Source: Bacteroidia bacterium
GTDB lineage: Bacteria > Bacteroidota > Bacteroidia > M30B66
NCBI GenBank assembly: GCA_965279035.1
Contig: OZ257142.1
Location: 824,682-888,681 of the forward strand
Direction of reading: 5' to 3'
DNA: 64,000 nt
Positions within the stretch are counted from its first letter, which is position 1. Each line of letters begins with the position of its first letter. The position numbers and the translations under genes were made by a program. The notes beneath the pieces were generated by a model, which was not told the DNA's origin, did not search any database, and saw only the letters and a list, made by a program, of their open reading frames with translations. This document shows, one piece after another, positions 1 to 64,000 of the stretch.

Positions 1-2
1 TT

Positions 3-1025
3 GTTTTAACGCAACCCGATCCTGTTGTGATCAATGTAACAGGTCCAGCCTATGTTTGCGAAGGGAATGAAGCAACACTTATTGCTCATGCTTCTGGTGG
101 AACAAGCCATATTGCGCTCACTTGGCCGGGGTTTTCTAGCGAAAGCGATACCTTGATCGATGTTCCTCTTATAAGTAAAACATATACTGCTACTGCAACC
201 GATGTATTAGGTTGTGCCGCTTCGGATACACATTCGGTAGCATTGCGCATTCGTCCGCAAGGAACAATTACAACCGATGTAGCCCAAGGATGTAGTCCTG
301 TATGTGCCAATTTTGAAGTGAATTCAACCGGTCCAGCTTTGCTAACGAATTTCAATTGGACATTCTCGAATGGTGCGCAAGGGTTGAATGCTATTCAAAA
401 GATTTGCTTTACCGAAAGTGGAACTCAAGATGTTAGTGTTCTTCTAACGGATGTATTTGGTTGTACTGCTGTATTATCGGCCGAAGGTGCTGTTACCGTG
501 TATGGTTTGCCAGATGCACGATTTGATGTAAGTCCTCACACTGCAAATATTCTCCATCCTGAATATAAGTTTATCCAAGAGAGTTTATTGGCTGATACCT
601 ATTTTTGGACCTTTGGTGATGGAGATACTTCCATCGAAGAATCGCCTTCTCATACTTACCCGGATACTGGTCAGTATAATGCTTGCTTGCGTGTAACAAC
701 AAACCATGGCTGCACCGATCAAGTATGTAAAAAAGTAGAAATAGATCCTTTCCCAACCATTTTTGCTCCCAATGCATTTACTCCCAATGGTGATGGTACC
801 AATGAAGTATTTATGATTAAAGTGACTTATGCAGAGCGCTTTCTGCTTGAAATATTTGATCGTTGGGGTGAATTGATTTATGAAGGTTCTGATCCTTTAG
901 AAGGATGGGATGGAACGTATCAAGGAAATCGGGTGCAAGAAGATGTATATGTATGGCGCGCTACGATTACAAATTCTGAACACAAAGCGAAACAACTTAT
1001 AGGTAGAGTTTCTCTCATTGATTAA
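3..1025 (+). CDS. C-terminal portion of a secreted cell-surface protein with PKD-like repeats and a T9SS type-B (gliding-motility-associated) C-terminal sorting domain; the 5' end is truncated by the window edge
   Basis: The reading frame is open from position 3 with no upstream stop. The C-terminal ~90 aa carry the motif 'FTPNGDGTNEVF...WDGTY..G..V..DVYVW' typical of the TIGR04131-type T9SS CTD. The upstream Cys/Gly/Thr-rich repeats are PKD-like. Confidence 0.7.
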   Translation, partial: VLTQPDPVVINVTGPAYVCEGNEATLIAHASGGTSHIALTWPGFSSESDTLIDVPLISKTYTATATDVLGCAASDTHSVALRIRPQGTITTDVAQGCSPVCANFEVNSTGPALLTNFNWTFSNGAQGLNAIQKICFTESGTQDVSVLLTDVFGCTAVLSAEGAVTVYGLPDARFDVSPHTANILHPEYKFIQESLLADTYFWTFGDGDTSIEESPSHTYPDTGQYNACLRVTTNHGCTDQVCKKVEIDPFPTIFAPNAFTPNGDGTNEVFMIKVTYAERFLLEIFDRWGELIYEGSDPLEGWDGTYQGNRVQEDVYVWRATITNSEHKAKQLIGRVSLID

Positions 1026-1032
1026 AAAAAGA

Positions 1033-1062
1033 AAGCCTGCTAATACTTAAATCAGCAGGCTT
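1033..1062. terminator. Bidirectional intrinsic terminator hairpin between two convergent genes
   Basis: A 9-bp stem (aagcctgct/agcaggctt) encloses a 12-nt loop. It has an A-run on the 5' side and a T-rich tract on the 3' side. It lies between the stop codons at 1025 (+) and 1081 (-). Confidence 0.55.
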
Positions 1063-1080
1063 CAATTTTGGAAATCCCAA

Positions 1081-2775
1081 TTAATTAGATGTTGAAATTT
1101 TCTGATTTACGATGTTTAAAATTGCGGCTTCTTGTGCGTTAGCTGAACTTACTATATCGTCGCACATCTTCAGTGTTTGCTGGACAAATGCAGCATCTTC
1201 ATATCCTGAGCAATTGATTTTCACATTGAGCCAAGCACCCATCACGGCAGTTCTTGCACATAATGCACCAACACCTGCATCGGATACCGAATTTGGATTT
1301 CCATTTTCTGCCATTTGCTGAATGATAGAAAGTGTAGAAGCAGAGAGTTGCATGACTTTAAAAGGCACTTCAATCGCATACCGAGTTGCCGATTGTATAG
1401 CCGATTTACGTATAGCTTTTTCTTCTGGACTGCTATTGGGCAAACCAAATGCATCCATGATTTTATTGAATGCACGTGTGTCTTCATCCACCATTCGGAT
1501 GAGTTGTTTCTTTAGTTCTTCGGCTTGTTCGGCAACATCCGAAAACTCTTTCCAACGGGCATCCCAGCCACGTTTGTGTGAGCTAAGATTAGCCACCATT
1601 CCAGCTAAGGCAATTCCCAATGCACCAACATAAGCGGAAATTGAACCACCACCAGGAGCTGGAGATTCGGAAGATGTTTCGTCGGCAAATGCTTTCAAAC
1701 TCATGCTCACCAATTTCTCATCAGACTCATCGCGTAAAAGGTATTCGATCACACGTTTTTCAGGTTCGAATGGTCCAAGCTCATCGAGTCCCATTGATTT
1801 GACGGCAATTTTGATGAGTTCCGATTCAGAAACGCCTGTTGAACGTTGTTGCTTTTCGAGAAAATAGCGGCCTGCATCTAAGAGACAACTAAGCGGTAAT
1901 AATCCAACAAGCTCAGATCCTGTAACCCGAATTCCTCGTGATTCTGCTTTTTTGCATACTTCGTCGAAAGCAATATGAACCGGTGTAACTCGAATGTTGG
2001 TTAGGTTCATGGAGATTTGGGCAACACCGTATTCTTCGATAAACCAACCAATGGCTTTCACCGACTTAAGGCTTCCCGGGACGTGGACTTGATTTCCTTG
2101 TTCGTCTTTTACAATTTTACCTGTAACAGGATCACCTTCGCGTAAAACTCGACCACGTTCACGCACGTCGAAGGCGATGGAATTTGCTCTACGAACAGAT
2201 GTTGTATTGAGGTTGACATTGAAAGCAATGAGGAAGTCACGAGCGCCAATTACACTAGCACCAGAGCGTTCATTCATTCTAGCTGGACCAAAATCGGGTT
2301 TCCATTCGGGTAGAGAAATTTTCTTGAAAAACCCTTCGTATTCGCCCGCACGAATTTCACTGAGATTATTTCGACCGGGAATGATAGAAGCCGATTCGTA
2401 GAGATATACTGGAATGTTTAATTCTTCACCAACGCGTTTTCCCAGTTTGCGTGCGTATTCGGCAGTTTCTTCCATGCTGATGCCGGAAATGGGGATAAGC
2501 GGACATACATCGGTTGCGCCCATTCGTGGATGTTCGCCAGTATGCTTACTCATATCGATCAATTCGGCAGCTTTTTTCATGGCTTGAAATGCTGCTTCGA
2601 TCACTTTATCGGGTGAGCCAACAAATGTTACAACAGTCCGATTAGTGGCTTTGCCTGGATCAACATTGAGAAGTCGAACACCTTCGATGGCTTCTATTTC
2701 GTCGGTGATTTGTTTGATGATGCTTAGATTGTTTCCTTCAGAGAAATTAGGAACACATTCGATGAGTTGTTGCAC
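1081..2775 (-). CDS. ftcD: Bifunctional glutamate formimidoyltransferase / formimidoyltetrahydrofolate cyclodeaminase
   Basis: 564 aa. The N-terminus 'QLIECVPNFSEG' is the hallmark start of the formiminotransferase domain. The C-terminal ~200 aa fit the cyclodeaminase domain. The apparent start codon is GTG at 2775. Confidence 0.8.
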   Translation of the reverse strand: MQQLIECVPNFSEGNNLSIIKQITDEIEAIEGVRLLNVDPGKATNRTVVTFVGSPDKVIEAAFQAMKKAAELIDMSKHTGEHPRMGATDVCPLIPISGISMEETAEYARKLGKRVGEELNIPVYLYESASIIPGRNNLSEIRAGEYEGFFKKISLPEWKPDFGPARMNERSGASVIGARDFLIAFNVNLNTTSVRRANSIAFDVRERGRVLREGDPVTGKIVKDEQGNQVHVPGSLKSVKAIGWFIEEYGVAQISMNLTNIRVTPVHIAFDEVCKKAESRGIRVTGSELVGLLPLSCLLDAGRYFLEKQQRSTGVSESELIKIAVKSMGLDELGPFEPEKRVIEYLLRDESDEKLVSMSLKAFADETSSESPAPGGGSISAYVGALGIALAGMVANLSSHKRGWDARWKEFSDVAEQAEELKKQLIRMVDEDTRAFNKIMDAFGLPNSSPEEKAIRKSAIQSATRYAIEVPFKVMQLSASTLSIIQQMAENGNPNSVSDAGVGALCARTAVMGAWLNVKINCSGYEDAAFVQQTLKMCDDIVSSANAQEAAILNIVNQKISTSN

Positions 2776-2783
2776 GGTGGAAT

Positions 2784-2853
2784 AATTACGAAATTTTATT
2801 TATTAATTACGAATTACGAATTACGAATTACGAATTACGAATTACGAATTTGC
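2784..2853. repeat. Heptanucleotide microsatellite (AATTACG)n: six perfect tandem copies at 2805-2846 plus degenerate flanking copies
   Basis: Read directly from 'aattacgaattacgaattacgaattacgaattacgaattacg'. It sits 10-80 nt upstream of the ftcD start, downstream of the glycan-locus methyltransferase stop. Confidence 0.9.
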
Positions 2854-3018
2854 AATTTAGGAGCAAAAGAACGGTAAAAATGAATAGAATGAGTTTGGTG
2901 ATTGTAAAAAACGAAAGCTAGCTTATGGCTTAGAGCGGCAACGATTGAAGCCGGCATCCCTGATGAGCGAAGCGAAGAAGGATAAAGGCGTAAAGCGTGT
3001 TCGACCGCCCAAATCATT

Positions 3019-3921
3019 TTAAATTTTCTGAAATAATCCTTTAAGAGCGTCGCCTTTTCCAGTGAGTGTAAGGATGCGATTTATTAAGGATTTTGAGAAA
3101 CCTAATAGAAGATTTTTTTCGAATCGATTTCGGAGAACCTCATCCTGTGTATTCGCAGAGACAAACTCGGTTCCTTCTGTAGTACTGGCTTGGGGAGGAG
3201 CGGGATTTTGACTTGTAATAAATCGGGTTATGCTGATGCCTGTTGCTTGGATAAATACTTTGCGCAGGTGATGATCGCGCATAAGTTTATTTAAGGAAGA
3301 AGGAGTGTAATAGGATAGATGCTCAGGCCAAGAAATTACGTTGTAGCTCGACTTCAAATTATATCGAAGTAGTGAGTTGAAATTGGGTGTTGTAATATAG
3401 AGTAGACCGCCTTTTCGGAGGAGTTTGCTAAAATTAGAAATTTCAGTTCTGGGTGTGTTGATGTGTTCGATGACTTCGAACGAAGTGATCACATCGAAAC
3501 TTTCGGGTTCAAATGAGCTTGGATCTAAAACCCCTTTTTTCATTTTAATTCCTTTGGCTTCACAAATTTGAATGGCAGCATCGGTGAATTCGGTGCCATA
3601 AACATCCCAACCGCGCGATTTAGCAACTTCTAAGAAATAGCCAATTCCGCAGCCTACATCGAGGAGTTTGTTTGTTTTACGAGCACCTTCGAATCGATCA
3701 AGAATTTCGTGATAACGCTTGATGGTGATTGGACTCAAATAGTCATTTCTACCGTAGCCTTTGTAATATTCTTCGAGTTGAGTTTGAGAAGGATTATTGG
3801 TTGAAAATACCATTCCGCAGTTTGAACAACGGGCGAGCCATGCTTTCTCATATCCTGCAATTGGCTTTAATTGATCACTATTACATACAATACACGAATG
3901 AATTGTTTGAGTTTGATTCAT
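3019..3921 (-). CDS. Class I SAM-dependent methyltransferase with an N-terminal CxxC...CxxC zinc ribbon
   Basis: It has the 'LDVGCGIGYF' SAM-binding motif I and a Methyltransf_11/23-like core. This is the last gene of the glycan locus. Confidence 0.75.
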   Translation of the reverse strand: MNQTQTIHSCIVCNSDQLKPIAGYEKAWLARCSNCGMVFSTNNPSQTQLEEYYKGYGRNDYLSPITIKRYHEILDRFEGARKTNKLLDVGCGIGYFLEVAKSRGWDVYGTEFTDAAIQICEAKGIKMKKGVLDPSSFEPESFDVITSFEVIEHINTPRTEISNFSKLLRKGGLLYITTPNFNSLLRYNLKSSYNVISWPEHLSYYTPSSLNKLMRDHHLRKVFIQATGISITRFITSQNPAPPQASTTEGTEFVSANTQDEVLRNRFEKNLLLGFSKSLINRILTLTGKGDALKGLFQKI

Positions 3922-4186
3922 GCTTTGTTCAAAGTTGAGAAATGGATCAATTCAATTGGAATTTTGAGAGTTAATCTGAATAAGAATGCTAGTATTTAAG
4001 GAAAAAATGAAATCCAAGTATTCAATTCAAATAGGCAAAAGAAATCTTCCCAAAGCTAAATTTTCCCTTTAGATAATTTGTTAGAATAGCGAGAATGATA
4101 AAAAATAATTGAAAGTTATCTTTCTATTTCCTCTAAAGAAAAGCGAATGAACACTATGCAAAGGGTAATTTAATGAATGTGAATTT

Positions 4187-5464
4187 CTATTCACGATTTA
4201 ATACTTCGTTAAAGAACTGCATATAATTTTCTTTTGCTCGATATTTAGATTTATAGGTTCTATAAGCATTTTGAGCAAATAGATTGTATTCGATTTGTTC
4301 CATTTCGGCCCAACGAATTAAGCAAGAAGAAAGAATGTCTGCATCGGCATTAGCAGGTAACAAACTACCATTGAATTCATCTTCCACAATCTCAGAAACA
4401 CCTCCAACATTAACCGAAATAACTGGCATGCCATGTCCCATCGCCTCCATCATTGAAACTGGAATTCCTTCAGATTCGCTAGTACAAAGTAAAATATCAG
4501 CTTCTCGGTTTTGGAGAAAATTGTAAATAAATTCTTTCGATTTATCTCCTAAAAACTGATAGGAAATATTTGGTTTATTTTGAATGATTTCAGCAGCTAA
4601 ATTTTCGATTGAATTGTCGTTAGATGAAGAGGAGCCAATATGGATCCATTCAATTTCATGATGATTTATTTTTGAGATTGCCTGAACGATTCGATCAATT
4701 CGTTTGACGGGACGGATGAAAGCGATTGATAAAATTCGTAATCGATTCTTTGTTTTTACTCCCATGTTTGGTTCGGAAATTTCATCAATTCCGAGATGGT
4801 AACAGTTGATTTTTTCTGTTGGAATGCCATTGAGTTTCGCTCTCAAATGAATTACTCCAGATTCGGAAATCGGATTTGTACTATCGAGAATAGAAATAGT
4901 CCATGGCCTTAATGGAAGATAGTTTCCAGGGCTTACATAGTAAAAGCAATCCCATCCATGTGCTCTTGTAACGGCTCTTAGATTTGGATATTTATTTCGC
5001 AAGATTGCCATTCCAGAAGCAAAATAACTGAACCAATAACTGTAAAGGACGACCTGTTCTTTGGGATGATTATGAAGTTTGAATAATCGTTCCATTTCAA
5101 TTGCAAATGCACTTGCTTTCGCTTGAAATCCTAAAAGTGTTTTGATATGAAATGCATCATTCTTTTGATTGTAATTGGATTTGATGAAAGCTCTTTCTTG
5201 TCTCCATGCTTTGCTAAACCAGCAAAAGAGGGAAGTTAATTTCTCGAATTTATTTGGACTGCAATTAAGTTCGATTAGTTCGGCATTGTTGGGAACAAAT
5301 GAACGAATTGTCTTTTCGGAACGGGTATTTCTTTCAGGTAATATGAGGTATATTTTTTCGAATTGATTCGCAATAATCTTTAATTCATCTTGTAAAAAAG
5401 GTTCCGCAAACCCATATGGATAGTGCGTTACAATGAGGTAAAGAAAAGGTCGTTTGCTTTTCAT
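4187..5464 (-). CDS. Glycosyltransferase family 4 (GT-B, group 1)
   Basis: The C-terminal motif 'ESEGIPVSMMEAMGHGMPVISVNVGG...E' is the GT4 EX7E region. Confidence 0.75.
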   Translation of the reverse strand: MKSKRPFLYLIVTHYPYGFAEPFLQDELKIIANQFEKIYLILPERNTRSEKTIRSFVPNNAELIELNCSPNKFEKLTSLFCWFSKAWRQERAFIKSNYNQKNDAFHIKTLLGFQAKASAFAIEMERLFKLHNHPKEQVVLYSYWFSYFASGMAILRNKYPNLRAVTRAHGWDCFYYVSPGNYLPLRPWTISILDSTNPISESGVIHLRAKLNGIPTEKINCYHLGIDEISEPNMGVKTKNRLRILSIAFIRPVKRIDRIVQAISKINHHEIEWIHIGSSSSNDNSIENLAAEIIQNKPNISYQFLGDKSKEFIYNFLQNREADILLCTSESEGIPVSMMEAMGHGMPVISVNVGGVSEIVEDEFNGSLLPANADADILSSCLIRWAEMEQIEYNLFAQNAYRTYKSKYRAKENYMQFFNEVLNRE

Positions 5465-5538
5465 TGGCTGCTAAAATAGCGTTTAAAATCAACCCAATAG
5501 GAAAGCGAACGATTGATAATTTAAATCAGAAAAAACAT

Positions 5539-6699
5539 TTAGCGTTTATATATTTCCAATAATCGATCGGTATAATGATCAATATCGTATTGTTTAGAAA
5601 ATTCAAGGGCAAATTTCCCCATTCGTTCGCGTTCTAAAGGATTTTCGATGAAGTAGATAATCTTCTCAGCAAAATCTTCGGCAGATGCATTATTGGGAAG
5701 CATAAATCCATTTTCCCCTTCTTTCATGAGTTCTCTATTTCCAAATCCATCCAATGAAACAACGGGCAAACCCGAAGCCATTGCTTCAAGGATTACAAGT
5801 CCAAAAGGTTCGTATAATGCGGGATGAACATATAAATGAGCATGTTTTAATCGTTCTGGTACATCGCCTACGCTACCTAAAAAACGCAAATGATTTTCAA
5901 GTCCTTTTTCTTTCGTTTCTTTTGTGAGTGAATCCATTAAAACTCCTGCTCCTAAAACATCTATTGTGACAGGATATCCTTTCTTAATTAGAATTTCTAC
6001 TACGGGAATTAAAAAAGCATGATTTTTTTTAGGAACTAAATTCGCGATTGAAACAATATGGAATGGTTCATTCACAGTAGAATACGATCGATCCGTATGA
6101 AATCGGCTAGTATTAATGGCATTGGGGACAAGGTGAATATTCTTTTTGAAATCGGGTAAATTCTCTGTTAAATACTGCTTTACATCTTCAGAAATGGCAA
6201 TAAAATGATTATTACAAATTTGGTATTTCTGCTTTAACCACACCCGTTCCCAATAGTTTGCAAGGATTGATTTGTTGAAGAAGGTTTTAATTGAGCCTTT
6301 TTTTAATTGAGGCATATTATCGTGCCCGTGGGAGAAATACTTAATTCCTTTTATTATTTCTGATCGTGAAAGGATTTCAGAAAGATAAAGATGAGAATGA
6401 ATAATATCAGGTTTAAACTCATTCACATAGGAGATAAAAGCATTATTGTTTATCGTGGGTTTTCGAAGGAATTTAAAATGAACATCACCACCAATAATGC
6501 TCAATGGAACTTCGTTCAAAAGCGATTCTTTATCTGGATAATTTGGCCAAGTAAAATGATGTGGAAATAGACATACTATATGTACTACATGACCTTTTTT
6601 GACGAGGTCTTTAGCGATTGAACCAAGCAGAATTTCGGCACCACCGCATCCCATTGTTGGAATTACATAAAGAATCTTCATACTAAAACCCTTATTCAA
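5539..6699 (-). CDS. Glycosyltransferase family 4
   Basis: Contains 'YEPFGLVILEAMASGLPVV' (GT4 EX7E). The start is more likely M7 ('MKILYVIP', ~6681). Confidence 0.8.
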   Translation of the reverse strand: MNKGFSMKILYVIPTMGCGGAEILLGSIAKDLVKKGHVVHIVCLFPHHFTWPNYPDKESLLNEVPLSIIGGDVHFKFLRKPTINNNAFISYVNEFKPDIIHSHLYLSEILSRSEIIKGIKYFSHGHDNMPQLKKGSIKTFFNKSILANYWERVWLKQKYQICNNHFIAISEDVKQYLTENLPDFKKNIHLVPNAINTSRFHTDRSYSTVNEPFHIVSIANLVPKKNHAFLIPVVEILIKKGYPVTIDVLGAGVLMDSLTKETKEKGLENHLRFLGSVGDVPERLKHAHLYVHPALYEPFGLVILEAMASGLPVVSLDGFGNRELMKEGENGFMLPNNASAEDFAEKIIYFIENPLERERMGKFALEFSKQYDIDHYTDRLLEIYKR

Positions 6700-6833
6700 T
6701 ATATAGGTGAGGCAAAGTTAAATGATACAGAACAAACTTTATTTATCGTATTAGAAAAATTGTTCAATGTAGTATTGTCTCAAAGAATCAAAAAATGATT
6801 TTTGAAATTCAATTGAAACTAATTAATTGAGAT

Positions 6834-7811
6834 TTAAAGAATTGACATGATTTGATTCGCACAAGAATCACAGGTATATACTCCTGATCGATCATGAATT
6901 CTATTATCAGCAACATCTTCGGAAAAATTATAGACTACGGCTGTTTGATAAAGAAAACCTAATTTTTCTGCCGAATCGATGGTTTCTCTGGTATATGATC
7001 CATCTGGATAGCCAATAGAAACAATCTTCTTTTGAATTACATTTTCCAGGTAAATTTTCGAATCAGAGATTTCCTTATATGCTTTGTCTTGAGTTATTGT
7101 TCCCAGATTATTATGTAAAAATCCATGTGATCCAATTTCGAGATACTTGGATTCGCTGCATTTGAGGATTTCTTTATCCGTCATTAATTTCCAATAATCA
7201 TCATAACTAACATCCGTTTTGAAATCATATAATGACTTAAAAGAATCCATCATTTTAAGTTTATAATCGGTATTAGCATTTTCGTCTTTAATAATCGAAT
7301 ATAAATTCTTTCCTGAGTCTAGACTATAGTATTTTCCATTGTTTTGTCTAAAATTTTCCCCGTCAACATTGATGTCTTGACTTGTGAGAGAAGTCGCAAT
7401 ATTTAAAAAATCAGCCCAAAGAATATCAGACTCTCCTTCGTTTAATCCAGTAATGAAAAAGGTCCCATTTACTTGAGCTTCTTCTAATATTGGTTTAGCA
7501 AAAAGAAAATTATTTCTGTACCCATCATCAAATGTGAGCACTATATTGGGTTTGTCTTTTAAAAAACGTTCTTCAAAAAAATCTTCCAAAGAAATAATAT
7601 GACAGTATTTTTTTAAAAACTGAATTTGTCTGTAGAAGTCTTTCTTGGAAGTATGACGCGTATTAAAACGGGTATCACCGACTTGATCAATTCCATGATA
7701 CATTAAAATGGTATTCTGAGTTTTCCGAAGGCTTCTCCGAGCCAATAGGCCTGTATTAAAGGAAATCTCGTTTCCAGTACGTTGCAGCTTTGAAAGAATA
7801 CGATTTATCAT
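6834..7811 (-). CDS. Polysaccharide deacetylase (NodB/CE4 family)
   Basis: Contains the NodB motif 1 'LTFDDGY' plus downstream His motifs. Confidence 0.75.
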   Translation of the reverse strand: MINRILSKLQRTGNEISFNTGLLARRSLRKTQNTILMYHGIDQVGDTRFNTRHTSKKDFYRQIQFLKKYCHIISLEDFFEERFLKDKPNIVLTFDDGYRNNFLFAKPILEEAQVNGTFFITGLNEGESDILWADFLNIATSLTSQDINVDGENFRQNNGKYYSLDSGKNLYSIIKDENANTDYKLKMMDSFKSLYDFKTDVSYDDYWKLMTDKEILKCSESKYLEIGSHGFLHNNLGTITQDKAYKEISDSKIYLENVIQKKIVSIGYPDGSYTRETIDSAEKLGFLYQTAVVYNFSEDVADNRIHDRSGVYTCDSCANQIMSIL

Positions 7812-7830
7812 AATTCCTGTTTAACAGGAA

Positions 7831-8775
7831 TTAGAATACATCTAAGTCCGCCCCTGTGAACTTCAAAGATAGATTTTGTTCGGGATTTAGCAAATTCTTA
7901 AATACAATTGGAACACCCAATACAAACGGATTTTTTGAGCTAAATAATTTATCTATTTCAGATTCATTCGAGGCACTAATAGTTAATTGATCTAAGCCGA
8001 GTAATGAAGTCAACTTTTTAAGCTTAGTAATAATCTCATTGGCTGAATGATTCTTAGAAAGATCAATATCTCCAATAATTAATGAACCATCGATTTTAGC
8101 CCAAATAGATACCCCTTTCCAAGTGAATTGAAACGATGGATTATAGTGTTTGTATTGATAGTAATCAGCGTCTTTCCAAGCACTGTCATCCTTCGAATTC
8201 ATTTGAGAATTAATAAATGAATCATTGGATTTTGTTGAATTTCTCAATACGAATGAAACCCAAATTTTATATAGAAACTGCAATCTTAATTTTCTAAAAA
8301 TCCGATAGATAGGGATGCCACTATTTTTGAATATATACTGATGAAAATTTCCACTATGATGCCAGTTTAAGCTCCGTGTAAAACCTGGAAATGAATTATC
8401 ATTTGGAAATGCATATAGATAATTCACACCTTCAGCTAATGCTAATTTCTCTGTTTCTCTTCCTAATAATCCAAATAATCCTTTCCGTTGATGTTCTTTA
8501 TGTGTAATGATATCAGCCGATTGTCCTGAAAGTTTTTTTAATCCATCTATTTTTAGAAAGCCAGGAAATAGACAGAAAAACGCGGCAGGAGTGCCATCTT
8601 TTGCATAGGCAAAATGGGCTAAATATGTTTTAGAAGTGTAGGCTGTATTGTATTTATTTTGAAGATATTTTTCTGAAATATCAATGCCTCTCGATTCTTT
8701 AAATAATCGAGATAAGTCTTTTATATTTTCATGGTTTGCTCTTACAATTCGATACTCAGAAGAATCATCATTCAT
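7831..8775 (-). CDS. GNAT-type N-acyltransferase with a ~150-aa C-terminal extension of unknown function
   Basis: 'HKEHQRKGLFGLL' fits the GNAT acyl-CoA binding motif (Q/R-x-x-G-x-G/A). The rest of the protein is unassigned. Confidence 0.5.
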   Translation of the reverse strand: MNDDSSEYRIVRANHENIKDLSRLFKESRGIDISEKYLQNKYNTAYTSKTYLAHFAYAKDGTPAAFFCLFPGFLKIDGLKKLSGQSADIITHKEHQRKGLFGLLGRETEKLALAEGVNYLYAFPNDNSFPGFTRSLNWHHSGNFHQYIFKNSGIPIYRIFRKLRLQFLYKIWVSFVLRNSTKSNDSFINSQMNSKDDSAWKDADYYQYKHYNPSFQFTWKGVSIWAKIDGSLIIGDIDLSKNHSANEIITKLKKLTSLLGLDQLTISASNESEIDKLFSSKNPFVLGVPIVFKNLLNPEQNLSLKFTGADLDVF

Positions 8776-9712
8776 TTTTCGAATTCTTAGTAAGGAGTGG
8801 AGCAGTTAAAGGGAAATGGCTAAGAAACAGGTATAAACGTTCTTTATTACGGTAAGTAGTTAAATGCTTAAATGATTGAAATAACATTTTATTCATCATC
8901 GACCAATTTTTCACATACTCATAATGTCGAGCCATATTAAAGCTGCATTCGGCTAATAGATGTTTTTTTATATTCAAAGGAATTTTCTTTGATACATCTA
9001 AATAATCTTTTGCATAGAATAATCGATTTAGTCCTTTATAACGATCGAGGTAGGAATTTCGACTTAAATCGACCGAATTCCCCTCATGAATTCTATAAAT
9101 TAAGGTGTTAGTTATAACTTGAAATACGGGGAATTTCGTTGCAATAGAAACCCATAGAACAAGGTCTTCAACAATGACAATTTGAGGATCAAATTTAAAT
9201 TCATTCAAAATAGTTCGATGAATACAAACCCTCGATGGAGTGATTGGATTTAAAAGCAAATAATTAAATTCATTTCCGATTTGCATCTCAGGAATCATTG
9301 GTGTTTCAATTCCTTTGGCTGTTAGGTAGCTTACATTGGTAAAGAAGAATGCAATCGGCTTTTGCTTTTGAATAATGAATTGGGACAAGAATTCAAGATG
9401 ATTGGGAGCATATTTATCATCACTATCTAAAAATAATAAATAGTTGCCTTTTGTATGAATAGCACCATTGTTTCTGGCGGCACTTCGTTCTGCATTTTTT
9501 TGATAAATATATCGGACTCTTGGATCTGTGGTTGAAATGGATTCAATCAGTGCTTTAGTATTATCCGTTGAGCCATCATCAACCACTATGATTTCCCAGT
9601 CGTTGAAAGACTGAATCTGAACGCTTTCAATAGTTTCAGAAAGAATGAATGCCCTGTTATATGCTGGGATGATGATACTAAAAAAGGGATTTTCCAAGCC
9701 CATCTCAGCCAA
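8768..9712 (-). CDS. Glycosyltransferase family 2
   Basis: Contains 'FSIIIPAYN' ... 'VVDDGSTDNT' ... 'LDSDD' (GT2 DxD). Confidence 0.8.
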   Translation of the reverse strand: MAEMGLENPFFSIIIPAYNRAFILSETIESVQIQSFNDWEIIVVDDGSTDNTKALIESISTTDPRVRYIYQKNAERSAARNNGAIHTKGNYLLFLDSDDKYAPNHLEFLSQFIIQKQKPIAFFFTNVSYLTAKGIETPMIPEMQIGNEFNYLLLNPITPSRVCIHRTILNEFKFDPQIVIVEDLVLWVSIATKFPVFQVITNTLIYRIHEGNSVDLSRNSYLDRYKGLNRLFYAKDYLDVSKKIPLNIKKHLLAECSFNMARHYEYVKNWSMMNKMLFQSFKHLTTYRNKERLYLFLSHFPLTAPLLTKNSKNE

Positions 9713-10715
9713 GTAGTGTTTTAAAGCGGAACTTTAATTTTTCTTTTGAAGTTGGCAGATAAATCTTGCTAAATGCCGATTTATTGAAAATACTCCAACC
9801 TTGCTTCAGTGTTTCTTTATTGTTATAACACAAATGAAAAAAACGGATTGCTAAATAGTTCTGAAACGCTTGTTTAGGAATAAATCCACTTTGATTATTG
9901 GCAAGCAGAATTTTCTCTATCAATACTCTTAATTGCTCCATTTGAGTGGAATCTAAGCTCCAGTCAACATTAGCAAATCTTCCATACAGATTTATTTCAT
10001 CAATGGATAATTCAATGCCCATGGAACGAAACTGCTTTTGTTTCACTTTGGCGCAGGTATCCTGCATTGTTTGGGCATATTTATTCGAAATGTTTTTTGG
10101 ATGATCTCGTTTTAGAACAAGTAATTCTTGAATGTTAGAAAGCTTGCAATAATCGCTCAGCCGTACCCAAAATTCATAATCTTCTCCATGAACAAATTCT
10201 GGATCAAAGAATAAATTGTTTTGACGTAAAACAGAAGTTCTAATAGCCGCAGTTGGATGAGAAATATGAGTTTGATATAAATGCCGAATTCGGATTTCTG
10301 TATCGTCTTGGCTGTATTTTACAACTTTAGATTCGATGTGTTCTCCAAAATCCTCAAACCAAGTCCCAATTAGGCCGTAATCAGGGTTTTTATCTAAGAA
10401 TTCAACTTGTTTCTCAATACGTTGAGGAAGACTAATGTCATCCTGGTCCATGCGGATAATATATTCACCAATGCATTTTTCTAGACCAATATTGAGAGAA
10501 GCAATTAAGCCTTTATTTGAATCATTGTTGATTAGGCGAATTCGATTATCCTGAAAGCTTTGTATTACATCGATGCTTCGATCGGTTGATCCATCATTCA
10601 CAATCACAAATTCAAAATCACGATATGTTTGATCGAGAATACTTTGTATTGCAGCAACAAGGTCATCTCCGGCATTATAAACCGGCATAAATACAGAAAC
10701 GCGTGGATTGGCCAT
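9705..10715 (-). CDS. Glycosyltransferase family 2
   Basis: Contains 'VSVFMPVYNAG', 'VNDGSTDRS' and 'RMDQDD'. The start was moved to M14 (10715) to remove the overlap with the upstream gene. Confidence 0.8.
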   Translation of the reverse strand: MANPRVSVFMPVYNAGDDLVAAIQSILDQTYRDFEFVIVNDGSTDRSIDVIQSFQDNRIRLINNDSNKGLIASLNIGLEKCIGEYIIRMDQDDISLPQRIEKQVEFLDKNPDYGLIGTWFEDFGEHIESKVVKYSQDDTEIRIRHLYQTHISHPTAAIRTSVLRQNNLFFDPEFVHGEDYEFWVRLSDYCKLSNIQELLVLKRDHPKNISNKYAQTMQDTCAKVKQKQFRSMGIELSIDEINLYGRFANVDWSLDSTQMEQLRVLIEKILLANNQSGFIPKQAFQNYLAIRFFHLCYNNKETLKQGWSIFNKSAFSKIYLPTSKEKLKFRFKTLLG

Positions 10716-10717
10716 CT

Positions 10718-11656
10718 TTAAGAACGCGGCAAAGATACAAGCATTTCTCGCCAAAGTTCTTCAATCCCTTTTTCAAGTTCGATTTTGGCTTGCCATCCTG
10801 TAAGTGTATTGATTTTATTGACGTTTAGGATGTTTGTAGGCGTATCTACAGCACGTGATGGGAGATATTTTACGGGAAAGTTTTGTTGAGTTGCTAAACG
10901 TATTTTCTCGAGTACCTCATTCACCGTTGAACCTACTCCTGAACCAATATTTAGAATTTCATTTTGAATTGGATGTTTCAAAATAAATTCAATTCCTCTG
11001 CATAAATCTTGAATGTGAATATAATCTCTTACCACATTTCCATCACCCCAGATTTCAACCGGCTGTTCTTGAATTAACTTTCCTAAAGTAACAGCAATTA
11101 AGCCTTGTTTACCATATAGATTCTGTCCAGATCCATAAGGATTGGAAGGGCGAACAATCACATAATCAAGTCCGAGATTTCTTGATTGGAAACGGATATA
11201 TTCCTCCATAGCCAATTTTGAAAATCCGTAATAATTAATGGGTGCTGTTACTGATGTTTCACTATTTACTTCTTGACCATTATTCCCATAGATAGCGCCA
11301 CCTGTAGAGAAGAACATCAATTTTTTACTTCCATGTTGAAGCATTCCATTTACTAATTCAAATCCAGCAAGTAGATTCAAATCTTGTTCTTTTTGAAAAT
11401 CATTAAATCCGGAGGATGGTATGAGACTACAAGCTAAATGGATAACCCTATCGAATGGACCTTTTTGAAGACATGAATGAAGAAAATGACGATCGGTAAT
11501 GTCTCCAATATATTCGATGTAGGGAAATTCAATTAGCTTATCAGAGGTAAAAGGGAACTTATCGCAAATATGAATTTCATATCCTTCATCGGAAAGATGA
11601 GAAGCGAGATTTCGGCCAATAAAACCGTTACCACCAAGGATGAGAATACGCGACAT
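10718..11656 (-). CDS. NAD-dependent sugar-nucleotide epimerase/dehydratase (extended SDR)
   Basis: Contains the Rossmann motif 'ILILGGNGFIGRNL' and a YxxxK catalytic motif. Confidence 0.8.
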   Translation of the reverse strand: MSRILILGGNGFIGRNLASHLSDEGYEIHICDKFPFTSDKLIEFPYIEYIGDITDRHFLHSCLQKGPFDRVIHLACSLIPSSGFNDFQKEQDLNLLAGFELVNGMLQHGSKKLMFFSTGGAIYGNNGQEVNSETSVTAPINYYGFSKLAMEEYIRFQSRNLGLDYVIVRPSNPYGSGQNLYGKQGLIAVTLGKLIQEQPVEIWGDGNVVRDYIHIQDLCRGIEFILKHPIQNEILNIGSGVGSTVNEVLEKIRLATQQNFPVKYLPSRAVDTPTNILNVNKINTLTGWQAKIELEKGIEELWREMLVSLPRS

Positions 11657-11687
11657 GATCGCGAAGATAATAATTTCGTTGATTAAG

Positions 11688-12578
11688 TTAGATGCGTCTC
11701 CAATTTGAAGGTATCAAATCAGAGGTATTTCGAACATCATCGGCGAACCATTTTACAGGGCAAATTACCTTTTTAGTCCTTGATGGATTTAACCAAGCGC
11801 CCCACCAACTAAAGCTACTATTTGCCGTAATGTGGTGTTTGCACATGCTCATCAGTTGCATATCGATATATGCCAAATCACCTTGATTATTATCGATATA
11901 ATGAACAGGCCAGCTTAATTTTAAATTGATTTTACACCATTCGGGATCATCTGAGAAAATGAAAAAAACAGGATCTATTTCATTTTCTGCGATCAATTTA
12001 GCTGCACTTTCATAATAGTCAATCCCACACGAACCGTGCGTTTTAGCCACATCGGGATTATTTACCATATCGGTTCTTCTTACATGCAGGGAAATAGCAT
12101 TCGACTGTTTAATTAATTGTTCCCAATGCTTATTTTTATCGCTTAATGGATATTTAAATCGAAAATCATTTCGAATTTGATTCTCCTGATTTTTAAAATA
12201 TTTCTCTGATTGCCAGTATCCAATGAGGTAAATATTGCTAGAAGCCTTTGTGAAATTTGCATCATAATGAAAGAACGGTTCTTTATAAACCAATTTCTTA
12301 TGATTGGGTTTCATTGAATCTAATTTGGTTCTTATTTTTCCTGGAATGCTTGTTATATCAGGTTTAAGGAAATAATCAATTTCTTTTCTCGAAGCCAATT
12401 CAGGTTGAAGCATGTATGGATCGAGTCCATAATTCCGTGGAGTTTGTTTTTCAATATCCAGTTCAAACCATGTTTTATCTAATTTCAACGAAGTGTTTTT
12501 CTCCATCGATAAGGCTTTCCCTGCAGCATATTGAAATAGTTGATTACCCAATCCACTAATTAGTTCAATGATTATCAT
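11688..12578 (-). CDS. Alpha-1,2-fucosyltransferase, glycosyltransferase family 11
   Basis: The three GT11 motifs are present: 'GLGNQLFQYA', 'HVRRTDMV' and 'ITANSSFSWWGAWL' (compare FutC 'GGLGNQMFQYA', 'HIRRGDYV', 'IIANSTYSWWAAYL'). Start chosen at M12. Confidence 0.85.
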   Translation of the reverse strand: MIIIELISGLGNQLFQYAAGKALSMEKNTSLKLDKTWFELDIEKQTPRNYGLDPYMLQPELASRKEIDYFLKPDITSIPGKIRTKLDSMKPNHKKLVYKEPFFHYDANFTKASSNIYLIGYWQSEKYFKNQENQIRNDFRFKYPLSDKNKHWEQLIKQSNAISLHVRRTDMVNNPDVAKTHGSCGIDYYESAAKLIAENEIDPVFFIFSDDPEWCKINLKLSWPVHYIDNNQGDLAYIDMQLMSMCKHHITANSSFSWWGAWLNPSRTKKVICPVKWFADDVRNTSDLIPSNWRRI

Positions 12579-13527
12579 GATTTTTTTGTTGAATTTGAAT
12601 CCATTTCCCAAGAAATTTAATTGCTAATTGATTATTTAATTTAGAAATAAAACAATAAAGTGAAATAAACGCAGGAATTGTTCCTCGAAATCCGGCAGTT
12701 CGAATTTCTTGAATAGACCGAATCTTATAGGTTTGCATGAGAAACAATAAACGTTCGTTGAATATTACTTTATCATCAGAATTTAAAATGGATTTTAATT
12801 TATCATAACAATAAAAGAATTCTTTTAACTCCACATTTTTATTGTCGCGTAGAGTATTTGTTAATTGAAGTGGATGTTGATCAGAAGTAATAATTAAAGG
12901 TTCATCAATTGCATAACTTCCATATTTATAGATGAATTGCATATAACTTTCGATGTCAACCAACCAAATTAAGTTGGAGTCAAACGGGATAAATGCTTCG
13001 CGTTTTATAATCGTTGCAGATGGCGCACCAATAATATTCGCGTGAAATAATACAGAAGGTTGCTGATTGATGTTTTTGATTTTAGAATCATTGGTATTAT
13101 AAAGCAATTTTTCTCCAGTCAAGGTGTTGAAAATAAAACTCTTGCAGAACAAAAATACTTGATCGGGATGTTCTTTAATTGCCCAAACAAATCGTTCCAA
13201 GGCAAGTGAATTTTCAAACCAATCGTCATGATGCATTATTTTAATCCATGTTCCTTGTGCATGTGTAACAGAAGAATTCCAATTCTCAGGAGAACCTTTT
13301 GATGGCTGGTTATGAAAATAGTGCAGATCGAAATTCCAAGATTTCTCTTTAGTGACATTCAAAACGGATCCATCTTGACTGTCATCCGAAAGAATCACTT
13401 CAAAATCTCTGAACGTTTGAACTTCAATAGATTCAAGCAATCTTCTTAGATCATCGGGTTGTTTATACGCTGGAATACAAATAGAAATGAATGGCGTCAT
13501 TTTTTCAGCTTGAAAGAGTTTCTCCAT
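12565..13527 (-). CDS. Glycosyltransferase family 2
   Basis: Contains 'ISICIPAYKQ' ... 'ILSDDSQDGS'. Confidence 0.75.
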   Translation of the reverse strand: MEKLFQAEKMTPFISICIPAYKQPDDLRRLLESIEVQTFRDFEVILSDDSQDGSVLNVTKEKSWNFDLHYFHNQPSKGSPENWNSSVTHAQGTWIKIMHHDDWFENSLALERFVWAIKEHPDQVFLFCKSFIFNTLTGEKLLYNTNDSKIKNINQQPSVLFHANIIGAPSATIIKREAFIPFDSNLIWLVDIESYMQFIYKYGSYAIDEPLIITSDQHPLQLTNTLRDNKNVELKEFFYCYDKLKSILNSDDKVIFNERLLFLMQTYKIRSIQEIRTAGFRGTIPAFISLYCFISKLNNQLAIKFLGKWIQIQQKNHDNH

Positions 13528-13644
13528 TTTTATTTACACATATTCAATGAAGCCTTTTCATGATGGTCCAATGATTTTTGAGCAGTATGTTTTTCAAATA
13601 AACAAAAAGAGAACTAGAAATTGGAGTTGATAATTTTAATTCCC

Positions 13645-13675
13645 TGACATACAGCAATATGTCAAAAATATGTCA
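13645..13675. promoter_or_regulatory. Candidate operator: inverted repeat TGACATA-N6-TATGTCA followed by a third direct copy of TATGTCA
   Basis: Read directly from the 180-nt intergenic gap between two GT2 genes, upstream of the gene ending at 13527. Confidence 0.3.
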
Positions 13676-13706
13676 CATCTTAAAAACAAAAAAATGATTG
13701 TGGATG

Positions 13707-14696
13707 TTAGAAGAGTGTAGCGTTAGTTTGATTTAGGTATTGGGGTGGGTCTTCATTGATCTGCCCCAATTTTTTTCTGCTTCTTAGCAAGCTACTAATG
13801 AATAGTTTCTTTGAAATAACCCAGCTAAAGCACAATGAAATCCCTCGTATTCCTGGATGGATTTCACGAAGAATTTTGAACATTAACGGGCTTGGGGCAC
13901 TTTTCAAATTATTCTCCTTGATAATTACAGTTAAGTATCTCAAGTAAACTTGTTGTAAATGAATTCGTCTGTTGATTGCATGTTTTCCCGGTAAGATTAG
14001 AATTGCTTTCAACATGGGAATTACGAGCTTTAATTCTTGCCAAGTTGAAGAACCGGGATGCACTCGATAAAGAATCAAGGCCTCTGAAATACTTAAGAAA
14101 GAACAGCCCTTTTCAAGTAATAGCGTCCAAAGTAGATAATCCTCACAATTTTGGATTTCTAATTCTTCTGGAAACATTCCTTTAGAAAACAAGACCTCCT
14201 TTTTAACCAATACAGAAGACGTTGGGATTTTATTTTGAGCGTGAAATTCTTGAACTGCTTCTTCTCCTTGGTACACTTTATTTTGAACTCCAAAACGATG
14301 TTCTCTTAAATCCATTTGATTGGATAAACAGATAAAGCCATCGGTAAAACTCAAATCATAATTCCCTTTTATGGTTTCCTCCAATTGAAATTTCAACTTC
14401 CCGGGCAACCAAATGTCATCCGAATCTAAAAAGGCTATCCAAACCCCTTTTGCTAGTTTAATTCCTGTATTTCGAGCCTTTCCTTGACGTCCGTTGGCTT
14501 GTTTGATTAAACGAATTCGTGAATCTGAAGCGCTTAGTTTTTCGACTACTTCAAGCGTAATATCTGTAGATCCATCGTCTACAATAATTAGTTCCCAAGA
14601 GGAATAATCTTGAATTTGAATCGACTGAACTGTAGTTTCTAAATAGTCGGCACAATTGTATGCAGGTATGATAATGGAAACGATCGGATTTTCCAT
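13707..14696 (-). CDS. Glycosyltransferase family 2
   Basis: Contains 'VSIIIPAYNCADYL', 'VDDGSTDIT' and 'LDSDD'. Confidence 0.8.
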   Translation of the reverse strand: MENPIVSIIIPAYNCADYLETTVQSIQIQDYSSWELIIVDDGSTDITLEVVEKLSASDSRIRLIKQANGRQGKARNTGIKLAKGVWIAFLDSDDIWLPGKLKFQLEETIKGNYDLSFTDGFICLSNQMDLREHRFGVQNKVYQGEEAVQEFHAQNKIPTSSVLVKKEVLFSKGMFPEELEIQNCEDYLLWTLLLEKGCSFLSISEALILYRVHPGSSTWQELKLVIPMLKAILILPGKHAINRRIHLQQVYLRYLTVIIKENNLKSAPSPLMFKILREIHPGIRGISLCFSWVISKKLFISSLLRSRKKLGQINEDPPQYLNQTNATLF

Positions 14697-14697
14697 A

Positions 14698-16173
14698 TCA
14701 ACTAAAATTCGACATCGATTTCAAAACTCTTTTTTCACGAATGCGAGCTTCAAGTTTTGGTGAAACAGAGATAAATTTTCGAAATAACCTCATAATCAAA
14801 GGAGGTTTGTCGCTTAATACTTCGCCCATAAACATCCCTTTTTCTACATCAATGGATTTGAAATGTTTAAATGGAATTCCAAATGTTTGGATGTAGAATC
14901 CGTATTTCAATGCACCTAATTTGGGCATAGGTTCAATATGATCTTTTATCATCCCACATAATTCTTCATGCGAGTTGGGTTCGTATGTTGAGCCAAGCGA
15001 TTTATAGTAGGAATTAGAAGCTAAAATGGAGGGTTTTCCCCAATATGTTGCTTCAATTCCAGCGGAAGATCCAAATGAAATAGCCTTCTCACTTAAATCC
15101 ATAATCAAATAAGTACTTATTTGAGATTCAGCAGTAATGACTGTTAAATTGGGATAATTGAGCTCGTATAAATCAGTTTTATGATGCGACGTTACCGTTT
15201 TGAAATTGGGATGAATTCTCAAATAAAAATGAAAATTGGAATCATCTTTAAAGCTTTCTACAATCTTTTTTATCCCTGTAATTTGATCAGGATAAATAAT
15301 CTTTTCTTCATCTTGATAAATAGCAGCGAGCTCATCATCCGAAGAATGTAAAATCAGCACATTCCGTTTGTCATTATTCCAATCGGGAGGCAATGTTTTA
15401 ACATGATCTTTCGTAAAAGAGTACCAGTTGGTAATTACTCCGACTCTTCGATTATCGTAGAATTTCTTTCCTTCCTCATTTCGGAATTTCTCATCTGCAT
15501 TTTCCCAAGATTCATTAACTGCACGAAAATTAAAGTCAAGATCAGATATTGCTTCGTTGATTGTGACCGAGTATTTATCTAAAGAACTTCCTCTTTCATG
15601 TAAATAGCAATCAATACCTAATTCTTTACATGCAGTAAAGACAGCCGCTGTATGTGCGAATCGACCACTAAAAGCATATACACGATCGGGTTTTTCCTTC
15701 TTCAATACATTGAGTATAGAATAATAAACACCAGCACTACTAATGATGTAATTCTTGAGTGTTGGCTTAAACTGATCAAGTGATGGACTTGGATCTCGTG
15801 TTATAGCAATGATGGAATTGATAATCCCAAAACCTAAGCGAAAATTCCCAACAGTGAGCTTTCTCAACTCTTCCATTCCACTAATATCTTTAGGAATATT
15901 AGCTATAATGGATTTTTGTTCAGAGTCAAGAGCTGGCAGTGGAATAGAGCGAATTGGTTTTTTTAAGAGTTGCAAACCATGTTGATGTTTTGCTAAACAT
16001 AAATCACATTTCTCCGGAACCATGAATGGATTCAGATCGCAATTTGGAAGTTGAGCATTGCAATAAACTTGAATTATTTCATGTCCTTCATCCGAAAGAT
16101 TCGTGATTAATTCTAGTTCAGTTTCGTAATGCGAAACCCATTGAAGATGTGAATTGAAAAAAAGTATTTTCAT
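14698..16173 (-). CDS. Putative GT-B glycosyltransferase of the KpsS/Capsule_synth-like type (candidate nonulosonic-acid transferase) with an N-terminal Cys cluster
   Basis: 491 aa. Cys pairs lie near the N-terminus ('CNAQLPNC', 'CDLC'). An 'LRIHPNFK' HP-type motif and the overall length resemble the Capsule_synth (KpsS/KpsC/LpsZ) family. The assignment is weak. Confidence 0.35.
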   Translation of the reverse strand: MKILFFNSHLQWVSHYETELELITNLSDEGHEIIQVYCNAQLPNCDLNPFMVPEKCDLCLAKHQHGLQLLKKPIRSIPLPALDSEQKSIIANIPKDISGMEELRKLTVGNFRLGFGIINSIIAITRDPSPSLDQFKPTLKNYIISSAGVYYSILNVLKKEKPDRVYAFSGRFAHTAAVFTACKELGIDCYLHERGSSLDKYSVTINEAISDLDFNFRAVNESWENADEKFRNEEGKKFYDNRRVGVITNWYSFTKDHVKTLPPDWNNDKRNVLILHSSDDELAAIYQDEEKIIYPDQITGIKKIVESFKDDSNFHFYLRIHPNFKTVTSHHKTDLYELNYPNLTVITAESQISTYLIMDLSEKAISFGSSAGIEATYWGKPSILASNSYYKSLGSTYEPNSHEELCGMIKDHIEPMPKLGALKYGFYIQTFGIPFKHFKSIDVEKGMFMGEVLSDKPPLIMRLFRKFISVSPKLEARIREKRVLKSMSNFS

Positions 16174-16877
16174 CTTTCAATGCCTCTAATGAGCATAAAT
16201 GCTTCTGCGAAATTGCTTCCTACATAAACGCCCCAGTTTTTAGCTCTAACTTTTAGTGCTTCAGGTGAACGAGGATGTGGAAAAGCGCGACGTTCAAATT
16301 CATAGCTCTCCATCCCTTTAATTTTAGCATCGATATCTTCTTCTTCTACCACAAAAAAGTAATTCGGGAGAAAAGGATTGGGATAATTAAATGCTTGCCA
16401 TTCAGTTGATGAAGGCGTTTCAAAGCAAAAAAGATACTTTACAGGTTCATGCATCATTGGTCTGATAGCAGTAACCACCGCTTCAAAAGTTCTGCGATGA
16501 TCTATGTTTGTATCACCACCATGATGGGTGAAAATGACTTCTGGATTAAAGTCTTCTTTTTCTTTTTCAATCACCTTGATAATATCCAGTAAATCGACTG
16601 AATCAAAACGATTGTCGGCGAATTCGTATGTTGAAACTGACTCAAATCCGATGGCTTGACGGGCGTTTTCAATATTGGATTTATGAATGGCTAATTCGGC
16701 TTCCCATTTGGCTTGATCGCGTTGATCGGAGCGAGATGTAATGCCTTCTCCAAGAATAATCACTCGAATTTTGCAATTCTTTTGATGAATTAAATGGTGC
16801 ATCGTTCCTCCACATCCTAATAATTCATCATCCGGATGAGCAACAACTAATAGAATTCTTTTTTCTTTTAAGTCCAT
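16170..16877 (-). CDS. PIG-L/LmbE family N-acetyl-sugar deacetylase
   Basis: Contains the zinc-binding signature 'VVAHPDDELLGCGG'. Confidence 0.8.
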   Translation of the reverse strand: MDLKEKRILLVVAHPDDELLGCGGTMHHLIHQKNCKIRVIILGEGITSRSDQRDQAKWEAELAIHKSNIENARQAIGFESVSTYEFADNRFDSVDLLDIIKVIEKEKEDFNPEVIFTHHGGDTNIDHRRTFEAVVTAIRPMMHEPVKYLFCFETPSSTEWQAFNYPNPFLPNYFFVVEEEDIDAKIKGMESYEFERRAFPHPRSPEALKVRAKNWGVYVGSNFAEAFMLIRGIER

Positions 16878-16950
16878 TTGAATTAATTCAAGGAAATTTG
16901 TTCAATTTAAATTTAGGATTTGATTGAAAATCAACGAATAAGAAAGTGGT

Positions 16951-17823
16951 TTAAACTTCATTAATCCAAGATGGTTTGTTCTCCCATAAGTGTGTTAGCA
17001 CTTCGGGAAATGGTTTGAGCCATCTCAATAGTTCCTTACTTGGATGATATACTTGTTCATCTTTTTGTCCATCATCCTCAATTTCAATTTCAAGCTTAGA
17101 TTCGGGAAGATTGGACACTAAGTGTATGAAACCTGCTGTTGAAATTGTATCTCTTCCTGATGCAATAAAAACCCCCGACAACTTATTTTCAGCTACTCGA
17201 ATTAAGCATTCACTTGCTTCTTCAGCGGAAATATAATTCCGATACGATTCGAGACGTTTGGCTTGAAGTACTTGACCTGCATTTCCTTTAGCAGCAGCAA
17301 GTAGCATCCGATTCCAAAAGAGTGTTGGTTTGATTTGCCATCCCCAAATTCCTGCAATACGAAGGATTGCTTGTTTCTCTGGTTCTAAAACTATTTTCCA
17401 AACATTTTCAGCCGCAATTTTTCCTGCTCCATACAAGTTGGATGGCTCTGCCCAAGTCGTATCATCAACCGAAATTAATGATTGTGAATATACATTGACG
17501 CCACTTACCAAAACGGAAAATCCGATTCCTGAATTTCTTGCCCAAGTTGCCAAGTTTATTGCCATTGCAGCATTTTCTAGCAAGCCTTCGGGATCAAACC
17601 ATTTAACCGATGCAGCCGCATGAATGAGTATAGTATTGGCCGGATCGCTCAGTGAAATCTTTTCTGAAAGTTGTTTTGTCGCATCATTACTACATAGATC
17701 AATTCCACCAGCTCTTGGGGAAGAAATGGGGATGATTTCAGCATTGGGAAAAAGCGTTTTTGCTTGATTGATGATCGCCTTTCCAAGAAATCCAGAAGCT
17801 CCTGTAATAATAATCGATTTCAT
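16951..17823 (-). CDS. NAD(P)-binding sugar-nucleotide reductase/epimerase-like protein (RmlD-like)
   Basis: Contains the Rossmann motif 'IIITGASGFLGKAI' and YxxxK 'YGAGK'. Confidence 0.55.
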   Translation of the reverse strand: MKSIIITGASGFLGKAIINQAKTLFPNAEIIPISSPRAGGIDLCSNDATKQLSEKISLSDPANTILIHAAASVKWFDPEGLLENAAMAINLATWARNSGIGFSVLVSGVNVYSQSLISVDDTTWAEPSNLYGAGKIAAENVWKIVLEPEKQAILRIAGIWGWQIKPTLFWNRMLLAAAKGNAGQVLQAKRLESYRNYISAEEASECLIRVAENKLSGVFIASGRDTISTAGFIHLVSNLPESKLEIEIEDDGQKDEQVYHPSKELLRWLKPFPEVLTHLWENKPSWINEV

Positions 17824-17829
17824 TCTTAA

Positions 17830-18750
17830 TCACGAAATATGTGGTCGCACATCAAATTTTGTAGCTAGAATCGCATTTTCAGGAAGCAAGCATGGAATTC
17901 CTCCAACGATAGGATAAGCAAGTAAACCTTCGGGAGAATAATAACAATCGGCTCGTTTCTCCAATTTTGTTTTAGTAATTGGACAGGAAACTGGTGTATC
18001 AATTTTTGACGAATTATTCTCGTTCTCCACCGAAATCAAAATAATTCCTGAAGGATTCAAAGGAGTCATGATGCATTCCATCAATTGATACATTTCAATC
18101 TTCATCCCGAGCTTTTCGGCAGTTGCTTTCAAATTTCTCACATATCCATGATGACGCATGCGCTCTTGTGCCGCTTCGGTTGCGAGCTCATAAATAGGCT
18201 CAAAAAGAACGAGGTATTTTTTGGTCACCCGAAATAATTCTTTCAATATTTCTTCCTCTCTACTACCATTAGGCTCTATTGCATGTGAGGTAAAAACGAC
18301 ATCAACCGATTTATCTGCAAGTGGAATATTAAATAAATCACCCGTAAATAAATTGGCATGTCCAAAACCTTTGTTTTGAAGATACATTTTCGCGAAACTG
18401 ACTCTTGACCAAGAGATGTCAAAACCATAAATATTGGATGGTTTATTATTGAGAAGAGGAAGCATATTTCCCAAGGTTGTAGCTTCTCCAATACCTGCTT
18501 CTAAAATAGAATCGAATGGACCAATTTTATTGAGAATGGATGCGATTTCGCTGCAGTAAACTAAATTCTTATCATGATTTTCGTTGGCGTATTGAATGTA
18601 ATTTCCAGTTTGAAAATCATAACTAATTTGAATTGCTTCGGTTGTATTGTATTGAGTTTTCTCAATATCACGAAGTAAATTGATGATATTCTCTCCCTTA
18701 CTGTAACTCTCTTTTACATGCAAAAGATGTTTGTATAATTTATTATTCAT
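17830..18750 (-). CDS. Class I SAM-dependent methyltransferase fused to a C-terminal Trm112-like zinc-ribbon domain
   Basis: Motif I 'LEAGIGEAT'. The C-terminal 'CPITK..L......YYS..GL.YPI..GIP.LL' resembles DUF343/Trm112. Confidence 0.6.
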   Translation of the reverse strand: MNNKLYKHLLHVKESYSKGENIINLLRDIEKTQYNTTEAIQISYDFQTGNYIQYANENHDKNLVYCSEIASILNKIGPFDSILEAGIGEATTLGNMLPLLNNKPSNIYGFDISWSRVSFAKMYLQNKGFGHANLFTGDLFNIPLADKSVDVVFTSHAIEPNGSREEEILKELFRVTKKYLVLFEPIYELATEAAQERMRHHGYVRNLKATAEKLGMKIEMYQLMECIMTPLNPSGIILISVENENNSSKIDTPVSCPITKTKLEKRADCYYSPEGLLAYPIVGGIPCLLPENAILATKFDVRPHIS

Positions 18751-18816
18751 CAGCGTCTTTTTTTAAATTGAAAACAAAATTCAAAAATGATTTATCAAGC
18801 GAAAGAATTCATATTC

Positions 18817-19545
18817 TCATACTTTGAGTAGTTTATTCATTAATTCTTGTTTTGAAATATTTCCACTCATTAATATTTCATAACTCTTTTCTCCGCAATT
18901 AAACATTAAATCAAATACAGTCATATAGGGCTCAAAAGCACCGTATTTCTGAGGATATACAGGATGATTGTAGCTTTGGAAATCGATTTGAATTCCTTCG
19001 TTGTGAAATGAATCCGCATTCGCATAATTTTTTCCTAATGCACCAAAAAGAAATAACTCAGGCTTTACTTTTTTACACATATCCAACACTAAATCTGATT
19101 TTTTCCCTGTTAAATCTAAATCATGACCGTAAAGAATATCTACATGGATATTTAAATCTTTTAAAATAAACCGTAGAATATAATCATTGAGTTCCGCTAA
19201 ATACTCCCAATCCATGCTATATAATTCACGGAAAAATGAAATGTATTTATCGTAATATAAGGTCTTTGAATAATTGTATTCTATCGACCGTAAATGCTTT
19301 TTTTTCCAATTCCGTTTATTGTCAATTTGTAAATCTTGAAGTTTAATATCAATTTTACCATATGTATAAACAGGAACAGTAAGCCAGAGAGGACCTTTAG
19401 AAGTTTTTATTTTATTTCGACTGTTCCAATCTTCTTTCAAATATTGAACAGTATCAAAAACTACATAGGCATCTGAAACGGCAATTTTATGAATCAATCC
19501 ACACCAAGGCAAATAAACTGGTTGATGGGAAGTGAGGATTTTCAT
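18817..19545 (-). CDS. WbqC-family protein (function unknown; recurrent in O-antigen loci)
   Basis: The N-terminus 'ILTSHQPVYLPWCGLIHKI...DAYVVFDTVQY' matches the WbqC-like family signature. Confidence 0.7.
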   Translation of the reverse strand: MKILTSHQPVYLPWCGLIHKIAVSDAYVVFDTVQYLKEDWNSRNKIKTSKGPLWLTVPVYTYGKIDIKLQDLQIDNKRNWKKKHLRSIEYNYSKTLYYDKYISFFRELYSMDWEYLAELNDYILRFILKDLNIHVDILYGHDLDLTGKKSDLVLDMCKKVKPELFLFGALGKNYANADSFHNEGIQIDFQSYNHPVYPQKYGAFEPYMTVFDLMFNCGEKSYEILMSGNISKQELMNKLLKV

Positions 19546-19578
19546 TGGATTGATTCTTCAAAAATGGATGATCGTGTA

Positions 19579-28953: not shown

Positions 28954-30234
28954 TTAAAAATGGTATTCTATATCTGCGGAAAGACTGAAGTAACCGCTCG
29001 TCATCAGGTTTTCATTCCCCGGCAACAAATTTATGACAATAGGAGGTAAGAGATTATCCACCACATCATAAGCTGTTTCGGCACTTTCGAAACCGAGCCA
29101 GTAATAAGTTTCGTAAACTCCAGGATGTAAATTGAGATCAGGAACTACAATATCGAAACTGAATGGAACTCCTACTTGTTGGTTTTGAATTGGGATATTA
29201 AAATTTTGGGTGTAGGTGATAATTTCTCTCGTTCTGCCCGATCTAAAAGCGACAGATGCTAAAATCATGTCCACTTTTTCATTCATAATTACTTCCATCC
29301 GAAACACAGCACGATCGCGCGGAAAAAATTCCACACCACTTGTTCCTTCTTGGTTTAGTACGTCGATTTTAGTAAACCTCACTTGTCCGTTTCCTCTACG
29401 TAATTGAGGGTCATCTAAGCCTTGTCCTTCAGAAATAGAACTCATCATATTATTTCTGATGTATGCTCTAATTACCGATTCTGTTGGACCATCTTGAATT
29501 ATTCTTCCTTGATTGAGGTAGATCGCGCGGGTACATAAATCACTGACAGCACCCATATTATGACTTACGAAAATGACTGTTCGACCTTGAGCCGACACAT
29601 CTTTCATTTTCCCAAGACATTTATTTTGAAATTCTGCATCACCAACAGCAAGCACTTCGTCAATAATCAAAATATCGGGATCAAGGTGAGCTGCAACAGC
29701 AAATGCAAGTCGAACGTACATTCCCGATGAGTAGCGTTTTACAGGAGTATCAACATAACGTTGAACACCCGCAAATTCTACAATAGCATCAAACTTTGCA
29801 CGGATTTCTGAATTTCGCATTCCTAAGATAGCTCCATTCAAAAAGATGTTTTCTCTTCCGGTTAGATCGGGATGGAAACCTGTTCCAACTTCCAATAAAC
29901 TGGCAACTTTCCCTTTGAGTTTTATTTGTCCTTGACTGGGAGTTGTTGTTCTCGAAAGTATCTTGAGTAAGGTTGATTTTCCAGCACCATTTCTACCAAT
30001 CAATCCAACTATCTCCCCTTGATTTATCTCAAAGTTGATATCACGTAAAGCCCAAACATAATCCGAATTTCCACCAGCTGTGCGGTCATTTTCACCCGCT
30101 AATTTTAAGTAAGGATTTTCTTTTCCTTGGAGCTTATACCATGCAGTTCTAAGGTCTTCAGTGAGAGTTGATGATCCAACATCTCCCAAACGGAAAACTT
30201 TCGAAACTTGATCAGCATGGACAACGATTGACAT
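28954..30234 (-). CDS. wzt: ABC transporter ATP-binding protein Wzt (O-antigen/polysaccharide export) with a ~170-aa C-terminal extension
   Basis: Contains Walker A 'GRNGAGKSTLLKIL', the ABC signature and Walker B. The extra C-terminal domain beyond the NBD resembles a Wzt_C glycan-terminus-binding module. Confidence 0.8.
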   Translation of the reverse strand: MSIVVHADQVSKVFRLGDVGSSTLTEDLRTAWYKLQGKENPYLKLAGENDRTAGGNSDYVWALRDINFEINQGEIVGLIGRNGAGKSTLLKILSRTTTPSQGQIKLKGKVASLLEVGTGFHPDLTGRENIFLNGAILGMRNSEIRAKFDAIVEFAGVQRYVDTPVKRYSSGMYVRLAFAVAAHLDPDILIIDEVLAVGDAEFQNKCLGKMKDVSAQGRTVIFVSHNMGAVSDLCTRAIYLNQGRIIQDGPTESVIRAYIRNNMMSSISEGQGLDDPQLRRGNGQVRFTKIDVLNQEGTSGVEFFPRDRAVFRMEVIMNEKVDMILASVAFRSGRTREIITYTQNFNIPIQNQQVGVPFSFDIVVPDLNLHPGVYETYYWLGFESAETAYDVVDNLLPPIVINLLPGNENLMTSGYFSLSADIEYHF

Positions 30235-30254
30235 AATTCAGAAAGACTTAGAAA

Positions 30255-31112
30255 TTAAACAGTATCCATGAAATTCCTTTCGGTTCGGTTGAATAATATG
30301 AGTCCGATGATCATACTAACAACAGCAAAAACCAAGGTGTAACCTAACATGAGCCAATTGATTGAATCGCATCCTAAAAAAATATATCGGATAGATTCAA
30401 TAACCGGAGTGATTGGATTGACAGTCAAAATCCAATGCAATTTCGGTGGGAATATGGAAGCTGGGTAAATTACTGGAGTTGCATACATCAGCAATTGTAC
30501 AGCGAAAGGCACCATATTACTAAGATCGCGGTATTTTGTAGTTAAGGACGAAATGATGATTCCGAAAGCCAGTCCAATAAACATCATGAGCAAAAGCAAA
30601 AACGGAAGAAGCCAGATGTATGCATATTGAGTATGTACATTTCCATCTTTTATTTGGAAAAATACAATGGCAGCGATGAGAACGAGCAATTGAATTCCAA
30701 ACTTAATCATGGCTGAAACCACCGATGATAATGGAACAATTAATCGTGGGAAATACACTTTACCAAAGATGCTTGCATTGGCTCTAAATGTTGTTGCTGT
30801 TCTGCTAATGCAATCGGCAAAATAGCCCCATGCAGTTAAGCCTGCTAAATAAAATAAAACGCGATTCGTTCCATCTGTTGATACATTGGCTATCAATCCA
30901 AATAAAACAAAATAGATAACCGTATTGAGGATAGGAGGGAGGATGAACCAAAAAACTCCCAGCAAAGTTTGTTTGTATACAGTTATTATATCACGACGAA
31001 CAAGAAGGAATAATAAATCACGATATGCCCAAAGTTCCTTAAGCTTTAGATCAAATAGTCCACCGTATGGACGAATGATCAAATCCCAGTCTTTGTCAGA
31101 ATTGCTGCTCAT
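30255..31112 (-). CDS. wzm: ABC-2 type polysaccharide export permease Wzm
   Basis: Six predicted TM helices. Adjacent to wzt. Confidence 0.75.
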   Translation of the reverse strand: MSSNSDKDWDLIIRPYGGLFDLKLKELWAYRDLLFLLVRRDIITVYKQTLLGVFWFILPPILNTVIYFVLFGLIANVSTDGTNRVLFYLAGLTAWGYFADCISRTATTFRANASIFGKVYFPRLIVPLSSVVSAMIKFGIQLLVLIAAIVFFQIKDGNVHTQYAYIWLLPFLLLLMMFIGLAFGIIISSLTTKYRDLSNMVPFAVQLLMYATPVIYPASIFPPKLHWILTVNPITPVIESIRYIFLGCDSINWLMLGYTLVFAVVSMIIGLILFNRTERNFMDTV

Positions 31113-31181
31113 TTTTTACTTTGAGCCGCAAATCTAATGGTTTTTCCTTAAGAAATGGTTGAAGAGAATTGCTTAATGAGT

Positions 31182-32114
31182 CTAGGTAAGAAGCAAGTTT
31201 TGAACTTCAAGATAGGTTTCTCGGATACCTGTTTCTAGGTTTGTTTTAGGTGCCCAACCCAACGAACGAAGTCGGCTACTGTCCATTAATTTCCGTGGTG
31301 TTCCATCGGGTTTTGAGCTATCGAACCGAATTTCACCTTCATAACCAACAATGTCTTTGATGAGGAATGCTAAATCTTTAATGCTGATATCTTCGCCATA
31401 GCCTATATTAACAAAGAGTTCTTCAGAATAATTTTGCAGTAGAAATACACAAGCATCTGCTAAATCATCTACGTACATAAATTCCCGAAGCGGAGATCCG
31501 GTTCCCCAGAGTTCAACGAAACTGGCATTATTTACCTTGGCAGTATTCATTTTTCTTAATAATGCAGGCAATACGTGCGAGTTTTGTAAATCATAATTGT
31601 CGTTTTTTCCATACAAATTCGTTGGCATTGCTGATATAAAATCGCATCCATATTGCCGACGATAGCTTTCGCACATTTTTATTCCAGCAATTTTAGCAAT
31701 CGCATAAGGTTCGTTCGTTTGCTCTAAAAAACCGGATAGTAAACTCTCTTCTTTTAAAGGTTGTTCAGCTAATTTTGGGTAAATGCACGACGAACCTAGG
31801 AATAAAAGTTTTTTCACTCCCGATTTCCAAGAGGTATGAATAACGTTGCTTTCAATAGCGAGATTATCGTAAAGAAATTCAGCGCGATAGGTATTATTGG
31901 CCATGATGCCGCCCACTTTGGCTGCAGCGAGAACAACGATTTCAGGTTTTTCTCGATCAAAGAACGACTCCACTTCCACTTGTCTTCTCAAATCCAATTC
32001 TTTGGAAGTTGCTCCAATTAAATTTGAATAACCTTGGTTAGAAAGTGTTCTCCAAATGGCAGAACCTACCATTCCACGATGTCCTGCGATGAATATTTTA
32101 CTTGATTTCTCCAC
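31182..32114 (-). CDS. fcl: GDP-L-fucose synthase (GDP-4-keto-6-deoxymannose 3,5-epimerase/4-reductase)
   Basis: 310 aa. 'KIFIAGHRGMVGSAI' and the remainder are collinear with Fcl. Confidence 0.85.
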   Translation of the reverse strand: MEKSSKIFIAGHRGMVGSAIWRTLSNQGYSNLIGATSKELDLRRQVEVESFFDREKPEIVVLAAAKVGGIMANNTYRAEFLYDNLAIESNVIHTSWKSGVKKLLFLGSSCIYPKLAEQPLKEESLLSGFLEQTNEPYAIAKIAGIKMCESYRRQYGCDFISAMPTNLYGKNDNYDLQNSHVLPALLRKMNTAKVNNASFVELWGTGSPLREFMYVDDLADACVFLLQNYSEELFVNIGYGEDISIKDLAFLIKDIVGYEGEIRFDSSKPDGTPRKLMDSSRLRSLGWAPKTNLETGIRETYLEVQNLLLT

Positions 32115-32369
32115 GTTTTTCTTCCGTTGTTCTGTTCATTGATTCATCCAGTTTATCTTAAAGACAAATTGAAATGATGATTATGACAGATATATTTTGA
32201 AAAAATTGATGTAAATCCTGAAATTATAAAAGCTGAATAATTCAAATGGAGTTATTCCATCACAAAATCAATCCAGCTTATTTTTCTAGGTTTGAACCAG
32301 AAGCAATATTAAGAATTTTGGCTCAGCTAGATTTTTCTCAATCGGTATATTGCCCAAAAGATTTTCAAG

Positions 32370-32954
32370 ATGGAATTAATTTTCGCAACAGGAAACAGTC
32401 ATAAAATTGACGAGGTGAAAGCGATTTTACCAAGCGATTTCCAAGTGATTGGATTAAAGCAATTGGGCTATCAACATGAATTACCTGAAACTACCGGAAC
32501 AATTTCGGGAAATGCATTGCAAAAAGCTAGAACACTCTTCGAACATACTGGATTTGCCTGTTTTGCTGATGATTCGGGATTGGAAGTTTTTGCATTGAAT
32601 GGAAAACCGGGTGTAGATTCGGCACATTATGCTGGTCCTGATAGGGATTCCAATGCGAATATGGATTTGTTGTTAAAAGAACTTTCCAATAGAGAAGATC
32701 GATCTGCTCGATTTATAACAGTCATCGCCTACATCGATAAATTTGGTGAATACGTATTTGAAGGAATTGTTGAGGGGGAAATATCAAGGACCAAAATGGG
32801 AGATAGTGGATTTGGCTACGATCCTATTTTTATTCCCCAAGGATATTCTCAAAGCTTTGCGGAATTATCGTCCGAAACTAAAAATCAAATTAGTCACCGA
32901 GCAAAAGCCGTTGTTTTATTTAAAGAATGGTTAATTCAGAATCGTTTGAAATAG
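32370..32954 (+). CDS. rdgB: Non-canonical purine NTP pyrophosphatase (Ham1/RdgB family)
   Basis: Contains 'IFATGNSHK' and 'GFGYDPIF'. Confidence 0.85.
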   Translation: MELIFATGNSHKIDEVKAILPSDFQVIGLKQLGYQHELPETTGTISGNALQKARTLFEHTGFACFADDSGLEVFALNGKPGVDSAHYAGPDRDSNANMDLLLKELSNREDRSARFITVIAYIDKFGEYVFEGIVEGEISRTKMGDSGFGYDPIFIPQGYSQSFAELSSETKNQISHRAKAVVLFKEWLIQNRLK

Positions 32955-32972
32955 GTTATTTTTGCCGCCCAT

Positions 32973-33635
32973 ATGGAATTCTTAGCCTCACTTCTCGATT
33001 TTATTCTGCATATAAATGCTCATCTGGATCAACTTGTACTTGATTATGGGAATTCAATTTATGCCATTCTTTTCTTAATCATCTTTGTTGAAACCGGATT
33101 GGTAGTGATGCCATTTCTACCGGGTGATTCACTTTTATTCGCTGCAGGAGCGCTATGTGCAAGACCGAATTCTGAATTAAGTTTATTCATACTTATCGCT
33201 TTGTTATTTCTTGCAGCTGTATTAGGTGATAATCTAAATTATACCATTGGTCGCTTTGCAGGTTCTAAAGTTGTAAACTGGAAATTCAGAGGGAAGAATT
33301 TGGTGAAACAAACCTATATCGATCAAACACATAGTTTCTTTGAAAAATATGGAACCAAAGCCATTATTATGGCTCGATTTGTACCCATTGTTAGAACGTT
33401 TACTCCTTTTGTAGCTGGAGTTGGACAAATGGATTATCGTAAAAAATTCCTCCCATTTGATCTAGCAGGAGGGTTTCTTTGGATTTGTTCAATGACACTT
33501 GCCGGCTTCTTTTTAGGAAACTTGGATTTCTTTCAAAAACACTTTGAAGCTGTTGTAATTGGAATCGTATTACTTTCCATTACTCCAATGATCTTTACGT
33601 TTTTAAAACATCGGTTTTCAACAAAAAGCGCCTAA
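32973..33635 (+). CDS. dedA: DedA family (VTT/SNARE-associated) inner-membrane protein
   Basis: Contains 'VVMPFLPGDSLLFAAGAL' and 4-5 TM helices. Confidence 0.8.
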   Translation: MEFLASLLDFILHINAHLDQLVLDYGNSIYAILFLIIFVETGLVVMPFLPGDSLLFAAGALCARPNSELSLFILIALLFLAAVLGDNLNYTIGRFAGSKVVNWKFRGKNLVKQTYIDQTHSFFEKYGTKAIIMARFVPIVRTFTPFVAGVGQMDYRKKFLPFDLAGGFLWICSMTLAGFFLGNLDFFQKHFEAVVIGIVLLSITPMIFTFLKHRFSTKSA

Positions 33636-33654
33636 GACAAAATCCTATTTAGAA

Positions 33655-35013
33655 TCAAATAGCTTTTTGTGTTGCTTCAATTTTAGCTTTTATCCATTCA
33701 CTTGTAATTGAACCTGGACGTTCAATGGGTAATCCCATTGCTCTGCTAATGGTTAATTGAGCAAGAACTCCAAGGGCGCGGGAAACACCAAACAAAGCGG
33801 TAAAAAAGTCGTATTCTTTAATCCCATAATGTATCAACAATGCTCCCGAATGAGCATCTACATTGGGCCAAGGATTTTGAATCTTTTTTATGTTATTTAA
33901 TATTTCAGGAACAACTTCATACACAAGCCAAACGATATTTACGATATCATCATCGGGCATGTATTTTTTAGCAAATTCCATTTGAGCTGTAAAGCGAGGG
34001 TCTGTTTTACGTAATACAGCATGTCCATATCCTGGAACAACCTTGCCTTCGGCTAATGTTTTATTGACGTATTGAATAATCTGTTCTTTTGTTGGAAGTC
34101 CACCACCCAATTCTTTTTGTAATTCAAGAATCCAGCGAATAACTTCTTGATTTGCTAAACCGTGAAGTGGTCCAGCTAAGCCATTCAATCCTGCTGAAAA
34201 TGAATAATAAGCATCACTCAATGCCGAACCAACTAAATGCGTTGCGTGTGCCGATACATTTCCTCCTTCATGATCTGCATGAATGGTTAAGTACAAGCGC
34301 ATTAATTCTGCTACTTCATGGCTGTCATAACCCATCATGTGAGCAAAATTAGCTGACCAATCAGCTCCTTTTAATGGTTCAATTTGAACATTATTATGAT
34401 ATGTTCTTCTATATATGTAGGAAGCAACTCTTGGCAAACGAGCAATCAAATTCATGGAATCTTCAAACATCGGATCCCAATACTCCTTTTTATTTATCCC
34501 TTTTTCATATTCGTGCGCAAAAACCGATTCTGTACGCATTGCCAAAACAGCCGCACTTAGCTGAGTCATTGGATGCGTATAGGTAGGAAATGCATCCAGC
34601 ATTTTAAATACGTGATCAGGAACAGTACTTCTTGATTCCCATTCTTTACTTAAATCGGATACTTGTTGCTCAGTAGGAAGTTCCCCTGTTATCATCAAGT
34701 AAAAAATTCCTTCGGGTAATGGTTCTATTCCACCAGGTGCTTTTGGTAATAGATTTCTTAATTCAGGAATGCTATATCCTCTAAATCGAATGCCTTCTTC
34801 AGGATCTAATTTGGAGGTTTCGGTAATCATCCCAACCATCCCTTTCATTCCCGAGTAGACCTGCGCTAGAGTTATTTCGCCAATTTTTAATGTTCCATGA
34901 TCGCTAATCATTGACTTTAAACTAGCAGCATGTGGGAGTACTTTTTCTGAAATTCGGGACTTTAAATTGGATGACATACGTTGATTGAAATGATACGAAT
35001 TGAATATCGCCAC
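33655..35013 (-). CDS. gltA: Citrate synthase
   Basis: Contains 'HADHEGGNVSAHATHLVGSALSD' and 'GYGHAVLRKTDPR'. The true start may be the internal Met at ~34977. Confidence 0.85.
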   Translation of the reverse strand: MAIFNSYHFNQRMSSNLKSRISEKVLPHAASLKSMISDHGTLKIGEITLAQVYSGMKGMVGMITETSKLDPEEGIRFRGYSIPELRNLLPKAPGGIEPLPEGIFYLMITGELPTEQQVSDLSKEWESRSTVPDHVFKMLDAFPTYTHPMTQLSAAVLAMRTESVFAHEYEKGINKKEYWDPMFEDSMNLIARLPRVASYIYRRTYHNNVQIEPLKGADWSANFAHMMGYDSHEVAELMRLYLTIHADHEGGNVSAHATHLVGSALSDAYYSFSAGLNGLAGPLHGLANQEVIRWILELQKELGGGLPTKEQIIQYVNKTLAEGKVVPGYGHAVLRKTDPRFTAQMEFAKKYMPDDDIVNIVWLVYEVVPEILNNIKKIQNPWPNVDAHSGALLIHYGIKEYDFFTALFGVSRALGVLAQLTISRAMGLPIERPGSITSEWIKAKIEATQKAI

Positions 35014-35227
35014 AAGTATACAGAATTCGTTTCGCGATTTAAAATAAATGTATTTAAACGCCCTGTTGAATAAAAGGTTTACAATGTGTTCTTAATTCAT
35101 CATCAGGCACATTTAGCTTTAAGCTGATTTACGTTTCACTTCTTTATTTATGAATTTTAAAATCATAAATATGAATGAACCAAGAGATTAAAATTGAAGA
35201 ATAGCTCTATCATACTTAGAGCTTATT

Positions 35228-37177
35228 TTATTCCCGAATATGTTTCTGAAATAATTCTTCCAATTCTTGATCTGTTAAATTGTTAACGGTATAAAGCGAG
35301 TCTCCATCGGCAAAAAAACTAGCATTAATTTTTCTTGAAAAAGAAGTTAAGCTTGCTCCTGTTAATTCTTGATTTGAATTTTTGAGATAGTAATACAATT
35401 CATTCTGCTTTATAAGGTATTGATCTACTGAGTTTAACTTGTTCTCAGGTTGAATGAAATAGGATATGTCAATGTTTATAGCATCTTTATAATTAGGAAG
35501 CAATTGAAGATAAAAATGGCTATTTCGATAATAAGAATCAAGAAAAGAAATGTTTGTTTTTTCAAGTCCACTTGCTTTATAAAGGCCTATGATCGGACCT
35601 TTATTACATTCTGAAATAGCATTTAAATTCTTATTTTTCAAGGATGCACTAAGCTGATTATAAGGTGCATTTGATTTTTTTTCATGTGTTAAATTGAAGT
35701 ACGAATGCCATATTCCAAAAAGAATAAGTAGAACAGGTATGGTAATTTTATGGGTTGATGTAGGAGAGGATTCATAAAGTGCTTTACTAATTTCAAAAGC
35801 AATGAGCAGAATTAATATTGGAATTGAATTATAAAAAAATTGACCATTATCAAGAATCCCAACACTCAATCCAACAGCCATTAAGCCTCCAAGCATGGAA
35901 GAAATCATCACGATACTACTAGTGAGAAGTGTCTTTATTTTATGAAATCGTAAATAAATGAGAATCCCCAAATAAGGCAGGAAAAACAGGAAAAATCTTA
36001 GTCCGGAAAAAAATGCTGAAAAGAAAAATGTTTTAAAAAGTGCAATAGTAGGCTGATGAATTAACCTGGAAATGAGTGCTGTATCTGATAATGTATTATT
36101 GAGTTCACTTAAGCCATTCAACGAATAGTAAATTCCAATAAAGCCAATGATTAATACTTGGTTTGTATAAATAGGAATTAGATTCTTCCATCCAATTTTT
36201 TTAGAAAACACTAAATAGATAGGAAATAAAACTTCAATAGCACAAACCGATGGAAGGCAACCGATTGAAAAGATAGGAATGATGGATAATAAAAGCAGGA
36301 ATTCAACATATTTTTCCTTTTGATAATAGTAGAATATTGAAATAGCAGCAATGAGATAAATTAAAACATATTTTTTCCCAAACGTCATAAAGAACCCCGT
36401 TTGAGTAATACCATCGAAATATTTCAATAATTCAGAAGAGTTATAAAATGGAAAATAAAATCCTGAAATTGTTAGAATTGATACTGCGATGAGTGCTGTT
36501 CGAAATCGAAATAATTGCTTGCTTTCTCCAACGGATAAAAGGAAAATGGAAGAACAAGTAATGGCTTTGAGTAAAGGAAATGTAGAAAATAATAGAAGCT
36601 TAACAGAAGATGCTCCAGTCATTTTAACAAGAATTCCGTTCACCCATAATTCTGGATAATGATAAGGTTGTCGAACTCCTGTTGCATTTTCAATCAATTG
36701 GTTTAATAGGAAGAGTCTATTTTCTGCGCCATATTCAACCATGTATTTTGACAATTTTCCATAATACAGGAAATCAAAATGTGGAACATCAGTTATAATC
36801 CCCAATTCAGAATTGTAATATTTAATAAATTCTAAAAAAGAAAAAAGCACAGTAATTCCCCAAACAGCAAGAGTTTTAAGGAGAATAGGTTTAATAGGGA
36901 ATCCTGAAAATGAAGGTGAAAATTGAATGCGATATTTTGAATGAATACCAATGATTAATAATGGGATGAATAAACCGAGTAAAACAGTATTGCCAATAGT
37001 AAAAACCAGCGCAATTGCTGTAATTGTAAAAAGTGTTCCCCAAAAGATTTTTCTAGCAAATAAACTTGACTTATTCGTTTCGTTTTGATTGAAATCTTGA
37101 ATAATGATTGATCCAAAGACAATGATTATCAAAAGTAAAATCGCACTATATGCTTGATAAACAATAAAATCTAACAT
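35228..37177 (-). CDS. Polytopic integral membrane protein (>=12 TM helices with a ~170-aa C-terminal soluble domain); possible GT-C-type glycosyltransferase or polymerase
   Basis: Hydrophobicity pattern only. It is divergently paired with the aminotransferase, acetyltransferase and ArnC-like operon. Confidence 0.4.
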   Translation of the reverse strand: MLDFIVYQAYSAILLLIIIVFGSIIIQDFNQNETNKSSLFARKIFWGTLFTITAIALVFTIGNTVLLGLFIPLLIIGIHSKYRIQFSPSFSGFPIKPILLKTLAVWGITVLFSFLEFIKYYNSELGIITDVPHFDFLYYGKLSKYMVEYGAENRLFLLNQLIENATGVRQPYHYPELWVNGILVKMTGASSVKLLLFSTFPLLKAITCSSIFLLSVGESKQLFRFRTALIAVSILTISGFYFPFYNSSELLKYFDGITQTGFFMTFGKKYVLIYLIAAISIFYYYQKEKYVEFLLLLSIIPIFSIGCLPSVCAIEVLFPIYLVFSKKIGWKNLIPIYTNQVLIIGFIGIYYSLNGLSELNNTLSDTALISRLIHQPTIALFKTFFFSAFFSGLRFFLFFLPYLGILIYLRFHKIKTLLTSSIVMISSMLGGLMAVGLSVGILDNGQFFYNSIPILILLIAFEISKALYESSPTSTHKITIPVLLILFGIWHSYFNLTHEKKSNAPYNQLSASLKNKNLNAISECNKGPIIGLYKASGLEKTNISFLDSYYRNSHFYLQLLPNYKDAINIDISYFIQPENKLNSVDQYLIKQNELYYYLKNSNQELTGASLTSFSRKINASFFADGDSLYTVNNLTDQELEELFQKHIRE

Positions 37178-37503
37178 TTTATTTATTCAGATGCTTGTTA
37201 TTTGCTCAAAAATAAACTTTTATCAGTTCTAATTCTTCGAAGAATCCTTAGCATTTTTCATATCTAAGCACTATTTATATTGAATCCTATATCAAATAAT
37301 ATCTAATGCATTAAAATATGTGCGAACTATAATATCACTATAAAAAGCATTATCACTCTTGTAATTTCTTTTTAAATTAATTTCTTCCAAAAAAGAATTT
37401 CTAATCTAATTTGATCCGCATGTGAATATTCTAAATTCAAATAAATCTCTGCGATTCCAATGAATATTGAAACAAGCAGAGAAGATTATATATTTGTGCA
37501 TCA

Positions 37504-38610
37504 TTGACTAATTCATCCTTTTCATTAATGATTAATGTTACTAAGTCATTCCTGCCAGATTTGGAGGAATATGTAAGCTATCTGAAAGGTATTTGGGAAC
37601 GTGGCCATTTAACGAATCACGGTCCACTAGTCAACGAATTGGAAAAAAAAATTCGCGAATATTTAGGTGTTAAACATTTTTATTTCGTTAATAACGGAAC
37701 TATTGCACTTCAAATAGCCATCAAAGCGGCAGACCTTCGTGGAGATATTATCACAACACCATTTTCCTATGTAGCTACTACTAGTTGTATCGTTTGGGAG
37801 AATTGCAATCCAGTTTTTGCTGATATTGATGCCAATACCTTAACCGTTACAGCCGAAACCATTGAACGTGTTATTACTCCACAAACAACAGGTATTCTTG
37901 TTACGCATGTTTATGGAAATCCTTGTCCGGTTGAAGAAATAAATGAACTTGCGAAGAAGCACGGATTGAAAGTAATTTATGATGCGGCTCATGCTTTTGG
38001 TGTTCAGTATAAAAATACATCTGTTCTCAATTTTGGTGATATTTCAACATTGAGTTTTCATGCGACTAAGTTGTTTCATACAATTGAAGGAGGCGGTATT
38101 GTAACAAATGATGATGAACTGGCACATCGTATTAGTTACATGCGCAATTTTGGTCATAATGGGCCGGAGGCTTTTTTTGGTGTTGGAGTCAATGGAAAAA
38201 GTTCAGAATTCCAAGCTGCAATGGGCTTGTGTTTATTGCCAAAGATTGAGCAAATTATTCAAGCTAGAAAAACGCTTTCGGAACAGTATGTTGAAAATCT
38301 GAAGGATTTGCCAATCCAATTTCTACAAAAGCAAGACGGTGTAACAAAATACAATTATGCCTATTTCCCAATTGTTTTTAAGTCAGAAGAAATTGTCTTA
38401 AAAATTATTGCTGCATTAAATCAAAATGAAGTTGTTCCAAGAAGATATTTTTATCCTTCACTCAATACATTGAATTACGTTACAAATAATTTGAAGGATG
38501 ATGTGGCAACAGAGATTTCTAAACGAGTGCTCTGCTTGCCTTTATATCCCGAATTAACTGAAGAGCAAATTATTTTCATTTCAACTATTATTCGTTCCCA
38601 ATTATGTTAA
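37504..38610 (+). CDS. DegT/DnrJ/EryC1/StrS-family sugar aminotransferase (PLP-dependent)
   Basis: Contains 'NGTIALQIA', 'DAAHAFG' and the 'SFHATK' PLP-lysine region. Confidence 0.8.
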   Translation: MTNSSFSLMINVTKSFLPDLEEYVSYLKGIWERGHLTNHGPLVNELEKKIREYLGVKHFYFVNNGTIALQIAIKAADLRGDIITTPFSYVATTSCIVWENCNPVFADIDANTLTVTAETIERVITPQTTGILVTHVYGNPCPVEEINELAKKHGLKVIYDAAHAFGVQYKNTSVLNFGDISTLSFHATKLFHTIEGGGIVTNDDELAHRISYMRNFGHNGPEAFFGVGVNGKSSEFQAAMGLCLLPKIEQIIQARKTLSEQYVENLKDLPIQFLQKQDGVTKYNYAYFPIVFKSEEIVLKIIAALNQNEVVPRRYFYPSLNTLNYVTNNLKDDVATEISKRVLCLPLYPELTEEQIIFISTIIRSQLC

Positions 38611-39221
38611 TTGTTGGAGCAGGCGGATTTGCGAAGCAGCTTCTTCCTGTTATCGAACACTTAGGACTAAGTGATCAAGTAACATTCTATGATGATTATA
38701 GTAATGATACTTCTTCCTTAATTTCAAGAAATTTTCATGTAATACGGAACGAGGAACAATTAAGAAATTATTTTTCTAAAGGTGATTTCCGTTTTGTAAA
38801 TGCACTTGGAGGACCTTCAAAACGCTATGAAATTCATCAAAAAATTGTGGCACTAGGAGGTATTCCAACAAATTTGATTGATCCCAATACTCGAATTTCA
38901 CAATACGAAGTTAAGATTGGGATTGGTTGCTGTATTTTGCAAGATGTGATTATTGAACCTTGCGCTCAATTGGGTGATGGCTGTTTGATTAATCTAAAAT
39001 CAATGATTACACATGATACAATCATTGGGAACTTCACTGAAATTTCACCTGGAGTAACTTTATTGGGCGCTTCAAAGATTGGCAATTTTGTTTTTATTGG
39101 AGCTGGTGCGATTGTATTACCCAAGATTGAAATTGGTGATCATTGTGTGATTGGTGCTGGTGCTGTTGTAAACCGTTCTGTACCTTCGGGGCATCGTGTA
39201 GTTGGTGTTCCTGCTCGTTAA
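38604..39221 (+). CDS. NeuD/PglD-family sugar N-acetyltransferase (left-handed beta-helix)
   Basis: Contains the N-terminal 'LIVGAGGFAKQL' Rossmann-like domain and C-terminal hexapeptide repeats 'IGAGAIV...IGDHCVIGAGAVV'. Confidence 0.75.
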   Translation: MLIVGAGGFAKQLLPVIEHLGLSDQVTFYDDYSNDTSSLISRNFHVIRNEEQLRNYFSKGDFRFVNALGGPSKRYEIHQKIVALGGIPTNLIDPNTRISQYEVKIGIGCCILQDVIIEPCAQLGDGCLINLKSMITHDTIIGNFTEISPGVTLLGASKIGNFVFIGAGAIVLPKIEIGDHCVIGAGAVVNRSVPSGHRVVGVPAR

Positions 39222-39230
39222 TTTTTAAAT

Positions 39231-40172
39231 ATGCGTTTACTCTCTTTTATACTTCCCGTTTTTCGAAACAAAGGTTCAATTAGTATCACATGCGAGAAAA
39301 TTTCTGAGTTAATGAGGGAATCTCATTCTGATCTTGACTTTGAGATTATTCTGATTAATGATGGTTCTGATGATGGGTCATGGGAGGAAATAAATCAAGT
39401 ATGTGAGTTAAATACGAGCACTAAAGCACTCTCTTTTTCAAGAAATTTCGGACAAGTTCCCGCGATTATTGCTGGTGCTCAATATTGTAAAGGAGATGCA
39501 GCCATCATTATGTCTGCCGATTTACAAGATCCAGTAAGCTTAATTTCTGACATGATTGCTGCTTGGAAGGAGTCTAGCCAGATTGCAGTATGTTATCGTA
39601 TGGATAGAGAAGATTCGGCACTTGCCAATTTAACATCAGCCGTGTTTTATCGGTTTATGAAAATTGCTAATCCGATGATGCCAAAAGGGGGGTTTGATTT
39701 TGTTTTACTTGATAGAGCGGCTATCGATGTTTTTGCAGCCATCGATGAACGTAATCGTTTCTTTCAAGGGGATATTTTGTGGATGGGATTTAATATTCGC
39801 TTTATTCCCTATAAAAGAATAAAACGGACCATCGGAAAATCACAATGGAGTTTTGGAAAGAAATTAAAATACTTTATTGATGGGGCATTGAATACTTCCT
39901 ATATGCCTATTCGGTTTATGTCAATCGTTGGGATTAGTATCGCTTTTATAGGATTTATCTACGCCTTAGTTGTCATTTATGCGAGAATGATAAATCAAAT
40001 TCCGTTTAAAGGATACGCTCCGATTGTCATCTTAATTCTAGTAATCGGTGGAATGATTATGATCATGTTGGGAATCATCGGCGAATACCTATGGCGGATT
40101 TACGATGAAACTAGGAAAAGGCCTATTTACATTGTAAAGGAAAAGGCCGGTAATTGGGAAGATTCGAAATAA
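39231..40172 (+). CDS. Polyprenyl-phosphate glycosyltransferase, GT2 (ArnC/GtrB/DPM1-like) with two C-terminal TM helices
   Basis: Contains 'ILINDGSDDGS', 'RNFGQ', 'DLQDP' and a C-terminal TM pair ending 'GEYLWRIY'. Confidence 0.8.
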   Translation: MRLLSFILPVFRNKGSISITCEKISELMRESHSDLDFEIILINDGSDDGSWEEINQVCELNTSTKALSFSRNFGQVPAIIAGAQYCKGDAAIIMSADLQDPVSLISDMIAAWKESSQIAVCYRMDREDSALANLTSAVFYRFMKIANPMMPKGGFDFVLLDRAAIDVFAAIDERNRFFQGDILWMGFNIRFIPYKRIKRTIGKSQWSFGKKLKYFIDGALNTSYMPIRFMSIVGISIAFIGFIYALVVIYARMINQIPFKGYAPIVILILVIGGMIMIMLGIIGEYLWRIYDETRKRPIYIVKEKAGNWEDSK

Positions 40173-40264
40173 TCAATCTCTATAAATAAAACAGTCGTAA
40201 TCTCTCATGAAATTACGTCTGTTTTTATAAGGACTTGACTCGATTTCAGGATAGAATAGGTTTT

Positions 40265-42696
<2,432 letters not shown>

Positions 42697-42714
42697 TTTA
42701 CGAGGCACAAGTTC

Positions 42715-42749
42715 AAAAAAAAAGGATAAAACCAATTGGCCTTATCCTT
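42715..42749 (-). terminator. Intrinsic terminator of the ribosomal/rpoA/rplQ operon
   Basis: Stem ggataa/ttatcc with a palindromic loop, followed on the minus strand by a run of 9 T. It lies 27 nt downstream of the rplQ stop. Confidence 0.5.
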
Positions 42750-42775
42750 TCAAAATGTTCACAATGTTGAAGTCA

Positions 42776-43270
42776 TCATTCAGCAGCTGTTTCTTCTGAT
42801 TCAGAACTAGTTTCTGCTACAGGCGCTGCTGGAGCATCTGCTTTTTTCTTAGCTGCTCCACTACGACGAGTTTTTTTCTCAACTTTTGCTTTCGCAGTTT
42901 TTTGAAGATTCTCGTTATAGTCTACTAATTCAATCATTGCCATCTCAGCATTATCTCCTAAACGATTGCCAAGTTTGATGATTCGAGTATATCCACCTGG
43001 ACGATCAGCAATTTTTACTGATACATCGCGGAATAATTCAGCAACAGCATGCTTGTCTTTTAGGTAAGCAAATACAGTACGACGGCTATGTGTTGTATCT
43101 TCTTTCGATTTTGTAATCAAAGGTTCTACATAAACACGAAGTGCTTTCGCTTTTGCAAGCGTTGTATTGATCCGCTTGTGAAGAATCAATGAACTGGCAA
43201 TATTTGCCATCATCGCCTTCCGATGTGGAGCGGTGCGACCTAGGTGATTTAATTTTTTACCGTGTCTCAT
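42776..43270 (-). CDS. rplQ: 50S ribosomal protein L17 (with a Lys/Ala-rich C-terminal extension)
   Basis: Starts '[20 protein letters not shown]'. Confidence 0.9.
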
Positions 43271-43307
43271 GATGCAATGTAATGTTCTTTAGCCTCTAGG
43301 GCTGTTT

Positions 43308-44300
43308 TTAGTCTTTGTCGAGTTTGTATTTGGCCAAATTCATTCCGAAGTTCAATTGTTTGCTCTGAACTAATTCTTCAAGCTCAGTCAAAGACTTCTT
43401 ACCAAAATTGCGGAATTTCAATAGGTCATTTTTGTTGTATGATACGAGATCTGCAATTGTATCTACATCAGCTGCTTTAAGGCAGTTTAATGCACGTACA
43501 CTTAAATCCATATCAACTAAACGAGTTTTCAAAAGTTGACGCATATGAAGAATGTCTTCATCGAATTCTTCAGTCGTTACTTTCTCTTCTACATCTTCTG
43601 TAATTTTCTCATCAGAGAACAACATGAAATGCTGAATCAAAATCTTAGCTGCTTCTTTCAAAGCATCTTTAGGATGGATTGATCCATCACTAGTGATTTC
43701 AATAATCAATTTCTCGTAATCCGTTTTTTGCTCTACACGGTAATTTTCAACTGAATATTTTACATTCCGAATTGGAGTATAAATAGAGTCGATTGGAATT
43801 AAACCGATTTGTTGTGTAGCTGGACGGTTTTCCTCTGCAGGAACGTATCCACGTCCTTTGTCAATGGTAATTTCCATTTTCAAATTCACCGATGGATCCA
43901 TATTGCAAATCACAAAATCGTGATTTAAAACTTGGAAAGAAGAAGTGAATTTACCAATATCACCAGCAGTAAGTTGGCTCTGTCCATTAAGACTGATAAC
44001 CACTTTTTCATGCTCAGTGCTATCGATTTGACGTTTAAATCGAACTTGTTTGAGGTTTAGAATGATCTCAGTAACATCTTCTACAACACCTTTGATAGTG
44101 GAGAACTCATGTTCAACGCCTTCAATTTTTATTGAAGTGATTGCGAATCCTTCTAAGGAAGAAAGTAGAATTCGACGGAGTGCATTCCCAACTGTAATTC
44201 CATACCCTGGTTCTAGTGGTCTGAACTCAAACTGACCATGTTGATCAGTCGATGAGATCATGATTACTTTGTCGGGACGTTGAAAAGCCAGTATTGCCAT
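43308..44300 (-). CDS. rpoA: DNA-directed RNA polymerase alpha subunit
   Basis: 330 aa. N-terminal domain '[14 protein letters not shown]' and alpha-CTD. Confidence 0.9.
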
Positions 44301-44343
44301 AGTATTCTTGGTTTGAAATATGAGGTTAAGGTCTTGTAACGAA

Positions 44344-44949
44344 TTATTTCGAGTACAATTCCACGATCAGTTGTTCCTTAATGTTTTCAGGAATCAGTTC
44401 ACGTTCCGGATAATTTAGAAACGTACCACTGAGTGATGAAGCATTAAATTCCAACCAGGAATATTTATTAGTGTGACCTGAAAGTGCATTTACAATGACT
44501 TCCATAGATTTAGATTTTTCACGAACAGCGATTTTGTCACCAGCCTTCAATGTATAGGAAGGAATATTTACGACAGAACCATTCACAGTAATATGACGGT
44601 GAGAAACCAATTGGCGAGCTCCTGAACGAGTTGCTGATAAACCCATGCGGTAAACTACATTATCTAAACGTGCTTCAATTAACTTAAGAAGCATCTCACC
44701 TGTAACACCTTGTGCACGGCTTGCGCGATCAAAAATCAAAGCAAACTGCTTTTCTAGGATACCATAAGTATACTTTGCTTTTTGCTTTTCTTGAAGCTGA
44801 ACTCCATATTCAGAAACTTTTTGACGTTTCTTAGAATTACCATGTTGTCCTGGAGGATAATTCTTTTTAGTTAGCACCTTATCCGGCCCAAAAATGGGTT
44901 CACGGAACTTACGTGCAATCTTTGACTTAGGGCCTATATATCTTGCCAT
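44344..44949 (-). CDS. rpsD: 30S ribosomal protein S4
   Basis: Starts '[15 protein letters not shown]'. Confidence 0.9.
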
Positions 44950-44974
44950 GAGGTTGTAATGTTAAAATGAATGA

Positions 44975-45364
44975 TTAAACGCGGCGGCGTTTAGGTGGAC
45001 GGCAACCATTGTGTGGTACCGGTGTTACGTCAACAATCTCGCTAACTTCAATACCGCTATTGTGTATCGTTCTGATTGCAGATTCACGACCACCACCTGG
45101 TCCTTTAACAAACACCTTCACTTTACGTAATCCTAAATCATAAGCAACTTTGGAGCAGTCTCCTGCTGCCATTTGCCCTGCATAGGGTGTGTTTTTTTTA
45201 GATCCGCGAAATCCCATCTTGCCAGCAGAACTCCAGGAAATTACTTGTCCTGTTGTGTTGGTGAGGGAAACAATAATATTGTTAAATGTAGCATTGATGT
45301 GAGCATGACCCACTGCTTCTACTTTAACAACACGCTTCTTGGTTGTTTTGGTTGTTTTAGCCAT
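44975..45364 (-). CDS. rpsK: 30S ribosomal protein S11
   Basis: Contains '[21 protein letters not shown]'. Confidence 0.9.
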
Positions 45365-45402
45365 TTCTTAATGGATTCTTCGTTTTATTCGGTTAAAAAG
45401 AA

Positions 45403-45780
45403 TTATTTAGTTACCTTTTTCTTATTGGCAACTGTTTTCTTCTTCCCTTTCCGGGTACGAGCATTATTTTTTGTTGTTTGTCCGCGTACAGGTAATCCTG
45501 AACGATGACGAATACCGCGGTAAGATCCGATATCCATAAGTCGCTTAATATTGAGTTGAACTTCTGATCGAAGTGCTCCTTCTACTTTAAACGTATTATT
45601 GATGATATCACGAATCTTTCCTAGTTCATCGTCATTCCATTCCGATACTTTTTTATCGAATGAAATCCCCGCTTCATTAAGGATTCTCTGTGCTGTAGAG
45701 CGACCAATCCCAAAAATATAGGTTAGTCCGATTTCTCCACGCTTATTTTTAGGAAGGTCAATTCCGGAAATACGAGCCAT
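45403..45780 (-). CDS. rpsM: 30S ribosomal protein S13
   Basis: Starts '[14 protein letters not shown]'. Confidence 0.9.
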
Positions 45781-45799
45781 GTTTTATGCTGTTTGGTGC

Positions 45800-45916
45800 T
45801 TATCCTTGACGTTGTTTGAACTTTGGATTCTTTTTGTTTATAACATAAAGTCTCCCTTTGCGGCGTACAATCTTGCAGTCCACACTCCGTTTTTTGATGG
45901 AGGTTTTTACTTTCAT
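45800..45916 (-). CDS. rpmJ: 50S ribosomal protein L36 (38 aa; absent from the ORF track, below its length cutoff)
   Basis: Manual translation of the reverse strand gives [38 protein letters not shown]. Confidence 0.8.
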
Positions 45917-45923
45917 TGTGTTA

Positions 45924-46142
45924 TTATTTGTAGCGATAAGTTATTCGACCTTTTGACAGATCGTATGGAGACATCTCCACTTTTACCTTATCACCGGGTA
46001 AAATCTTGATATAGTGCATACGCATCTTTCCAGATATGTGTGCTATGATGACGTGCTCGTTCTCCAGTTCCACTCGGAACATTGCATTAGACAATGCTTC
46101 GATAATGGTTCCGTCTTGTTCGATGGAGGACTGTTTTGACAC
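45924..46142 (-). CDS. infA: Translation initiation factor IF-1
   Basis: 72 aa, S1-like. Contains '[31 protein letters not shown]'. Confidence 0.9.
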
Positions 46143-46164
46143 GCTTGTCTTTCTTTTTTATTCG

Positions 46165-46956
46165 TTATACAATCAATTCATTTCGTTCTTTCAGAACTTC
46201 TTCCACAAACTCAAAAGAGGAAAGAATATCTGCTTTGCCTTTTTGTATCGCAATCGTATGTTCAAAATGAGCAGAAGGCTTATTATCAGCGGTGCGAATG
46301 GTCCAACCATCTTTACCATGAATAACATTCTTTTTCCCCATATTGATCATAGGTTCAATTGCTATCACTAATCCTTCGAGAAGTTTAATTCCCGATCCTC
46401 GTTTTCCAAAATTTGGAACTTCCGGTGATTCGTGAAGATTTCTACCAATTCCATGACCTACTAATTCACGAACAACTGAATATCCATGCTTTTCACAGTA
46501 GGTTTGAATTTCGTAGCTGATATCATGAAGACGTTTTCCGGGAAGCGCTACTCCAATTCCTCGAAGTAAGCTTTCTTTTGTAACGCTCATTAATTGCTTT
46601 TTTTCTTCTGAAACTTCACCAACACCAAATGTATAGGCAGAGTCTCCGAAGAAACCGTTTTTTAAAGCACCACAATCAACCGATATTATATCGCCTGATT
46701 CATATGGCCGATTATCTGGTATTCCATGAACAACTTGTTCATTTGGAGAAATACACAGAGAATTTGGAAATCCACCATATCCTTTAAAAGCCGGAATACC
46801 TCCATGATCACGGATGTATTCTTCAGCAATTTTATCCAGCTGCAAACTGGTAACCCCGGGGCTGATGATTTTAGCAACTTCCGCCAGGGTGCGGGCAACA
46901 AGTAAAGAACTAACTCTTATGCATTCAATTTCTTCAGCGGTCTTGTAATAGATCAT
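46165..46956 (-). CDS. map: Methionine aminopeptidase type I
   Basis: 263 aa with the pita-bread fold and the metal ligands D/D/H/E/E pattern. Confidence 0.85.
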   Translation of the reverse strand: MIYYKTAEEIECIRVSSLLVARTLAEVAKIISPGVTSLQLDKIAEEYIRDHGGIPAFKGYGGFPNSLCISPNEQVVHGIPDNRPYESGDIISVDCGALKNGFFGDSAYTFGVGEVSEEKKQLMSVTKESLLRGIGVALPGKRLHDISYEIQTYCEKHGYSVVRELVGHGIGRNLHESPEVPNFGKRGSGIKLLEGLVIAIEPMINMGKKNVIHGKDGWTIRTADNKPSAHFEHTIAIQKGKADILSSFEFVEEVLKERNELIV

Positions 46957-46966
46957 CTAAAGAAGT

Positions 46967-48319
46967 TTAGCTTGCCATACTCACAGGAGAAGTGGCATTT
47001 GCACGCCCCTTAATTCTTCCACTCTTCATCAAACCATCATATTGACGCATCAATAAATGACTTTCAATTTGTTGAAGAGTATCTAAAACTACCCCTACTA
47101 GAATTAGTAGTGAGGTACCTCCGTAAAATTGTGCGAATTTATTTGTAACTCCTATCATCATTGCCATTGCTGGCAAAATTGCCACAACTGCTAAGAAAAT
47201 AGCGCCTGGCAGAGTAATTCTTGACATGATATTATCAATGAATTCTGCTGTTTGACGACCTGGTTGAATTCCTGGAACAAAACCTCCGTTTCGTTTCATT
47301 TCTTCAGCCATGTTTTTAGGATTTACAGTAATAGCTGTATAGAAATAAGTGAAAAGAATAATCATTACAGCAAATGTGAAATTGTACCAGAATCCCGTTA
47401 CGTTAGAAAATGTTGCCATTATTCCTTGTAATGATTCAATTCCAGCATAACCAACAATCGTAATTGGAATAAACATGATTGCCTGAGCAAAGATAATTGG
47501 CATTACACCAGCTGCATTTACTCTAAGTGGGATGTATTGTCTCGCTCCACCAACTTGTTTATTACCTTGAATTCTCTTTGCTACTTGTACTGGAATTCTA
47601 CGAACCCCTTGCACAAGCATGATTGACATGATAACAATGAATAATAGAATAACAAGTTCAAGTAGGAACATTACCATTCCACCACCTTGTTGTTCTACGC
47701 GAGATCCAAATTCAGCAACGATTGCAGCTGGTAGATTCGCAATAATTCCAACCATGATGATTAGTGAAATTCCATTCCCAATACCACGATCGGTAATTCT
47801 TTCACCTAGCCACATAATGAACATTGTTCCAGCAACTAAAATGATTGTTGATGATATCCAAAAATAGGCTGTATGATCAGAGATAGCATTTACCCCTAAC
47901 TGTTGATTCAAATTTGCTAAATATCCCGGAGCTTGAAATGCTGTAATTACAACGGTTAGGTACCGAGTAAATTGATTCATTTTCTTTCTTCCACTTTCCC
48001 CTTCTTTCTGCATTTTCTGGAAATAAGGAACTGCAATTGTTAAAAGTTGAATAACAATGGAAGCAGAAATATAAGGCATGATACCAAGAGCGAAAATGGA
48101 AGCATTCGAAAACGCTCCACCTGAAAACATATTGAGTAATCCAAGAATACCTTCAGATGTTTGTTGCTTTAAGGCACCAAGTGCATTGGGATCAACACCG
48201 GGCAATACCACGAACGAGCCCAGACGATAAATGAGCAAGAATAGCAGCGTATTACCAATTTTGGTACGAAGCTCTTCGACTTTATAAATGTTCTTTATGG
48301 TATTGATCAGGTTCTTCAT
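46967..48319 (-). CDS. secY: Preprotein translocase subunit SecY
   Basis: 450 aa, 10 TM helices. Canonical position in the spc operon. Confidence 0.9.
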   Translation of the reverse strand: MKNLINTIKNIYKVEELRTKIGNTLLFLLIYRLGSFVVLPGVDPNALGALKQQTSEGILGLLNMFSGGAFSNASIFALGIMPYISASIVIQLLTIAVPYFQKMQKEGESGRKKMNQFTRYLTVVITAFQAPGYLANLNQQLGVNAISDHTAYFWISSTIILVAGTMFIMWLGERITDRGIGNGISLIIMVGIIANLPAAIVAEFGSRVEQQGGGMVMFLLELVILLFIVIMSIMLVQGVRRIPVQVAKRIQGNKQVGGARQYIPLRVNAAGVMPIIFAQAIMFIPITIVGYAGIESLQGIMATFSNVTGFWYNFTFAVMIILFTYFYTAITVNPKNMAEEMKRNGGFVPGIQPGRQTAEFIDNIMSRITLPGAIFLAVVAILPAMAMMIGVTNKFAQFYGGTSLLILVGVVLDTLQQIESHLLMRQYDGLMKSGRIKGRANATSPVSMAS

Positions 48320-48768
48320 CAGGCAATTGTTGTAGCGCTGCCGCCCAGTGATTCAATCGCAGTCTTTGCAGCTGCAGTGTATGCATGAACTGTAATTGCA
48401 AGTTTTGCAGTTAGTTCACCTCTTCCTAAAATCTTTATGCGATCATTTTTAGACGCAAGTCCATTCTCTTGAAGAGTATCAAATGTAATCGCATCAATTT
48501 TCTTGGCTTCAGCTAATTTTTGAAGCGTATCTAGATTGATACCGCGGTATTCAACTCGGTTAATGTTCTTAAAACCAAATTTAGGAACACGACGTTGAAG
48601 TGGCATTTGACCTCCTTCAAAACCTACTTTGCTTGAATAACCTGAACGTGATTTCGCTCCTTTATGACCGCGGGTAGATGTACCACCACGACCAGAGCCT
48701 TGTCCACGACCAATGCGTTTGCTGCTTTTTACTGAGCCTGATGCCGGCTTAAGATTACTGAGGTTCAT
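48319..48768 (-). CDS. rplO: 50S ribosomal protein L15
   Basis: Gly/Arg-rich N-terminus 'GRGQGSGRGGTSTRGHKG'. Confidence 0.9.
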   Translation of the reverse strand: MNLSNLKPASGSVKSSKRIGRGQGSGRGGTSTRGHKGAKSRSGYSSKVGFEGGQMPLQRRVPKFGFKNINRVEYRGINLDTLQKLAEAKKIDAITFDTLQENGLASKNDRIKILGRGELTAKLAITVHAYTAAAKTAIESLGGSATTIA

Positions 48769-48784
48769 TTCTAAACGCTTTATT

Positions 48785-48964
48785 TCAGATTTCCTCTACG
48801 GAAACTAAATGTTTGATTTTATTTACCATTCCTAAAATTTGAGGAGTGGCTTCATGCTCAACAGGATTATGCATTTTGCGAATCCCAAGTGCACGCAGTG
48901 TCAATTTTTGACGTTCTGGACGGTCAATACCGCTTTTGATCTGTGTGATTTTTATTTTAGACAT
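48785..48964 (-). CDS. rpmD: 50S ribosomal protein L30 (59 aa; not in the ORF track)
   Basis: Manual translation gives MSKIKITQIKSGIDRPERQKLTLRALGIRKMHNPVEHEATPQILGMVNKIKHLVSVEEI. Confidence 0.8.
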   Translation of the reverse strand: MSKIKITQIKSGIDRPERQKLTLRALGIRKMHNPVEHEATPQILGMVNKIKHLVSVEEI

Positions 48965-48975
48965 GGGAATTCAAA

Positions 48976-49494
48976 TTATCCGTTGAATACTTTTTCCATA
49001 GTAATACCGCGTTGCTGAGCGATAGTTGCAGGGTCACGCATTAAACTAAGTGCATGAATTGTTGCCTTTACCACGTTATGCGGATTTGAAGATCCTTTTG
49101 ATTTTGCTAGTACATCTGTAATACCAACACTCTCCAATACAGCACGCATTGCACCTCCAGCTATTACACCAGTTCCATGCGCAGCAGGCTTAAGGAATAC
49201 AAGAGCTCCACCGAACTTTCCAATTTGCTCATGCGGCACAGTACCATTGATTACTGGAACTTTTATTAAAGTCTTTTTAGCATCATCAACACCTTTGCTA
49301 ATCGCATCGGTGACTTCTTTTGCTTTTCCAAGACCATGTCCAACAATCCCCTTTTCATTCCCTACAACTACTATAGCTGAGAATGTAAAGGCGCGACCAC
49401 CTTTGGTTACTTTGGTTACGCGATTTACGCCAACCAGCTTATCTTTTAATTCAATTTCGCTGGAGCGAACTCGTTTTATATTTGCGTTTGCCAT
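48976..49494 (-). CDS. rpsE: 30S ribosomal protein S5
   Basis: Contains '[30 protein letters not shown]'. Start trimmed to 'MANANIK'. Confidence 0.9.
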
Positions 49495-49501
49495 GTTCTG
49501 T

Positions 49502-49858
49502 TTAGAATTTAAGACCACCTTCACGTGCACCTTCAGCTAGGGACTTAACCCGACCATGGTACAAATATCCATTTCTGTCGAAACGAACTTCGTTAATTCC
49601 AGCTTCTAATGCTTTCGCAGCGATTGCTTTGCCTACAAGAGTAGCTTGTTCGATCTTGTTTACTTTTTTAGAAGATATAGCCGCTTCAGCTGATGAAGCT
49701 GCAAGTAAAGTATGTCCTTTACTGTCGTCTATTAATTGAACGTATATATCCTTATTGCTGCGGAAAACACTCATGCGTGGAGCATTAGAAGTTCCAACAA
49801 CCACCTTGCGGATGCGTTCTTTAATTCGAGCTCTTCTGTATTCTTTCGTGATAGCCAT
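49502..49858 (-). CDS. rplR: 50S ribosomal protein L18
   Basis: Contains '[19 protein letters not shown]'. Confidence 0.9.
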
Positions 49859-49873
49859 GATCCGGAATGATTC

Positions 49874-50431
49874 TTATTTCTTACCAGCAGATTTACCAGC
49901 TTTACGGCGAAGCACTTCTCCCACGAACTTAATACCTTTTCCTTTATACGGTTCAGGTTTACGTAATGAGCGAATTTTTGCTGCCACCATACCCAGTAAT
50001 TGTTTGTCGGTGGATTTCATAATGATGAGCGGATTTTTACCACGCTCTGTTTTGGTTTCTACTTGAATCTCTTTTGGTAATTCAAACGTAATATTGTGAG
50101 AATATCCTAATGAAAGCTCAAGTATTTGACCTGTATTAGCTGCACGGTAACCCACACCAACTAATTCTTGTTCTGTAGTAAAGCCTTCAGAAACTCCTTT
50201 AACCATATTGGCTATTAGTGAACGATAAAGCCCGTGTTTTGCACGTTGATCTTTATCATCATTCTGACGACTAACTGTAATTGTTCCTTCTTCAATACTA
50301 AGTTTGATTTCAGGATCAACTGCTTGATGTAATTCTCCTAGAGGCCCTTTAACTGTAATCAGGTTGTTAGAAGCTACTGAAACAGTAACTCCATTTGGCA
50401 ACGTGACAGGCATTTTTCCAATACGTGACAT
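49874..50431 (-). CDS. rplF: 50S ribosomal protein L6
   Basis: Starts 'MSRIGKMPVTLPNGVTV'. Start trimmed from the longer ORF. Confidence 0.9.
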   Translation of the reverse strand: MSRIGKMPVTLPNGVTVSVASNNLITVKGPLGELHQAVDPEIKLSIEEGTITVSRQNDDKDQRAKHGLYRSLIANMVKGVSEGFTTEQELVGVGYRAANTGQILELSLGYSHNITFELPKEIQVETKTERGKNPLIIMKSTDKQLLGMVAAKIRSLRKPEPYKGKGIKFVGEVLRRKAGKSAGKK

Positions 50432-50450
50432 GATTTTTCCTCTTTGGCGA

Positions 50451-50855
50451 TTAATATACGTAACAAAGAACTTCTCCACCAACATTCTCACGACGTGCTT
50501 CCTTATCGGTCATTACGCCTTTGGATGTAGATAGAATTGCGATTCCTAATCCATTGATTACACGTGGTATTTTAGCTACGTGTGTGTACTTACGAAGTCC
50601 TGGCTTAGAAACTCTTGAAAGTGTTCTAATTGCTGGAATCTTTGTAACAGGATGATATTTTAATGCAATCTTGATCGTGCCCTGAGGATCAGTCGTTGTT
50701 GCATCCTCAAATTTATAACTGAGAATATATCCTTTTTCAAAAAGGATTTTTGTCATCTCCCGCTTCAACTTAGATGAAGGAATTTCTGCAACGCGGTGAT
50801 TAGCGTTTATTGCATTCCTTAATCGGGTTAAATAATCTGCGATAGGGTCGGTCAT
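50451..50855 (-). CDS. rpsH: 30S ribosomal protein S8
   Basis: Starts 'MTDPIADYLTRLRNA'. Confidence 0.9.
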   Translation of the reverse strand: MTDPIADYLTRLRNAINANHRVAEIPSSKLKREMTKILFEKGYILSYKFEDATTTDPQGTIKIALKYHPVTKIPAIRTLSRVSKPGLRKYTHVAKIPRVINGLGIAILSTSKGVMTDKEARRENVGGEVLCYVY

Positions 50856-50887
50856 TGTTGATCGTATTTATTGATTCTTATTGCGAA

Positions 50888-51157
50888 TTACCAGCTTGCT
50901 TTTGTAATTCCAGGGATTTTCCCATCGGATGCCATTTCACGGAATGTGATACGAGATAATCCGAATTGACGGATATATCCTCTTGGACGACCCGTTAATT
51001 TGCAACGATTACGAAGACGAATCTTCGATGAATTGCGTGGAAGTTTTTGAAGTCCTACTGAATCTCCTGCAGCTTTTAATGCTGCTCTTTTTTCAGCATA
51101 ACGTTCAACCATTTTCGCTCGTTTTACTTCACGAGCTTTCATGCTTTCCTTAGCCAT
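50888..51157 (-). CDS. rpsN: 30S ribosomal protein S14
   Basis: 89 aa. Contains '[13 protein letters not shown]' ... '[11 protein letters not shown]'. Confidence 0.9.
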
Positions 51158-51163
51158 CGTCGC

Positions 51164-51724
51164 TTATTTTTTTAAATTTTTAAACGGAAGTCCGAACTCA
51201 CGAAGTAGTGCGAAAGCTTCTTTATCTGTTGATGCGTTTGTAACAAAGGTAATATCCATACCCATGATACGCGTTACTTTATCAATGTTGATTTCAGGGA
51301 AAATGATTTGCTCAGTTACACCTAAAGTGTAATTACCGTGACCATCAAATCCTTTATCATTGATTCCGCGGAAATCACGGATACGAGGTAAAGCAACAAC
51401 AATAAGACGCTCAAGGAACTCATACATTTGATCTCCTCTAAGTGTTACTCTTGCTCCAATAGCAACTCCTTTACGAAGTTTGAAATTGGAAATATCTTTC
51501 TTTGATTTTGTTGCAACTGCTTTTTGACCAGTAATCATAGTCATTTCAGCTATTGCAGAATCAATTAATTTTTTATCAGATACTGCTGATCCAATTCCTT
51601 GGTTAATACAGATCTTCTCTAATTTAGGTACTTGCATTGTGCTTTTGTACCCAAATTCTGAAAGTAAAGCAGCAGAAATTTCTTTGCGATACTTGGTTTT
51701 GAGGTTCGGTGTGTATTCCATCAC
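51164..51724 (-). CDS. rplE: 50S ribosomal protein L5
   Basis: 186 aa, collinear with L5. Confidence 0.9.
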
Positions 51725-52038
51725 TTAATGATCTCCCCTGTTTTTTTAGAAAAACGAACTAGTTTGCCTTCGGCATCAGCTTTACGGCCAGTTCGCGTAG
51801 GTTTTCCTGTTTTAGGCTCAATTAACATTAGGTTGGAGATGTGAATCGGTCCTTCCATTTTAATAATCCCGCCTTGTGGATATTTTGTGCTTGCCTTGGC
51901 ATGTTTTGAAATCATGTTTGCTCCAATTACAATTGCACGCATTTTTTTTGTGTCAATTTCACGTACTTCTCCAACCTGACCTTTTGAGTCGCCAGATAGT
52001 ACTGTTACTTTATCTCCTTTTTTGATGTGAAGTTTCAT
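51721..52038 (-). CDS. rplX: 50S ribosomal protein L24
   Basis: Contains '[19 protein letters not shown]' (KOW motif). Confidence 0.9.
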
Positions 52039-52053
52039 CGCTCTTTAGCTGAT

Positions 52054-52422
52054 TTAAAGTACCTCAGGTGCTAGGGATACGATTTTCATAAACTGTTTTT
52101 CACGCAGTTCACGAGCAACCGGTCCAAAAATACGGGTACCACGCAATTCGTCATTATTATTTAACAGCACTACGGCATTATCATCAAAACGGATGTATGA
52201 ACCATCAGCGCGGCGTATTTCTTTTTTTGTTCGAACAACAACCGCTTTGGTTACTGATCCTTTTTTTGCATTTCCAGATGGCAACGCATGTTTAACGGTA
52301 ACAACTATTTTGTCACCAACAGATGCATAGCGTTTTTTAGTTCCACCTAAAACACGAATACAAAGCACCTCTTTTGCGCCACTATTATCTGCTACTGTTA
52401 AACGGGATTCCTGTTGTATCAT
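52054..52422 (-). CDS. rplN: 50S ribosomal protein L14
   Basis: Starts '[27 protein letters not shown]'. Confidence 0.9.
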
Positions 52423-52451
52423 GACTCAATTCTTGATCTGTTCGGGTTCTT

Positions 52452-52715
52452 TTATTTCGCACGCTCAATAATCTCAACCATTCTCCAACGTTTGTTTTTG
52501 CTCATTGGGCGGGTTTCGCTGATTTTTACAGTATCACCGATACCGCATTCATTTTTGTCATCGTGTGCAAAAAAGGTTGTTGTCTTTTTTACAAATTTCC
52601 CGTATTTAGGATGCTTTACTTTACGTTCTACTGCAACAACAACGGTTTTATCCATTTTGTTACTACGAACGAGTCCAGTACGTTCTTTACGGAGGTTTCT
52701 TTCAATAGCTTCCAT
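52452..52715 (-). CDS. rpsQ: 30S ribosomal protein S17
   Basis: Contains '[31 protein letters not shown]'. Start trimmed to 'MEAIER' to remove the overlap with rpmC. Confidence 0.85.
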
Positions 52716-52722
52716 CAGCTTA

Positions 52723-52926
52723 TTAATTAGCGGTTGATGTGAGTTCACGCTTGCGAAGTTCCGTTTTCATACGAGCAATTGCACGTCGTGTAGAACGAAT
52801 CTTCAGTGGATTCTCAATTGTAGATACTGTATGGTTAAATACCATTTTAGCTAGTACCTGTGTTTCTTCTTGTATTTTGTCTTTCAATTCTACAATTGAA
52901 AGATCCTGAACTTGATCTTGTTTCAT
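52723..52926 (-). CDS. rpmC: 50S ribosomal protein L29
   Basis: 67 aa. Contains '[13 protein letters not shown]'. Confidence 0.85.
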
Positions 52927-52932
52927 GGCTTA

Positions 52933-53361
52933 TCAGGCAGTTGCTTCTACGTAATCACGACGAACTATGAACTTCGTAGTTACTGGTAATTTTTGAGCTG
53001 CTAATCGAAGTGCTTCTTTTGCAATTTCCATTGGAACACCTTCTGCTTCGAAAATAATTGTTCCTGGTTTTACTACAGCAACCCAATATTCTGGAGCTCC
53101 TTTACCTTTACCCATACGAACCTCTGCTGGTTTTTTGGTAATTGGCTTATCAGGGAAAACGCGAATCCAAATTTGACCTTCACGCTTCATATAACGAGTT
53201 ACAGCAATACGAGCAGCCTCTATTTGACGTGCTGTCATCCATACACCCTCCATTGCTTTTATCCCAAAAGAGCCGAATGCTAACTCGTGTCCACGTGTTG
53301 CATTTCCGTGCATCTTCATTTTATGCTGCTTCCTGTACTTCGTACGTTTCGGCTGTAACAT
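52933..53361 (-). CDS. rplP: 50S ribosomal protein L16
   Basis: Starts '[14 protein letters not shown]'. Confidence 0.9.
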
Positions 53362-53446
53362 CTGTACTTCGTTTTATTGCGTGTTTCTTAATATTTTACT
53401 CTCCGTATTTACTTGGCTTTATGAATGCCTAGTATTTTGGGGACGG

Positions 53447-53476
53447 CAAAGATAGTAAGTTGTTTTTATTATCCAA
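53447..53476 (-). promoter_or_regulatory. Bacteroidetes sigma-A-type promoter (-33 TTG / 19-nt spacer / -7 TATCTTTG) internal to the S10 cluster, upstream of rplP
   Basis: On the minus strand it reads cTTGgataataaaaacaacttacTATCTTTGccgtccccaaaa. The -33 and -7 elements match the Bacteroidetes consensus TTG-N19-21-TAnnTTTG. Confidence 0.55.
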
Positions 53477-53584
53477 CAGACAAGAGTAAAAAATTTTCAC
53501 CTTCTGTGGTTAAGTCTTTAAATCCCTTTGTTTATGGGAGTTGCAATTTGAAAGACAGTTAAAAAATCGATCTTTCAAAGTTTA

Positions 53585-53615
53585 AAAAACAAAAAAAGGG
53601 AAGCTTACGCCTCCC
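53585..53615 (-). terminator. Intrinsic terminator immediately downstream of rpsC
   Basis: On the minus strand it reads gggaggcgtaagcttccc, a 6-bp stem including one G-U pair, followed by tttttttgtttttt. It starts 19 nt after the rpsC stop. Confidence 0.5.
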
Positions 53616-53633
53616 TCTTACTATGAATATTGT

Positions 53634-54380
53634 TTATTTATTGCGCTTATTCCTAGAGCGGCCACCTCTTTCACGATCACGATCTGGAGCTGAAGAATTT
53701 CCTCCTCCGCTTGTTTTTTGTGTCGCCATTCCTAAATTAGGAGAAAGATCTCTTTTACCAAATACTTCCCCTTTACAAACCCATACTTTTATACCAATAC
53801 GGCCATAAGTAGTATGTGCTTCTGATAATGCATAATCAATATCAGCACGAAGTGTATGAAGTGGAGTACGACCTTCTTTATAGCTTTCTACACGAGCCAT
53901 CTCAGCTCCTCCAAGTCGACCAGAAACTTTACATTTAATTCCTTCAGCTCCCATTCGCATGGTTGAAGCAATCGCAGTTTTCATAGCTCGACGGAATGAA
54001 ATTCTACCTTCTAATTGACGAGCAATTCCATCTGCCACTAAACGTGCATCTAATTCTGGACGCTTTATCTCGAAGATATTAATCTGAACTTCCTTCTTTG
54101 TTAGTTTTTTAAGCTCTTCTTTAAGCTTATCAACCTCTTGTCCACCTTTACCGATGATAATACCTGGGCGTGCTGTATTAATTGTTACAGTCACAAGCTT
54201 TAAGGTTCTCTCAATTACAATTCTTGAAACACCAGCTTTTACAAGACGAGCGCTAAGATATTTTCGGATTTTGTGGTCTTCTACTAGTTTATCCGAGTAG
54301 TTACGTCCTCCATACCAGTTGGAGTCCCAGCCACGAACGATGCCCAAACGAAGAGCAATCGGATTACATTTTTGTCCCAT
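53634..54380 (-). CDS. rpsC: 30S ribosomal protein S3 (with an Arg/Gly-rich C-terminal tail)
   Basis: KH domain '[25 protein letters not shown]'. Confidence 0.9.
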
Positions 54381-54407
54381 GTAATATGTTATTGTCTGTA
54401 AAGTTGA

Positions 54408-54815
54408 TTAATTAACAGCGATCACTTTAGTATCCAAAACCAAAGTTACGTGGTTCGAACGCTTACGAATACGGAACCCTCTTCCTTGCGGAGCTGGGCG
54501 AAGACGTTTTAGCATACGTGCACCATCAACTTTTATCTCTTTTACAAAAACATTGCTGTCTTCAAGACGAAGTCCTTCATTCTTAGCTTGCCAATTGGCA
54601 ATAGCAGATAAAAGAAGTTTCTCAAGGCGTATTGCAGCCTCTTTATTTGTAAACTTCAAAATGGCAAGTGCACGATCTACATCTACTCCACGAACTAAAT
54701 CCGCAACTAAGCGCATCTTACGTGGTGATGTTGGACAATCATTTAATTTGGCAAATGCAATGGTTTTGCGTTCTGCCTTCATTGCATCGGCACGGAGTTT
54801 TTTTCTGGCTCCCAT
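54408..54815 (-). CDS. rplV: 50S ribosomal protein L22
   Basis: 135 aa, collinear with L22. Confidence 0.85.
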
Positions 54816-54842
54816 GGTTTATTGGATAAAGAACGTTAGTGA

Positions 54843-55124
54843 TTATTTTCTTCCCTTGTCCTTACGGTTACCCGCATGACCACGGAAAGTACGAGTTGGG
54901 GCAAATTCTCCCAATTTGTGTCCTACCATGTTTTCGGTAACATAAACCGGGATGAACTTATTGCCATTGTGAACAGCGATTGTTTGTCCAACAAAATCCG
55001 GTGAAATCATGGAACGTCTTGCCCATGTTTTGATTACGGATTTCTTTCCTGACTCAATCATGGAGTATACTTTACGCTCCAGTTTGAAATCAATAAAGGG
55101 TCCTTTTTTTAGTGAACGGCTCAT
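54843..55124 (-). CDS. rpsS: 30S ribosomal protein S19
   Basis: Contains '[12 protein letters not shown]' ... '[26 protein letters not shown]'. Confidence 0.9.
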
Positions 55125-55152
55125 TTGTGTTGATTCTCAGGTGTTGAACAAT

Positions 55153-55977
55153 TTATTTTTTACGACGCTCAATGATGTACTTAGTACTGTGGTTTTTAGG
55201 AGCGCGAGTTTTGTATCCTTTTGCTGGAATACCATTTCTGCTTCTTGGATGTCCACCAGATGAACGTCCTTCACCACCACCCATAGGGTGATCTACCGGA
55301 TTCATTGAAACTCCTCGGTTGCGTGGACGACGTCCTTGCCAACGTGTACGGCCTGCTTTACCCGAACGAACCAAACGATGATCTGGATTTGATACAGTTC
55401 CTAAAACGGCTAGACATGTTGCTAAGATCATTCTTGTTTCTCCAGATGGCAATTTAACAATTGCATATTTACCATCTTTCGCAGCTAGTTGAGCTGATAC
55501 CCCAGCACTTCTTACGAGTTGTGCTCCTTGTCCTGGTCGTAATTCAATATGATGAATCATAGAACCTAGTGGAATATCTTTTAAGAATAAAGCATTTCCT
55601 GGTTCAACAGGTGCTTTAGTTCCAGACATTACTGACTGTCCAACCTCAAGCCCATTGGGTGCAAGAATATAGCGTTTTTCTCCGTCAGCATATTGTAACA
55701 AAGCAATACGTGCTGATCTGTTTGGATCATATTCGATTGATTTCACTACAGCAGGAACGTCATGCTTATCGCGTTTGAAATCGATTAAACGATAACGTTG
55801 TTTATGACCTCCGCCAATATAACGCATGGTCATTTTTCCACTGTGGTTACGACCACCGGATTTTTTTTGTTTTACTAGTAATGTTTTTTCCGGTTCACGG
55901 GTTGTTACATCACTGTAAGTATCAGCTACCTTAAATCGGGTACCTGGTGTAATTGGGTTGAATTTTCTGAGTCCCAT
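55153..55977 (-). CDS. rplB: 50S ribosomal protein L2
   Basis: 274 aa. Contains '[15 protein letters not shown]'. Confidence 0.9.
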
Positions 55978-55983
55978 TTCTTA

Positions 55984-56274
55984 TCAAATGTTACTGTAAA
56001 AGTCAATGGTATCTCCCGCTTTTAACGATACAATGGCTTTTTTGCAGTTACCTACAAGTCCACTGTTAACACCACTTTTCGTATTACGCATTTTAACTTT
56101 TCCGATGAATTTCATCGTACGGATATTCTCTACTGTCACACCATATAATTGTTCAATGGCTGACTTAATTTCGATTTTGTTGGCCCCAGGATGAACCACA
56201 AAACCAAAGCGGTTCATCTTCTCAGATTGGCCGGTCATCTTTTCTGTGATGATTGGTTTGATAATGATGCTCAT
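55984..56274 (-). CDS. rplW: 50S ribosomal protein L23
   Basis: 96 aa, collinear with L23. Confidence 0.85.
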   Translation of the reverse strand: MSIIIKPIITEKMTGQSEKMNRFGFVVHPGANKIEIKSAIEQLYGVTVENIRTMKFIGKVKMRNTKSGVNSGLVGNCKKAIVSLKAGDTIDFYSNI

Positions 56275-56275
56275 A

Positions 56276-56908
56276 TCAGTTTTGTGCTAAGAGGTTTTCA
56301 ATCGATTTTACAGAATTTTCAAACAACACGATACTTCCAGCATTCAAAATATCGTAAGTGTTTAAATCGCTAGCAACTACAACTTTACTTCTTTGAAGAT
56401 TACGTGATGATAAGTAAAGGTTCTCGTTCAGTTCTGGAATAACAACAAGTGTTTTCTTATCTGAAACTTTTAGATTACTTAAAATCGAGTTGTAATTTTT
56501 GGTTGATGGTTTTGCAAAATCAAAATTCTCAACCAATACAATTCCGTTTTCTTGAGCTTTGTAAGTAAGTGCCGACTTTCTTGCCAACTGCTTTACTTTC
56601 TTGTTCAAACGAAATGAATAATCACGTGGACGTGGTCCGAAAATACGTCCTCCACCAACAAATACTGGTGATTTAATACTTCCTGCACGAGCTCCACCAG
56701 TTCCTTTTTGACGCTTTAATTTGCGTGTTGAACCTGATACTTCTGCACGTTCTTTTGATTTGTGCGTTCCTTGACGACGGTTTGCAAGAATTTGCTTAAC
56801 GTCGAGGTAAATCGCATGATCATTTGGTTCGATACCGAATATGTCTTTACTTAAAGACACCTTGCGGCCGGTCTCTTGACCGTTTGAGTTGAATACTGCG
56901 AGTTCCAT
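56276..56908 (-). CDS. rplD: 50S ribosomal protein L4
   Basis: 210 aa, collinear with L4. Confidence 0.85.
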
Positions 56909-56909
56909 G

Positions 56910-57527
56910 TTACTTCTCGATCATTACGTAAGAACCCTTCGGACCTGGGATTGCTCCCTGAACTACGATTAGATTCTGTTCGGGTAAAACTTTCAAAACG
57001 GTAAGATTTTGCAACTTAACACGAGCTCCTCCAGTACGACCTGCCATGCGCATTCCTTTGAATACACGTGAAGGATAAGAAGATGCTCCTAGTGATCCAG
57101 GTGCACGAAGACGGTTATGTTGACCGTGAGTAGCCATACCAACTCCACTAAATCCATGACGCTTTACAACACCTTGGAAACCTTTTCCTTTGGATGTTCC
57201 AATTACGTCTACAAATTCTCCTTCAGTAAACAAATCAACTGTGATTGTGCTTCCTAAAGTTTGTTCTGTTTCGAAGAAACGAAATTCAGCTACTTTACGC
57301 ATAGGTGCTGTATTTGCTTTCGCAAAGTGACCTTTCATTGCAGCAGATGTATGCTTCTCCTTTTTCTCGTCAAACGCCAGTTGAACTGCGCTATAACCAT
57401 CTTTTTCGATGGTTTTGACTTGCGTTACAACGCAAGGACCAGCTTCTATAATTGTGCATGGTATGTTCTTACCAGCGGCACTGTAGATACTGGTCATACC
57501 GATTTTTTTTCCGATTAGACCTGACAT
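56910..57527 (-). CDS. rplC: 50S ribosomal protein L3
   Basis: Starts '[15 protein letters not shown]'. Confidence 0.9.
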
Positions 57528-57573
57528 TTTATTTTATTGTGTGATAGAAATTCAATGATTTAATTTTAAAGCA

Positions 57574-57879
57574 CTAGACTTTAATTTCAACTTCAACTCC
57601 ACTTGGTAGCTCTAATTTCATCAAAGCGTCAACTGTTTTTGAAGTTGTACTGTAGATATCTAACAAGCGCTTGTATGAACAAAGTTGGAATTGCTCTCTT
57701 GCCTTTTTGTTCACGTGCGGTGAACGAAGTACAGTGAAGATCTTTTTGTTCGTTGGAAGTGGAATTGGTCCACTTACTACAGCTCCTGTAGATTTTACCG
57801 TTTTAACAATTTTCTCAGCCGATTTGTCTACAAGATTGTAGTCATAAGACTTGAGTTTAATTCGGATTTTCTGGCTCAT
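57574..57879 (-). CDS. rpsJ: 30S ribosomal protein S10
   Basis: Contains '[13 protein letters not shown]' ... 'GPIPLPT'. Confidence 0.9.
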
Positions 57880-57896
57880 GGGTTTATAAAGAACGA

Positions 57897-60002
57897 TTAA
57901 ACATTTGCAGTTTTACCTTTTGCTTTCGCAATCACTTCGTCAGCAACGTTACGTGGAGCTTCAGCGTAATGCGAAGGTTCCATAGTTGATGTTGCGCGTC
58001 CAGAAGAAATCGTACGTAGTGTTGTAACATATCCGAACATTTCACTCAATGGAACTTTTGCACGGATTACTTGAGCACCACCACGACTGTCCATTCCTTC
58101 CAATTGACCACGACGTTTGTTCAAGTCACCAATGATATCTCCCATATAATCTTCTGGAGTTACCACTTCTACTTTCATGATTGGCTCAAGAAGTACTGGT
58201 TTCGCTTTGGGTAATGCCTCGCGGAATGCTGTTTTAGCGCAGATTTCGAAAGACAATGAATCAGAGTCAACAGCATGGTATGAACCATCGCTAAGTGTAA
58301 CTTTTAAACTATCCATAGTATATCCAGCAAGAACACCATTTTGCATGGCTGTCTTAAATCCTTTTTCTACTGATGGAATGTATTCACGTGGAATGTTACC
58401 TCCAACTACTGCATTGATAAACTGAAGACCTTCTTTTCCTTCATCAGCTGGTCCAATCGTAACAACGATGTCAGCGAATTTACCACGACCACCAGTTTGT
58501 TTTTTGTAAACCTCACGGTGATTGATTGTAGAAGTAATAGCCTCTTTGTAGTTTACTTGTGGAGCTCCTTGGTTACACTCAACTTTAAACTCACGTTTTA
58601 AACGGTCAAGGATAATTTCCAAGTGAAGCTCACCCATTCCGCTGATAATGGTTTGACCAGAATCTTCATCCGTTTTAACACGGAACGTTGGATCTTCTTC
58701 AGCTAATTTTGATAAAGCCATACCCAATTTATCTACGTCAGCTTGAGTTTTAGGCTCAATCGCAACACCGATAACTGGATCAGGGAAATTCATTGCTTCA
58801 AGAACAATTGGATGCTTCTCATCACATAGTGTATCTCCTGTTTTGATATCTTTAAATCCTACTGCCGCTCCAATATCTCCAGCTTCAATGTATTCGATTG
58901 AATTCTGTTTATTAGCATGCATTTGGAAGATACGGCTGATACGCTCTTTGTTACCACTACGGGTATTCAATACGTATGAACCAGCATCAAGATGTCCTGA
59001 ATAAGCACGGAAGAAACAAAGACGACCTACGAATGGATCGGTTGCTATCTTAAATGCTAAAGCCGTAAATGGATCTTTAACATCTGGACGACGTGTAACT
59101 TCTTCACCTGTATCTGGATTAATACCTGTGATACTTTCTTTATCCATTGGGCTTGGCATCAACTCCATTACAAGGTCTAGCATTGTTTGAACACCCTTGT
59201 TTTTGAAAGCTGTTCCACAAACCATAGGAACAATTTTATTTGTAACGCAAGCTTGACGAAGTGCTGTCAAGATTTCACGTTCTGTAATAGATTCAGGAGC
59301 ATCAAAGAATTTCTCCATCAAACTATCATCAAATTCAGCGATTGCTTCAAGCAATTTCCCTCTCCATTCTGTAGCCTCATCCAGCATATCTTCTGGAATT
59401 GGAACAATATTGAAAGTCATTCCTTTATCAGCATCATTCCACTCAATTCCACGGAAGTTAATCAAATCAACTACTCCACGGAAAGTTTCTTCAGCTCCAA
59501 TTGGTAGCTGAAGTGGAATTGGATTTCCTCCAAGTACTTCTTTCACTTGCTTAACAACAGCAAGGAAGTCAGCTCCCTGACGGTCCATTTTATTTACGAA
59601 TCCTAAACGTGTTACGTTGTAGTTATTCGCTAAGCGCCAGTTTGTTTCTGATTGAGGTTCAACACCATCAACAGCAGAGAACAAGAACACCAATCCATCC
59701 AATACACGAAGTGAACGATTTACTTCAACCGTAAAGTCAACGTGACCTGGAGTATCAATGATGTTTAATTTGTATTTGTTATCACGGTAATTCCAGAAAC
59801 AAGTTGTTGCTGCAGACGTGATTGTGATACCGCGTTCCTGCTCCTGAACCATCCAGTCCATAGTAGCAGCTCCGTCGTGTACTTCACCAATTTTATGGTT
59901 TACACCGGTATAATAAAGAATACGCTCTGTCGTAGTTGTTTTACCGGCATCAATGTGCGCGGCAATACCGATGTTGCGTGTGTATTGAAGATCGTGAGCC
60001 AT
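57897..60002 (-). CDS. fusA: Translation elongation factor G
   Basis: 701 aa. G-domain '[15 protein letters not shown]' and 'DTPGHVDF'. Confidence 0.9.
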
Positions 60003-60026
60003 GACGTTCTTGGGAATCTCTTGGGA

Positions 60027-60494
60027 TTAGAAGCGGAAATGTGAAAATGCTTTGTTCGCCTCAGCCATACGGTGAGTGTCTTCTTTCTTTTTGTGAGCGG
60101 AACCTTCGCCTTTCGACGCAGCTACAATCTCAGAAGCTAGACGTTGTGCCATCGACTTCTCATTGCGCTTACGTGAATACATAATCATCCATTTCATACC
60201 TAAAGCGATACGACGATCCGGACGAATTTCCATCGGAATCTGAAACGTAGCTCCTCCAACACGACGGCTTTTTACCTCAACTGTTGGACTAACGTTTTCC
60301 AAAGCACGTTTCCATACTTCATGACCGTTTTCTTCAGTACGTTTTTCTACGATATCAACTGCATCGTAAAAAATGGAGTAAGCGATGCTCTTTTTACCAT
60401 CGAACATCAAGTTATTAACGAAACGCGTTACCAATGGATCGTTAAATCTTGGATCCGGTGTGCGAGCTATTCGTTTGGGGGTGGTCTTTCTCAT
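60027..60494 (-). CDS. rpsG: 30S ribosomal protein S7
   Basis: 155 aa, collinear with S7. Confidence 0.9.
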   Translation of the reverse strand: MRKTTPKRIARTPDPRFNDPLVTRFVNNLMFDGKKSIAYSIFYDAVDIVEKRTEENGHEVWKRALENVSPTVEVKSRRVGGATFQIPMEIRPDRRIALGMKWMIMYSRKRNEKSMAQRLASEIVAASKGEGSAHKKKEDTHRMAEANKAFSHFRF

Positions 60495-60522
60495 GGTGCG
60501 AAAGGAATGCTATTGTCTTTAT

Positions 60523-60936
60523 TTATTTCTTTTTGCCTTTACCTGCAGCTGCAGCTGGTTGTCCTGGTTTTGGACGTTTCGTTCCATATTTAGAACGACG
60601 TTGATTACGACCTTCTACTCCAGATGTATCTAATGCACCACGTACAATGTGGTAACGTACCCCTGGTAGATCTTTTACACGACCACCACGTATTAATACA
60701 ATACTGTGTTCTTGTAAGTTGTGACCTTCTCCTGGAATGTATGCGTTAACTTCTTTCGTATTCGTTAATCGAACACGAGCTACTTTACGCATTGCTGAGT
60801 TAGGTTTCTTTGGTGTTGTTGTGTATACGCGTGTACACACTCCACGACGCTGAGGACATGAATCCAAAGCTGGACTCTTACTCTTAGTTGCGTTGGGCGT
60901 GCGGCCCTTACGTACAAGCTGCTGGATAGTAGGCAT
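60523..60936 (-). CDS. rpsL: 30S ribosomal protein S12 (Bacteroidetes-type, with a ~13-aa C-terminal Lys/Ala-rich extension)
   Basis: Starts '[12 protein letters not shown]' and contains '[11 protein letters not shown]'. Confidence 0.9.
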
Positions 60937-61004
60937 GCTTTTAGGCGTTGATTGTATGGATGTTAGAGACTCTTTTTAGCTAATTCGCCCAATTTTTGGG
61001 AGCG

Positions 61005-61034
61005 CAAAGATAGGAAGTACTTTCAAATTCACAA
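61005..61034 (-). promoter_or_regulatory. Bacteroidetes sigma-A-type promoter of the rpsL-rpsG-fusA... operon
   Basis: On the minus strand it reads agTTGtgaatttgaaagtacttccTATCTTTGcgctcccaaaaa: TTG, a 19-nt spacer, then TAnnTTTG. It lies ~70 nt upstream of the rpsL ATG. Confidence 0.55.
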
Positions 61035-61359
61035 CTAGGTGAGTAAAAAATAATTCCACAGAATGATGCTTTTCTTTTGAACAGTCTTTTTTGAAGCCAT
61101 TTATTTAGCTCAATTTGACCTTTGCAAAGCGCTACTTTCCTTTTATACATTCCTTTCTATTCATTTTTGATGAAGTAGATTTTTTTTCAATTTATTTTTC
61201 ATTTGGGGGCGCCTTCGGCCAGGTGCTCGCCTGTACGCTTCGCCCAAATTGGGCTGCAGGGTACTTGTCTCGCCCCTTCGCCCGTCTTATTCTTCCTATT
61301 TAACATCATCGTGAATAAATTACTACATTCTTCGTTTCTGCATTCCCTAACTTTGCCCC

Positions 61360-63714
61360 ATGCAGAATGATTATTTAAATGAGCTAAATCCAATCCAGCG
61401 ACAGGCTGTTGAAAATACCGAAGGGCCTGTTATGATTATTGCCGGTGCTGGTTCTGGAAAAACGCGTGTACTTACATATCGAATAGCACACCTTCTTAGT
61501 AAAGGTGTTGATGCATTTAACATTTTATCACTCACGTTCACGAATAAAGCTGCTCGTGAAATGAAAGAACGCATCCATAAAATAGTGAAGAATACCGAGT
61601 CTGCTAATCTTTGGATGGGAACTTTTCACTCCGTGTTTGCTCGTATCCTTCGATTCGAAGCCGAAAAACTTGGTTATCCTTCCAATTTTACAATCTATGA
61701 TACAGATGATTCCAAAAGCCTTATCAAAACGATTCTAGGTGAAATGCAATTAGATGATAAAATCTATAAGCCATCTCTCGTCTTAAATCGAATTTCCAAT
61801 GCAAAAAATAACCTGATTTCTTCCGCGCAATACCTTAATCAACCTGAAGTCATTGAAGAAGACCGTCAAAGCGGAAAGCCAAAATTAGGTTTGGTTTATG
61901 AAGCGTACGAAAAACGTTGTTTTAAAGCATCAGCAATGGATTTTGATGATTTGCTCTTTAAAACCAATGTGCTTTTAAAACAATATCCCGATGTACTATA
62001 TAAGTATCAACAGAAATTCAAGTACATTTTAGTTGACGAGTACCAGGATACCAATTTCAGTCAGTATTTAATAGTAAAAAAACTGGCTGCCATGTTTCAG
62101 AATATTTGCGTTGTAGGCGATGATGCACAAAGTATTTATGCTTTCCGCGGAGCGAATATTCAAAACATCCTCAATTTCGAAAAAGACTATCCTGATCTCA
62201 AAGTTTATAAACTCGAACAAAACTATCGCTCAACTAAAACAATTGTTCAGGCCGCCAATAGTGTCATTCGCAACAATAAAGACCAGCTGAAAAAAGTAGT
62301 CTGGACCGACAATAAAGACGGAGAATTAATTCGATTATTAAAAGCAAGTACAGATAATGAAGAAGGTTCAATGGTGGCAAACGGCATTTTCGATCTTCGA
62401 ATGAATTATCAATTACCTAACAGTGATATTGCCATTTTGTATCGAACAAACGCACAAAGCCGTTCGATGGAAGAAGCACTCCGTAAACGTGGTATTCCTT
62501 ATCGTATATATGGTGGCCTTTCGTTTTACAAGAGAAAGGAAATTAAAGATCTACTAGCTTATTGCCGATTAACCATCAATCCGAAAGACGAAGAAGCATT
62601 AAAGCGGGTGATTAATTATCCAGCTCGAGGAATTGGAAAAACCTCCCTCGAAAAAATTATCGTTTCTGCTGATCAACATAATAAAAGTATCTGGGAAATT
62701 ATTGAAGGAATGGCATTGTATCGTCCTATAAGCGGGGCTTCTGCTCAAAAGGTGATCGACTTTGTTACGATGATTAAAAGCTTTCAACATGGACTTAAAA
62801 GCACAAATGCATACGATTTAGCAATGCATATTGCACGTTCATCTGGTCTGCTAAAAGAATTAGGCAGTGATAAAACTCCCGAAGGCATTAGTAAACATGA
62901 AAATGTAATGGAGTTACTTAATGGGATTCAAGAATTTGTTGATACTCCTCCCGAAAGTGATGATGAAGTGGCTGAAAGAACCTTAGATGTTTTCATGCAA
63001 GACATTGCTTTGCTAACAGACGCAGATGAAAACGAAAAAGATGATCCCAATCGTGTTTCCATGATGACAATTCACGCAGCCAAGGGATTGGAATTTCCTG
63101 CTGTATTTGTTGTTGGATTAGAAGAAAATTTATTCCCTTCTCAATTATCATTAAACAGCAGGGAAGAATTGGAAGAAGAGCGTCGATTATTTTATGTTGC
63201 AATTACTCGTGCTGAGAAACATTTAACATTATCAAGTGCTACAACCCGCTATCGTTGGGGACAAATAACGCATTCGGAGCCGAGTCGATTTTTAGAAGAA
63301 ATAGATGCATCCTTATTGGATATGCCAGTTGCTTCAGAGCCCAAAGGTTTTCTTGATTTTAGTTCGGAACGGTCAAGTTTCGGTGGATTTACTCCCAAAG
63401 GAACAGCCAATGCATTCAAATCAAAAACTTCCAAAGAACCTGATTTGCCTTTGCTTCAACCTAAAAAAGGCTTTACACCTTTGAAAAAAGTACTGGACAA
63501 ACCCATTTCAAATCAAGAATCAACCTCATTATTTATAGCTGATGATGTTAGTAAACTTCAATCTGGTATGGAGGTTATACACGAGCGATTTGGGCCTGGA
63601 AAAGTTCTAAACGTTGATGGTAGACCAGGAGAACAGAAAGCAACCATCTTTTTCAAAGAAGTAGGACAAAAACAATTATTGCTTAAGTTTGCACGACTAA
63701 AGATAATTAGCTGA
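61360..63714 (+). CDS. ATP-dependent DNA helicase, UvrD/PcrA/Rep superfamily 1
   Basis: 784 aa. Walker A 'AGAGSGKTRVLTYRIAHLL', 'VDEYQDTN' (motif II), 'GDDAQSIYAFRGA' and 'MTIHAAKGLEFPAVFVVG'. Confidence 0.85.
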   Translation: MQNDYLNELNPIQRQAVENTEGPVMIIAGAGSGKTRVLTYRIAHLLSKGVDAFNILSLTFTNKAAREMKERIHKIVKNTESANLWMGTFHSVFARILRFEAEKLGYPSNFTIYDTDDSKSLIKTILGEMQLDDKIYKPSLVLNRISNAKNNLISSAQYLNQPEVIEEDRQSGKPKLGLVYEAYEKRCFKASAMDFDDLLFKTNVLLKQYPDVLYKYQQKFKYILVDEYQDTNFSQYLIVKKLAAMFQNICVVGDDAQSIYAFRGANIQNILNFEKDYPDLKVYKLEQNYRSTKTIVQAANSVIRNNKDQLKKVVWTDNKDGELIRLLKASTDNEEGSMVANGIFDLRMNYQLPNSDIAILYRTNAQSRSMEEALRKRGIPYRIYGGLSFYKRKEIKDLLAYCRLTINPKDEEALKRVINYPARGIGKTSLEKIIVSADQHNKSIWEIIEGMALYRPISGASAQKVIDFVTMIKSFQHGLKSTNAYDLAMHIARSSGLLKELGSDKTPEGISKHENVMELLNGIQEFVDTPPESDDEVAERTLDVFMQDIALLTDADENEKDDPNRVSMMTIHAAKGLEFPAVFVVGLEENLFPSQLSLNSREELEEERRLFYVAITRAEKHLTLSSATTRYRWGQITHSEPSRFLEEIDASLLDMPVASEPKGFLDFSSERSSFGGFTPKGTANAFKSKTSKEPDLPLLQPKKGFTPLKKVLDKPISNQESTSLFIADDVSKLQSGMEVIHERFGPGKVLNVDGRPGEQKATIFFKEVGQKQLLLKFARLKIIS

Positions 63715-63807
63715 TACCGAAACCCTTTATTGATTGGTGTTTCAAAGGAATTCAACTGGAAAATTCGATTGTTTCCTATTGATTTCATTTCCCAAAGATT
63801 AAACTAC

Positions 63808-64000
63808 ATGGAATACAATTCCCAAAGACCACACCTCATAATTTCTGAGTATGGTCGCCACATTCAACGAATGATTGATCATGCTTGTGAAATTTCTGAA
63901 CGCGAGGAACGAAATACAATGGCTCGATATATCATTTCTGTAATGGGGCAACTCAATCCTCATTTGCGCGATGTAAGTGATTTTAAACATAAGCTATGGG
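63808..64000 (+). CDS. N-terminal part of a DUF4290-family protein (Bacteroidetes-conserved); 3' end truncated by the window
   Basis: Manual translation gives MEYNSQRPHLIISEYGRHIQRMIDHACEISEREERNTMARYIISVMGQLNPHLRDV..., which matches the DUF4290 N-terminal signature. There is no stop before the window end. Confidence 0.5.
   Translation, partial: MEYNSQRPHLIISEYGRHIQRMIDHACEISEREERNTMARYIISVMGQLNPHLRDVSDFKHKLW

What the first reader, a model, noticed from the sequence alone, without database searches (positions are those of the whole stretch)
14698..16173. 491-aa KpsS/Capsule_synth-like protein with an N-terminal Cys cluster, a candidate pseudaminyl (nonulosonate) transferase
The locus makes a CMP-activated nonulosonic acid but contains no obvious sialyltransferase-family GT (GT29/38/42/52/80) or Maf protein. 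The only unassigned GT-sized protein is this ORF. Its length, an HP-containing motif ('LRIHPNFK') and its overall composition resemble the KpsS/KpsC beta-Kdo-transferase fold family. Members of that family (e.g. Acinetobacter KpsS1) are known to transfer Pse. The CxxC...CxxC N-terminus is not typical of that family.
Basis: inference. Interest (0 to 1): 0.5.

Follow-up and report, generated by a model that had tools for sequence, protein, structure and literature searches.

The report
Candidate pseudaminic-acid transferase, KpsC-like fold
This gene encodes an unnamed enzyme shaped like the capsule enzyme KpsC that most likely attaches a sialic-acid-like sugar (a pseudaminic acid derivative) to a cell-surface polysaccharide; it belongs to a large, widespread and uncharacterised family of such enzymes.

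The parts
14698..16173 (-). Gene for the 491-aa KpsC-like GT-B protein, the candidate CMP-nonulosonate (Pse-type) transferase
16120..16131 (-). H15-Y16-E17-T18 motif at the first beta-alpha loop of the N-domain; a possible acceptor-side or alternative general-base motif ('YE')
   Evidence: H 226, Y/F 205, E 208, T 221 of 264. A YE-motif base is proposed for KpsS1 and KrkA in PMC12887879. The equivalence was not tested here.
15997..16062 (-). Cys4 cluster C38-x6-C45-x10-C56-x2-C59; an inferred structural metal (Zn) site inserted after beta-2 of the N-domain
   Evidence: Each Cys is present in 260-262 of 264 sequences, the rest being gaps or one substitution. The spacing 6/10/2 is kept in 251 of 259. 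Absent from E. coli KpsC and KpsS. Metal binding is inferred, not shown.
15589..15600 (-). H192-E193-R194-G195 ('HERG'); the likely counterpart of the E-D-G general-base motif of KpsC (Glu66) and of the sialyltransferase D/E-D/E-G motif
   Evidence: Acidic at position 193 in 263 of 264. hhalign aligns it to KpsS FEEGY and KpsC-N LEDGF; the N-domain alone gives P = 0.0086. The role of Glu66 is from PMC10148158.
15331..15345 (-). S277-S278-D279-D280-E281 acidic loop at the end of the first strand of the C-domain; topological counterpart of the QXXXD nucleophile motif of KpsC and WbbB
   Evidence: S277 S/T in 261, S278 in 256, D280 in 242 and E281 in 263 of 264. It follows strand 270-275 in the model. 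The register against QXXXD is ambiguous.
15208..15219 (-). R319-I-H321-P322: the HP motif (CMP-phosphate/leaving-group histidine)
   Evidence: R in 263, H in 264 and P in 264 of 264. Aligned to the VKVHP of KpsC by HMMER and hhalign.
15052..15069 (-). S369-S-A-G372-I-E374: nucleotide-binding loop/helix of the C-terminal Rossmann domain
   Evidence: S in 262, G in 263 and E in 264 of 264. Aligned to SSQMGFE of KpsC, SSVGLE of WbbB and STAGIS of KpsS.
14701..14805 (-). Basic amphipathic C-terminal tail (residues 457-491); an inferred peripheral membrane anchor
   Evidence: Net charge +7 over the last 40 residues, hydrophobic moment about 0.6, no TM segment (maximum KD19 1.45). Helices 459-469 and 472-490 in the model. 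[quoted passage not shown]
16170..16877 (-). PIG-L family de-N-acetylase, translationally coupled (ATGA) to the target
   Evidence: Pfam PF02585 at 9e-23. Junction. A PIG-L homologue abuts the family gene in 10 of 80 loci.
16951..28934 (-). Nonulosonate biosynthesis and decoration block: SDR, methyltransferase, WbqC, methyltransferase, NeuB/PseI-like, PseG-like, ATP-grasp, metallophosphatase, cytidylyltransferase, SDR, aldo-keto reductase, PseC, PseB
   Evidence: Pfam. NCBIfam PseB 510 bits (cut-off 408) and PseC 453 bits (cut-off 423). PseG, PseI and NeuB are below their cut-offs.
28954..31112 (-). Wzt (ABC ATPase with C-terminal Wzt_C carbohydrate-binding module) and Wzm (ABC-2 permease)
   Evidence: Pfam ABC_tran plus Wzt_C (33.7 bits, cut-off 30.4), and ABC2_membrane.
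3019..14696 (-). Glycan assembly block: methyltransferase, 2 GT4, polysaccharide deacetylase, unknown 314-aa ORF, 4 GT2, epimerase, GT11
   Evidence: Pfam.

Best explanation
The gene encodes a cytoplasmic, peripherally membrane-associated GT-B glycosyltransferase. It belongs to a deeply divergent, unnamed branch of the KpsC/KpsS/WbbB ('HP-motif') superfamily of CMP-ulosonic-acid transferases. It most likely takes the CMP-activated pseudaminic-acid-type nonulosonate made by the adjacent PseB/PseC/PseG-like/NeuB/cytidylyltransferase genes. It would transfer that sugar onto the lipid-linked glycan built by the neighbouring GT2, GT4 and GT11 enzymes, before export by Wzm/Wzt. Inferred mechanism: H321 of the HP motif, with R319, and the S369..G372.E374 loop hold CMP and assist departure of its phosphate. 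E193 (HERG) or E17 (HYET) activates the acceptor hydroxyl. The invariant E281 (with D280) sits where KpsC and WbbB carry the QXXXD nucleophile, so a retaining double-displacement route through a covalent enzyme-sugar adduct is plausible. The invariant Cys4 cluster is probably a structural Zn site. Shown here: fold, motifs, conservation and gene context. Inferred: donor, acceptor, stereochemistry, metal and membrane association.

For: Sequence: the family profile hits KpsC at E 0.0025 and WbbB at E 0.008, aligned through the HP motif and SxxGxE. hhalign against KpsS gives 85.6% probability and against KpsC-N 81%. 57 of 65 relatives hit PF05159 at E <= 1, several at 25-38 bits against a cut-off of 20. 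Catalytic-type residues are invariant in 264 sequences.

Context in the window: PseB and PseC equivalogs score above cut-off. PseG-like, NeuB and a cytidylyltransferase are present, with Wzm/Wzt. There is no GT29/38/42/52/80, Maf or TagB-like gene.

Context elsewhere: of 43 loci with full 10-kb flanks (Bacteroidota, Planctomycetota, Cyanobacteria, Verrucomicrobiota and others), 31 have NeuB and 36 have some nonulosonate marker. NeuB is on the same strand in 40 of 44 cases and abuts the family gene in 8. In Pirellulaceae locus L046 the operon is family gene-PseB-PseC-PseF-PseG/H fusion-PseI, flanked by unrelated opposite-strand genes. There the family gene is the only non-biosynthetic member.

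Fusions: the family domain is N-terminal to GT2, GT4, a GT13-like module and methyltransferase modules.

Precedent: the KpsS-like KpsS1 of A. baumannii is a proven retaining Pse5Ac7Ac transferase (GT118) (PMC12887879).
Against: The protein itself has no significant Pfam, NCBIfam or PDB sequence hit. Homology to Capsule_synth is detectable only over the C-terminal domain (profile positions about 154-310). An N-domain sub-profile finds no KpsC in the PDB. The glutamine of QXXXD is not conserved and the register of the acidic loop is ambiguous. KpsC and KpsS also sit near neu genes in polysialic-acid capsule loci without transferring sialic acid (established knowledge), so proximity to NeuB alone is not proof. 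Seven of 43 fully flanked loci show no nonulosonate gene within 10 kb. No formal background rate was computed for the association. Downstream Pse enzymes in the window are sub-threshold (PseG, PseI), so the exact nonulosonate is uncertain.
Confidence: 0.68

Rival explanations
1. It is a beta-Kdo (or other octulosonate) transferase like KpsC, KpsS or WbbB. It would use housekeeping CMP-Kdo to build a linker, primer or terminal Kdo cap on the ABC-exported glycan. The nonulosonate would then be added by some other, unrecognised enzyme.
For: The closest structures and profiles are all Kdo transferases. KpsC and KpsS co-localise with neu genes in polysialic-acid capsule loci (established knowledge). 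WbbB-type Kdo caps go with CBM-bearing Wzt (PMC11231755), and the window's Wzt has a CBM.
Against: In L046 and similar Planctomycetota/Opitutales operons the family gene is embedded in a self-contained Pse operon with no transporter or other GT. The window has no other candidate nonulosonate transferase. No KpsE/KpsD/KpsF/KpsU-type genes are in the locus. The Q of QXXXD is not conserved.
Confidence: 0.12
2. It is not a transferase but a GT-B-fold enzyme of nonulosonate biosynthesis or editing. Candidates are a nucleotide-sugar hydrolase or hydrolysing 2-epimerase (PseG/NeuC/LegG-like), or an enzyme working with the coupled PIG-L deacetylase on the CMP-sugar.
For: 39 of 65 relatives give weak Epimerase_2 hits, best 8e-6, all below the cut-off. 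Foldseek ranks UDP-GlcNAc 2-epimerases and NeuC first by E-value. The gene is translationally coupled to PIG-L.
Confidence: 0.08
3. It is a TagB/TagF-like phosphotransferase or another GT-B acting on a CDP- or NDP-activated donor unrelated to the nonulosonate.
Against: These hits score clearly lower than KpsC. No relative gives a Glyphos_transf Pfam hit. The nonulosonate gene association would be left unexplained.
Confidence: 0.04

Closest known systems
KpsC (GT107), retaining beta-Kdo transferase modules of group 2 capsule linker synthesis (PDB 6mgb, 6mgd, 6mgc, 8fux)
   Different: 12-15% identity. The target itself gives no Pfam hit. It has one module, not two. The Q of QXXXD is not conserved and the invariant acid is Glu281. 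It adds an invariant Cys4 insertion. Its gene context points to a Pse-type nonulosonate donor rather than Kdo. It occurs in Wzm/Wzt loci of Bacteroidota and Planctomycetota, not kps loci.
KpsS1 of Acinetobacter baumannii (GT118), retaining Pse5Ac7Ac transferase
   Same: The proposed activity is the same: transfer of Pse from CMP-Pse, with the gene beside Pse biosynthesis genes. Both belong to the KpsS/KpsC-related superfamily (PMC12887879).
   Different: KpsS1 is reported to be about 30% identical to E. coli KpsS. The present family aligns to KpsS only at profile level (hhalign 85.6%, about 17% identity). The Cys4 cluster was not found in E. coli KpsS.
WbbB N-terminal module (GT99), chain-terminating beta-Kdo transferase of Klebsiella O12 / Raoultella terrigena
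   Same: Profile hit at E 0.008 over the C-domain loop. Like GT99 in WbbB, the family domain is N-terminal in multi-module fusions with other GTs. Both are associated with CBM-bearing Wzt transporters (PMC11231755).
Tannerella forsythia Tanf_01245 / TFUB4_00887, Pse and Leg derivative transferases
   Same: Bacteroidota enzymes encoded next to CMP-nonulosonate genes, GT-B type with an HP motif (PMC5420450).
   Different: Those are 442-445 aa TagB-like proteins acting in protein O-glycosylation. No TagB/Glyphos_transf signal appears in this family. They were not compared directly.
Bacterial sialyltransferases with HP and D/E-D/E-G motifs (e.g. GT38 polysialyltransferase, PDB 5wc6)
   Different: The structural match is much weaker than to KpsC, and there are no Pfam hits to sialyltransferase families.

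Membership tests
Pfam PF05159 Capsule_synth (KpsC/KpsS) | Score at or above the Pfam gathering cut-off (20 bits) against the family HMM | tested here: not met
   The target has no PF05159 hit even at E <= 10. Many relatives pass (25-38 bits), but only over profile positions about 154-310. 57 of 65 relatives hit at E <= 1. So this is a remote homologue of the family's C-domain, not a member by the curated threshold.
GT107 (KpsC) | KpsC-type fold: two alpha/beta domains plus a helical subdomain, closest to the KpsC structures | tested here: met
   [not shown]
GT107 / GT99 | HP motif histidine that protonates or holds the CMP phosphate | tested here: met
   H321-P322 is invariant in 264 of 264 sequences and aligns to the KpsC VHP.
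GT107 / GT99 | Invariant QXXXD motif carrying the Asp nucleophile (KpsC-N D160) | tested here: inconclusive
   An acidic loop, SS[ED]DE, lies at the same topological place. E281 is kept in 263 of 264 and D280 in 242 of 264. The position that would be Q is N, T, L, V, S or H. The hhalign register differs between templates. No coordinates were available for a superposition.
GT107 / GT99 | N-domain Glu general base (KpsC-N Glu66 in LEDGF) | tested here: inconclusive
   HERG E193 is acidic in 263 of 264 and aligns to LEDGF/FEEGY. Support for the N-domain alone is weak (P 0.0086), and HMMER finds nothing.
GT107 / GT99 | CMP-beta-Kdo donor, retaining beta-Kdo transfer | not testable with these tools
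   Gene context favours a Pse-type nonulosonate donor. This needs an enzyme assay.
GT118 (KpsS1) | Sequence relatedness to KpsS1/KpsS (about 30% identity between those two) | tested here: not met
   Against an E. coli KpsS alignment there is only profile-level similarity (hhalign 85.6% probability, 17% identity). KpsS1 itself was not available.
GT118 (KpsS1) | Retaining transfer of Pse5Ac7Ac from CMP-Pse | not testable with these tools
   Only context evidence is available.
UDP-GlcNAc 2-epimerase / NeuC (Pfam PF02350) | Score above the gathering cut-off (30.6 bits) and a whole-protein structural match | tested here: not met
   [not shown]
[not shown]
   The description is in PMC11231755. The present model is a canonical KpsC-like GT-B.

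The most novel reading that the evidence does not exclude
The family founds a new CAZy-level glycosyltransferase family: Cys4 (Zn)-containing, KpsC-like nonulosonate transferases. In ABC-transporter loci such as this one, the enzyme would act as the chain-terminating capping enzyme. It would add one terminal Pse-type residue, and the Wzt carbohydrate-binding module would read that residue as the export signal. This would be the first nonulosonate-based terminator, alongside methyl, phosphomethyl and Kdo caps. The N-terminal position of the family domain in fusions with GT2, GT4 and methyltransferase/TPR modules mirrors WbbB and WbdD. So does its frequent adjacency to Wzt (18 of 43 fully flanked loci have Wzt within 10 kb; it directly abuts in 5 of the 80 loci).
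Probability: 0.22. Interest if true: 0.7.

Novelty: new variant of a known kind. Interest (0 to 1): 0.5.

Why it matters
Transferases for bacterial nonulosonic acids (pseudaminic and legionaminic acids and relatives) are few, and PMC5420450 describes knowledge of them as scarce. The only KpsS-like example was characterised recently (KpsS1, GT118). This window points to a much larger, unnamed sister family: 1,856 clusters at 50% identity with E <= 1e-30, in Bacteroidota, Planctomycetota, Cyanobacteria, Verrucomicrobiota and others. Its members are mostly annotated 'hypothetical', and it is the best candidate for the missing transferase in many environmental nonulosonate loci. If confirmed, many glycan loci could be annotated. 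It would also supply enzymes for chemo-enzymatic pseudaminylation. It would test whether the covalent double-displacement mechanism of KpsC and WbbB extends to nine-carbon sugars with a Glu nucleophile. Finally, it would introduce a metal-binding elaboration of the GT-B fold.

Tried and rejected
- **Single-sequence searches.** Pfam, NCBIfam and PDB with the target alone gave nothing useful.
- **N-domain sub-profile.** A profile of residues 155-300 against the PDB, meant to confirm the HERG and QXXXD equivalences, returned only chance hits.
- **KpsS homologue search.** It returned only close relatives (64-99% identity), so it added almost no profile depth. hhalign against that alignment stayed at 85.6%.
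- **Single relative against the PDB.** P0299 did not reach KpsC, but it showed a GT13-like (POMGNT1) fusion partner.
- **AFDB Foldseek.** The library was not available.
- **KpsS1 and chain-termination papers.** The KpsS1 paper (Angew. Chem. 2024) and Mann et al. 2019 are not held, so KpsS1 could not be compared directly.
- **Exact-sequence look-up.** The target was not on record.
- **Families rejected.** GT137 has a methyltransferase-like fold. NeuC/PseG-like hydrolases give single-domain, sub-threshold matches, and the pathway is complete without this protein. TagF-like phosphotransferases have lower Z and no Pfam signal.

Full report
**Observation.** The ORF at 14698..16173 (minus strand) is real: ATG start, 491 aa.
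- Its ATG overlaps the TGA of the upstream PIG-L deacetylase gene (ATGA). Its stop is one base from the ATG of the downstream GT2 gene. It therefore sits inside a tightly packed operon.
- The motif LRIHPNFK is at residues 318-325.
- The N-terminal cysteines are C38-x6-C45-x10-C56-x2-C59, so only the second pair is a CxxC.

**The locus.** Every ORF of at least 120 aa between about 3 and 32 kb is on the minus strand. In window coordinates, low to high, they are:
- a methyltransferase, two GT4, a polysaccharide deacetylase, an unassigned 314-aa ORF, two GT2, an epimerase, a GT11 and two more GT2;
- the target;
- PIG-L, an SDR, a methyltransferase, WbqC, a methyltransferase, NeuB, a PseG-like protein, an ATP-grasp enzyme, a metallophosphatase, a CTP_transf_3 cytidylyltransferase, an SDR, an aldo-keto reductase, PseC and PseB;
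- Wzt with a Wzt_C carbohydrate-binding module, Wzm and an epimerase.

NCBIfam calls PseB (510 bits, cut-off 408) and PseC (453 bits, cut-off 423) as equivalogs. PseG, PseI/NeuB and the cytidylyltransferase are recognisable but below their cut-offs. This is therefore an ABC-transporter-dependent glycan locus that makes a decorated, Pse-type CMP-nonulosonate. No sialyltransferase family, Maf or TagB-like protein is present. Exact matches of flanking housekeeping proteins place the window on a 4.2-Mb contig. Proteins in the same 90%-identity clusters are named Flavobacteriales or Bacteroidota.

**What the protein is.** Alone it hits nothing in Pfam, NCBIfam or the PDB. It has many homologues, almost all labelled 'hypothetical':
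- 332 in the word-indexed search;
- 7,926 cluster representatives at E <= 1e-3 in an exhaustive profile search, of which 1,856 are at E <= 1e-30.

Family-level evidence links it to KpsC, KpsS and WbbB:
- A 65-sequence profile (A1) hits KpsC (6mgb, E 0.0025) and the WbbB Kdo transferase (E 0.008) in the PDB. The KpsC alignment runs through the HP motif and an SxxGxE loop; the WbbB alignment covers the SxxGxE loop region.
- 57 of 65 members hit Pfam Capsule_synth at E <= 1. Several exceed its gathering cut-off, but only over the C-terminal half of the model.
- hhalign gives 85.6% probability to E. coli KpsS and 81% to KpsC-N.
- The AlphaFold model is confident (pLDDT 93, pTM 0.90).
- Foldseek gives epimerases the best E-values but with TM 0.2-0.3. 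KpsC has the best TM.

**Conserved residues.** In 264 aligned family sequences the following are kept:

| Position | Conservation (of 264) |
|---|---|
| R319 | 263 |
| H321, P322 | 264 each |
| S369 | 262 |
| G372 | 263 |
| E374 | 264 |
| E281 | 263 |
| Position 193 (E or D) | 263 |
| D280 | 242 |
| C38, C45, C56, C59 | 260-262 each |

- By the KpsC literature, catalysis needs a Glu base (Glu66 in LEDGF), an Asp nucleophile (D160 in QXXXD) and the HP histidine (PMC10148158).
- The HP equivalence is secure.
- HERG (E193) aligns with LEDGF/FEEGY only weakly (P 0.0086 for the N-domain alone). An HMMER sub-profile finds nothing.
- The SS[ED]DE loop lies at the same topological place as QXXXD, after the first strand of the C-domain. 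However, the Q is not conserved and the register is ambiguous.
- The Cys spacing 6/10/2 is kept in 251 of 259 sequences, and no such cluster exists in E. coli KpsC or KpsS. I infer a structural Zn site.
- There is no transmembrane segment. The last 40 residues are basic (+7) and amphipathic, as in the membrane-anchoring tail of KpsC.

**What it does: context evidence.** Eighty related loci were fetched from species-representative genomes. They come from Bacteroidota, Planctomycetota, the cyanobacterium Zarconia, Verrucomicrobiota, Desulfomonile, Babeliales and others.
- Of the 43 loci with full 10-kb flanks, 31 contain NeuB and 36 contain at least one nonulosonate marker. Twenty have a strong PseB orthologue and 18 have Wzt.
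- NeuB is on the same strand in 40 of 44 cases. NeuB, PseB, PIG-L or Wzt often abut the family gene.
- The clearest case is locus L046 (Pirellulaceae). Its operon is family gene-PseB-PseC-PseF-PseG/PseH fusion-PseI, flanked by unrelated genes on the other strand.
- That operon holds the complete canonical CMP-Pse pathway plus this one protein, so a biosynthetic role is unlikely and a transferase role is expected. Similar layouts recur in Mariniblastus, Opitutales and Draconibacterium loci.
- Fusion proteins carry the family domain at the N-terminus, followed by GT2, GT4, a GT13-like module or TPR-methyltransferase modules. These are the architectures of multi-module glycan assembly and termination enzymes.
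- The precedent is KpsS1 of A. baumannii, a KpsS-like retaining Pse5Ac7Ac transferase that founded GT118 (PMC12887879).

**Rivals.**
- *A Kdo transferase like its structural relatives.* This cannot be excluded without an assay, because CMP-Kdo is always available and KpsC/KpsS also sit near neu genes in polysialic-acid loci. It does not explain the self-contained Pse operons or the lack of any other nonulosonate transferase.
- *A hydrolase or epimerase role.* This is disfavoured by single-domain, sub-threshold matches and by pathways that are complete without the protein.
- *TagF-like phosphotransferase.* Weakly supported.
- *GT137.* It has a different fold.

**Comparison and novelty.** The protein works like, and is distantly homologous to, the KpsC/KpsS/WbbB superfamily. 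It is not a member of PF05159 by the curated threshold. It shows no GT118-level similarity to KpsS, and it lacks a canonical QXXXD. It adds an invariant Cys4 insertion. I rate it a new variant of a known kind and a likely new CAZy family.

A more novel reading remains open. In CBM-Wzt loci such as this one, the nonulosonate could be a chain-terminating cap read by the transporter (PMC11231755, gives the paradigm). A search of the held literature found no paper describing a nonulosonate cap in such systems.

**Limits.** There is no enzyme activity, no direct KpsS1 comparison, no access to model coordinates and no formal background rate for the gene association.

Noticed in passing
window 16170-26767 (minus strand): The nonulosonate block carries many extra tailoring genes beyond the canonical Pse set: a PIG-L de-N-acetylase, two SDRs, two methyltransferases, WbqC, an ATP-grasp ligase, a metallophosphatase and an aldo-keto reductase. 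No PseH-type GNAT is present. The product is probably a heavily modified, non-standard Pse derivative.
   Followed up: partly
window 7831-8775 (minus strand): A 314-aa ORF inside the GT block has no Pfam or NCBIfam family, only sub-threshold GNAT hints (E 0.005-0.009). It is a second unassigned protein in the locus.
   Followed up: partly
window 35228-37177 (minus strand): A 649-aa ORF just outside the glycan locus has no Pfam hit at all.
   Followed up: no
window 28954-30234 (minus strand): Wzt carries a C-terminal Wzt_C carbohydrate-binding module (33.7 bits, cut-off 30.4). In studied systems this implies that the exported glycan bears a specific non-reducing-end cap. A lone methyltransferase at 3019-3921 is an alternative candidate terminator.
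   Followed up: partly
window 37504-40172 (plus strand): A second small sugar-modification cluster lies on the opposite strand: a DegT-type aminotransferase, a PglD-like hexapeptide acetyltransferase and a GT2. It looks like a bacillosamine-like or diamino-sugar priming module.
   Followed up: no
window 1081-2775 (minus strand) and 27-1025 (plus strand): There is a full-length formiminotransferase-cyclodeaminase (FTCD_N, FTCD and FTCD_C) and a PKD/CHU_C protein with a type IX secretion signal. The latter fits a Bacteroidota origin.
   Followed up: no
P0253 (1607 aa), P0241 (975 aa), P0299 (776 aa), P0245 (868 aa), P0269 (905 aa): Relatives occur as giant multi-module proteins: family domain + GT2 + methyltransferase + GT4; family domain + TPR + two methyltransferases; family domain + GT13-like (POMGNT1-like) domain. 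These may be single-polypeptide polymerase/terminators analogous to WbbB.
   Followed up: partly
L046 14511-16133: In the Pirellulaceae operon, PseG (GT28_C) and PseH (GNAT) are fused into one 540-aa protein.
   Followed up: no
window 14698-16173: The exact protein sequence is not on record in the gene-position index. Yet neighbouring housekeeping proteins of the same window are recorded from a 4.2-Mb contig. The nearest recorded relative is 92% identical, on a 10.9-kb Logan contig with the same gene order.
   Followed up: partly

Follow-up and report, generated by a model that had tools for sequence, protein, structure and literature searches.

The four genes considered here, encoded in a 64,000-nucleotide stretch of the genome of a Bacteroidia bacterium (the window in what follows), probably constitute a lipid-carrier-dependent extracytoplasmic glycosylation module, in which an amino sugar would be made and N-acetylated, loaded onto undecaprenyl phosphate, flipped and transferred to an acceptor. 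The evidence supports a known, Arn/Gtr-like, working logic whose final enzyme comes from a new family, the likeness being one of logic and not of family membership. Of the Arn/Gtr-like logic in the original prediction, the GT-C fold and the GtrB/ArnC-type GT2 enzyme have stood. Linkage between the two recurs in related loci. Membership of the Arn, Pgf and ArnT/PMT families was rejected.

Gene layout and neighbourhood

The four open reading frames were located at the positions originally given and are conserved genes; that they are real follows from the retention of the same divergent arrangement by orthologs of 72-73 % identity. On the minus strand, 35228..37177 encodes the 649-aa protein of an unannotated family, modelled as a GT-C fold membrane glycosyltransferase with 14 predicted TM helices. 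Facing it across a 326-bp intergenic region (37178..37503) are, on the plus strand, genes for a DegT/DnrJ/EryC1-family PLP-dependent nucleotide-sugar aminotransferase (368 aa, 37504..38610, though its start is possibly ATG 37528 instead of TTG 37504), a NeuD/PglB/VioB-family left-handed beta-helix N-acetyltransferase (205 aa, 38604..39221) and a GtrB/ArnC-type polyprenyl-phosphate glycosyltransferase of the GT2 type (313 aa, 39231..40172). The aminotransferase and acetyltransferase genes overlap by 7 nt and a gap of 9 nt precedes the GT2 gene, so the three-gene operon is as tight, and as divergent from the membrane-protein gene, as had been proposed, and both of its proposed neighbours, gltA (33655-35013) and eno (40265-41551), are in place. 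The intergenic region is AT-rich on inspection and has no Rfam match. Its sole block conserved, by alignment, with the locus of a 72 %-identity ortholog, L003, is ATTATATATTTGTGCAT, which includes, ahead of the operon, a -7 promoter element of the Bacteroidota type (TAnnTTTG, 37489-37496); judged by the known Bacteroidetes consensus, this element is a candidate for the operon promoter.

How far is the module from polysaccharide synthesis? It had been described as not inside the glycan locus, and it does lie among gltA and eno, but the description understates the proximity of a Wzm/Wzt glycan locus which, with Fcl (31182-32114) at its end, stops ~3 kb from the module. The GT-C gene stays beside this locus in the window, in L003 and in a further related locus, L001, where only Ham1 separates it from Fcl, closer than in the window. 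Similarly, no 4,6-dehydratase is adjacent, as had been claimed, and the operon contains no keto-sugar-forming enzyme, but a PseB-type UDP-GlcNAc 4,6-dehydratase is encoded at 27930-28934. Together with PseB, the neighbouring locus encodes a PseC that scores above its cut-off, a NeuB/PseI-like synthase, a PseG-like GT28 protein and a cytidylyltransferase, with no obvious PseH/LegH-type acetyltransferase.

Neither the module nor the remainder of the 64-kb window contains a flippase gene (GtrA, ArnE/F, Wzx or MATE), and membership of the three-component Gtr systems was rejected for lack of a GtrA-type small flippase in either. The window has no GtrA-like ORF, and its only small polytopic ORF is that of a DedA-family (VTT domain) membrane protein (32973..33635, plus strand), which scores 248.7 bits against NF008102 (cut-off 236) and only ~52 bits against UptA models. 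Its gene directly adjoins the GT-C gene in L001, and DedA could, as a matter of conjecture, be an accessory to the module that recycles or translocates undecaprenyl phosphate.

The operon enzymes and an undescribed GT-C family

The predicted DegT-family aminotransferase is upheld by 301.7 bits against PF01041 (DegT_DnrJ_EryC1; gathering score 19.8) and by a PLP-lysine motif, SFHATK, that aligns with the same motif of DesI. DesI is also its best NCBIfam model and its best PDB match (2PO3, 7e-52), with perosamine synthases at 1.6e-41. The specific equivalogs all fall below cut-off: DesI at 273 bits (650), PseC at 198 (423.5), LegC at 185 (420) and the WecE type at 164 (375). The acetyltransferase exceeds the cut-off of the NeuD/PglB/VioB model TIGR03570 (191.4 bits against 160.8), has PglD_N (41.9 bits) and Hexapep (64.9 bits) domains, and is matched in the PDB by 4M98 (8.5e-22) and VioB 7TXP (6e-19), as also by PglD and PerB. 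In PglD the His of the IEHEC motif is catalytic, and His137 aligns with it and with the corresponding His of VioB and PglB-ATD, in keeping with the NeuD/PglD type first assigned. To judge from these matches, the two enzymes most resemble those for 4-amino-4,6-dideoxyhexoses (DesI, perosamine synthase, PglB-ATD, VioB, PglD, PerB).

The GT2 enzyme has an N-terminal GT-A domain, matched by PF00535 (Glycos_transf_2), followed by the C-terminal pair of TM helices that had been noted. Over residues 4-305 it can be aligned with Synechocystis GtrB (5EKP, residues 28-329; E 2.5e-53), the closest solved structure, and ArnC structures including 9HWJ (3e-29) are also matched over the full length. The proposed ArnC/GtrB likeness therefore holds as full-length homology to both, but does not extend to the ArnC equivalog (121.7 bits, cut-off 529). 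Identity with PgfS, the best NCBIfam match, was rejected too (214.1 bits, cut-off 500). Where GtrB and ArnC have D-A-D-L-Q, the metal-binding motif reads S-A-D-L-Q-D-P. All 9 sequences compared keep its second Asp (D97) and Q99; at the position of the first Asp, the window, L012 and L005 have Ser and L002 has Tyr.

The 649-aa protein is confidently modelled as a GT-C fold enzyme: it is a polytopic membrane protein and resembles solved GT-C enzymes in fold, though with modest Foldseek TM-scores of ~0.37. The original prediction had spoken of at least 12 TM helices and a possible GT-C fold, and had named a transporter or Wzy-like model as the adverse outcome; the model is GT-C, and 14 helices are predicted. 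Both termini are predicted to be periplasmic. Across 64 family members the odd loops carry a net charge of +1.0 to +2.75, and loops 4, 6, 10 and 12 one of -2.7, -0.86, -0.39 and -0.72; because of this family-wide bias a large loop, residues 121-190, is assigned to the periplasm. In it are D135 and E152, which do not vary among 64 sequences sharing 16-37 % identity, and so an acidic motif of the kind sought in a periplasmic loop does occur in the first large loop predicted to be extracytoplasmic. K269, at the predicted periplasmic end of TM7, is likewise invariant. The same loop holds a near-invariant P-Y-H-Y-x-E-x-W motif (171-178), and residues ~500-649 are predicted to form a periplasmic alpha/beta domain. 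Neither the protein nor any of 64 relatives has a Pfam match at E<=0.1, and sequence similarity to a characterised protein was not found. ArnT/PMT membership (PF02366, PF13231; CAZy GT83/GT39) was rejected, there being no HMM match; D135 and E176 line up with ArnT catalytic-loop residues in an hhalign alignment that is non-significant (probability 1.6-2.8 %).

The family to which this enzyme belongs appears to be previously undescribed. It comprises ~870 representatives at 50 % identity, has been seen so far in Bacteroidota only and, since viral-contig relatives were not found, is not phage-borne. Among 50 related loci with at least 6 kb of flank, a GtrB-type GT2 gene is present in 26 and a DegT aminotransferase gene also in 26, and these are frequently immediate neighbours of the GT-C gene. 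Of 32 GT2 genes, ten are no more than 100 bp away from it, where uniform placement would give 0.97 (P = 8e-8), while about half of the family's loci have no GtrB-type GT2 within the sequence at hand. L005 and L009 have the co-directional order aminotransferase-acetyltransferase-GT2-GT-C, and L012 likewise runs from aminotransferase to GT2 and GT-C. Recurrence across such distant loci supports a functional link between the GT-C family, GtrB-type GT2 enzymes and DegT aminotransferases. Many members are surrounded by the GT4, GT2 or Wzx genes of glycan loci (L005, L010, L012, L021), some form tandem arrays with as many as five paralogs, and in L004 a 33 % relative is isolated between carA and eno.

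Proposed pathway and rival explanations

In the pathway that we favour, the DegT aminotransferase would, in the cytoplasm, aminate a keto-sugar that is nucleotide-activated and comes from elsewhere (a 4-keto-6-deoxyhexose or 4-keto-6-deoxy-HexNAc is the likeliest candidate), and the NeuD/PglD-type enzyme would N-acetylate the resulting amino sugar, as the family assignments suggest. On the inner face of the membrane the GT2 enzyme, given its full-length homology to GtrB and ArnC, would load the product onto undecaprenyl phosphate, and the Und-P-sugar would then be flipped to the periplasmic face, a step for which the window offers no gene. Finally, the GT-C enzyme may move the monosaccharide to the acceptor, with an active site comprising D135, E152 and K269 and with its C-terminal domain probably aiding acceptor binding. 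Judged by gene neighbourhood, the acceptor is most likely a surface polysaccharide, here the product of the Wzm/Wzt locus, and the module would therefore carry out post-polymerisation side-chain decoration.

An Arn-like modification of lipid A or core is unlikely. By it the N-acetyl group would be transient, removed on the carrier by a deacetylase of PF01522/ArnD or PIG-L type encoded elsewhere, so that a cationic amino sugar is placed on lipid A or LPS core, with altered surface charge and cationic-peptide resistance. However, the module has no deacetylase, the two candidates are 18-28 kb off in a glycan locus that probably has its own uses for them, the ArnB and ArnC scores fall short of the equivalog thresholds, and no ArnT/PMT HMM matches; besides, the embedding of family members in polysaccharide loci and their tandem arrays would be unusual for lipid A modifiers. 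Neighbourhoods of polysaccharide type, with no link found to the known lfg O-glycosylation loci, also make it very improbable that the GT-C enzyme puts an Und-P-linked monosaccharide on Ser/Thr residues of periplasmic or surface proteins, in the PMT or streptococcal Pgf manner, or that it lengthens the Bacteroidota O-glycan in the periplasm. The PgfS score is far under its cut-off, and a family of only ~870 clusters that is absent from many loci misfits a phylum-wide general system.

That the operon is split in function is also distinctly unlikely. The aminotransferase and acetyltransferase, as LegC/LegH-like enzymes, would then feed a nonulosonic-acid pathway with 2,4-diacetamido-2,4,6-trideoxyhexose while GT2 and GT-C work on some other, common sugar, for instance Glc or GlcNAc; the nonulosonic-acid genes next door, apparently short of a PseH/LegH-type acetyltransferase, and the PseC and LegC scores of the aminotransferase speak for it. 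Yet that locus has its own PseC, the three operon genes overlap or abut and have one promoter region in common, and aminotransferase, GT2 and GT-C genes come together again in unrelated loci where no nonulosonic-acid genes are seen. Moreover, aminotransferase and GT2 similarity to the window co-vary across loci (395 and 406 bits for L012, 326 and 289 for L005). Most improbable of all is a role for the 649-aa protein other than glycosyl transfer, be it as a transporter, as an O-antigen polymerase or ligase, or as a structural protein of the membrane: its modest TM-scores and want of characterised relatives would suit this, but no fold or HMM similarity to Wzy polymerase, WaaL ligase or transporters was found.

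Known systems and what the family may mean

Compared with ArnB/ArnC/ArnT of E. coli and Salmonella, the module lacks ArnA (dehydrogenase/decarboxylase/formyltransferase), ArnD and ArnE/F, and with ArnB at 153.8 of 631 bits and ArnC below cut-off, Arn membership was rejected. The amino group, formylated in the Arn pathway, would here be acetylated, the sugar probably derives from a 6-deoxyhexose, the acceptor is more probably a polysaccharide, and the transferase, with no ArnT/PMT match, has a predicted 14-TM, N-terminus-out topology. GtrA/GtrB/GtrC systems of Shigella and Salmonella phages, which glucosylate O-antigen, likewise join a conserved lipid-sugar synthase to a variable polytopic transferase, and post-polymerisation decoration of a surface glycan is the likely role in common. 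However, they are phage-borne, have the GtrA flippase and use UDP-glucose, whereas the module's donor would be an N-acetyl-amino sugar from dedicated enzymes.

In Citrobacter youngae, ORF12-15 are a three-component pentofuranose system that adds a side chain extracytoplasmically to lipopolysaccharide O antigen from a lipid-linked monosaccharide donor, with auxiliary enzymes diversifying the sugar; it founded GT136, a newly defined GT-C family with a C-terminal acceptor-binding domain (Kelly et al. 2024, PMC11127046). The module would, by description, share with it the mode of addition, the lipid-linked donor and a new GT-C family with a C-terminal domain, but that system has a polyprenyl-phosphoribose synthase, a MATE flippase and pentofuranoses, not amino sugars. 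The Pgf proteins of S. mutans (PgfS, PgfM1, PgfE, PgfM2) and streptococcal GacI/GacL-type systems also combine a GtrB-type synthase with GT-C transferases that are polytopic and with an enzyme that modifies the sugar, but in Gram-positive hosts, with proteins or rhamnose polysaccharide as acceptors and with neither aminotransferase nor acetyltransferase. Resembling the module's pair are the two-enzyme routes to N-acetylated 4-amino-4,6-dideoxyhexoses, PglE/PglD (diNAcBac), VioA/VioB (Qui4NAc) and Per/PerB (PerNAc); their products go to Leloir or phosphoglycosyl transferases in the cytoplasm, whereas that of the module would be loaded onto Und-P as a monosaccharide by a GtrB-type enzyme.

A further reading, rather doubtful at present, is that the 649-aa protein is the founder of an unrecognised GT-C family, so far confined to Bacteroidota and specialised in amino sugars, that is a functional analog of ArnT and would have arisen, or diverged, beyond sequence recognition. 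In its boldest form the N-acetyl group would be removed on the carrier and cationic or amino-acylated sugars placed on LPS or periplasmic glycoconjugates. If that were true, Bacteroidota would possess an as yet undescribed system that acts on surface charge or diversifies antigens, and the family would be a candidate for one of the periplasmic glycosylation activities still missing in that phylum.

The four genes and the fold of the membrane protein

The original prediction placed four open reading frames in the module and all four lie exactly there: that of a polytopic membrane protein of 649 aa on the minus strand (35228–37177) and, facing it on the plus strand, those of a DegT aminotransferase (37504–38610, 368 aa), a NeuD/PglD-type acetyltransferase (38604–39221, 205 aa) and a GT2 glycosyltransferase (39231–40172, 313 aa). 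They are too long to be due to chance in DNA of 31–36% G+C. The aminotransferase and acetyltransferase genes overlap by 7 nt, a 9-nt gap then precedes the GT2 gene, and a 326-bp AT-rich spacer divides this operon from the divergent gene. The listed aminotransferase start, TTG at 37504, is 7 nt past a promoter-like box TAnnTTTG (37489–37496); translation more plausibly begins at an in-frame ATG at 37528, and the exact sequence of the TTG-initiated protein is absent from the protein collection. An Rfam scan of the module gave nothing, and a sigma-70 promoter scan gave 26 sites versus 26.2 expected from shuffles, that consensus being uninformative for a Bacteroidota genome.

What kind of protein faces the operon? 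Neither it nor 64 of its relatives match anything in Pfam or NCBIfam, its 10- and 64-sequence profiles retrieve only noise from the PDB (designed TM helices and AcrIIC4, E ≥ 0.01), and nowhere do the sources name a family member beyond 'hypothetical protein'. A word-indexed search yielded 11 clusters only and a further homolog search with the 64-sequence profile 14 proteins only, none named; exhaustive HMM searching gave 872 representatives (50% identity, E ≤ 1e-3), 462 of them reaching 1e-10 and nearly all of 620–680 aa. Among the sampled loci the family occurs in Bacteroidota only, in MAGs of Flavobacteriales, Bacteroidales and Marinilabiliales, and some of the neighbouring genes encode T9SS domains. 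Relatives come from Flavobacteriales MAGs, and a scan of viral contigs brought up none.

There is no detectable sequence similarity to solved GT-C enzymes. Judged by an AF2 model built on a 64-sequence alignment (with 10 sequences the pLDDT was 49, and that model was set aside), the protein belongs to the GT-C structural superfamily, in a family that has no Pfam or NCBIfam model, and it is called GT-C here. The match figures of the model are 13.4 for ALG12, 12.8 for AftA, 11.4 for ArnT, 10.5 for PIG-M and 9.2 for AglB, followed by ALG6, Pmt2 and ALG9 (8.8), AftB (8.6), PIG-U/GAB1 (8.5), ALG3 (8.4), Pmt4 and AftD (8.1) and PglB (7.2). Foldseek assigned ALG12, STT3A/B and PglB a probability of 1.0 and transporters at most 0.12; the GT-C fold originally suggested was thus borne out, the protein modelling neither as a transporter nor as Wzy. 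The four strongest matches, ALG12, AftA, ArnT and PIG-M, all take polyprenyl-monophosphate monosaccharide donors, in keeping with the GtrB-type partner described below.

Net loop charge, with helices taken from the model, alternates family-wide, loops 1, 3, 5, 7, 9, 11 and 13 being at +1.0 to +2.75 and the negative ones being loops 4 (−2.7), 6 (−0.86), 10 (−0.39) and 12 (−0.72), and this alternation leads to a predicted topology of 14 TM helices with both termini periplasmic. Three residues, D135, E152 and K269, are invariant in 64 family sequences (16–37% identical to the window protein), and G150, P171, Y172, H173, Y174, W178, Y351, P401, Q446 and F613 are conserved at ≥90%. The predicted periplasmic face has a 70-residue loop (121–190) with D135, E152 and a PYHYxExW motif, as well as K269 at the outer end of TM7, Q446 and a 150-residue C-terminal alpha/beta domain. 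A GT-C active site is expected to pair acidic side chains, on the first large loop outside the membrane, with a basic one that contacts the lipid phosphate; the predicted placement matches that arrangement, and D135, E152 and K269 are candidate catalytic residues. Alignment with ArnT by hhalign was not significant (probability 1.6% with the single E. coli sequence and 2.8% with an 11-sequence enterobacterial profile that is narrow, its relatives being all at least 76% identical among the matches listed). At that non-significant 1.6–2.8%, P132/D135/Y139/S143/G150 pair with ArnT 'qP-DEtrYaeiS..G', and Y174-x-E176..W178-x-N180 with 'RYFEKP..W-I-N'; such shared motifs (P-x-x-D...Y...S...G and Y-F-E...W-x-N) give a lead to follow and are no evidence of homology.

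The probable donor sugar and its lipid carrier

All three operon proteins belong to large families, in which they are unexceptional. The aminotransferase scores 301.7 bits against PF01041 (DegT/DnrJ/EryC1), its best solved relatives in a PDB search are DesI 2PO3 (7e-52), the sugar transaminase 7B0D and perosamine synthases (1.6e-41), and its PLP-lysine motif SFHATK lines up with that of DesI. As DesI (273 bits), PseC (198), LegC (185) or ArnB (154) it falls well under every equivalog cut-off. The acetyltransferase, with a PglD_N domain and hexapeptide repeats, passes the TIGR03570 (NeuD/PglB/VioB) cut-off of 160.8 with 191.4 bits and is alignable end to end with the acetyltransferase domain of Neisseria PglB (8.5e-22), VioB, PglD and PerB, its His137 pairing with the catalytic His of PglD, found there in the motif IEHEC. 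Because the relatives of both enzymes all act on 4-amino-4,6-dideoxyhexoses, the nucleotide-linked, N-acetylated 4-amino sugar originally proposed is still the best reading of their probable product, with nucleotide and epimer not assignable.

GT2 residues 4–305 align with residues 28–329 of GtrB from Synechocystis (5EKP, E 2.5e-53), and three ArnC structures give a similar alignment at about 3e-29. Since the alignment spans both C-terminal TM helices, GT2 is by sequence a GtrB/ArnC-type polyprenyl-phosphate glycosyltransferase, and the polyprenyl-phosphate type with C-terminal TM pair foreseen for it agrees with this full-length match. Tried as a PgfS or ArnC equivalog it missed both (214 versus 500 and 122 versus 529 bits). 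Residues 95–101 are S-A-D-L-Q-D-P where GtrB and ArnC read D-A-D-L-Q, the second Asp and the Gln being invariant in the aligned GT2s. The Ser recurs in the two GT2s closest to that of the window, from loci L012 and L005 of other genomes, and L002 has Tyr; L012 and L005 also hold the closest aminotransferases. The Ser may mark a donor-specific subclade.

From where would the keto-sugar come? The operon has no enzyme forming it, and a search of the window for a Gmd- or RmlB-type dehydratase turned up only PseB and a GalE-like epimerase (10718–11656). PseB (27930–28934; 510 versus 408 bits) is the sole 4,6-dehydratase in the window and belongs to a nonulosonic-acid set with PseC, a NeuB/PseI-like synthase, a GT28-like protein and a cytidylyltransferase. 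Given the established route to GDP-fucose, the presence of Fcl (31182–32114) implies that genes for GDP-4-keto-6-deoxymannose synthesis exist somewhere in the genome.

The lipid-linked sugar would then have to be flipped to the periplasm. The module has no GtrA-, ArnE/F-, Wzx- or MATE-like gene and, among small polytopic ORFs across the 64-kb window, only a DedA protein (32973–33635; NF008102, 248.7 versus 236 bits, UptA models giving only about 52 bits) was found and no dedicated flippase. DedA proteins are implicated in Und-P translocation or recycling. The DedA gene stays near the GT-C gene in related genomes and directly adjoins it in L001 (1217–1906); a link to the module would be conjectural, and DedA would be relevant to a pathway releasing Und-P in the periplasm.

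Partner genes across Bacteroidota loci

Genome, metagenome and exact-match look-ups gave 97 loci with a GT-C family member, which were searched by HMM for GT-C, DegT aminotransferases and GtrB-type GT2s over their full length, C-terminal TM region included, linkage being counted in the 50 loci with ≥6 kb of flank. GtrB-type GT2 is present in 26/50 (within 2.5 kb of GT-C in 17), the aminotransferase likewise in 26/50 (within 2.5 kb in 20), and one or the other in 32/50. Distances concentrate at zero: 10 of 32 GT2 genes are less than 100 bp from GT-C against 0.97 expected under uniform placement in the available flanks (Poisson P = 8e-8), as are 12 of 35 aminotransferase genes, several of which overlap the GT-C start (L007, L008, L011). 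About half of the loci have no GT2 within the available sequence and, with the lone GT-C of L004, indicate that the partner can be encoded elsewhere, as it is in many GT-C systems.

The constant core is GtrB-type GT2 plus GT-C, usually with an aminotransferase, and the tailoring enzymes vary. L005, of a Bacteroidales MAG, has co-directionally Wzx, GT4, ATP-grasp, a PF01522 deacetylase, aminotransferase (44% identity), Hexapep, GT2 (47%) and two GT-Cs; L012 has aminotransferase, WbqC, epimerase, ATP-grasp, metallophosphoesterase, GT2 (58%), GT-C and GT4; and L002 has carA, GT-C (34%), a WbpB-like oxidoreductase, two hexapeptide acyltransferases, aminotransferase and GT2, a set resembling a 3-amino-sugar route. 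GT-C similarity tracks genome relatedness, L002 being closest in GT-C and synteny and distant in aminotransferase and GT2, and the similarities of the latter two move together (L012, L005), which suggests that donor-sugar cassettes are exchanged around a resident transferase.

Orthologs of the window GT-C exist at 72–73% identity, and one, L003, keeps the divergent arrangement and, as in the window, has gltA, DedA, Ham1, Fcl, Wzm and Wzt as neighbours. In the window the module is flanked by citrate synthase (gltA, 33655–35013) and enolase (eno, 40265–41551), the latter followed by carA, L17, rpoA and ribosomal-protein operons. Within this syntenic housekeeping neighbourhood, L17-carA-eno ... 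gltA-DedA-Ham1-Fcl-Wzm-Wzt (window 33655–42735 compared with L001–L004), the GT-C slot varies: it is between eno and gltA in the window and L003, between DedA and Ham1 in L001 and next after carA in L002, and in L004 a 33% relative is between carA and eno, alone and without the operon. The shifting slots point to repeated local insertion or replacement. Full-length GT-C paralogs also occur in tandem, five in a row in L083 (427–10136), three in L052 and two each in L099, L005 and L011, with L066/L086 having aminotransferase, a short GT2, one GT-C, a gap and three GT-Cs more; this expansion implies diversified acceptor or linkage specificity. In L020 (5410–8426) the distant family member P0283 is preceded by transketolase-N-like, zinc alcohol dehydrogenase and Orn/DAP/Arg decarboxylase-like proteins and by no GT2, an unusual neighbourhood that may reflect different donor chemistry.

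The neighbouring glycan locus, the possible acceptor and significance

An ABC-transporter-dependent glycan locus of about 28 kb (4187–32114) occupies the minus strand, with Wzm (30255–31112, minus) and Wzt with a Wzt_C domain (28954–30234, minus). Its PseB and PseC both exceed their equivalog cut-offs, and it further encodes an SDR, aldo-keto reductase, cytidylyltransferase, metallophosphoesterase, ATP-grasp, GT28-like (PseG-like) protein, NeuB/PseI-like synthase, two methyltransferases, WbqC, PIG-L, a PF01522 deacetylase, Fcl, four GT2s, one GT11 (fucosyltransferase-like) and two GT4s, a gene content suggestive of a polysaccharide that contains nonulosonic acid and fucose and bears unusual N-acyl decorations. 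Its WbqC, ATP-grasp and metallophosphoesterase genes (18817–19545, 22452–23390 and 23393–24094) recur as a trio in L012 (2834–6003), between the aminotransferase and the GT2/GT-C pair, and suggest a conserved amino-sugar N-acylation cassette, possibly for aminoacylation. Two minus-strand ORFs of this locus (7831–8775, 314 aa, and 14698–16173, 491 aa) have no Pfam match, the longer also no NCBIfam match, and are candidates for further undescribed glycan-assembly proteins. A PKD-domain protein (27–1025) and a formiminotransferase-cyclodeaminase (1081–2775) are unrelated to the module; the CHU_C type IX secretion signal of the former confirms a Bacteroidota host.

The Arn/Gtr-like logic originally read from the module is supported at the level of mechanism, and a four-step lipid-carrier periplasmic glycosylation is, in our judgement, its fairly probable function. 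It would work like ArnB/ArnC/ArnT and GtrB/GtrC, and by HMM cut-offs and hhalign it falls outside the Arn, Pgf, DesI, PseC and ArnT/PMT families. To what is the sugar transferred? A surface polysaccharide specifically is our tentative choice, because many family members lie inside glycan loci with GT4, GT2, Wzx and acyltransferase genes (L005, L010, L012, L021), because the GT-C gene stays a few kb from the Wzm/Wzt locus in the window and relatives, and because the C-terminal domain on the periplasmic side resembles in outline the domain with which the GT136 founder binds carbohydrate (PMC11127046). The serious rival is an Arn-like modification of lipid A or core with transient N-acetylation, which the PF01522 deacetylase of L005 favours; the tandem GT-C arrays, two to five long (L083, L066/L086, L052, L099), are easier to reconcile with several acceptor positions than with one site on lipid A, which again favours a polysaccharide. 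Protein O-glycosylation by GT-C is a lesser rival.

Periplasmic glycosylation that depends on a lipid carrier drives the serotype conversion of O antigens, resistance to polymyxin and the decoration of cell walls, and to our knowledge the enzymes of periplasmic glycoconjugate assembly in Bacteroidota are largely unknown. A 2025 review (PMC12871550) counts the O-glycosylation OTase, the ligase and the core-glycan flippase of the phylum as undiscovered. The locus offers a concrete candidate periplasmic glycosylation enzyme for it, from a family of about 870 sequence clusters that neither Pfam, NCBIfam nor the sources annotate; its structural model is confident, and its genomic partnership with GtrB-type synthases and amino-sugar enzymes is consistent. 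No concept is overturned, since the mechanism is the expected one, and as new GT-C families are still being described, GT136 in 2024 for example, the specialist should find this one plausible and useful, not startling. Defining the family would better annotate many 'hypothetical' membrane proteins and would add a GT-C family for amino-sugar transfer, one that may account for structural heterogeneity of flavobacterial surface polysaccharides.

Follow-up and report, generated by a model that had tools for sequence, protein, structure and literature searches.

A terminator and a sigma-A promoter between rpsC and rplP predict an operon boundary within the ribosomal-protein cluster of an uncultured Bacteroidota lineage

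The spacer between rpsC and rplP in the 64,000-nt stretch of Bacteroidia DNA analysed here (the window) appears to be an operon boundary, behind which the genes from rplP to rplQ would be transcribed independently, and we put the probability of this reading at about 80%. The boundary is formed by a predicted Rho-independent terminator after rpsC and a putative Bacteroidota sigma-A promoter before rplP. The elements themselves are ordinary; their position is unusual and lineage-specific, and the comparison of loci indicates that the split is an innovation of one uncultured Bacteroidota lineage. An earlier note on this DNA had proposed that the genes downstream of rplP can be transcribed apart from the rpsL/S10 portion, and the conserved terminator, the invariant promoter and a contig in which rplP stands without rpsC (L088) lend support to that proposal.

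The ribosomal-protein cluster, which contained about 32 genes in 18 kb, was located on the minus strand, as were all features of the spacer; the host genome has a GC content of 37%. Pfam searches identified S12, S7, EF-G, and S10 at the upstream end of the cluster and SecY, S13, S11, S4, RpoA, and L17 at its downstream end, with L29 and S17 directly after rplP. The rpsC gene (ribosomal protein S3; 53634..54380, minus strand; Pfam Ribosomal_S3_C and KH_2) was the final gene of an upstream unit, rpsL-rpsG-fusA-rpsJ-rplC-rplD-rplW-rplB-rpsS-rplV-rpsC, and rplP (ribosomal protein L16; 52933..53361, minus strand; Pfam Ribosomal_L16) opened the downstream unit, rplP-rpmC-rpsQ-...-rpoA-rplQ. The spacer between them (53362..53633, minus strand) was exactly 272 nt long according to the ORF listing and Pfam, which confirmed the length given in the earlier note, and it was the sole real large gap across the ~18-kb rpsL-to-rplQ cluster. 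The remaining called gaps were no longer than 46 nt, except for two of 207 nt and 384 nt, which we take, from the usual gene order, to hold rpmD and infA plus rpmJ, respectively. These expected small genes fall below the ORF cut-off of 90 aa, and L30 was called at the position of the 207-nt gap in homologous loci. The gap between rpsQ and rplN was 29 nt and contained no signals, and no rRNA was found in the 64-kb window. As for a coding function of the spacer, it wholly enclosed a single ORF of 30 aa or more, a plus-strand ORF of 45 aa (53425..53562), and the variation of the spacer in length and sequence among relatives argues against a gene.

The intrinsic terminator (53584..53619, minus strand) started 14 nt past the rpsC stop codon on the coding strand and consisted of an A-tract, an 11-bp GC-rich stem including five G-C pairs, a GUAA loop, and a U-tract at 53593..53584. 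In the DNA, the hairpin was read as AAGAGGGAGGC-GTAA-GCTTCCCTTTT at 53619..53594, followed by TTTGTTTTTT to 53584; in the RNA, it was AAGAGGGAGGC-GUAA-GCUUCCCUUUU with the tail UUUGUUUUUU to 53584. The stem-loop and T-run had previously been placed at 53585-53615, which was essentially right, the stem lying at 53619..53594 and the T-run reaching 53584. The folding energy was -18.2 kcal/mol (z = -5.06), none of 200 shuffles folded as well, nine of the ten tail positions were T, and the site was the top terminator-like site in the 16 kb scanned (48000..64000). Scans covering the cluster revealed only two strong minus-strand terminators, this one and the intrinsic terminator at the end of the downstream unit (42720..42751, minus strand), which had a 14-pair stem and a T-run after rplQ, as identified by Pfam.

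Comparison with relatives showed that the hairpin is maintained. A hairpin with a T-run was located 4-22 nt past the rpsC stop codon in all 13 lineage members with rpsC upstream, and it was also present in L101, the upstream gene of which lies off the locus, and in nine of nine further contigs, which were retrieved through an L16 protein identical to that of the window. About 10 different stem sequences were found over the 23 contigs, all of them complementary and all followed by a T-run, as in the stem pairs GGGGAAAC/GUUUCCCC, GAGGGCC/GGUCCUC, GGGAAGU/ACUUCCC, GGGAG/CUCCC, and GCCUGUAC/GUACAGGC; the lineage terminators contained perfect T-tracts of 7-10. Since the structure was kept while the sequence changed, which is the signature of a functional hairpin, the hairpin is considered functional. 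Its combination of hairpin and U-tract, its position, and its evolutionary maintenance support the assignment as a Rho-independent terminator, at which termination is predicted.

Promoters of the primary sigma-A factor of Bacteroidota (sigma-ABfr) are characterized by a -33 element TTTG and a -7 element TAnnTTTG (PMC7366714, PMC9723704), and a spacing of 19 nt is canonical (PMC7366714). The motif scan found such a promoter before rplP at 53447..53476 on the minus strand, with TTG at 53476..53474, a 19-nt spacer, and the -7 box TATCTTTG at 53454..53447. It began 108 nt past the terminator T-run, where the earlier note had described a sigma-A promoter of the form TTG-N19 about 110 nt past the terminator, and the end of the -7 box was 85 nt before the rplP ATG. 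The -33 element was GTTG (53477..53474), in which the first T of the consensus TTTG is G; TGTTG at this site was invariant within the lineage and was outside the metagenome search pattern. Upstream of it, a putative UP-like A/T tract, AAAATTTTTTACTC, was read from the sequence at 53484..53497 on the minus strand (about -55..-42); this tract was partly conserved, with a mean major-base frequency of 0.74, and was outside the search pattern too. The rplP promoter thus shares the -7 box, the -33 TTG, the 19-nt spacing and the upstream A/T tract with other Bacteroidota sigma-A promoters, but differs from them in that its -7 box is followed by an additional invariant GC-rich stretch, CCGTCCCC, and then by AAAA. 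In Flavobacterium psychrophilum, the box TAnnTTTG is located at -12..-5 (PMC9723704). With TAnnTTTG set at these positions, the transcription start is predicted at the first C of CCCC (53442) and the leader at 81 nt, in agreement with the start near 53440 and the leader of ~80 nt suggested before.

The full promoter motif occurred six times in the 64-kb window, compared with about four times expected by chance from shuffles. The motif is not rare as such, and its position is what matters: within the 18-kb cluster, only two of the 13 coding-strand matches to TAnnTTTG were intergenic, one before rplP and the other before rpsL. Scanning for E. coli-type sigma-70 promoters gave fewer matches than shuffles did, that consensus being uninformative for Bacteroidota. 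The -7 box, the -33 element, the intergenic and co-oriented position, and the reuse of the sequence elsewhere support the identification of the site as a Bacteroidota sigma-A promoter, from which activity and strength would be expected.

The rpsC-rplP junction was compared among 80 Bacteroidota loci with S3 from the genome scan, namely the two loci closest to the window, 77 others, and L039, which was masked by a run of N. The earlier note had stated that rpsC and rplP are normally directly adjacent, and this held in the 77 other loci, in which the gap had a median of 30 nt and a maximum of 107 nt; the full promoter motif was found within 200 nt of rplP in none of these 77. The gaps in the two closest loci (L16 97-98% identical) were 278 and 243 nt. 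Gaps of 207-278 nt were present only in genomes with L16 94-100% identical to that of the window, with up to 764 nt in two strains, and in the nearest outgroups (L16 85-88% identical) the gaps were AT-rich, 32-45 nt long and without a hairpin. The long gap was therefore confined to the lineage by the synteny comparison that the earlier note had proposed. Because the outgroups and the 77 other loci have short, motif-free gaps, we take direct adjacency of rpsC and rplP as the ancestral state and the split as having arisen within the lineage.

The first alignment of the spacers showed a perfectly conserved block amid ~50% identity. Since the metagenome members were retrieved by the core sequence itself, which makes their identity at -12..+8 a matter of construction, the conservation test was repeated on the 12 sequences that had been retrieved through protein searches alone. 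In these 12 sequences, of which 10 (the window and L116-L124) have identical L16, the positions -25..+10 were invariant, compared with only 6 of 63 four-fold-degenerate sites of rplP. In the larger set, no four-fold column out of 49 was invariant, and the mean pairwise identity at such sites was 0.47. The resulting 35-nt invariant block (53433..53467, minus strand) comprised the proximal spacer, the -7 box, the discriminator-like GC-rich stretch CCGT, and the first bases of the transcript, CCCCAAAAUA. All lineage members that were compared retained the promoter block, and the -7 box was the same in each of them. The block was unique within the window even when three mismatches were allowed, and on this basis a repeat or a mobile copy was rejected.

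In contrast to the block, the linker between the terminator and the promoter (53498..53583, minus strand) seemed to be unconstrained, being poorly conserved, variable in length, and without an Rfam match. In most members, 87-139 nt separated the end of the terminator from the -7 box; in L124, this distance was about 640 nt. This contig and, by gene calls, one more, both with L16 identical to that of the window, contained ~570 nt of extra AT-rich, ORF-free DNA in the linker, and neither repeats nor an RNA family were found in the extra DNA of L124. This plasticity of the linker, together with the repeat-derived hairpins without function-like signals in the gaps of L003 and L005, could be taken to mean that insertion or rearrangement of DNA left the spacer as a scar without function, in which the terminator- and promoter-like motifs are incidental. 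However, an invariant 35-nt block and maintained terminators amid free divergence, with synonymous sites near saturation, make such an origin of the signals extremely unlikely.

One contig separated the promoter from its usual upstream neighbour. In L088, which is contig Ga0105049_10001677 (L16 96.5% identical), the promoter and rplP were located behind an unrelated 229-aa ORF without a Pfam match, with no rpsC upstream. The homology of this contig to the family started at the UP-like tract, and the rplP promoter block was the sole candidate promoter for rplP. If this metagenome contig is not chimeric, it would represent a natural experiment in which the rplP unit works away from rpsC on the promoter alone.

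It is also possible, though in our judgement rather unlikely, that the hairpin after rpsC is a leaky terminator or a 3'-end stabiliser and that much of the rplP-to-rplQ mRNA is read-through from the rpsL promoter, which the internal promoter tops up. Internal promoters that add to read-through are described as common in long operons (PMC12083536); the rpsL and rplP promoters are of the same class, so that an additive use would be plausible, and the efficiency of termination is not readable from sequence. Against this, stem length, folding energy and T tail (11 bp, -18.2 kcal/mol, and 9/10), which are the usual criteria, mark the terminator as strong, it is kept by compensatory change in every member with T-tracts of 7-10, about 570 nt of additional DNA are tolerated in the linker that follows it, and L088 lacks rpsC upstream.

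Two transcription units were defined in the cluster because it contained only two promoters, as judged from the intergenic -7 boxes, and two strong terminators. With the spacer as an operon boundary, transcription begun at the rpsL promoter would end at the Rho-independent terminator 14 nt past the rpsC stop codon. RNA polymerase carrying the primary sigma factor would then restart at the putatively strong rplP promoter, using the UP-like tract, the -33 TTG, the 19-nt spacer, the -7 box TATCTTTG, and the GC-rich CCGT. Initiation near 53442 would produce a transcript with the 81-nt leader and rplP through rplQ, ending at the 42751..42720 terminator. Expression of the cluster would be divided between two units, about 7.5 and 10.7 kb long, and the distal genes would be freed from dependence on one very long transcript. 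Since the rplP promoter is of the same class as the rpsL, rRNA, tRNA, and efp promoters of Bacteroidota, with which it has the core TATCTTTGCCGTCCCCAAAA in common, both units should still answer the same global signals. The anatomy of the spacer, its conservation, and its restriction to the lineage are shown by the sequences, and how efficiently transcription terminates, exactly where it starts, how strong the promoter is, what the leader does, and what advantage the split brings are inferred.

The ribosomal-protein genes of E. coli are split into the str, S10, spc, and alpha operons (Lindahl and Zengel; Nomura and co-workers). The arrangement predicted here is similar in that the gene array is divided into successive units with their own promoters, which are coordinately regulated in E. 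coli. The boundaries differ, however: that between S10 and spc lies between rpsQ and rplN in E. coli but three genes earlier, at rpsC/rplP, in the window, where str and S10 form a single unit, as do spc and alpha. Regulatory RNAs of the L4 type or the S8 type were not detected by Rfam in the window or the spacer. The S10-spc-alpha locus of Bacillus subtilis is reportedly a single-transcript locus, as Li et al. are said to have described in J Bacteriol in 1997. In Leptospira interrogans, the whole S10-spc-alpha locus is transcribed from promoters upstream of fus (PMC2481283). The gene content and order of these two loci are the same as in the window, and the ancestral state that we infer for Bacteroidota, with short gaps and no internal signals, resembles them; they are read through from 5'-end promoters, whereas a terminator and an additional promoter have been inserted in the lineage of the window. 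Literature searches for an rpsC/rplP internal promoter or spacer sequence gave nothing relevant, which is a weak statement given their limited coverage. The present findings suggest that the most conserved bacterial gene array can still gain a new internal operon boundary, and that operon annotation and the interpretation of metatranscriptomes should handle the genes from rplP to rplQ as a unit of their own in this uncultured lineage, which is represented by MAGs only, among them GCA_044369395.1, GCA_964530265.1, GCA_040402915.1, JAGYKL01, and CANHCM01.

The core of the rplP promoter was found before other translation genes as well. The exact 20-mer TATCTTTGCCGTCCCCAAAA was present on 35 metagenome contigs, including 16 on which it preceded rplP of the lineage of the window and 11 on which it preceded rpsL of other Bacteroidota. 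It was also located 15 nt before tRNA-Gly on one contig, 31 nt and 146 nt before tRNA-Asp genes on two contigs, about 420 nt before the 16S rRNA gene on one contig (L086), and before efp on one contig; L108 was assigned to the rRNA group by similarity alone, its upstream sequence being similar to that of the rRNA-proximal L086. Altogether, 33 of the 35 matches to this one exact sequence preceded rplP, rpsL, tRNA, rRNA, or efp genes, the other two, on L097 and L115, being unassigned.

The promoter of the upstream unit in the window, before rpsL (60997..61034, minus strand), had the sequence TTG-N19-TATCTTTG-CGCTCCC-AAAAA and was conserved in L103 and L107. The order of its elements was TTTTTTACTC, 6 nt, TTG, N19, TATCTTTG, CGCTCCC, and AAAAA, and that of the rplP promoter was TTTTTTACTC, 7 nt, TTG, N19, TATCTTTG, CCGTCCCC, and AAAA, so that TTTTTTACTC of the UP-like tract recurred at the equivalent place in both. 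The 8 nt past the -7 box contained seven G or C in the rplP promoter (CCGT then CCCC) and six in the rpsL promoter, compared with 1-4 in the four other candidates of the window. In 14 of the 18 promoter versions of rpsL, tRNA, and rRNA genes, a G-run followed directly (CCCC-AAAA-N-GGGG). Because it has the same core, architecture, and GC-rich stretch as the promoters of rpsL, rRNA, tRNA, and efp, the rplP promoter falls into a recognisable translation-machinery class; the sharing supports this membership, with the position of the core pointing to promoter function at those other sites. We also considered whether the rplP promoter arose from a duplicated rpsL promoter. The two share the architecture and short runs (TTTTTTACTC, and A(C/G)TT(A/C)C before the box), but both are AT-rich, and descent is therefore inseparable from convergence.

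The occurrence of the core at these sites also bears on the possibility that the invariant block is not a promoter but an RNA or protein-binding element, such as a processing or operator site, inside a continuous rpsC-rplP transcript. The conservation of the block exceeds what a promoter strictly requires, the positions -25..-13 and +1..+10 being invariant too, and the complementarity of CCCC...GGGG might just as well reflect a DNA palindrome that a regulator recognises. Nevertheless, both elements match the sigma-A consensus at the canonical 19-nt spacing (PMC7366714), the block lies downstream of the terminator, and the identical core precedes tRNA, rRNA, rpsL, and efp genes with unrelated upstream sequences at a distance suited to a promoter. 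In addition, no ribosomal-protein gene lies upstream of it in L088. We consider an element of this kind very unlikely, and a sigma-A promoter remains our reading of the block.

A GC-rich discriminator is said to occur at the stringently controlled rRNA, tRNA, and ribosomal-protein promoters of E. coli, as reportedly described by Travers in 1980 and by Haugen et al. in 2006. The Bacteroidota core resembles it in that, at promoters of the translation machinery, a GC-rich stretch separates the -10-like element from the start. It differs in that another sigma factor and another promoter grammar are used and in that the stretch reaches into the transcript, where it is usually followed by a complementary G-run. 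A shared GC-rich stretch after the -7 box of translation genes is not described in the sigma-A promoter literature consulted (PMC7366714, PMC9723704). By analogy with the discriminator, we tentatively suggest, as a possibility of limited probability, that TATCTTTG-CCGTCCCC-AAAA(N)-GGGG is a phylum-wide signature of translation-machinery promoters, that its discriminator-like stretch and the CCCC/GGGG hairpin or palindrome mediate growth-rate or stringent control, and that this module was recruited for a new co-regulated operon, with L088 illustrating its portability. If this were true, the core would be the functional counterpart of the GC-rich discriminator of E. coli on a different sigma factor. 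A compact, very strongly conserved promoter module common to rRNA, tRNA, and ribosomal-protein genes across Bacteroidota would be a more interesting lead than the boundary itself. Such a module is a candidate for a strong, growth-coupled promoter part, and it may offer an entry to how Bacteroidota, with their unusual sigma factor and Shine-Dalgarno-independent translation, coordinate the synthesis of the translation apparatus.

The predicted rplP leader (53362..53442, minus strand; 81 nt, with the start set by the -12..-5 rule) was conserved in sequence for the first ~15 nt only and diverged freely past +15. Because the MAFFT alignment of 19 leaders was unreliable past +15, per-sequence folds and shuffles were used for the leader. 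In the window, the 5' CCCC (53442..53439) was predicted to pair with the G-run GGAGAG (53404..53399) and to enclose a small variable hairpin at ~53434..53410. Per-sequence folds of the members showed a recurrent domain of the same kind, in which the partner of CCCC was a G-run of the form GGA, GGGA, or GGGGA, located at about +35..+45. Over 13 sequence families, the downstream pairing probability of the CCCC was 0.62, compared with 0.16 in shuffles, and the enclosed hairpin was modestly stable, with a mean z of about -1. No meaningful match came from Rfam searches of the whole window at gathering thresholds or of the spacer at E <= 10; the best spacer match within that limit was L20_leader, with 20.5 bits compared with a gathering score of 58.7, and it lay over the terminator rather than the leader.

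The earlier note had suggested that the leader may host an autoregulatory structure, that is, a 5' structure to which a downstream-encoded ribosomal protein would bind so as to repress the translation or transcription of the rplP unit. The length of 81 nt exceeds the median 5' UTR of 24-32 nt in Bacteroidota (PMC9723704), the 5' domain in which the CCCC and the G-run enclose a hairpin is kept over 13 divergent families, and ribosomal-protein leaders are described as often lineage-specific (PMC3616713). On the other hand, sequence conservation ends at +15, the hairpin sequences and loop sizes differ entirely, no conserved internal loop or bulge mimicking an rRNA site is seen, the stability is modest, and the spacer has no meaningful Rfam match at E <= 10. 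Moreover, the same CCCC-AAAA-GGGG start is found on tRNA and rRNA precursors, where such feedback by a ribosomal protein would be unexpected. We regard autoregulation through the leader as improbable, and the suggestion was not borne out: what the leader offers is a small variable 5' stem-loop, with neither an Rfam match nor conservation past +15.

According to the folds, the 5' end of the leader probably forms a generic terminal stem-loop and not a ribosomal-protein operator, and a small terminal stem-loop of this type would fit a role in transcript stability. Between the leader domain and the AUG, about 37 nt of A-rich unstructured RNA were present in the window, and 35-45 nt among the members. 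Shine-Dalgarno-independent initiation is known in Bacteroidota, and the A-rich tail of the leader fits this mode of initiation.

Across a diverse set of Bacteroidota contigs (L081-L115), the exact 20-mer TATCTTTGCCGTCCCCAAAA was found upstream of the genes for rpsL, tRNA-Gly, tRNA-Asp, 16S rRNA and efp, and the window itself contained core-type promoter sites at 53435..53454 and 60997..61012. In 14 of the 18 copies of the 20-mer located elsewhere than at rplP (L081-L115), GGG(G) followed within 8 nt downstream, so that a CCCC-AAAA-N-GGGG hairpin or palindrome would be formed at approximately +1 to +13. The TATCTTTGCCGTCCCCAAAA core together with CCCC-AAAA-N-GGGG may represent a signature of the promoters of the translation machinery.

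Unlike the window and the lineage members L103 and L107, the member L085 had no -7 box (TAnnTTTG) within 130 nt upstream of rpsL, a GC-rich sequence being located there instead, and the rpsL promoter of L085 must therefore lie further upstream or be different. In the window, a GC-rich island (61195..61320; 60% GC vs 37% for the window) was located between the rpsL promoter and a divergent plus-strand ORF of 784 aa at 61360. It folded moderately on either strand (z of -1.9 and -2.5), contained several UUCG/GNRA-like loops and matched no Rfam family at E <= 1. The island may be a structured RNA.

A spacer of 764 nt between rpsC and rplP was observed in L124 (467-1230) and, by gene calls, in one further contig, both encoding an L16 identical to that of the window. 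Between its terminator and promoter, this spacer contained an additional AT-rich stretch of about 570 nt in which no ORF, repeat or Rfam family was found. At the locus L088 (3750-4659, minus strand), the promoter and rplP were preceded by an unrelated ORF of 229 aa, which had no Pfam match, in place of rpsC; the L16 of L088 was 96.5% identical to that of the window. The ribosomal cluster of L088 appears to be physically broken exactly at the rpsC/rplP junction, or the contig may be a chimeric assembly. In two more distant Bacteroidota, the gaps between rpsC and rplP were of intermediate size, and these gaps of 107 nt (L005:1829-1935) and 79 nt (L003:3793-3871) were occupied by long inverted repeats made of short tandem units (CTCAAAT, CTAAATC), and both the T-run and the promoter motif were absent from them.

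At the end of the downstream unit, a strong terminator (42720..42751) directly followed rplQ. A mechanically called ORF with a TTG start (41563..42735) overlapped this terminator, and its true start is therefore probably further downstream.
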